DNA of 64,000 bases. It comes from Hormiphora californensis. Its lineage: Eukaryota > Animalia > Ctenophora. The notes beneath the pieces are model-generated. The model was not told where the DNA came from, searched no databases, and was given only the letters and a program-made list of their open reading frames with translations. Position 1 is the stretch's first letter, and each line of letters opens with the position of its first letter. The stretch spans positions 8,122,001 through 8,186,000 of the forward strand of contig CM035354.1 of assembly GCA_020137815.1 (NCBI GenBank), given 5' to 3'. The position numbers were made by a program, and so were the translations under genes. This document shows positions 1 through 64,000 of this stretch, one piece after another.

Positions 1-1209
1 AGACTGCAAGACACCTCGCTAGTACTTGTGGCCTGAGAGACAGCCCTTAGCATTGCTGATTTAGAGCGGCGTGTTGGCTGTGCTGGTTTGGCAGCTTGGG
101 TTGGTGTTGTGGATCTCGGTCGGGCTGTCTGGGTTCTCTTCTGTTTGGCCGATTTGTGATGCTCCTTGCTGGCGGTGGAGTGGATCTGTTTGTAGTAAGA
201 TTTCAGTAACTTGTTGTAGGTGTCTAACTGGGACTCTGAAAAAGGGGACGAAGTTTACAAAACTGTTTCACACCCTGGTTTGGAAATTTTTTTCCCTAGT
301 ATAGATCTTACTCGTTGCTTTGGCGAATGGTGTTTTTGGAGTTTCAGCCCCTCCGACGGGGAGAGACTGATACAAGTAAGCAGTCCCGTGTTGCTGGTAG
401 TCACTCTCCATTGTGGATCTCCCAGTGGGTGCCTCTAGCCGGGTGGCATACTCCAAACACGCTTGGGTGTGCGGCTGATGCTTCTGCAGTAGAGAGAGAG
501 AGATACACAGTTAGAGTAACCTACTATTAGTTCAGAATCTGGGCCCTGAATCTGCAATATGAAAATTGAAAATTCAACTTACCGCCCCATAGGTTTGCCA
601 TCGATGGTTTAGGGCCCGCTGTTGAGTGGCCGAGCTATTGAAGGTTTGATCCAAGCTGTTTTGTACACAGTTTCCCATCACTTCCCTGTCTACAATGGTC
701 ATAAAGTCGAGGGAAGCTCCCTTGCCCGCCGTCTCTGCCTGCCCTTCAAGAAGGTTGCTGAAACATTGGAAGTTAGTTGCTTGCCCTTTTTTCGATCTCC
801 GTGTCGTTAATAAGCGACTGTTTTGTACTTACATTGGCTCGGCTAGGGCACCAAAATGCCGATGGCCCTTGAGTGACATGGGTGGTAGTTTGGCACTGTA
901 CATTTCTTGTTTCATCTCACTACGGTTCTGATAGTTTGCTCCCCTCACCGGTACCTCATACACCGCTGTACCCCAAGTTCCCCTGTGGTTCTCCCACGCA
1001 TATTTCTTCCTAGTGGAGTATGGAGGTTATCATTGTGTCGGTTTTGGTTTAGAAAGGGTATTTGTATTGAAATTGGACACGGAGCTGTTTTACCTTTCTT
1101 GGCAATCCGCCCGGCGGGTATAGTTGGGTACCCTGGACATGGCATTGCTCGACCGGAACGTCCTGCTGTTGTAGGGTTGCTTCACGACGAGGGAGCTGGT
1201 AGTCTCCAT
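1..1209 (-). CDS. Uncharacterised spliced gene, divergent from the ciliary cluster; runs off the window; reading frame broken
   Basis: Intron signals on the minus strand (donor GTAAGT ~577-582, pyrimidine tract + AG ~485-500), coding-like composition and a candidate ATG at 1209. No continuous frame and no recognisable domain. Confidence 0.35.
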
Positions 1210-1528
1210 CGTAAAATCTTGAGTAGTTAAAATCCCGTTTTGTTGATGGAGCGTCAAACGGGGAAGGTCAAAATAAAATCACATAAACGGAGCTGCACGT
1301 GCAAAACGGGGTCACTATAAAACCCCTTAGTAACCAGGGGTTACATTGCACCATTCCTGAACAGAGGGACGTGGATTTAATGATCCTGGTTGCGTGTAAA
1401 ATGTACATTTTGGGAGTACATTTTTGGCAGTGTATTGGCACGCGCAAATCCATTGACGCGCGTAGTTTCATGAATCTGTGCGCGCGTTGAATATTCTCAA
1501 CTCGTCCGATGTCCATGTTTTGCGGAGG

Positions 1529-1542
1529 GTTGCTATGGCAGA
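1529..1542 (+). promoter_or_regulatory. RFX X-box-like motif GTTGCTATGGCAGA
   Basis: The first 12 nt fit the X-box consensus GTTRCYATGGYAAC and the last two do not. It lies ~150 bp upstream of the TMEM232 ATG in a divergent intergenic region. Confidence 0.45.
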
Positions 1543-1681
1543 GACCTTAGAAACATGATAGGCCAGCGCGCACTTTCTGCACACCTTGTGGATGTGTGAG
1601 CTACTGCTAAGTCTTTGTTATTAGTCCGTGCTTGCTCTGATTGTCTTCCCACGTTGCTACAGATTTTAGACCTGCCTCAGA

Positions 1682-3576
1682 ATGCCTGTGGACAAGGTGA
1701 AGGTTCAGCACAAGTTCGGGATTATATCTCACAACCACCGGCAAAACTTGTTGGATCGAATTTCGGTACCTCCATCACCAGTGGGTTTCACAAAACGGCA
1801 ACTTCCATGTGAGATTACCCACGAATTCATCGACTCGTATAACAACTCCCACCCACTTGATCGGAAGCAGTTAGATGTTTTGGCATCACAGTTGTTACTC
1901 CGTGTGAAACGGCGCTCTGGACTATTGAGCGGTGGTATCGGCAAGCACGTTCACATTCCCCGGTCCTGGGTCGAGTTAACTCTTCTCGCTAGATGCCAAG
2001 GACCTTTCCGAGAGCAGGTGCTAGAAGTTCTTCTTGCCTCTCTTATGGTGGCTCCCCCATCCATAGACAATATTCCCTCTCTTTTCCTACTCAGTGAGAC
2101 AGTCGTAGAATGGATTAAGCAACTCGGCAACCCCGTCCCTGAGACAGCGTGGACGAAGGTTCAGATACTAATTCTGTACATTGCGGAACTATGTTTCTGG
2201 AGGATCTACTATCACTCCTTATTGCATCATTTACAAGGCTGCGACTCCTTCCTCTCAGATCTTAGTTGGCACATTGAAAACATGGACTTTGTAAGAAAGG
2301 CTTATTTCAAGTTCCCTGATGGAGAGATGCTGTTACGGCAGATGGAACAGGTGAAACTGATTATCAGTGAGATATTTGAAAAGAAAACAGAAAGCAAATC
2401 TTCAGAAATTACAGCAGGTCTGATGCACGGACTAGATTTCTTCAACTCCATCCGGGCTGGCGGGGACTCAACCCAAACCCTCAGTTCCCTGCTCACCACT
2501 CTCTCCTTACTGGGAACTGAAGGCACTCTCCCAACATTGTCTAACTTGGCAACTACTAACAAACATAGCATGTAGAGATGTCCTCTCTCTTACAGATTAT
2601 CCAGGCAGCAGGGACGGGAACCCTGCCCCTTCAGGAGGGACAGGGGGTGTGTCACCAACACGTTCACACTCTGGCCATGGAACTGTGCTGTTGAGTTTGT
2701 AGAACTCCTCCTGGCAGTAGCAATGAGGGGCTAGAACTAGTGAGATTCAGAGGAGTGCAATCAAGGCTGGTGAGATGAGTGCTGTGAGGGTTGATGGGAG
2801 GCCTGTATTGGGTATTGGGTTGTTAGATCCTGGTTGGGATGAGTGGTAAACTATCCCCATGCAGTCCAGTATTCCTCTCCAGCAGGCTCTAGCACGACTT
2901 CACATCCACGTCTCTAACGATCCCCTGAGAAAGAGTGCCACTCACCTGATCTGGTCAGCTCTCCAGGGACTTAAACAGGCTGCCCAGTCACCGAGTTGTA
3001 GTGGGTATAGCACAGAACAAGAGCGCTAGTTCAGAGGCCGCCCGAGCTACATATCTCCCCTGGTTCTAAACTTGTGTTTGAGCAGATGTTCGAGGCCCTA
3101 TCTGATCACTTCCTTCCCTGCTTCAGTAACAACATCCACAACTACAGCCCCTACTACAGCCTACTCGACTCCTCGGAAGACACCCCGTACCAAACGAACT
3201 GGATCATCAACCACCCCACCTAAACACAATCCCGTCCCGGCTACTACTTCAAATACATCCAAACTCAGTGTTGAGCTTGACCCAGGGTGCCTCAGTAGAA
3301 ATTGAGACCACCTCCACCCAGAAACTGTTTACCAAGCCCCCATTTGAGCCGTACAGAGAACGAAACAACAAGATTCTACAGGACATTGTTACTGACCAAT
3401 GGTATAAGGAGCTGATGAATGTGTTTAGAGCCTCAGAGAAGGCCCACCAGTCGGTGGAGGAGTGTGATGAATACTCAGTTGCAGAGAAGACTTATGCCCA
3501 ACATTTTGTGGAGGATGTCGATCTAACTAAGAGCGATGTGTGTGTTACCATGGACAGACTTGTTGTTAATGAATAA
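1682..3576 (+). CDS. TMEM232: TMEM232-like sperm/ciliary protein (frameshifted after ~2575)
   Basis: MPVDKVKVQHKFGIIS start and HVHIPRSWVELTLLARCQG...LLASL...IPSLFLLSETV...FWRIYYHSLLHHL closely resemble vertebrate TMEM232. A C-terminal ORF lies at 3268-3576. Confidence 0.75.
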
Positions 3577-3680
3577 TAATTGTTGTTATCTAGTTAATTG
3601 ATGTTTTAGAAAGTGAGCTATGATATCTTTGTTACCACTTTGTAACCTCTCTCCTTCCCTTCTCTAGCACCCCACATCTC

Positions 3681-4399
3681 ATGGACTTCTGTGCTTGGAA
3701 GAAGCACCCTCTGGAGGGGACTCCTTCGCTGAGTTCGCCACTTATGAAGACTTCCTGAACTCCCAGATCACCTGCTATGGATCTGTACTATCTAGGAGGA
3801 TGAGGAACTAGCCCGGCAACTTGTCGAGCTGGGTTATCGAGGTAGCGGTGAGGTATTGAAAAGGGAGGAGTTTGAGGCTAGGAAACAGCTTGCTGAGGCT
3901 AGTAGGTTGTCCAAGAGAAGTCAGAAGAAAAGTCTGGCTGGTGCTGGCAAGGATCTTAACTCCATGCCGTTCCTAGAAGCCCTGGCAAAACGAGAGGAGG
4001 CTAACAAAACCGGCAAGATGACCTCTATCATTTTCATCCGGGACAAGAATGCCAGGGGCCAGGAGATTTCCGGCTACATTGACTACGCCCACCGACTAAA
4101 AACAGAGGATTTCGAGCCATACTTCAACGGAAAGAAGCGACTGTTGCCTAAATTATCTGACCTCAGTTTCTACAACTGGGAAACTCAGAAGAGCACATCC
4201 AACGCGACACCCAACTATCAGGTCATTGCTGACAACGCATCAGGATTACTTTTCAAGAACAAGCGAGATAGGAAGATAGTGAATGTAGATCCTAAAGCGT
4301 CCCGACCCGGTGATAACTTCTACAAGGGTACCCATCGCCAGTTCAGGGCAATACACACAAGTTGTCATTTACGATCACATCACCCGACGAAAAACGTGA
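3681..4399 (+). CDS. CFAP299: Cilia- and flagella-associated protein 299 (C4orf22/DUF4464)
   Basis: [96 protein letters not shown] and C-terminal YDHITRRKT*. Several 1-bp insertions. Confidence 0.92.
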
Positions 4400-4621
4400 G
4401 AACTTTTTTGTGCAACCACTCAGAAATATTCCATGAGAGAGATTTCAGAGATATTGAAGACACTTGAATGTTGGACTTATGTGCCGAGTTTAGTTTTGAA
4501 ATAATTGTTGAATTTACACCACGTATGTTACTAAGTGTCTGATTTTACGCACGTGTTTTTGCTATTCACCCCGACCCTACTACCCCCACTAACTCTTCTC
4601 CCGTCTTCCTATCTAGGCCAA

Positions 4622-5641
4622 ATGGGTGATAAGGGTAGGCCTCGATCCAAGACGGGCCGGAGTCCCTAGTAGTAATAACTTGAGACGTTCAGCGAGTAAG
4701 ACAGAGAGTAACTCGGATCCAATCGAGCGAGTGGAGACGCCTGTGGAAAACATAATACCATGGGATGTCTTCACTTCAGAACAAATTCAGTAAGTGTCAT
4801 TTTAGCTCGATTTAGATGAACTTCTCTGTGTCCTCTCCCCTCTTTTTACTAACCTCAGTATCCCCTTCCCAGGTCACTTCTGTCCCTGACGCCCCCTGAC
4901 GCCCTTTCTAAACTGTGTGAACTGATCCCTGCAGCAGACACCCACATCAACCTTCGTAACTCCATCACAGCAGATACATATCTCTTCTTACTACACTTTG
5001 CAAATCAGAACAAACTGAACGAAACTAAAACTGGAGCCCTTATAACCCTCTTCAAACACCTTCTATCCATGATCAAGGATGGGAAATCTCTAATAGACAT
5101 TGTCATGGAGAGCTCCCAGCTTCTCACATGTCAGAAAGATTTCCATCCAAAGATGAAATTTGATTTCTTCTCCAAAGATGAAGTTCTGGCTGTAACTGAG
5201 TACCTGAAGAGTACGGTGTTTCAGCAATTCAAGCTCTACAGGTTTACACTGCTTCAGGAGCAAGAGGAGACAATCATTAGTCTTGAAAAGATCGTCAATA
5301 CCTGTCCACCCATGGGCTCCTTCGATCCTCCACCCCTGGCAGAGGCCATCTCTGAGCACGATATCGAGGTTTATCTGAACGCCCCTCCCCCTGAGAGTGA
5401 GAAAGAGGAAGAGGAGGGTGAGGGTGAGGAGGGGGCAGGAGAAGAGGGGGCAGTGGAGGATAACGGTGAGGGGGCTGCACCAACAACTCCAGTAATATCC
5501 ATGAAGAATGTCCAGACTGTCCTCGATACTGTAGGTGGAGAGATGTTGGACAAGCTAGCCAAGGACATGAGCAACAAATGTGCAGAGAAGGAGAGTCAAT
5601 ACATGAATAGGCTAAATAAGGTTAAGAAATCACTGGACTGA
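4622..5641 (+). CDS. CABCOCO1: Ciliary-associated calcium-binding coiled-coil protein 1 (C1a-32/CLAMP family), 2 exons
   Basis: Exons 4622-4789 and 4873-5641. VTEYLKSTVFQQFKLYRFTL..QEETIIS...PPPLAEAI, an acidic linker, and C-terminal VQTVLDTV...YMNRLNKVKK match the CABCOCO1 layout. Confidence 0.8.
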
Positions 5642-5884
5642 GCTGTGAGGGGTTACTCCCCTATTTTTATAGTGAGTGCTGTGTACGTTAGTAGCTGAAT
5701 TTGTTTTGTAATTTTATTTATTTTAATGGAAATAGCCTGTACATTATATCAGCCAACTACCATTGCCAACCCCTCTCTATTTCAACTTTCTTCCCCTATA
5801 ATCCCAACTACTGACCAGTCTCCAACCCCCCACTACTAACCACCCCTGATCCAGTGTGTAGTATGTTAATCCTGGTAGGAGAGG

Positions 5885-8800
5885 ATGGTTGAGACAGCAG
5901 TACACCCGGAAGTGAGACTTCCGGCCCAGTTCCGCTCCAATGCAGAGGTTAAATTCATGAACAGCATGAGCAGGCCCAAGAAGGTGATTTGCATGATGAT
6001 AATTAATTGCATGATCTGATTCTGTGATTAGTGATGTTGCACTGCATGTTCTGCTTGAAGAAGTGATTGAATTTTTTGTAACCCCTTTCTAATTCCGTTC
6101 TTCAGAAAAGTGTAGTGAAGGCAGGTCGGATCCCAATCATCCAGGCTGAGCACAGTAAATCCAAGTGGCCCGCTGGTAATCCAACTGATATCAAACACGC
6201 CCACGAAGAGGAGAACTTTGAACAAGCAAGGAATGAGTCACACTACGCTAGCAAGGTAGCTAAACCATTTTTAGCTCTATCACCGGTCCTTGGCTTCGAT
6301 TTTGAGCTCTATTGAACTCTTGAGCACCCGCCCTTTGCTCTCCGCGTGTAGGCAAATGGCACGTTTGATTGTTCACGGGGCAGTGAATGCTTGCCAGTCA
6401 CTCAGCATCTTACACACAAACATGCACGATTCCGAGAACAGCACTAAACATATCCCAAAGCATTCTTATCCTTCCAAACTTCCCAACTCTCCCTCACCCC
6501 CACCCCATACATCTTCACCACCCCTCACCCCTTCTGTCCCCTACCAGGAAGTAGAGCGACTGCAGGATGACATCAGGTCAGGTGAGGCTCCCAAGAGTGA
6601 CATCATAGAGAGGATAACAGAGAGTAGACACCAGCGACACAAACAAGCACTAGAGGATCTTCATGAGGAGCTGGGACACCTCAACAAGACTATCGATCCT
6701 CAGGTATATTAATTATTGTAGTTTGTAGCTTGTATTTCCCTTCCGACCTCTCATAAAAGCAGAGATGGGAGATTGAAAGTTGTTACAAATTTAGTTGTCC
6801 CGTCAGTTCTTATCCAAATTTACCGACCGCTAACGCCCCTCTCAACCAGGTCTACCACCACTTGGAAGCGTGTGGAGAACAGACAGGATGGATTCTCTCT
6901 GAGCTCCAGATCCTATTCTCATCCATCCAACATGACCCCATTCTCTACTCCTACCCCCTGAAGCAACTGGAGGCAATGTGGGATGATATGGTGAAACTGT
7001 TACAAAAACGCAGTAACCTGATCTTGGAGTTACGTGATCAGATCCGACAGAGTGAGCACGAGAGAAAGGATCACATATCAGATCTGTTCAAGTACTATAG
7101 CGACCAGTTCCATAACATTGCCTACCTCTCCACTGATGAAATTAACGTGCTGATGGATAAGGAGGTATATGCTGCAAACAGGCTCCTGTTGTGCAACTAC
7201 AAACGATACGCTGAGATCATATCACAGCTACAACTAGAGAACGTGACGAGATTGAGGCAGATGAGGGGTAAATGGGAGGAGAGACTGGCTACATGGCGGG
7301 ACCTCCACATCACCAACACTCGAGACAAGTTTGTAGCATTCATGGAGACTCCTGCTATAACTGAGTGTCCTGACATCCAGGCCATTGTACAGAGAATGGA
7401 GAAGGAGAAGGCGTGTTTTATGGAGAGGGGCGAGACTAAGATGAAGGGTGTATTGAAACTACAACCACCCAACATCAACACCCAGAAAGTTCTCTCTTGG
7501 TACGAGGATGTATGTCAACTAGTGTTGAAAATAGAGAACACCCACAGGCAGTACATGGCCCAACTGGAAGGAAAGGGGAACTGGATAGTAGCTGACTGTA
7601 TTGGTGTTGCTGATGAGATGTTAGCTACCCTTCAAACAGAGGGAGTTAGCTCTGCGGAGGAAGTTGCCACACTCAAGGAAACTGAGTTGTTACCCCTGAT
7701 CGAGCAATGGAGGGAGAACCATCTAGCGGCCATCTTGGAATGTGAGAAGGAGTTCACGGAGGGTTCAGCAGATTTCAATGCAAACCTGCACGTGCTGTAC
7801 GAGTTCCATCAGAAGAGTGCCGAGATATGGATGGAGTATACCACTCAGATGACAGCAAAAGAGGGTGATCTGGTAGGGTTGATGAAGGAGTGCCGCTCTA
7901 AACACGATGAGATAAACCAGGGGTTGGAGAGTGCTCTGGACATGGAGATGGACAAGATGAGACAGGACACTAACGAGGCTGAACTGGCAAGAAATCTAGA
8001 GAAATCTGTTGAGAGTTTGAAGGAGATAGCATCAGCTTACAATGCCTTCAAGGATGAGTTAGGAGAGGTAATTGAGAAGTATCCAGACATGATATCTGTA
8101 GAGCTGGACAGGTATTCCATCAACATCAGGAGACACCTGGGGCAGGTCATTGAAGAAGAACAACCTGTCGAGAAGGAGGAGGAGGTGGACCCGAGAAGGA
8201 GGAGGGGAGCCCAGAGGAGGATATGGGTATTACTGATCCTAAAACAGAAGAAAAGGTAGATGAGCCATCTACAGAGAAGGAGGGAGATACAACTTTCCTA
8301 ACTGAGGTCCCTGCCCCACCTCCCATCCCTACCTACTCCGACCCCGAGTTTAGTGCCATTCAAGAGGAGTTGGTCACTATACTCTTGGACCACCTAGCTC
8401 TCCTGAAAGATCAAGTTATGGAGGATGCAAGTCAGGGTGTTGAAGAGAAGTTGAGTGAGTTGAAGAGCGAGATAGAACTCAGGCACCACATCCACGCGCC
8501 TCGACCCATGCGAATGAAACTTGACATCTACAATGTTCGACTGAATGAGCTGAAGGGTCACGATGAGAGGGTCAAGCAGCATTCCGCTGGAGTCGCTCTG
8601 GAGATAGCGACACTAAAAGGACAATTCAAAGATAAGGGAGCTGAACATGCTGCTCTTAGTAGCAAGTTTAAAAAGATGGTAGAGAAATGTGAGAATGTCC
8701 TGCCAACCCTAGAGAAGAGTGCACAGCTGAGCTCTCTGCAACAAAAGGTAGCATCAGCATGTGAGGAACATGTTAACCTGATCAAGACGGAGCTAGCATC

Positions 8801-10715
8801 ATTCCGGAACAGCATGGAGGAGAAACTAAATGACCTCAGAGAGAGTAACCAACACTTTGGTCTTGCTTTTAAACCCTTCGCGGAGGGTGGTAACTTTGGT
8901 CCGGAAGAGATTAGAGAAGTACAGGAAGAAGTTGGAGAAGTGTAACCTGAAGATAGACAACTGTGAGACGTTCATCCTCACTGAAGCTAGATGGGATGGA
9001 GACCAAGTGTCTAGAGGGGGCTGCAGAGATATCAGCCAGTTTCGAGGCCAGGCTGAAGATGTACATTCTAGGATGTTGCATTCCACGAGAAGGTCAATAG
9101 TTGGATGTCTAACTTGTCAGGTGAAGATAAAGACAGAGGTGGCAGGCGTGTAACATGATGTCAAAGAATCTGAAGCACAGAATTGAGAAGTTGAAAACTC
9201 TGATTGACAGTTGTGCTAGGCCCCACCCAGATAAACCAGTAGGTACGGCCGGTTGAGGTGATAGCTGTTATACCAGAGATATATGATCTCTTCCAGAAGC
9301 GAATCAACTACCTGGATTGCTCTAAGGCAGGGAGTGCTGCCACTGCCGCTGCCAGTACCACTGTCAAGATTGCACCTGAACAGACATCAGCTGTGACTGC
9401 TACCGGATCAGAGATTATTCAGCCTGAGTATGATATCCACAGCGTGGTGAATCTGACCAAGAACATCATGAACCTCACTAAGATAGCCAGGGAGTGGACT
9501 GGGCACTGTGAAGTGGGAGGTACTGGAGGGGCTGTAGAGAGGAAGAAAGCAGCACCAGCAGAACCACTATATGCCTGGTTTGTAGCTAGGCAGGAGAGGG
9601 AGAGGGTTGCAGTAGCCCCTACTAAACGGGGTAAGAGCAGGGGTGACACTGCAGAGAGGAAGACAAGGTTGGGTTCAGGCTCCTCTAGATCATCCCTGAT
9701 GTCCTCAGTACAGACCGATGTGCACTCCTTCATGCCTCTAATTAAGAAGATCCTACAAGAGACCCAGGGGGCTCTGTTTCTGTCCAGTGAGACGTACTAT
9801 TCCCAGTGTACAGGTGGACCACCCCAACGTCCTGACATTGCTGACACTATTGAACTGTGTATGGAGGGGTTAAACAAGCGTCTAAATGGGTACTACATTC
9901 AGGCAGATGACTACTTCAACAAATGTATCCAGGATCTCAGGGCCCTGCTCACAGAGTTCCTATCTCTACACCTGGAGATACCCCAACTGCTATTTAGTGA
10001 GATATTGGAGGGACACCTAACACGTGTCTCCCAGGCTACATCACTAATAAAACACGAGTTTGAACGGAACAAAGCCAAGATCCACGAGCAGAGAGAGTGT
10101 AACAAGACATCACTGAAGCCCATCTTGGGTCACCCCAACAATGAAGTAGACCTGAACAATCTGTGTATGAGGGAGGAGGATAGGGCGCTATACTCTAGTG
10201 ACACCCTCAAACAATATCTCAACGAGATGACCAACACAGAGACAGACATCGCTAAATCATTCGTCAACTCAGTCAATACCCAGACCACAGAGCTACTAGA
10301 TCTGTTTGATAAACTGATGACAACAGATGATGTAATAAAGGGGAAGACTGCAGAAAAGAAACTACCAACTACTGTCCTGCTAAAACAGGAGCTCAGAACT
10401 GGGGCTATAACAGGTGCTGCAGATGCCAGACTGACTAAAGATGGTAGATCCATTAGGTGTCTCAAGTTGTCTGACATCACAACAGGACGGAACTCGACTG
10501 ACAGTGGAGCTACTGTTACCACCAAGTTCACACCGGCCCACTCAGCTGCAGTAAAGGCCAGGGATGTGGTAGTCAAGGAGTTTTCTAACCGGTATTGTCA
10601 TGTGATTGAGGAGCTGGATCTAACATCCTCTAGATGGGTTGGGGATGAGGACAAATGGAGCAAACAGTGGGAGACTTCCATCGTGCATGTAAGAAATCTG
10701 TATAAACCAGCGTAG
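5885..10715 (+). CDS. CCDC180: Coiled-coil domain-containing protein 180 (DUF4455 + DUF4456)
   Basis: In-frame exons 5885-5983, 6106-6254, 6548-6703 and 6850-10715 (frameshifts ~8240, ~8930, ~9150-9250). Motifs ESRHQRHKQAL, RHHIHAPRPMRMKLDIYNVRLNEL, FAEGGNFGPEEI and LKPILGHPNN. Confidence 0.85.
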
Positions 10716-11255
10716 AAACTATTTGAGATTGTAGTGAGGGGAAATTGGGGTAAATTATTTAGTGATCTAGGAGGGAGGGGTTTTTATTTGTTTTTTGTTT
10801 CAGTGTCCAGCACAGTTCACACACACATCACAACCACACACTTTCATTTCAGAATGCCAACCTGCCCATTCGAGATTTCTTCATCCACGCCTTTCAAAGA
10901 CTCTACTTCTATAATAGCAACTACCACGATTAACACTCACACACTCAATTATTAGTTTTACCACCCTTTAGATTTTACCGAAAATATTTTAGCACCGGAG
11001 TTTTATTACACACATATTTTATGAGAACGGGTTTTTCATTTTAAAAAGTTCACGGTTGTGTGTGTCTTGAAGACATTTTATGTTTTAGATGTGTTGAAAT
11101 TTTATACAAAGTTTTACAAAACTGAACCCAGCCTATGATTTGCCAACCTTTTGGGTTTTACCCTCCCCAACTCACCTACCTAACCCCGCTGTGACCATAT
11201 TAGGGCAATAATCCTCAACTAACCTCGTTGTGACCATATTAGGGCAGCACATGTA

Positions 11256-14200
11256 ATGCCATCCCTGCAAAAGTCTGAGCTCCGGCTGCTCCGTCCCTCG
11301 ACCCGATGTGCCACCCTAACAGCCCGACCTGACAACTACAAGAGCAGTAGCAAGGGAGGAGTCACCCATCATGCACCCCGCTCCCCTGATAACGGTGAGA
11401 TGTACAGTGTGGGTCGTGGGATATTACCCCGATATTGCTGGGGTAGAGTTTGATAACCAGATATAGTTGTTAGAAGTACTGACCATTATCTCCCTATTTC
11501 AGATGTTTCCAGTGCGTTTCTCACTGCTGTAGATGTAGAGGAGACTACAGACAGACAGCCTGATCTGACTGGAGAGGAGCTATTGTCACAATTTAAAGAT
11601 GTCGTCAAGACTCGACATGGCGAGATAAAGCAGGCATTCTACTCTTTTGATAGTGACCGAAGCAGCTTTGTATCCCTGTCTGAGTTCAGGAAGATTATTG
11701 AGAACTTCGTGTTCCCGCTCTCTCACTCTCAATATGATCAGTTGATAAAGCGGCTTGATGGCATCACCAACAACAGGCTAAATTACGGGCAGTTCCTGTT
11801 TAAGATCAGTAGATCCAAGACGAAGACCCCGGCTCTAGGTCGCATTACCCCTGCTAATGACTCTCTGGATAGTATAGTGGGGAAATTGCAGGAGAAACTG
11901 AGAGAGAATAGTGGGAAGATTTTCAAGGCAATGAGGATGTTCGATCAGGGGATGAAGGGACGGATCAAGAAAAGTGATCTGAAGAGAGTTATTGAAAACT
12001 TTGCTTTTCATCTGTCAACAGAACAGTTTGAAAGGTAAATAGTCAATTCAGCTCTAATAAGTTCTAACTCTCTATCATCAAGACTAACATTTGACACTAA
12101 CACCCCCTCCCTTCCAGACTTTACAAGCACTTCTCCACTTCTAACGATGGTACGATTGACTATGTCACCTTCCTCAAGTCAGTGTCCGCTACCCGTCTAC
12201 CCATCAAGCCAGCCTCGACTAGTCCTACTAACGCTCTGGTGATATTTGAAGAGGAAGAAGCAGAACAAGCAGCAGAGGCAGAAGCCAGGAAACCACCTGA
12301 GCCACTGTGGTGTGAAAGTGTTCCCCTAGTGGAGGTGGAGATACGACTTAGAAATAAGGTACGGTCCCGGATCTAGCAAATATCTGCTTTTTTTAGTCTC
12401 CACCCCTTCTTATTTCTAACACTTCCCCTCTATCTAGATCAAACACAAGATCCAGATCCTTTACCGTACCTTCAAATCCATGGACATCCACGGGGAAGGC
12501 TATGTAACAATCGAGCAGCTCCGAAGGGCTCTGGACAAGTTTGCCTTCCAGATGACTGATGGAATATTTGAGAAGTTGATGGAGAGGCTGGATGTGAAGG
12601 CGAAATACAAACTGAGATATGAAGTGTTCCTTGATAAGTTGCAAGATCGGAGGGTCGGGGGTTATGGGCAGACTCTTGTTATGAAACCTAACCATAAGTA
12701 AGTTTAACACCTGCCTCCTTTTTTACTGACTCGATAATCGATCTCTTGATCTGCCATGACAGCTAGTGTGCTAAAATCCACTCCCTAGGTACTTCCCTAT
12801 CATCGAGAGTACAGATGAGCCTAGTCTGGATACGCTGTTAGCGAAATTAAAGACCAAGATTCTAAACGGTTACAGCTCGATCCGACAGGCCTTCCTAGTG
12901 TTCGATGAGGTACGTGTGGGATGTTACCATGGTAACAATATGGTAACATGGTAACGGGGTGTTACCATGGTAACGAGATGGTAACACATAATGATAAACT
13001 TTAGTATCTAGATGGTAACGGGATGGTATCACATAATGGTAACATGGTGTCATGGTAACATTACTTTCAGAACAAGACAGGCAAGGTGGCAAGAAGAGAT
13101 TTTAAGAATGTTATTGATGGATTTTGTTTCCGGCTCTCAGATTCCCAGTTTGCTAAACTAATGACTATACTGGATCCTGGCAATAAGGGATATGTTACCT
13201 ACCCAAACTTCTTCAAACTGTTCGATGAATCTGAGACTAGTGTGAGTTGTATGACGTCAGTCATCATGTGTGACGTCACAGATCATGTTGTTACATGTAA
13301 TCTGCTACTTAATTGTTACACTAACATGCACGAACACATTCATTGTCACACTGTAATATTATAGCATGACGCCCTAATAACTCCCTTCCCTTCTCTCATC
13401 AGGAGGGCCACAAATGGCTGACCTCAGTTCACCGTGTTAACAAGACAATCACTCCTCAATTCATGGAGGATGTTCAGTTTGAGGAGGTCCTAACCAAGAA
13501 GATAACTGATGAGAGGAAACAGGTTGCCCTGGCATTTGGCCAGTATGATAAAGAGGGGACTGGAGTGGTGTCCAAGTCAGAGCTGAGGAAGTTCCTTGAA
13601 CGGTTTGGAGTTCCTTTCTCCAGGGTAAGAATCAGTCTTACTCTTAGATCTGATTTGGGGAACTTTCTTAGTCTGTAATACAAGTCTGACTCCCCCCTCT
13701 CCTCAGACCCAGTTTGATAAACTACTAAAGCGGTGTACAGAGAACTCAGACGGTACAGTCAACTTCTACCAGTTCATGTCCAAGATAGGGGTGGATCTAC
13801 AGGCCAGTGATAAGGGTTTCAGTCAGCAGATAGCAGATGAGAACAGGAAGATGGAGTATGATAGGGTGAAGAATCATAGAGATAGACTGGAGGTAGTGGC
13901 ACAGAGGGCTATAGATCACACTGGTACATTAGGGGTGGATAATGTGATAGGGCAGTTACAGGATTACATGCATCAGAGAGCATCTGATATGAGGAAATTG
14001 TTCCTGAAACATGAACAGGATGGGAGAATTAAACGAGGCCAGTTCAAAAAGGTACTGAGAATGGACTTATCATAGTTTTGAATAGTTCCCAACTCAATTT
14101 CAGGGAATCTGAACCAGGTCTTCTCTTTCAGTTGTTGGCCAAGGCAGGTTTTATAATGGAGGAGAGTCAATTCAAGGACCTATGTCAGCGCATGTCTATT

Positions 14201-17200
14201 GGTAGGAGTATCTCGTATGGAGAGTTCTTGGACCACTTCCAGAGTAGCTCTAACTGTGAATTTGGGGAGAACTTGAACAAAACAAACTGGGTGAGCGAAG
14301 TTAAAGATCTGATGATCAGGGCATTTTGAAAATTACATACTACCCATTACTCTCCCTCAGAGTCCCAAACTACCCACTCCCTCCCTCAGAGCCCTAAACT
14401 ACTCCCTCCCTCCCTCCCCTCAGAGCCCCAAACTAATCCCTCCCTCCCTCAGAGTCCCAAACTAATTCCTCTCTCCCTCAGAGTCCCAAGATAGTAGCAG
14501 GAGCCCCTGTTACTGCAATGCCATACCAAGAAGGCCTGGCGCTCCTCCGATCCAAGATCCAGAACAGCTACAGAAACCTCCGAGCAGCATTCCACGCTAT
14601 AGACAGGGACGGGGACGGGTTGATAAACAGGACTGACTTGGTTGCAATCCTCACCAATCTACTGATACCAATGAACAAAGATGATATCTCTGATATGTGG
14701 AGCAGTATTGCAGGGGGAAAGAAGAGGCTGAATGTCCAGCAGTTTGTATCTGTGTTTGAGGATGCTGAGGATGTAGAGACCCACAAGTGGTTGGTGTCTG
14801 TTCACAAACCTGTACCAGCTGCTGACCCCTCTCCGCTGAGTGGGGAGGCTGTGTTGAGGACTTTCAGAGTGAAGGCACTGGACCAATATTTCTCACTTAA
14901 CAAGGTATTTAGTGGGGCTGATAGACTTTTGATCCAGGTTTAGTGACATGTTAACTGTTGACTAAACTTCATTTTTCAGTGTTTCACTGCTTTGGATAAG
15001 GATGGAAAGGGACGACTAAATAAGAAGAAACTGAGGCAGGCCCTTCATGACTTCTGTATCCCTATTAACAAAGAGGAATTCCAGAAACTATGGAAACAGT
15101 AAGTTATCTTTTCTGAGATTTCTATAGATTTGAGTTCGAAACAATGCCAAACTTTTATTCCCCCGCCCCGACCCCATAATAACAATTTCTCCCACCCCAG
15201 TTTCGATGATGATGGGACGGGTTACATTGATCACGAGAAGTTTGTACGTCGCACAGCTGAGGATTTCAATCCTGGTGACGATGCAGGAACGAGTCACCAC
15301 ATAGTGGAGAGTAGTGTCAGTAGAGCTGAACAGTTCAGCACTGACCAAATGGTCAGGAGAGATGACCTGCTAGTTAACCAGATTAACACTCTCAAGTGCA
15401 TGAGCAATGAAGAGCTGGAGAGACAGTTCAGGTAAGAGAGATGAGTCTCCTATCCTGTCTAAAATTGCAAGTTCTGATTCTATTCCTGAGCTGCAGAACT
15501 GCTCTTGTTGGGGTGTCGTGTATGGAGGGCGCGGAACAGTTCTTGTGATAAAAGTGCGCGCCGCTCGCACTCATCCTTGGCACATTGCATTGGCAACCGT
15601 GTGTACAAACAGTAAATACATTTCATGTATACCATCGCGGTAGTATACATTGTATAAACCCCCTCTCTCTTCCAGGTTGAATATGCACGAACACTATACC
15701 AACCTGCGGGCTGCATTCAAGGCATCTGACAAAGAGAGTCTGGGTTATCTGAGAAAGATTGATCTGAGGAGAATTCTCTTTGAATTCAATTTCCTGGTCG
15801 ATGACGACCAGTTCGATTTTCTGCTGAAGCGATGTGGAATGGAAAAGAAGAGCAGAATGAGCTACGAGAAATTCCTGAAGTTCTTTGAGGGCCCTCAAAC
15901 AGAGGTGGCAGGAATTGATAACTTTGATGCTCTAGAAAACAGGTCAGTTACATAAATCTACCGAAATAGCCCCGAAGCAAAGTGTGTTTCATAACAATAA
16001 TATCCAACCCCCACTACTCCCTGTTTTAACCCCTGTTCTATCCCCTCAGGATTGCACCATTCATCGCGTCCTACCCTGATCTCGGTTCAGGCTGAGGCAT
16101 GTGCCCGTATCAAGTACTGTGCCAGTGAAATCAAGGAAGTCCTACTCCAAGCGTTCACTGCTGTAGATACCAGGGAATATGGGATAGTGGGTGCTGATGC
16201 TATAAGGAGGGTTCTGGATAACTTCTGTTTTATCATGACTGATAAACAATTCACCGTGAGTTGAACTTGACTCGCCCTCTCTCTTTTCGACTACTGTCCA
16301 CTAAACCCCCATTGCTATAACTCCCTCCCTTCATCTCCCAGTATCTAGCCAAGAAGCTGCCCTATGTGTCTGATGGCCGGGTTGACTACAAGCTGTTCCT
16401 GGAGTTCTGTTCTGACTCTGTAGACGATACTGTTGATATAGAGAGTTTCAAGAGGGAGAGCAAGGGATGGCTGGAGGCTGTATTGGGCAGTAACAGGTCT
16501 ACATCCACCAGTTCAATGTTTTGGAGAGATACACCCACTGCAGGCCGTCTATCTAGGAGATCCAAATCGGTAAGTCAAGGTAGATCCAACCCTCCTGGAT
16601 AGTAACTAAACCCCCTCCCTATTGCAGTGTACCAATCTGCTGTCTAAGAAGAGTAGTGGCGGGACCACTGCACCCTTCGTAAACGCAGATCACATCGAAC
16701 AGAGGCTGGACCCTGTCATGCGAGATAACTGGATGGATCTGCACAAGGCATTCAGATCTCTTAGTAGTGACGCCTCTACTGTCCCTGAGGCTGCCTTCAA
16801 AGGTAGGGAAATGGGAAACTAGACAATGGACAATAATCCAGAATCCTGATTATATTACTGAACTAACCCTCCACTATCTCCCAGCCGTTATTGATAGACA
16901 TGCTGGTAGCCTTGTCTCTGCTGAGGACCTGGCCCTGTTGTGCAGGAAGTACGACACTAAGGGAGATGGGAAGGTTAACTATTCTAGTTTCTTAAAGAAG
17001 TTCTCTGCTCTGGGTCGAATCAGTGCTCTCGAGAGACCCTCCTCACAAGCAAGTGAACACGATGTGAGTTGACAGATCATTCAGGGTTCTACAAAAGTAC
17101 AAAACTAAACACTATCAATCTTAGTTCGACTTTATTCCATTATTCATTACCCCCTAACTCCCTACTCTCCCCTCAGTCCCTCCACTCTGGCCGAATATCC

Positions 17201-17718
17201 AGTTACAGCTACAACCTCTCTCGAGCTGCATCCTGTACCTCCCTAGACCTCCGTCCCGAGTCTGCTAGGTCTGTATCACGGTCCCTGTCTAGTCAGATGG
17301 GTGTGAGACGATCTACAACCAAACTAGGAGATCTGACACCGGGACCTGGTATTGATCCACCTCACTATGTGATCAGAGACATTGCTGGTCATGTGATACA
17401 AAACTGGAAACAACTGAGAAAGCTGTTTAAGGTAATTTAACTCTGACCCAAACCCTGTTCAGTATGTAAGACACTGGATATCTAAAAACCCTTTCACTCT
17501 TTCTAACACCCCCTGCCCCCTCCCAGGAGTGTGATACGAGTTCTAAAGGTTGGATCGGAACATCTGACTTCAGGAACTGTATGCGACGGAATCATGTCGA
17601 TATTTCAGAATCAGACTTTAGCGATCTTATCAGCTTTTATGAGAGCCAATCGTCTGGGAAGGTGTATTATAATGATTTCTTGAGAGCATTCCTGTCAGTT
17701 AGTAAAGACTTTGCGTGA
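11256..17718 (+). CDS. EFCAB6: EF-hand calcium-binding domain protein 6 (DJBP), ~20 exons
   Basis: Many paired EF-hands (e.g. FYSFDSDRSSFVSLSEF, FHAIDRDGDGLINRTDL, YDTKGDGKVNYSSF), a Ser-rich linker, and a final exon GKVYYNDFLRAFLSVSKDFA*. Consistent GT-AG introns. Confidence 0.85.
12923..13062. repeat. Intronic ATGGTAAC minisatellite containing two perfect GTTACCATGGTAAC palindromes
   Basis: Perfect palindromes at 12923-12936 and 12961-12974, plus several half-sites. Confidence 0.85.
14340..14490 (+). repeat. Tandem ~30-bp repeat duplicating an EFCAB6 3' splice site
   Basis: CTCCC(C)TCAGAG(T/C)CCYAA occurs five times; the last copy is the real exon start. Confidence 0.8.
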
Positions 17719-18811
17719 GGTGAGCATTCTGCATGTCTCAGAAAATTAATATGAGTGTGTTGAGTTTTAGTTCTTAATATATTAAATCAGTCCTGGAGAC
17801 TGCAGGTGACGAGTCAGGACTCCTCACATTGTAAAAAGTGGTGGGCGGGGAAGTTATATATTTAGTTGGGTGGGGAGAGGGAAGTTTGTATTGTGAAGGG
17901 AGCCAGGAGGGGAGGGGGATGTTTCTAATGGGAAAGGAGGGGATTTCTAATTTTTTCTAAAGATCTTTACTTTTCTAAACTATGTAAAAAGTGTAAATAC
18001 AATATACATAATGTATGAGTGGTAATTATTGGAGTGGTGTATGTGTGTTTTATAGCTCTTTGTAGTGTTTGATACCGATTTGTAGACTTTTTAACCCCTT
18101 TATATCCTCGTTTTACCAATTTGAGAGAAGTAGAACCAACGGATAATGAATTTGTAATGGCGGGTGATTCGAGAATTCTGTCGCTTCGCTACCAAATTTT
18201 CGAGGTTCTACTTCTCTGTTTTGTTCAGAATTAAAAAGGCTCAAATAATGGAATTGGTTAATTAATTAAGTTACGTCACATAACCTCCTTCACTAATTGT
18301 GGATCTCCAATATGACTGGGTATTGGGTATTCAAACATTATAATATTCACATAAAATTACTGCACAATCTCTCTCCTTCTCTCTCATTCTCTTATTCACT
18401 CACTTTCTTTCTCTCTCACTCTTTCTCATTCTCTGTACTGAGAACGGTTCTCGCACTACTTTCTAGGTCACGTGGGCCCTGACGTCAGGAGGAAGGTGAG
18501 AATAATCATGCCATTTGTACTATTCTCCAGTCTTTAGCAGAGACTCAGTATAATGGATAACATATCATCACATAAACCTGTGTAAAACTCACTACACACA
18601 TTACGTCACAGAATGTCTCTTCAAAATATTCCCAGCAAAACAAGTTTCATTTCAAAACAAACAGTTAATAATGACCCTCGATTGGGACAAGGGACCCCCA
18701 CCCTTGTAACAATAACACTTATTGACTCAATATTATTCCCCCATATTATTGTCATTGAGCCCACCCTGACTGTCTATTTCTCATTGAAAGTCTCTTTGAA
18801 TGTCCAATGCA

Positions 18812-21337
18812 TTATCCCAGTTGGTGGGATTTTCCCCGTGATTCTCTAGATCTCTTTGTTCTAATTGCCACGACCCCGGATCTTGGTGATTCAATGACGG
18901 ACATCTGCTGCTGTTGTCTTATCATGTCACCATGGGGACCGCGAACTACCTGGGAGAGATAATGTGGTGTTATATGGGGTGTAAGGGTGTTTTGGGTGTT
19001 CAATACAAGGGGGTATAGTATCGAGGTGCTCCGGGTGGTTTGCTAGGCCGGGGAAATACGCAGGGAGTTTTAGTATCGGGCCTTGGTACATTGAATTGAG
19101 AGGTACAGTAAATTGAACCCGGAAGAAGTCATTAGATCCCAGTTAGACTAAACGGTAGGCCCCCCACTCACCTCACTCCTCTCTGTTGTCCGGTAGTTGT
19201 GTTCAGACGGGGCATCATCGCTGTAGGTAGGGGGAGCGGAGGGGGCTAGATGTCTCATGAAGTCATCCATACTCTCCGATCTTTCCCTTCTCGCCCCTTC
19301 GTACGGTAGACCCCCTCCCGGCATGTGGTCAACGTAGGGAGAGGAGGGAAGGGATCGGGATCTGTCACCTGGATCATAAGGTCATTGGTTATATCTTAGA
19401 TGTATTTTAGGAGCCCCCATTGGATAATTCTATGGAACGGGATATAATGAAGGTGATATCGCAAAGCCTCGATATAATTTATAGGTATCGCATAATATCA
19501 ACAGTCTCTGTTTTCAGTAATTCACATTTTGTTATTGAGACTCTCAATGGGAGCTACATTCCTGAAAGCCTGGACAGGGTTAGAAGAATTATTTATGATA
19601 TATTATGAATATATTAGGATCTTTAGGACTAGAAGTGGAATGAGAGAAGGCCCCAAAGGGATAAATAATGAATATTCACTATAATTTATTCCTTGCGGTT
19701 TTGCGCTGCTAAGGTAGAATCATTGTCAAAGTTGTAGCTTTTATTTACAGCCCTTGCCTAGCCTAAGATTGTAATTCGTTCGAACAATATCTAACTGTCC
19801 CCTCCATAACTTACCCATCCCATGACTTCCCCCTGCACCGACCATGCCATGGTTGGACCTCATGGCCAGTCTCTGTAGCTGACTAGAAGGGATTGCAGAT
19901 AGGGGTCTCTCATCAACATGGGAATCCCTGATTCTGTGCATGGGACAATAACACGGGAACTTCTCCTTGTATAACTCGTGATCATGTATCATAGTTTCTG
20001 AAGAGAGGGTTGTGTGTAAAACATGGTATTGGTAGCGGACTAGATCTAACGGAGTGGGGGTGAGGCCGGGTGGGGGGTGTTGGGGTAGCGGACTAGAGTT
20101 AATGAGATGACAATCAAAGTATGCTGGAGATCCAGTACCCAGATTCAGTACCCCAAACTTACTGATTTGTGCCTGTTGGTAGCAGCGGACACAGCATACA
20201 AAGTTGAGGCAGTGTTCACACTTGTACCGTATAGTACACACTATCGTCTGATCACACACATCACACAGTGTCGGTGTGGGCAGTTCCTCCAGCACTAAAG
20301 AGGAGAGGGGAGTGTGTGAACAAGGGGGGACATCTTGGGTTGAACTTGATGGTAGGAATGTATTAATCTTTACTTATAGAGACCAACCAAACTCACTTTG
20401 TACACATATGTTGAGGGTATCAGTTTGTCGCATGTGTTTCGTTGCTAGCCTGAATTCCAGGTCGCTGTACAGCGTTACCAGGTCCCCAGTGTTGTCTGAA
20501 ATACATAGAAATAGATATGAGATCTTGGAACTGTAGATGCTTGAATGGAACACATATTTGATATTTTGTTGAGCCGACTGATTTAGATTCTAAACAAAAC
20601 TCCCAAACCAGCTAGTTCCATTCAATATTTGATAGTGGAAGTAGATGTAGGCACTTTAGGTGTGTACGCTGAAGTGTGAGAAGTGAAACATGAAGACGGC
20701 TGGTAGCTACTGCAGCTGGTGGTACAGAGATCTAACCAGAGGGGGTGGGCGTGTAACTTGAGAGTACAAGATACCAGCAGATTATATCTCACCCCCAGGC
20801 TTCCACCAGGCTAAAGGCTTCCACCCTTCTCCATTTTCTTCACTTTGATATTGAAGTCATTTCTTGATTCTAGTTTTCCAAGGGTCTTCATCACCATATT
20901 TCCACCAAGCCATAATGAGAGCCTCTCTTGAAAAGCCTATGACCCTCTCAATAGCCTATAATAATAAAAACGTGATATATTCATATTTAACTATTATGTC
21001 TGCTTCGACTGAGGGGCCGGGAAATAAAGTCCGATTTTTAATAAAGCGAACCGCAAAAAATTCCCACGCACCGTGGGAAAGTTTTTTGTCGGTTGTTTTG
21101 ATCATATCTCTGGCCCCTGATAAGATAAAGACTTGATCCTGGTTGCGTTGGAAAGAGAAAAATGTTATCTTTCCAATGCGACCAATGACAAGTCTCTATC
21201 TTATCAGGAACCGGATTTAGCACGCGCAAATAGAATTATATTATTATTAATGCGCGCGAGCGGTTCGCATTATTAAAAATCGCACTTTAGCATTGTCACT
21301 GGAGAACCGGGGAAGTTATAAAATTTGGGCCACTGAC

Positions 21338-21432
<95 letters not shown>

Positions 21433-21808
21433 TAGAGAGAGTAGCGCTAGCGCTCGAGATAGCTCCGAGAGAGAGAGATAGCTGAGCTCGAGATCTAGAG
21501 ACGTCCTCTCATAGTCCTCCTTGCTCTCTCTCCCCGGTCGGCGCTCTCCAGATTTCTGGAGAGGGAGATAAAGGCAGAGACCATATAGAATCACCATGCT
21601 TAGCTTGCGATTGCTCGTACACTGCACCTTCATATAGACACAGTTAATATATCTCCATTCTCCCTGCTGTCGGCAGATTAGTGTCTAGCTGTCCGTACTA
21701 TTGCTTCCTGACGTCCTGTCTCTTTGCTGTTTACTGCCTCTACTGACATCTCCCTCCAGCAAACAAACAATGCTCTCTCTCCCTCTCTCCCTCTCTCTCT
21801 ATCTCTCC

Positions 21809-21903
<95 letters not shown>

Positions 21904-23679
21904 CCTCACGGAAATGAACAATATGTGTATCAGCTTGTTAGCACCAGTTGTTACCGCACAGGATTGTTTGTCTAGCGGCAATTGTTAATTGGTATACCTG
22001 TACTGTGTTCATTGAGCCCTTAGTACAGTGTGACACTAAGCGTGTTGCTTGTTGAGCGAGAGATCTCCTGTGAGTGCTTGCAGCTCATTACACGCAGAAA
22101 TTAGCAGACATATCTATACCGGCCTATGCATGAATAGTATTTTCACTCGTTCATCGAACTTCTAATCTATATCGGCAAATGTTGTTTGAACTCTGCTTTT
22201 GCCTTCATAGTACACGTGTAGGATGAGGTGCTGTGCAAGAAGTAAACACACCTTCAAATAAACACAGCTATAATGTCTTGATAGCCATCAGTTTGTTGTG
22301 TTCTGTGATCGCCTTGGTGACATTTGCACCTGTACGAGCGAGATTGAGTTGTAGCAATACTACCTACTAATCACCCCCTCCCCATGACACTAGGTGCCGG
22401 TATGTCGTGTGAAGGGTGCACCTACTTCTACCCAGCCCTTAGTATTGTAATCGCCCTGTTTGGAACACTACCCAACATTGTCCTCACCCTCATCTACCTC
22501 TCTCTGGATAGACGTACCATCACAGACGGTCTAATGTTCATGTATTCACTGTTCAATGCTGCTACTTGCCTCCAGACCCTCCCTGTTGCTATCTCAATAC
22601 TAGCTCCCATCCCCCTCAAGGCGTGCCCTGTTCTCCATCCCCTGTGGAGTATCACGACACAACTATCTACCCTGGTACTGATGGTGATCTCAATAGACCT
22701 CTCCCTCCATGTGATCTACAAGTGCCCCAGAGCCAGCTCAAAACGTGTCCTAACAGTTCTACTAGCCTTGGTGGGCCTCACAATCCTCTTGGAGTTGAGC
22801 TCTCTCAAGTTTGTGGACAAGGTTCGTGACGTGGTGACAACTGACGGGTGGTGTACTTGGAGTTTTACTATGGAACTAGATGTGTTGAACTATCGTTACC
22901 TCAAGGGACTGATAACAATAATACTGCCCTGTTTCAGCGCTATCTCATGCGCCCTGACTCTGCTGTGTGTGTTAACTACGGTTAACCCAAGGTTAACATA
23001 TCTAGTTAGGGTTGTATCACTACTATGTGTGAGTTTCCTAGCCTATAACATCTTCCACGCTGTGACACTGATTAGAGAGGCAGTGGGTTACTTTGTTCAG
23101 AAATATGCCGATGAGGAGGGAACAGTGTTTCAGTATCATGAGAGTTCAGACTTCTTCATGCCCGCTCTCTGCTCAATGACTGCCCCGCTGATTATATTTA
23201 TTGGTGATAGACAGCTACAGGAGAGATTGTTTTATTCAACTAGAACCAATGTTCAGGTTATAGGTGAAACAGCGTGAATTGTGAAATGTAATGTGATGAT
23301 CTGTACATCCAACCCAGTATTTGTAATTAACTAACCAAGGAGAAACAAACAAACAGACTGTCTTACCCATCCACTTGATAACAATGTGTTCATTATCCCG
23401 CATTTTCAGAGTTGATTTTACTGATTTAACAAACTTCCTAAAATCACTTCTATTGTCTGTCTGGAACACCCTAACATCACGCCTCCAGTTACGCTGTACA
23501 TAACACTTGACGTTCATGTCAAACCTGGGATAGAGGGGGAGATGAGAGGAAGGGGGAGATGAGAGGAAGGGGGAGTCTGAACAAGGCTACTGCTAGGGAG
23601 ATGAGAGGGAACTTTAACATAAACAATTTGAATGAACCGCAAACTATAATTACTTGGGTATGGGAGGGGCCTGTTTCAT
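18812..23679 (-). CDS. PB1-ZZ domain protein (p62/SQSTM1-like, no UBA domain), 7 exons
   Basis: Phase-consistent exons ~23679-23654, 23525-23367, 20495-20396, 20294-20163, 19997-19815, 19368-19171 and 18949-18812. They encode a PB1 domain (VKCY...KWMDNTGDLVTLYSDLEFRLA) and a ZZ finger (CDVC..YKCEHCLNFVCCVRCY..HDH). Confidence 0.8.
21025..21289. mobile_element. MITE with ~30-bp TIRs and an internal inverted repeat
   Basis: TAAAGTCCGATTTTTAATAAAGCGAACCGC versus GCGGTTCGCATTATTAAAAATCGCACTTTA; internal CCTGATAAGATAAAGACTTG / CAAGTCTCTATCTTATCAGG. Confidence 0.75.
21338..21905. repeat. (GA)n tract at 21338-21440 and (CT)n tract at 21773-21905
   Basis: Directly visible dinucleotide microsatellites. 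Confidence 0.95.
22384..23277 (+). CDS. Intronless rhodopsin-like 7TM GPCR, nested antisense in the PB1-ZZ gene intron
   Basis: 297 aa with about seven hydrophobic segments. TM1 GTLPN, TM3 C...ISIDLS (DRY variant), ECL2 Cys, TM5 Pro and TM7 TAPLII. Confidence 0.8.
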   Translation: MTLGAGMSCEGCTYFYPALSIVIALFGTLPNIVLTLIYLSLDRRTITDGLMFMYSLFNAATCLQTLPVAISILAPIPLKACPVLHPLWSITTQLSTLVLMVISIDLSLHVIYKCPRASSKRVLTVLLALVGLTILLELSSLKFVDKVRDVVTTDGWCTWSFTMELDVLNYRYLKGLITIILPCFSAISCALTLLCVLTTVNPRLTYLVRVVSLLCVSFLAYNIFHAVTLIREAVGYFVQKYADEEGTVFQYHESSDFFMPALCSMTAPLIIFIGDRQLQERLFYSTRTNVQVIGETA

Positions 23680-24067
23680 CTTGGAGGAAGGTCTGTCGTT
23701 AGCTTTAGGGTTCTTGGTCATGTCTTCCCAGACTTCCCCAACACACACTAACAGGAGCTAAAATAGTTGAAAATCAACAACAACAGGGAAAAACAAATGA
23801 TTGGAATATTTCTGTCCACAAACAAGACCAAAATAGCCAACTGCAACAATTTCTATCCTCAATTTCTGCAACTATTCCTGAGCACTCTCTCTCTCACTCT
23901 CTCTCTCTCTCCCATATATTTGCATACAATGATTTACTTGCTTCTGAGTATCAGGCAAACTACAAAAGATCTCTGAGAGAATGTGAGTGTAAGACAAAGC
24001 CTGCTCTATTTTAGAAATGACAGAGAGGATAATAACCGAACCAAGGAAAATCGGCACTGTGAGAAGT

Positions 24068-24172
<105 letters not shown>

Positions 24173-24995
24173 TGCATAATTGGATCACCAATTTCCTCCT
24201 CCAACAACTGTCTCTCATTGACGAGCGGTCAAGCTATCGTTTATCCAACAAATACCAAATCACACACGTCACACTGACCCTCCCAACAACACTACTCACT
24301 GGTATTACACAGCATCACACTGTGAAAATACACTCCTCCTCCTTTAGCTAGCGTTATAGAAGATAATGAGCCTCTCAACACCTCCCGTGAACATCTCCCA
24401 TGTCACTTCCTGGTTATCTGAGGGAGAGAGTTAATTAAAAGGGAGCCCATTAGTGTGTTGTTGTAATGGAGGTGTGTCTGTTGTAATGGACTTGTATTGT
24501 AATCAGTTGGTCATGTTCAATCCTGGTAACGAGGTTACCCCTCCCTTGCCGGGATGAATCGCACCCTATGAAGGTTGCAATGAGGAGTTATTTCGTAGCC
24601 AAGCTCACTCCTAGTCCTGGTTCCCATATCAATTCATCTTTCTTGGTCTGCAAGGTCTGTATCTTGGAGAAAGCTTGTTTTGGGGTTAGGGCCTGTAAAC
24701 CATTCCGAACTTAACACCCTAACAAATTCAAATAACCCAGAATATCACAGATATCTGCTGCCCCTATTCCCTTCCATCTCACCCATACACAATAACCAAT
24801 TCCCGGATCGATCGATGGTAGAATATGTAAACTCGTTATCTCACATTTTGGGAAAATTTGACGCCAAATAACAACAAAACAATTAAAAGGGTGTACCCGT
24901 GTCTCACAGGTGTGTCGTGCTGGTTGTTTTATTAACAGACACAGAGTTGGTGGTGAAACAGGGGAGGGGGCTATCCAAAATAAAAACAGGACTCC

Positions 24996-24998
<3 letters not shown>

Positions 24999-25091
<93 letters not shown>
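24999..25091. repeat. (CA)n microsatellite
   Basis: Directly visible. Confidence 0.95.
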
Positions 25092-25092
<1 letters not shown>

Positions 25093-25567
25093 CGAATTAA
25101 GTTTTTTAGGCTGCAGTAGTATAGCGGACACACGCACCCAAATTCTCTCATCGTTGTAGAACCCTAATACACTGTCTTTAATATTGGTTATTTACTGTCT
25201 TTTCGAGCACTTTCCGCTTCGCCCTAATTAGTCCATACTGTAGTTTACATATTGATACACAACAATACATTGGGATTAGCCCAAGATTTAATCTTTCAAT
25301 ATCTCTCTCTCCTCTCTCTTTCTCTAGCTCTCTCTCTTTCTCTCTCTATCTCCCTCTCTTTCTCTAGCTCTCTCTCTCTCTCTTTCTCTCTCTTCAGAGA
25401 CATTACTACAGCCCTCTCTCACACACAAACAAACAAACGGACAGTCTATTAGTAAATGAAAATAAATAGAATGCTCACTCACACACACACACACTTGACC
25501 CACACTTCACCCCCTAACAGAAGGAAGCAAAGAGAGCCACACACACACACTATCCACTAATATGTGT

Positions 25568-33166
<7,599 letters not shown>

Positions 33167-34261
33167 CAGTTCAAATTTTTCTCAACTTTTAACCATGGTA
33201 CTATTGGGAATAGTTTTTTAGATACATACTCCATTAAAATTTCAATGGTTAACAAGATCCAAACTTCGAAGTTTCAGTAGGCAGTAGTCTGCTGTCTGTA
33301 GTTCACAATATTTCTTGAGTTGTAAAATGTAAAGTGATGAAATGTTAGACAATTTAAAGCTTAATTAATTACTAAGCAAGTTTGGCATCGTTATTAGGAG
33401 CAATAGCCTTCGCACTAACAGCGGAAGCTGCATTTTACCATGTGCGGACTGCTTTGTACCCTAGGCAGTAGGCACTGGCCACTAGGTACTCGATTTTAGT
33501 GCATTAAAATGAGTTTACAAAGAGCAATAATTGTGACAGCTTGTAGCCCGTAACAGGAGGCTACAGCAGCAACGATCGACGGACCGGCAGCCGCTTGCGT
33601 TTGAATTTTTTAAAGTGCGAAGACAAAAAACGACTTGATGGATTTGAATTTTGTCTTTTTTTTTAAATAATTTTTCGTTTTCACGTCGCGCGGCGTCGTT
33701 CGTTTAAGCGCGGATTATATTTGCGCGTACGAAAAAATGGCCCCAATTTTGCTTTCATTTGTATTGGGGCTGGGACTGTCAGAGTATTGGCCTGAAACTG
33801 TCAGGCTGACAGGGCTGATTAAATTAAAAAGAGACAGCTTGTTTAACCGGGTACTTTCGAAATAATTGTAAAAGTAATAATCATGGCACAAGCACGACTT
33901 CTCAAAACAGTACAAATTCAGATAAAGCTCTAGATAACGATCCTTCGAACTTCATTCCCACCTCACAGTCACAAATACGAAACATTTACAACGAAAAAAA
34001 GAAATAACAAATACTTCAGAGTTTTAAAAACGGTGATAAAACGATACTAAAACGTTGTATAACATTGAAACTGAAATGTGCGAGATTCCTCATCATTCAC
34101 CCCTCATCTTTTCCACCTGGGAAAAGAAATGCGTGTTAGAGAGGAATAAACATCAAGATTTATGGTACATAGTTTCAAAACAGGATGATTGCTATTCACC
34201 GAGGGATGGGGAGGGGCTGATGGGGCCGGGGGCTGATGGGAGAGGAGGGAGGATCTATTAT

Positions 34262-37200
34262 TTACCTTTCTTTTTTATCTTCTTCATAGTCGACAGTCGT
34301 CCAATAATATTCTCTACCTGCCCAATCTTCCTGATTTTCACTGATATTTGGTAAGGAGTCAAACCTGGGGATAAAATAGGATATTAGGAGTTGTTGAGTA
34401 ACAACAAATAAGGAGAGAGGTTGAATTGGGAAATAAACTCTCTCTGAACTCTCTTTGCTCTCACCTTGGTTGGAGTGGATGGGTGGGTTAGGTTTCGGTG
34501 TCACCTCCTTATACGTCATACCAGGCCGCTTCCCCTTCCCCAGACCCCCTCCTCCACCTCCCTTCCTCGGGTAGTTCTTCTTAACAGTCAGAGGTAGATC
34601 CATGAGCCTCCCTTGAGGTGCGTAACACGAGTACTTGTTGTATCTGGACACCGTCCCATTAGTGGGAGGTATTTGGCTGTTCATGAAGCGATCAAAACTG
34701 GGATCATTAGAAGTCCTGATCTGTTCCATCAACCTCCCATACGCATCTGATGACCTCATTGTTCTAACATTCTCTCCTATTGGGGTAATGTTGGGTACAG
34801 GCTCCACCAGAACAGGCCTCAACCTCCTTGGGTGGCTGGTGTGCCCATCTGTCTGTGTGGTGACATCCCTTGGGCTCCTGTTAGGACGGGGGTAACAGAG
34901 GAAGGGAAGGGAAGGTTCAAATGCAGGGTAGACTGTGTTATGGGCAGGGAACTGTGTCAGTATACTGCGACGTTGTGTTGCTAATCTGGCATACCCTGAC
35001 CCGTGGGACCTGGAGACCTTCCTAGCACTGAGCAGTGGTTCTACTAACACACTATCTGCAGGTGCGAGACAGTGAGAGGAGGCGTAACTGAGGGTGGTCT
35101 GACAGGCTATAGGTCGGACACTATCCTGTCTCTGGACAATGTAAGATGTAGTGGGTGCTGTCACCTCTACAGCTAGACATGTGGAAGAGTGGGGGTACTG
35201 GGTCTGGACGGTGCGATGTTCCACCGCTATCACCCTCCTACCTCCCTCCATCCAGGACGAACTGTCCAACCTTTTATCTGCCTCAAATGAGGAGGGACCA
35301 GGAGGTTGCTCAAAATAACAATCGTATATAGATTGTTGGGGTGGACTCCACCCTCCACCCTCCTCCATGTTCCAGGGTTGGAAGTTCTCAAAACTCTCGT
35401 GGGGTGTCCGCCCTGTACCCGGTACCCCTCCCCTCCACTGCCACCCCTCGTCTCCCCTCTCTGCAGACTCATTACTGTTCTCATGGTAGCTAGACATCCT
35501 CCCGTAACTTGGTTTAGGTCGGATCAGATTGGAGGAGTGAGCCAGGGGAACCTTGATTAGATCATCTAGGTTGGAGAAGAGATGCCCAGTGTGATCTATA
35601 TGGTACCCCGGTCCTGGTACCTCCCCAGCGAGGGAGGGGAATGAGGTCGAGGGTTGGAGGACATCATTGAACAACTTCTCAGTTTCATTCAGGTTGGATC
35701 TGGATGTGGTCTTGTCAGATCCAAAGGAGCACTCTCGGGACTGTTTACCATCATTCTTCAACTCAGGCTGCTGCAGAGAGATGTTACCCTCTCTCTCCCC
35801 ATCCTCCTGCTCAATAACCACTTCCTCATGTTGGACTACTGTCTCAGGTCCGGGTGGTGTTACTACAGGTTTGGGGTGTCTGGAGGGGGAGGGTGTCACG
35901 TGTCTGGGGTGTTTAGAGGGTGTCACAGCAGGTTTCACAGCAGGTTTAGTTGGTGACACTTTCTCTCCCTGGTTGTATATCTCCTGATCACTCATCGGGA
36001 AGGGAACCCTCACCACCTCCTTCTCACTGACTTCAGGCTTGGCCGGTGGTGTGGAAGATGGAGTTGTGTTAGACTTGCTCTTTTTAAACATCTCTAACAC
36101 AATGTTAAACACGTTAGCTGACGGGTCCGTGTTTCCCTGTAGTGCCAGTTTGAACAACTTGTACATCAGCTCAGTGTCCTCTAATGTCTTGATGCTAGCT
36201 GATTCTATCAACCTATCAATTGCTGACGTCACTTCAGGGTCTGACTCCTCCCCTTCAGTATCCTGACTAGTTGTGGGAGTTTCAGTTTCTGTTGCGGAGG
36301 ACCAAGTAGCTTTAGGTGGGGAAAAGGGGCAGGTTAGTTCTGCAGCTGTATCAAAATCAGTTTCCTCGGTGTCAGGGAATCTCGGAGGTGGGAAGGATTT
36401 CCTGTGGCCTGCTTGCATTCTTCTACTGTACACAAACTTGGGACGAATAGTACTTCTCATGCGAGGTTTGGGTTCGAACCTAAGGAGTGGGGAATCGTCT
36501 TGTGGCTCCTGTTTCACCCTAATATCACCCATTAGATCAGGAACATCAATATCCTCAAACTCAACAGGTTCCTCTTTGATAAGGGGTGTCACTCCTAGGT
36601 TCCTCAACTTCTTAACCCTCTTCTTGAATATCTCAATCATCTGGTCGCTGTCTATTGGCTCCTCTTTCACCTTCACCCCTCCATCAGTTGATGTTGGGTC
36701 AGGGTGTTCTGATGTCGGGTCAGGTTGTTCCAGAAGGGTGGGTGATGATGGGGCGAGAGGAGGGCTGGGTTGAGTACCTCCTGTTGACTCGAATATCTCC
36801 TGTTTTATTGAGATAGGTACCACTTTCTCATTCTTCTTTTTCTTCTTCTTCCTTCTCCTCATTGTATATGGTTCTCTGACTGCACCACTCCCTCCTCTCT
36901 CCACCTCCTCCAGATACCCATTCTCCTCTACATACCCATTCTCCACTATCTCTTCCTTTATATCATCCTCTATAATCCAAGCAAATGACTGAGAGTAAGG
37001 TTTCCCAGCCCCCAGACTGGAACACTGTCCCTCTCTCCTCTCTAACACCTCCCTCCACTTGCTCTCTTTAGCCCCACTGGGATACCGCTCCTCTAACCAC
37101 GACCTGGTGTCGTCATCCAGCCTCTCTCGCCGGATACATATCTCTATCCTCCTTCTCTTTCTACTACCCTCCCTTCGCTCATACATGGGTCGGTGAGACT

Positions 37201-37792
37201 TGGAGGGAGACCTCATTCTCACATCCCCATCTTCATCTATATCCTCTCTGGATTCTCGGTGGAGATTCTGTAGGTATGTCCGGGCCCTGTCTAACAGAAT
37301 ACTCGGGTCTTTCACATCCTCCTGGCTATAGAAATGGGGGTCGAAATGTGGTGAGTTGTACTGCCCCTCAGTGTTCCCTTCTGCGTAGTATGAGTACAGA
37401 CCGAACTGGTAGGATGACAGGTCGACGGGTTCATTGCCTGTTCGGGTACCTCTACCAGCAGCGAACCTGCCGGGAGGTGGAGGGTGTCGTGTGGGGGATG
37501 AAGGAGGACTGATTGGTTCTGGTTTTATCATCAGCACACCGGGTATAAACTCTCGACCTGAAAGCAAAGAGAAAAGTATTAGACACATAGAATTAGAATA
37601 AGACACTCCCCCTCCCCTAAATATCACACTAACATTACCTGTTGTTGACACTGTGTTATCCCCTGCTGTAGTGTCCCCCTCTGTAGAGACTGGAGGTGTA
37701 GTCTGCATAGCCACAAAACTATCTGATCGTCCCAGTGGAGGGAGGCCATCTGATCGTCCCAGTGGAGGGAGGTTATCTGGTTCATTTGCCAT
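34262..37792 (-). CDS. Large uncharacterised low-complexity, probably nuclear, protein
   Basis: 1185-codon open frame with ATG at 37792 after an acceptor and a probable intron at ~37558-37637. NLS-like RRRKKKKKK and multiple (I/V)KxE(P) motifs. No recognised domain; 3' end uncertain. Confidence 0.7.
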   Translation of the reverse strand: MANEPDNLPPLGRSDGLPPLGRSDSFVAMQTTPPVSTEGDTTAGDNTVSTTGNVSVIFRGGGVSYSNSMCLILFSLLSGREFIPGVLMIKPEPISPPSSPTRHPPPPGRFAAGRGTRTGNEPVDLSSYQFGLYSYYAEGNTEGQYNSPHFDPHFYSQEDVKDPSILLDRARTYLQNLHRESREDIDEDGDVRMRSPSKSHRPMYERREGSRKRRRIEICIRRERLDDDTRSWLEERYPSGAKESKWREVLERREGQCSSLGAGKPYSQSFAWIIEDDIKEEIVENGYVEENGYLEEVERGGSGAVREPYTMRRRKKKKKKNEKVVPISIKQEIFESTGGTQPSPPLAPSSPTLLEQPDPTSEHPDPTSTDGGVKVKEEPIDSDQMIEIFKKRVKKLRNLGVTPLIKEEPVEFEDIDVPDLMGDIRVKQEPQDDSPLLRFEPKPRMRSTIRPKFVYSRRMQAGHRKSFPPPRFPDTEETDFDTAAELTCPFSPPKATWSSATETETPTTSQDTEGEESDPEVTSAIDRLIESASIKTLEDTELMYKLFKLALQGNTDPSANVFNIVLEMFKKSKSNTTPSSTPPAKPEVSEKEVVRVPFPMSDQEIYNQGEKVSPTKPAVKPAVTPSKHPRHVTPSPSRHPKPVVTPPGPETVVQHEEVVIEQEDGEREGNISLQQPELKNDGKQSRECSFGSDKTTSRSNLNETEKLFNDVLQPSTSFPSLAGEVPGPGYHIDHTGHLFSNLDDLIKVPLAHSSNLIRPKPSYGRMSSYHENSNESAERGDEGWQWRGGVPGTGRTPHESFENFQPWNMEEGGGWSPPQQSIYDCYFEQPPGPSSFEADKRLDSSSWMEGGRRVIAVEHRTVQTQYPHSSTCLAVEVTAPTTSYIVQRQDSVRPIACQTTLSYASSHCLAPADSVLVEPLLSARKVSRSHGSGYARLATQRRSILTQFPAHNTVYPAFEPSLPFLCYPRPNRSPRDVTTQTDGHTSHPRRLRPVLVEPVPNITPIGENVRTMRSSDAYGRLMEQIRTSNDPSFDRFMNSQIPPTNGTVSRYNKYSCYAPQGRLMDLPLTVKKNYPRKGGGGGGLGKGKRPGMTYKEVTPKPNPPIHSNQGESKESSERVYFPIQPLSLFVVTQQLLISYFIPRFDSLPNISENQEDWAGREYYWTTVDYEEDKKER

Positions 37793-38045
37793 GCACCGCT
37801 TCCTGCAAGAGGGTAGCAACTAAGTTGTGTGCGCGCGGCACTTTTTAGACACCCAATAGCTGACAACAGTGATCTCGCAACATACAAAACTTATCAAAAC
37901 TAGCAATACAAAACACTTTAGATTCACTCAGATCGGGGTGCCTCACTTTAAAAAACACACTCCAGCCAGCTGGAATTAATCAGAATTCAAACAGAAAAAC
38001 ATTTAAACGAAGATAAAACATCTAAAAACTAATCTCCCATCTCTC

Positions 38046-38953
38046 TCAGTCGCTACTGCTCGCATCGGAGTCTGTGCTCTGAGGATTGCTTTCAGTCATT
38101 GGCGGGGCGGGTTGATCAGGGTTGTCTAGATATACAGGGTCTAACCCCTCCATCTGCATTTTAACATGTAGTGCAGCAGGTGGAATTCCTACTGTCACCA
38201 TCTTGAAATATTTAGCGTAGCGAGGATCCTTACTGACTGGAACAAAATCTAGGGGAGGAAGGAAGGGTTTAGATAGGAAAAATTGAGTAAACCTTGTTGG
38301 GGATTAAAGAACGCAAGTTATGTGAGTTTGATATTTTGTTTAGTACCTGGTTGTGCAGGTACCTCCTCTACTACAGTAGTCTCCCCATCCTGCTCTACAG
38401 TACTAGAGGGTGCAGGGGGTGCTGCTGGGGCAGGGGGTGCAGGTGGAGCATTAGGAGGGGGTGCAGGGGCTGCTTCTGTTGGCTGTGTTGTTTCTGGTGC
38501 TGCAGTTACCCCTTCTAGTTCAGGAATACTGGCCAATTTAGCTTCTAGTAGGAGAAGCGTTGTTTCGATCTGTCTAGACCGTCTGTCTATCTCCATCAAA
38601 CCACTCTCTGCTCTACACGCGAAATTGTTTAGTAGACCGGTCATCTGTGGAAGAGAGGGGTATTATAATAGGAGGGAGAGAGAGGTCCACATAATAATAA
38701 AATGGTCCTGAATATGGCGATACCTGGTCCTGAATATGGCGATACCTCCAGACCAAAAGGGGATAATTCACATCAATCGAATCAAAATTAACCCAAAGAA
38801 AGCAACATTGGTCCCATTAGTAGAACACTACAGTAAAACACACACCTGTATAACGAAGTGGTTAATGTAGGCTAGGGTTCGTTTCTGCTGGAGTGGCTCT
38901 AATAACTTCAGGTCCACTTTCTGGCCTATTATGGGCACTCCATCTGCGTCCAT
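38046..38953 (-). CDS. WASHC3: WASH complex subunit 3 (CCDC53), 3 exons
   Basis: MDADGVPIIG..VDL..PLQQKRTLAYINHF, IETTLLLLEAKLASIPELE and KDPRYAKYFKMVTVGIP...KMQMEGLDP. Confidence 0.93.
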
Positions 38954-39093
38954 TATATAGTGCCACTGTTATACCCCACACACACAGTAGTTAGGCGGGG
39001 AGTCTTCCTATCTACATACTTAACATGCTACAGTGGAGGGAGAGAGAGTGAAGGGGGGGGGGCTAGGGATTGAAAGCCAGGGGCCCTAGTTTT

Positions 39094-39163
39094 TACACCC
39101 CCTCACCAGTCCCCTTGCTCCCCAGGCTATAGTCTATGACAAGGGGACTGGTGAGGGGGTGTA
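39094..39163. repeat. 24-bp perfect inverted repeat between ATP5PB and WASHC3
   Basis: TACACCCCCTCACCAGTCCCCTTG ... CAAGGGGACTGGTGAGGGGGTGTA. Confidence 0.85.
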
Positions 39164-39310
39164 TCTGGATAGTTGGACACAAAATAGAGCTACTCTTCTT
39201 CAAAACTGTGACACACAATGTAGACATTTAGAAAAGACACATATCACATCACTAGTTTCTCTCTCACTCTCTCTCTTTATAAATTAGTGTCCGAAGGGGA
39301 TTTAACAGAA

Positions 39311-40575
39311 TCACTGGGAGAGCATGCCAAGTGAAGCAATACACTGGTTGATATTGGCCTCCTCTTGTTCTGGGGTAATACTGGCAATAACCTCGCTCTC
39401 CAGCCAGCCGATAATGTGGTCCCTGATAAACGCTTTCTTTGTGTTCTCCAGTTCAACCTGGGAGAGGGAGGGGAGGGGGTTACTGGGGGAGGATGAAGGA
39501 GGGGGTTAGTGAGCCCTGACTGAGATGTGAGAGTGATGGTGAAACGGGAGGGGGAGTTGGAGTGATGCTGTGAGAGTACTCTCAGAGTAGACGGGACAAC
39601 TAATGAAGAATATGATTGCATTGATGTATAGAGCAGCACAAGACAATATAATGAAACCCCCAAATACAAATGAAATATAGCTTCTGCAGAACAAACCAAC
39701 ATGACCTCTTTCTCACATGCAAACACACATGAATGGTGGGTAATAGCACTATGTACCTGGTAGTCGAGTCGTTTCTTGACCTCTACTGAGACCTGTTTAA
39801 TCCTCCTCCTGTATTCTGCCTCTACCTCCAAGTCAGCCAACTCTCTCTTGATATCGAAGATATCGGAGGAAGCAGCGAGGGAGGCAACAGCGGCCTTCTC
39901 CTCAGCGATGGCATCTGTGTAGGCCTGCATCTGGATCTGCTTACCTGGAGGAGATGTGGAATCATTGGAAAGTAGGAAAAAGAAGAACGATTTTACTAAA
40001 AATAATTAGGGAGGGTTGACTTGCTGGACCCTCTGACTGAGCCCCGGTTATAAGATAACAAGGGGAGTGGTGATGTATAACATACCTTCACTCATGGTAG
40101 CCTCGATGTTGGCGGTATATTTATCAAGAGCCTGGATAGCAATGGGGCCAATCTTGGTGGCAAGACCGTAGGTGCAACTGAACAGGAAAAATCCAGCAAG
40201 AACCTGGCAAACAGAAATTAATGATAACCTCCGAATAATTAACTTTTGACTTGGTGTAATTCCCACGATATTAGGCAAGATAACAAATAACTCTTTCTTA
40301 CATCAGCATCAAGGACGACCATTTCCTTGCTGACTGCGGTGGCAGTAAGACCAGCAGTAAGGATAGCCATTCCAGTCTGGCCCTGAGTCATACCTCCCTG
40401 TTTAGGGGCCTCAGCTACATCTGAAGGGGTGAAGAATATGTTAAACCTCACAAATGGCATCGTGTTAGATTATTGTTCAGAGATTCTTCTTACCAGAGGC
40501 AAATCGAGCAGATGCAGAGAAGATGGGGAGTTTAGAACCCTGTCGGGCGGCCAGCATACAAGTTCTGCTCAACAT
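39311..40575 (-). CDS. ATP5PB: Mitochondrial ATP synthase peripheral stalk subunit b, 5 exons
   Basis: Presequence MLSRTCMLAARQGSK, SKEMVVLDAD, DIKRELADLEVEAEYRRRI..VEVKKRLDYQ and IGWLESEVIASITPEQEEANINQCIASL. Confidence 0.9.
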
Positions 40576-40862
40576 CTTGCTAATGAAGGAACATATTATT
40601 CAGTTTGGACGAACTGATAATATTTCTATTCCATTTCAATTATTTGACCCGGTTATCACAGTTTGATCAACTATCAAGACAGCACTTTGGTAGGTTTACG
40701 GTCAAATTTTAGATCTCAGAGGTATGAATATGGTTGGGATTGGGCCCTAGGCTCTTTAATGAGCTAACAACAACTTTAAATTAGCAAAATCAGTGGTTTA
40801 GTCGCTAGAACAAGGTACTTTTAAGGCTCCTTTAAATAAACTATTAGCCGCCTATATTGTAA

Positions 40863-42056
40863 TACAGGGTGTCCCACTGTCTTTGCATCACCTGCGATTT
40901 TGGGTCATGACCGGGCTCCATTAAACTAACCAAAACTCATCGAAAAATTGGTCAAAATGGTTCTAACAAAAACCAGTCTTCTAGAGAATTGTCTGGCGAA
41001 CATTTTGGTCGCAAGATTGACTTTCCAAGTCTTACCAATCTTCAGATATCGTCGTAAAGTCAAAATTACGTGTTCATGAAATCCGACCGGGGTTCACGTT
41101 TTGAAAAATTCACAAGTGCAAAGTTGCTCGGATCACATTGCATCCCACATAAGAGTTGTAGGAAACTGTCTGGCGGTCATTTTGGTACCCGGGTTTTTGT
41201 CCTAACTCAATGTTTAGAGTGTCTTATGACTGTCTAAAGACGAAATTCAACCAGCATTTTCGAGGGGATCATGTGTCATCAACAAATGGGTAAAATGATT
41301 TGAAATTTACAAGAGCTTCATTGGAATCGTCTAAGGTTCATCTTGATACCATGGTTTTTTCCGTAGCTCTACGTTTAAGTTGCGTTATGACTGTAGGAAC
41401 ATGAAGATTTTTCTATGCTGAGTCTTAGTTGGTATCGGCTCACAACCCCTAATTAGGTGGCTCGGTGTCGTGTGTAATCCAATGATAATCAGCACATATC
41501 GTCTCAATTTCATCTAGACACTTGACAGGGTTGTTATGACGATTTGGCAAGGCCCCTGTTAATGTGTAGGATACGCAAGTGGTCTATCTCAACCCTATCA
41601 TGCACTAAGATGTTATTCAAGCAGCTATGAGCTTCATAACAGGGCAAAATGCAATGCGATACCTGAGACCACTTTTGGGAAAATTCCAGTTCTGACAGTC
41701 ATAAGACATTCTAAACATTGAGCTAGGATAAAAACCCGGGTACCAAAATGACCGCCAGACAATTTCCTACAACTCTTATGAGGGATGCAATGTGATCCGA
41801 GCAACTTTGCACTTGTGAATTTTTCAAAACGTGAACCACGGTCGGATTTCATGAACACGTAATTTTGACTTTACGACGATATATCTGACGATTGGTAAGA
41901 CTTGGAAAGTCAATCTTGCAACCAAAATGTTCGTCAGACAATTCTCTAGAAGACTGGTTTCTGTTAGAACCATTTTGACCAATTTTTCGATGAGTTTTGG
42001 TTAGTTTAATGGAGCCCGGTCATGACCCAAAATCGCAGGTGATGCAAAGACAGTAG
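40863..42056. mobile_element. Foldback non-autonomous DNA transposon with ~360-bp inverted arms
   Basis: Arm 40876-~41233 is the near-identical reverse complement of ~41693-42054. The left end TA-CAGGGTGTCCC is a Tc1/mariner-like terminus. No transposase. Confidence 0.85.
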
Positions 42057-42453
42057 TGTCCCTCATGGTACTACTGGCCACAGCATATGGCAAGAAAAGG
42101 CGAGAAATACGGGCGGATAAGCGGAACAGGGAGGCAAAGAACTCGGTGAAAAAAAGAAAGTGGGAAAATTTTGAAATTTTGAAACTTTTGTTTCTCACGA
42201 TTTGCGAGATTGTTGCGCGCGCAATTTGCACGGTTTTGTTGATAACATTCGCCGGCTACGTTTTGATTCACAAATTGCAGCGACGCGACTTGATCTTTTT
42301 ATTTATTTTGCCTTCAAAGTTTTTTGTGAACTTTTTGAAAAATGAAACCCACATTTTTGAAAAATACAAATACAAATACAATTAACGTTTATATTCCGCT
42401 TTGGGGCTAAATAAATGCTAACACTAATCAGCTGATCGGAACAGCGTCCTCCC

Positions 42454-42736
42454 AGTATTAACTAGCCTTCTAAAACGGCACCTATAGGATTTAAGATCCT
42501 TTGAAGTCTAATAAGTAACGTCGATAGTCGATATATTAGATAATGATATGAAAATAAATATAATGTATTAATAAATTATAGAAAAGTTTTAAATAAATTA
42601 TAGAAAAGTATTAACTAGCCTCCTAAAACGGACCTGTAGGATTTAAGATCCTTGAAAGTCTAATAAGTAACGTCGATAGTCGATATTAGATAATGATATG
42701 AAAATAAATATGTATTAATAAATTATAGAAAAGTAA
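42454..42736. repeat. ~150-bp tandem duplication in an AT-rich tract
   Basis: AGTATTAACTAGCC..CTAAAACGG..GGATTTAAGATCCTT..GTCGATAGTCGATAT at 42454 and 42607. Confidence 0.8.
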
Positions 42737-43879
42737 TTCTACTTGTGATATAATCAATTGATAATTAATTACTTGATTAACTGATAAGATGATTAATAAA
42801 TAAAAACTGAGGTATTAGTTAAGTTAAGTAATACGAAGTAAGAATACTATTGATTAAGTTAGAAAAGTATTAATCAAATTAATACGGAGTAGGAATATGT
42901 ATTATAACGATATATTTAAGTTGATAAGTAATAATAGAATAATAGCTAAGTAGATATAGTAACTATGACTTGAAAAAGAACTAAACCAACCTCCGAAAGG
43001 TATAATATAGCTAAGTAAGATTAAGTTGTTAATAAGTTGATACATATCAGAATAAGATTAAAAATTAAAAATGGAGAAGACCATTAAAGGTCAGTCAGGT
43101 AAGCTAATTACAGGATTAACTAAGTTAATAACTAAATGTGCCAAGTGCAAAAGTAGGCTAACGTAGAAACTAACGACTAGCCCGTCCCAAAGATGATTAA
43201 CTCTCAAAAACACACTATCCACACTCAACTGAACACATTCTCTGATCTCCACACTCAATTGAACAAAAGAGAGTTTATAAACGTTCTCCCCACCCTGGCA
43301 CATCCGGTATCGTCGCCCTGGCTCCTCAGGGGCTCACTCACTCAAAAATCCTAGAACTCTACTCTGGCCAGGAACATCAGAAACTCATAAACACACAAAA
43401 ACTCGAAAGCTACTCTTGGCATATAATAGACCCCTACTCAGCTCAGATGTAGGAGGAAAGGACTTCGATGATTAGTAATTATCATAGGATAGGAGTTGCA
43501 TGATAGGAATGGTATTCAGATAGGAATGTTGACCAATTAGGAATCATCGTTGCCTCCGGATAGCAACAGTTACGCTGCTCGAAACTTCAGACTCCCAGCC
43601 CTTACAGAGACCCAACACTTCGACCAAACACCTCGCAGAGTCCAGCAAAAGGAGCCCTCACCGAAACCTTCCAGAGGCCTCTTATACTTCGACTTCAAAC
43701 ACTACAAAGCATAACAACTTCAACTCTAAATCCAATACAACTCCATGTACCACCACTTAGCTCCACATCTGCTTCCAAACAAGCTCCAAACCCTCACCGC
43801 CTCAAACTACAGACACAACCCTACTTCATCTCCACCGACAGAAGACGACAATCTCCCCAACTCCGGAAACATAACACAA

Positions 43880-46800
43880 CCTAAGTAAAGACTCTACCAA
43901 AAGATGCTTTTCAACGTCTCTTTTAAAGCGGTCCAAGACTCAGTTGATCTTAGTCCTCTTGGCAGTTGATTCCAAAATCGAGGGCCACAGATACGAACGC
44001 CTTTTCGCTGAGTTTGTATTTTGTCCTCGGTGTCTCCAAAAGAAGGTGGTCATCATCTTCCTGAGGCTCATGGACTTTCTCCTCTTCTCTTCTCAATCGG
44101 TCGGATAGATACCCCGGAGCAAGGCCATTTACACATTTGTAAACCAGTACACAGATCTTGATTCAATCCTCTCAGCAACTGGAAGAAAGTGTAATGCTTC
44201 CTTAGTAGTTAGTAGTACCTCTCCATTTCTTTGACCATAAACAAATCTCGCTGCTGCATTTTGAACTTTCTGCATTCTGTCGAGGTTCTTCTTGGTGATC
44301 CTACCAGAAGGAATTGCAGTAGTCTAGCTTAGAATGCACTAGGCTTGATACGAGGGTCGTCCTGAGTTCTTTTTGATAGTTGCCGCCTATCGCCCGAGTT
44401 CACTAGCGTAGCGTTGCATGGCTTTTACAACTCTAGTTACATGTTCATCAAAACTTAGGTTTGAGTCAAAATATACCCCAGGTTCCTCACAGATAAGCGA
44501 CGGGCAAAGGATCACATATCCGTTGACAGCTGAAAGGAGTTCTGAATATCATTATCCCTAGGTGATAGAATCAGATTTCAGTCTTCGATGGGTTGAGGCG
44601 TAGGAAGCTAGATGTTAGCCAGGACCGTATACAGCTGTACAATTCTGCAGTCTCAGTTCTGTGTCAGCATAATTCTCTGAGGAGAAAGCAGCATAGATCT
44701 GAGTGTCGTCTGCAAAGTGTATGTGCACACCATGCTTTAGGGCGATAGTTCAGTTCAGCTGTGTAACATATAAGAGTATGGGACCCAAAATAGATCCCTG
44801 TGGAACCCCAATACCAATGCCCGTAAGAGCTGATTAACGTCTCCAACCGAAACTGATGCACTTCTCCCCGAGAGGTAGCTTTCAAACCATGCCAGGGACG
44901 TACCTTAAATCCAAACAACTTCTGAAGACGTCGAAGCAAGACTGAGTGATTCACAGTGTCAAACGCTGCACTCATATCTAAGAGTAAAAGAGCAACCTTG
45001 ATTTAGAGTCAGTTAACATCAGCAGGTCGTCCAGAATTCGAAGAGTTGCCGTCTCACAGCTTTTATTGATCGGTAGGCTGATTGATTTTTGGGCAGCAAC
45101 GCATTTTCCTCCAGGTGTCTGACAAACTGATCAGCAGCACACTTCTCGATCAGTTTTCCAAGAAACGGTAGGTTGCTGACTGGCCTATAATTGCCGAGGT
45201 CATCTGGATCTAAGTCAGCTTTTTTGATGAGGGACGAATTAAAGCAGTCTTTAACTCGGACGGAAAAACCCCTGTAGACAGGCTAGTGTGACAATCTGGG
45301 CAGGATGGGTAGAAAGTTCAGCGAAGAGATTATGCACATATGAAGTAGGAGAGGATCTAATCACAATGCTTTGTTCCCATATCCAGTAGAGTTGAACGAA
45401 GTGTCTCATCAGAAACGTTTCGTAAACTTGAAAGTAGGTGCTGTTTTCTGTTGAGTACTGGTTTCCTGTGAAGGGGGCATATTCTCCTGTCGCTCTTCTC
45501 CATGGGCCTGGTAGATCTTTTCAACTTTTCCTTTAAAAGCGTTCATAAATGCCTCAGCAAGGTCAGTATGCTCGATGTTGCCAGGTACAACCACTGGCTT
45601 CTCCCTGCCCAACAGAGTATTTGCAGTCTGCCACGTTCACGAGGATCGTGTCGTTGCTTCCAGCTTTACAGTAAAAAAGCCTTCCCTTACACCTTTATCA
45701 CCCTCTCCGTCTCTTTCTCCTGGGCTTGGACCCTGGAAAAGTTCAAGTAATTCCAACGGTTTGTAGATTTTCTCAGCTTACCCTGTATTTCTCTCTTTCC
45801 CTCTTCGTAACCTCTTCGCCGTTTGACATTCTCAAGTTTTGATTATACCACTGGACATTTCTCGTTTTCACTTTCTTGGTAACATAGGGTGCTCTCTTGT
45901 CCAATAAAGATCGTGTTACAGAGTTGTAGAGACTCACACAGCCATCTAACTCATCCGGTAGTTCTCCGCAAGATCCAGTCGAGTATGTCCATCCTGAGAT
46001 CCTCTATATCGAAGTCCTTCATCATCCGACTCGTAACTATTTTGTATTCTGAGGTCGTACTTATACCGAAACGTCAAAAAGAAGCTCACAAGAGAATGAT
46101 CGGGCAGTACCGAGACCGGTAACGTCAACATCACTTAAACCGATATCCTCTCCTTCCCTAGTTAGCACCAAATCCAGAGTTCCACCTCTCGAGTGAGTTG
46201 GGCCTACCACGTTTTGTATCCAACCTTCCGAGTCAATTAGTTCCTTGAAACGTCTTGTAAAACTATCAGTTTCGTCCTGAAATCTAACATTGAAGTCACC
46301 CAGAAGGATCGGTACACCTCCTTTCGAGATAAATGACGATAGGTAGGCACTGAATTCAGCTAAAAATTGTGCATGTTCATTTCCAGTGCGGTAAATCACT
46401 GAAATACGGAGACCTACACTTCCCTTTACAAATGCTTCTGTGCACTCAAACGTTCTCGATTTAACGCTCTGCCTGTTAAACTTTATATCATCTCGAAAGA
46501 TAAAGCCAACACCACCACCTCTCTTACCCCCACGTCTCGCCGCATTAACCAGTGTGTACCCAAACTCCTTGAACTCAACCGCTAATGCCGATTCATCTGA
46601 ATTTAGCCAGGTTTCTGTCAGCGCCAGTATTGCCAAATTGTGCTCGACCATCATTTCTATTACCGAGTAAACTTTATTTCTTAGAGAAAAGCAGTTCGCG
46701 AGACCAACCTTCAATGACCTACACTTAAGTCGTTGTCCCTCATTCCTCCTCAGTTTTTTGAGTTCTTTAGTTTGAGCAGGTACACAGGACAGTCAAATGA

Positions 46801-47290
46801 TCCGGCATTATGATTACATGCTCTTCCCCTCAGTTGCGGATCCCTCCCTCTCTTACAGTTCACACAACATACCTTTGATCTGTCAGGACAGTCTCTCGTT
46901 CTGTGGCTTTCAGCACAGAACATGCAAGAAGGTTCGGTCTGCTCACATTCGTTCGACTTATGTCCAAATCTCTGGCATTTGAAACATTGAGGAATGTAAT
47001 ACCGGTCTTCAACTCTACAAGAACTATTTCCCACGTACAAGCGACCTCTAGCCGTAAGGAAGTCTCGGATTTCACACGATACCCGTACTCCCACTGATGC
47101 CCTCATCCTATCCCCGGACTTACCAACATACACAACATCAAACTTATCTCCCCTCTCAATCATCGCTCTCACCTCAGGATTCTTCATCTTAACCGCATCT
47201 ACTATGTCGTTATTGAGTTCGTCACGTGAAACCCTGTCAACCCACCTTTTTACTTCTTTGGAAAATATCGCTGTTTCAGCTCGTGTTGAA
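43880..47290 (-). mobile_element. LINE retrotransposon (L2/CR1 group), 5'-truncated and frameshifted
   Basis: ORF1 remnant 46750-47187 has CCHC knuckles (CFKCQRFGHKSNEC, CMFCAESHRTRDC). APE domain 46061-46714 (LALTETWL, LGDFNV, GGTLDLV). RT motifs include YRPVSNLPFLGK, MSAAFDTVNHSVLL, ADDTQIY, LDYCN and QKVQNAAAR. Confidence 0.9.
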
Positions 47291-47958
47291 CACGTTAACT
47301 AAACTAAACTCACAGGAGTAGTAGTGCAATGGTGAAGTGAGTTGTTGAAATGGTGCATGAGGGCCATACGGCGCTCAGGAAAGAAAAACTCAGCGCCAAT
47401 TCGGCGAGTGATCACCCGGACATCGTCAGCTAATCCCCCGTCGAGCATATTCCTCGGGTCCAAGGTACCAGACAGACACACACACATGGTGAGAGACAAA
47501 AATGTACTGACGTGAATATCATCTGGAATTGCTTGCCAAAATAAAGAGCACTAGAAACAGAGAATATTATGCTTTAATATCCCTAGCGGCATCCCCTCAT
47601 CGAAAGCTTAAGAGCCTCTTTTCTCACTCTCTTTTCTCCCTCTCTCTCCCTTTATCTCTCCCTTTCTCACTCTATTTCTCACTTTAAAGATCACATGACA
47701 GAAGGTGTTGACCAATCGCTATGACTTGCGACAGGATCCTTTATCTCACAAACGCGTGTTATCAATATGCTCTCTCTCTCTCTCTCTCTTTCATTCTTGT
47801 CTATCTGTTACTTTTTGTTGTGCATATGTTCGTGCAGTCTCATCTGTAGACACACCTCTCTCCTTCACTCTGCATAGTGCATTGCAGTAGTACCGCCATG
47901 TTTCTAATCCTTGTTGTTTTTTATTTATCACTCCTTGTCGCAATAGTCGGAACTATAA

Positions 47959-64000
<16,042 letters not shown>

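Follow-up and report, generated by a model that had tools for sequence, protein, structure and literature searches.

A candidate motile-cilium operon in the ctenophore Hormiphora californensis

Animal operons in which co-oriented genes lie some 100-250 bp apart and are resolved by leader trans-splicing have been described in C. elegans, Ciona, Oikopleura and chaetognaths, in the portions of the sources drawn on here (PMC7986045, PMC12460157). Their spacing is given as a median of about 100 bp in C. elegans (PMC7986045), and 250 bp served as the operon cut-off in chaetognaths (PMC12460157). Among non-bilaterian animals, the excerpted account of the Hydra RFC140-flp locus describes an experimentally proven bicistronic operon of two functionally unrelated genes, whose short intergenic region holds a poly(A) signal, a pyrimidine tract and a trans-splice acceptor (PMC3273482). 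Leader trans-splicing has been reported in Hormiphora and Mnemiopsis, and a spliced leader is present on at least 56% of the long reads from Hormiphora (PMC8527503). Ctenophores trans-splice most mRNAs, yet operons had not been reported in them according to the excerpted text of a 2021 paper (PMC7986045), and our literature search found no later report of one. The locus described below offers named junctions that bear on whether such operons exist.

The window, a 64,000-nucleotide stretch of H. californensis DNA (GCA_020137815.1, contig CM035354.1, positions 8,122,001 to 8,186,000), contains five non-paralogous genes in tandem, all on the plus strand: TMEM232, CFAP299, a C1a-32 family gene resembling CABCOCO1, CCDC180 and EFCAB6. 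Their stop-to-ATG gaps, re-measured on the sequence, are exactly the 104, 222, 243 and 540 bp that a preliminary description had given as approximate values, and three of the four fall below the chaetognath cut-off even when counted from stop to ATG. The gene identities proposed there were also borne out, since Pfam domains, PDB matches and named Bolinopsis orthologues agree. TMEM232 (1682..3576; PF15877, E 6e-30) is apparently a single exon, frameshifted in the assembly; a 623-aa orthologue (P0155) tiles 1682-3567, X2 RNA contigs cover it with gaps in cover over 2312-2956, and the PDB search returned no match. CFAP299 (3681..4399) was identified by DUF4464 (E 1.5e-71), a PDB match (E 5e-99) and a named Bolinopsis CFAP299-like orthologue. 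The third gene (4622..5641), whose intron at 4790-4872 appears as a joint in an X2 contig, matched the Pfam CLAMP/C1a-32 family (E 4e-14), FAP114/CFAP119/FAP119 in PDB (E 2e-8 to 3e-5) and a Bolinopsis orthologue named CABCOCO1-like; its earlier designation as CABCOCO1 of the C1a-32 family therefore stands for the family, a family-level assignment in which CABCOCO1 and CFAP119 are both candidate orthologues. CCDC180 (5885..10715), a FAP76 relative, carries DUF4455 (E 1e-69) and DUF4456 (E 4e-42), matches CCDC180/FAP76 in PDB (E 4e-31) and has introns at 6256-6547 and 6704-6849 in X1 contigs; its ATG at 5885 and its first intron are sequence predictions. Lastly, the multi-exon EFCAB6 (11256..17718) shows EF-hand_11 and other EF-hand Pfam families and a PDB match at E 3e-107, several of its introns appear as RNA-contig joints, and a 1485-aa orthologue (P0243) tiles 11256-17703.

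The assembly contains many 1-nt indels, and the reading frames of TMEM232, CFAP299 and CCDC180 switch. The indels at 3771, 3795, 4317 and 8913 are absent from the RNA contigs, so we read them as assembly errors and reject the possibility that these are pseudogenes. Segments of a P. bachei model (P0222) aligned with the window at 86-100% identity, with a single exception of 48% in a frameshifted patch, in keeping with a ctenophore host.

Every gene of the five can be linked to cilia or flagella. As previously claimed, this association extends over the whole cluster, with relatives in solved axoneme structures for four members (EFCAB6, CCDC180/FAP76, CFAP299 and the C1a-32 gene) and, for TMEM232, a mouse sperm knockout as the one link in the source material drawn on here. 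The proteins belong to different axonemal structures and not to one complex. To our knowledge, the five genes are not neighbours in human.

A 3' splice acceptor just before the downstream reading frame was strong at three of the four junctions. In gap 1 (3577..3680) it ends at 3667, 13 nt before the CFAP299 ATG (score 16.8), and in gap 2 (4400..4621), which also contains six CpG and one CACGTG, it ends at 4616 and is accompanied by a CTAAC branch motif (13.6). In gap 3, the 3' UTR of the C1a-32 gene (5642..5732) ends at a poly(A) site, where one X2 contig terminates in 18 non-genomic A and the genome continues TAGCC with no A tract; the spacer that follows (5733..5884) runs 122 nt from the poly(A) site to an acceptor at 5854 (10.5), with the CCDC180 ATG another 30 nt downstream, and is intron-like in make-up, with a C skew of 0.72 and no CpG. 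None of 396 exonic AGs scores as high as these three acceptors (exonic maximum 8.9), which fall in the score range of 20 cis acceptors. In gap 4 (10716..11255) the CCDC180 3' UTR extends to at least 10935 (X1 and X2 contigs cover 10647-10935), leaving at most 268 nt between the covered UTR and a weak, duplicated acceptor at 11203 and 11242 (0.8 and -1.3, each with CTAAC at -24). Both this weakness and the length of the gap count against EFCAB6, which is the weakest-supported member of the proposed operon; it is about equally likely to be the fifth cistron and to be a linked gene transcribed from a separate promoter.

The poly(A) site at 5732 is the only one seen directly among the four upstream genes. 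For the others, mature mRNAs look monocistronic on indirect evidence, as contigs with full-length orthologues have roughly the length of a single coding sequence (CFAP299 863-1272 nt, with one exception of 2,207 nt; CABCOCO1 1044-1640; TMEM232 2135; EFCAB6 4674-5061). The proposal of one polycistronic unit is partly backed by operon-like anatomy, in which 122 nt separate a poly(A) site from the strong acceptor that follows it, and the term polycistronic can apply to a precursor alone. No spliced leader was found on the five genes among the listed loose ends of RNA contigs (18 of 44 and 6 of 14), and a search of the window with three short leader motifs (PMC8527503) gave four scattered matches and no leader gene. 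No listed RNA contig bridges a cluster gap, which is to be read knowing that RNA-contig cover is sparse to absent in gaps 1-3 and over the 5' end of each gene from the second to the fifth, and that contigs cannot show absence. An acceptor before the ATG is also expected for monocistronic trans-spliced genes. Additionally, donor-like GTs in the gaps make cis-spliced 5' UTRs possible; those at 3613, 4523, 5683 and 5739 have scores of 4.0-4.7, the lowest part of a training range of 4.0-10.7, whereas RNA contigs read unspliced through the one at 10750 (7.3).

On balance, the data favour an operon that includes the core genes at least: with a probability of roughly 0.6, TMEM232 to CCDC180 at least would be transcribed from a single upstream promoter as one precursor. 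The promoter would lie at about 1.2-1.65 kb, upstream of TMEM232, possibly under the control of an RFX-type factor; polyadenylation and spliced-leader trans-splicing would cut the precursor into separate mRNAs, with leader addition at 3667, 4616 and 5854, and the genes would be co-expressed in cells that build motile cilia. That all five genes form one transcription unit is somewhat doubtful.

The candidate promoter falls in the head region (1210..1681), which is CpG-rich, with an observed/expected ratio of 1.0 and 5.3 CpG per 100 nt compared to 0-2.8 in the four gaps. Three of the 16 CGCGCA sites in the window are located here (1441, 1479 and 1567) and none in the cluster gaps. Matching with the X-box motif consensus gave 15 X-box-like sites in the window against 1.9 expected, again none in the cluster gaps; the site at 1529-1542, with two mismatches, is the sole one near a cluster gene start. 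CGCGCA also occurs within introns and is therefore no proven promoter mark, and one copy lies inside the 254-bp gap of a minus-strand run of ATP-synthase-b, CCDC53 and an unknown gene elsewhere in the window, which would allow for a promoter even in a short gap. The head region, a putative bidirectional promoter, is common to TMEM232 and a neighbouring gene in divergent orientation that belongs to no known family (1..1209, minus strand, ATG at 1209) and continues past the left end of the window; X2 contigs show three CT..AC joints in this gene, and neither a Pfam search with four of its exon pieces nor a PDB search with two returned a match.

Alternatively, the genes could form a co-regulated cluster in which every member carries a compact promoter and a short outron of its own, gene order being held by enhancers common to several promoters. 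In this regard, most enhancers of Mnemiopsis lie in introns, and synteny is kept among genes within loops (PMC12221973), and a ctenophore innexin cluster is conserved and co-expressed with no operon proposed in the excerpted report (PMC9949713). An intron of EFCAB6 (12910-13070) contains four X-box-like palindromes (12923..13059), two of them perfect (starting at 12923 and 12961) and two with two mismatches, which could possibly be an intronic enhancer or a simple repeat, and the CpG and CACGTG of gap 2 fit separate promoters as well. However, such promoters would have to fit into 104 bp in gap 1 and into the 122 CpG-free, intron-like nucleotides between 5732 and 5854, and none of the gaps has an X-box-like or CGCGCA match. 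We consider this explanation rather unlikely.

Conserved gene order has been reported as rare in ctenophores, and the largest colinear blocks between Hormiphora and Mnemiopsis hold four genes (PMC8527503). A check of synteny across ctenophores showed the order to be partly kept. In Mnemiopsis, three of the orthologues, CFAP299 (G009894), CABCOCO1 (G009893) and EFCAB6 (G009891), bear near-consecutive tags, with one accession slot between, although tags give order and not strand or distance. Furthermore, all four ENA TMEM232 entries on contigs longer than 10 kb have a contig size identical to that of a CFAP299 or CABCOCO1 entry, and three more sizes (11633, 5971 and 5228) are common to CFAP299 and CABCOCO1 entries; two Bolinopsis accessions (CFAP299-like and CABCOCO1-like) differ by 314 and show equal chromosome size only. 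The arrangement appears to be largely kept in other comb jellies. We also examined 68 CFAP299 loci from metagenome contigs, at least one of which is ctenophore (tree support 100/99). None carried a cluster neighbour at E 1e-3, and a single marginal EF-hand match was obtained at E 1e-2 (L008); with just 27 of the 68 being at least 5 kb long, this argues only weakly for a cluster restricted to ctenophores. At the 5' end of this ctenophore locus, 21 nt ending in TTGAG stop 13 nt short of the ATG, a distance identical to that of the CFAP299 acceptor in the window, and are ambiguous between a leader-like sequence and an acceptor that was left unspliced, with CTAAT as its branch motif; its 527-nt 3' tail gave no match to a next gene.

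The neighbours could also be conserved yet functionally incidental, an unbroken block in a compact genome where short co-oriented gaps are common and ciliary genes many. The minus-strand housekeeping run, whose genes are some 360 and 254 bp apart, indicates that tight spacing by itself is not exceptional, and four-gene colinear blocks do occur between distant ctenophores. Set against this, all five members have ciliary or flagellar links, the linkage recurs in Mnemiopsis and on contigs of other lineages, and chance would yield 0.0003-0.03 co-oriented ciliary runs of five per genome, a figure that assumes a ciliary fraction of 5-12% among 13,000-19,000 genes and concerns a category picked after the fact. 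We regard an incidental origin as improbable. A stable polycistronic mRNA or fusion protein, with gaps cis-spliced out or read through, is very improbable, and the fusion was rejected: a P. bachei model (sb/3460625) joins CFAP299, CABCOCO1 and CCDC180 into 1866 aa, the gaps contain weak donor-like sites and one CFAP299 entry lies on the 2,207-nt Logan contig, but the poly(A) site at 5732, the separate stop codons, the single-gene orthologue contigs and the annotation of cluster members as separate genes in Mnemiopsis and Bolinopsis speak against it, and the operon reading would itself explain the fused P. bachei model.

Regarding expression, a set of 55 genes enriched in the comb rows of Beroe and Mnemiopsis yielded CFAP299 as the sole cluster gene found, and searches for gene names or Mnemiopsis ids gave no match in the supplements of PMC13331133, PMC11797021, PMC10876535 (searchable files), PMC6278862 and PMC10580291. 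In its most extended form, which we hold only tentatively, the proposal is that of an RFX-driven operon of five genes for motile cilia, retained since the Pleurobrachia-lobate split, one of possibly many in ctenophores, the sister group of other animals, that package axoneme genes for the building of comb plates or sperm. If it exists, such an operon would provide a reason for conserved gene order where this is rare, and would link TMEM232, a gene little studied so far, with motile cilia in animals other than mammals.

The candidate operon shares with Hydra RFC140-flp (PMC3273482) a non-bilaterian host and a short intergenic region with a poly(A) signal, a pyrimidine tract and a putative trans-splice acceptor, and differs from it, as far as the excerpted account goes, in that it would comprise up to five genes for one organelle, conserved across species. 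Co-orientation and spacing resemble those of the C. elegans, tunicate and chaetognath operons; in the consulted portion of the chaetognath study, however, operon genes are enriched in metabolism and germ-line markers and have low cell-type specificity (PMC12460157). An operon dedicated to a single organelle would be unlike those described in other animals, which mostly hold housekeeping and germ-line genes. The ctenophore innexin cluster INXB-D is likewise a rare conserved microsynteny that regulation is proposed to hold, but the excerpted report describes tandem paralogues over 20-40 kb (PMC9949713), whereas the ciliary genes are non-paralogous and 0.1-0.5 kb apart. Lastly, the cluster resembles the RFX/X-box ciliary regulon in having an X-box-like site upstream of ciliary genes; in the source material drawn on here the genes of that regulon lie dispersed and have one X-box apiece, whereas here one upstream site with two mismatches may serve a linked set.

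The cluster of ciliary genes at the start of the window is real, conserved and bounded internally by operon-like junctions. TMEM232 (1682..3576), CFAP299 (3681..4399), a CABCOCO1-like C1a-32 gene (4622..5641), CCDC180 (5885..10715) and EFCAB6 (11256..17718) share the forward orientation within the first 18 kb, and the spacings in the preliminary description were all recovered, with stop-to-ATG gaps 1 to 4 of 104, 222, 243 and 540 bp. Its gene identities were likewise borne out by Pfam matches (TMEM232, DUF4464, CLAMP/C1a-32, DUF4455 with DUF4456, and EF-hand families). CFAP299, the C1a-32 protein, CCDC180/FAP76 and EFCAB6 are additionally backed by named relatives and solved structures, and the proposed link to cilia or flagella stands for these four; TMEM232 had no relative among solved structures, and a flagellar role for it derives from a mouse knockout, according to the part of PMC10296807 available. 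The assembly is noisy, RNA contigs being free of several of its frameshifts. A Pleurobrachia bachei gene model matched the window at 86-100% per segment, except for one frameshifted patch (48%), so that the host belongs in Pleurobrachia or very near it; the model's joining of CFAP299, CABCOCO1 and CCDC180 was read as an annotation artefact.

Co-oriented runs of five ciliary genes are expected 0.0003-0.03 times per genome, assuming that 5-12% of genes are ciliary. Tight spacing by itself is less special: the window holds another tight run (37792-40575, minus strand) of ATP synthase b, CCDC53/WASHC3 and a large gene of no assigned identity, spaced by roughly 360 and 254 bp. Of these two gaps, the first has an acceptor-like site 12 nt 5' of the ATG and only 2 CpG, making it a candidate housekeeping dicistron. 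Elsewhere on the minus strand, a single-exon DAO-family oxidoreductase gene (31026-32171) is apparently nested, on the same strand, within an intron of a gene that resembles MAP kinase kinases and begins near 33234 (kinase subtype by eye), and two ORFs at 46061-47298 look, by eye, like zinc-knuckle and endonuclease segments of a LINE-type retrotransposon.

The Mnemiopsis leidyi orthologues of CFAP299 (ACHWQZ_G009894), CABCOCO1 (G009893) and EFCAB6 (G009891) lie on equal-sized contigs; one accession slot, presumably CCDC180, separates CABCOCO1 from EFCAB6, and TMEM232 did not turn up among the Mnemiopsis entries. All four ENA TMEM232 entries on contigs >10 kb match a CFAP299 or CABCOCO1 entry in contig size (283982, 57730, 125227 and 50293), equal size being taken to mean the same contig, and two of them fall in a distinct ctenophore clade. 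Synteny across ctenophores is supported by near-consecutive gene tags in Mnemiopsis and size-matched TMEM232 contigs, the Mnemiopsis tags giving order and nothing on strand or distance. CFAP299 and CABCOCO1 entries also have three short contig sizes in common (11633, 5971 and 5228), and two Bolinopsis accessions, CFAP299-like and CABCOCO1-like, share only an equal chromosome size. Hormiphora-Mnemiopsis colinear blocks reach four genes at most in the accessible text of PMC8527503 and PMC9949713.

RNA contigs from three runs, all of related strains or species, were placed on the window and confirmed introns in CABCOCO1, CCDC180, EFCAB6 and the divergent gene (1-1209, minus strand). The latter is expressed and spliced, has no Pfam or PDB match, and may be a sixth co-regulated gene. 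One oligo-dT contig placed the CABCOCO1 poly(A) tail at 5732, and the next strong acceptor follows 122 nt 3', at 5854, across a C-rich spacer that resembles the end of an intron, with a CTAAC branch motif and no CpG. With an acceptor model built on 20 introns of cluster genes, part of them predicted, the sites before CFAP299, CABCOCO1 and CCDC180 scored 16.8, 13.6 and 10.5, each exceeding all 396 exonic AGs; scores were weak before EFCAB6 (0.8) and TMEM232 (best 2.6). The CCDC180 3' UTR extends to at least 10935. Since full-length orthologues occupy contigs about one gene in size, one 2,207-nt CFAP299 contig being the exception, mature mRNAs of the cluster look monocistronic. The window's CFAP299 (3681-3795) seemingly does without the early intron implied by DNA-derived protein calls of other ctenophores.

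The most likely mechanism is an operon for the core genes, at least TMEM232 to CCDC180 (probability about 0.6). One promoter would drive a precursor RNA, every upstream gene would be cleaved and polyadenylated, and a leader would cap the following cistron at an acceptor about 50-250 nt 3'. A single unit of all five genes, as first proposed, is a more tentative reading, EFCAB6 being the weakest member. The main rival, which we consider rather unlikely, holds that separate compact promoters are kept together by shared enhancers; chromatin-loop work, as far as PMC12221973 was available, speaks for it, and the main argument against it is that gaps 1 and 3 leave no room for a promoter. The acceptors cannot separate the two, because monocistronic genes are trans-spliced too.

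The head (1210..1681), a CpG-rich 472 bp common to TMEM232 and the divergent gene, carries, at 1529, an X-box-like sequence with 2 mismatches to the consensus, as well as three CGCGCA; matches to both are absent from gaps 1 to 4. Counter to a single promoter, gap 2 holds 6 CpG and one CACGTG. CGCGCA also occurs in introns, and its lack in 1.1 kb of gaps is as expected at window-wide density. The window has 16 CGCGCA matches against 2.5 expected (1441, 21223, 33722, 37830, 42214, 57422-57622), frequently as inverted pairs, several 5' of gene starts and others in introns. X-box-like matches number 15 against 1.9 expected, the best lying inside one EFCAB6 intron and one WDR62-like gene; palindromes cluster at 55346-56251 and 59729-59777, inside this WDR62/MABP1-like gene or close to it, much as they do in the EFCAB6 intron, and may be intronic RFX sites or a repeat. 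A glypican gene (59742-61728, minus strand) is convergent to the WDR62-like gene. CFAP299 is one of 55 comb-row-enriched genes common to Beroe and Mnemiopsis in the portion of PMC11184263 available, and its comb-row supplement gave no further cluster member by neighbouring ids or four gene names; two ciliated tissues were compared there, so these results carry small weight.

No spliced leader was found on the window's cluster genes among the loose RNA-contig ends listed (18 of 44 and 6 of 14). L001, a ctenophore CFAP299 contig from metagenome contigs, begins with TATTTACTAATTTTAATTGAG, 13 nt ahead of the ATG, and the leader 3' end in Hormiphora and Mnemiopsis is a mostly conserved AATTTGAG, according to the accessible part of PMC8527503. 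L001 probably represents spliced RNA: the DNA-derived calls that cluster with it (P0234, P0037) have later starts, as required by an early intron. As a leader trace its 5' end would be a weak lead, being equally readable as an unspliced acceptor. Positions 746-1272 of L001 run 527 nt beyond the CFAP299 stop, far past an AATAAA that lies some 150 nt 3' of this codon, as a long UTR, read-through or chimera.

Literature listings, which covered few subscription papers, named neither this cluster nor an animal ciliary operon. In the text available, "operon" and "polycistron" are absent from the Hormiphora genome paper (PMC8527503) and the chromatin-loop paper, and "operon" from the Beroe genome (PMC11184263) and innexin (PMC9949713) papers; ctenophore operons had not been reported, according to the part of PMC7986045 available. 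The cluster is a candidate member of the trans-spliced operons, for which leader addition, a precursor RNA and a single promoter are predicted here; no test of these three failed. The proposed mechanism would resemble that of nematode and tunicate operons (PMC7986045), chaetognath operons (PMC12460157) and Hydra operons (PMC3273482), as far as the accessible parts of these sources describe them, and is here a likely reading of gene order and operon-like junctions.
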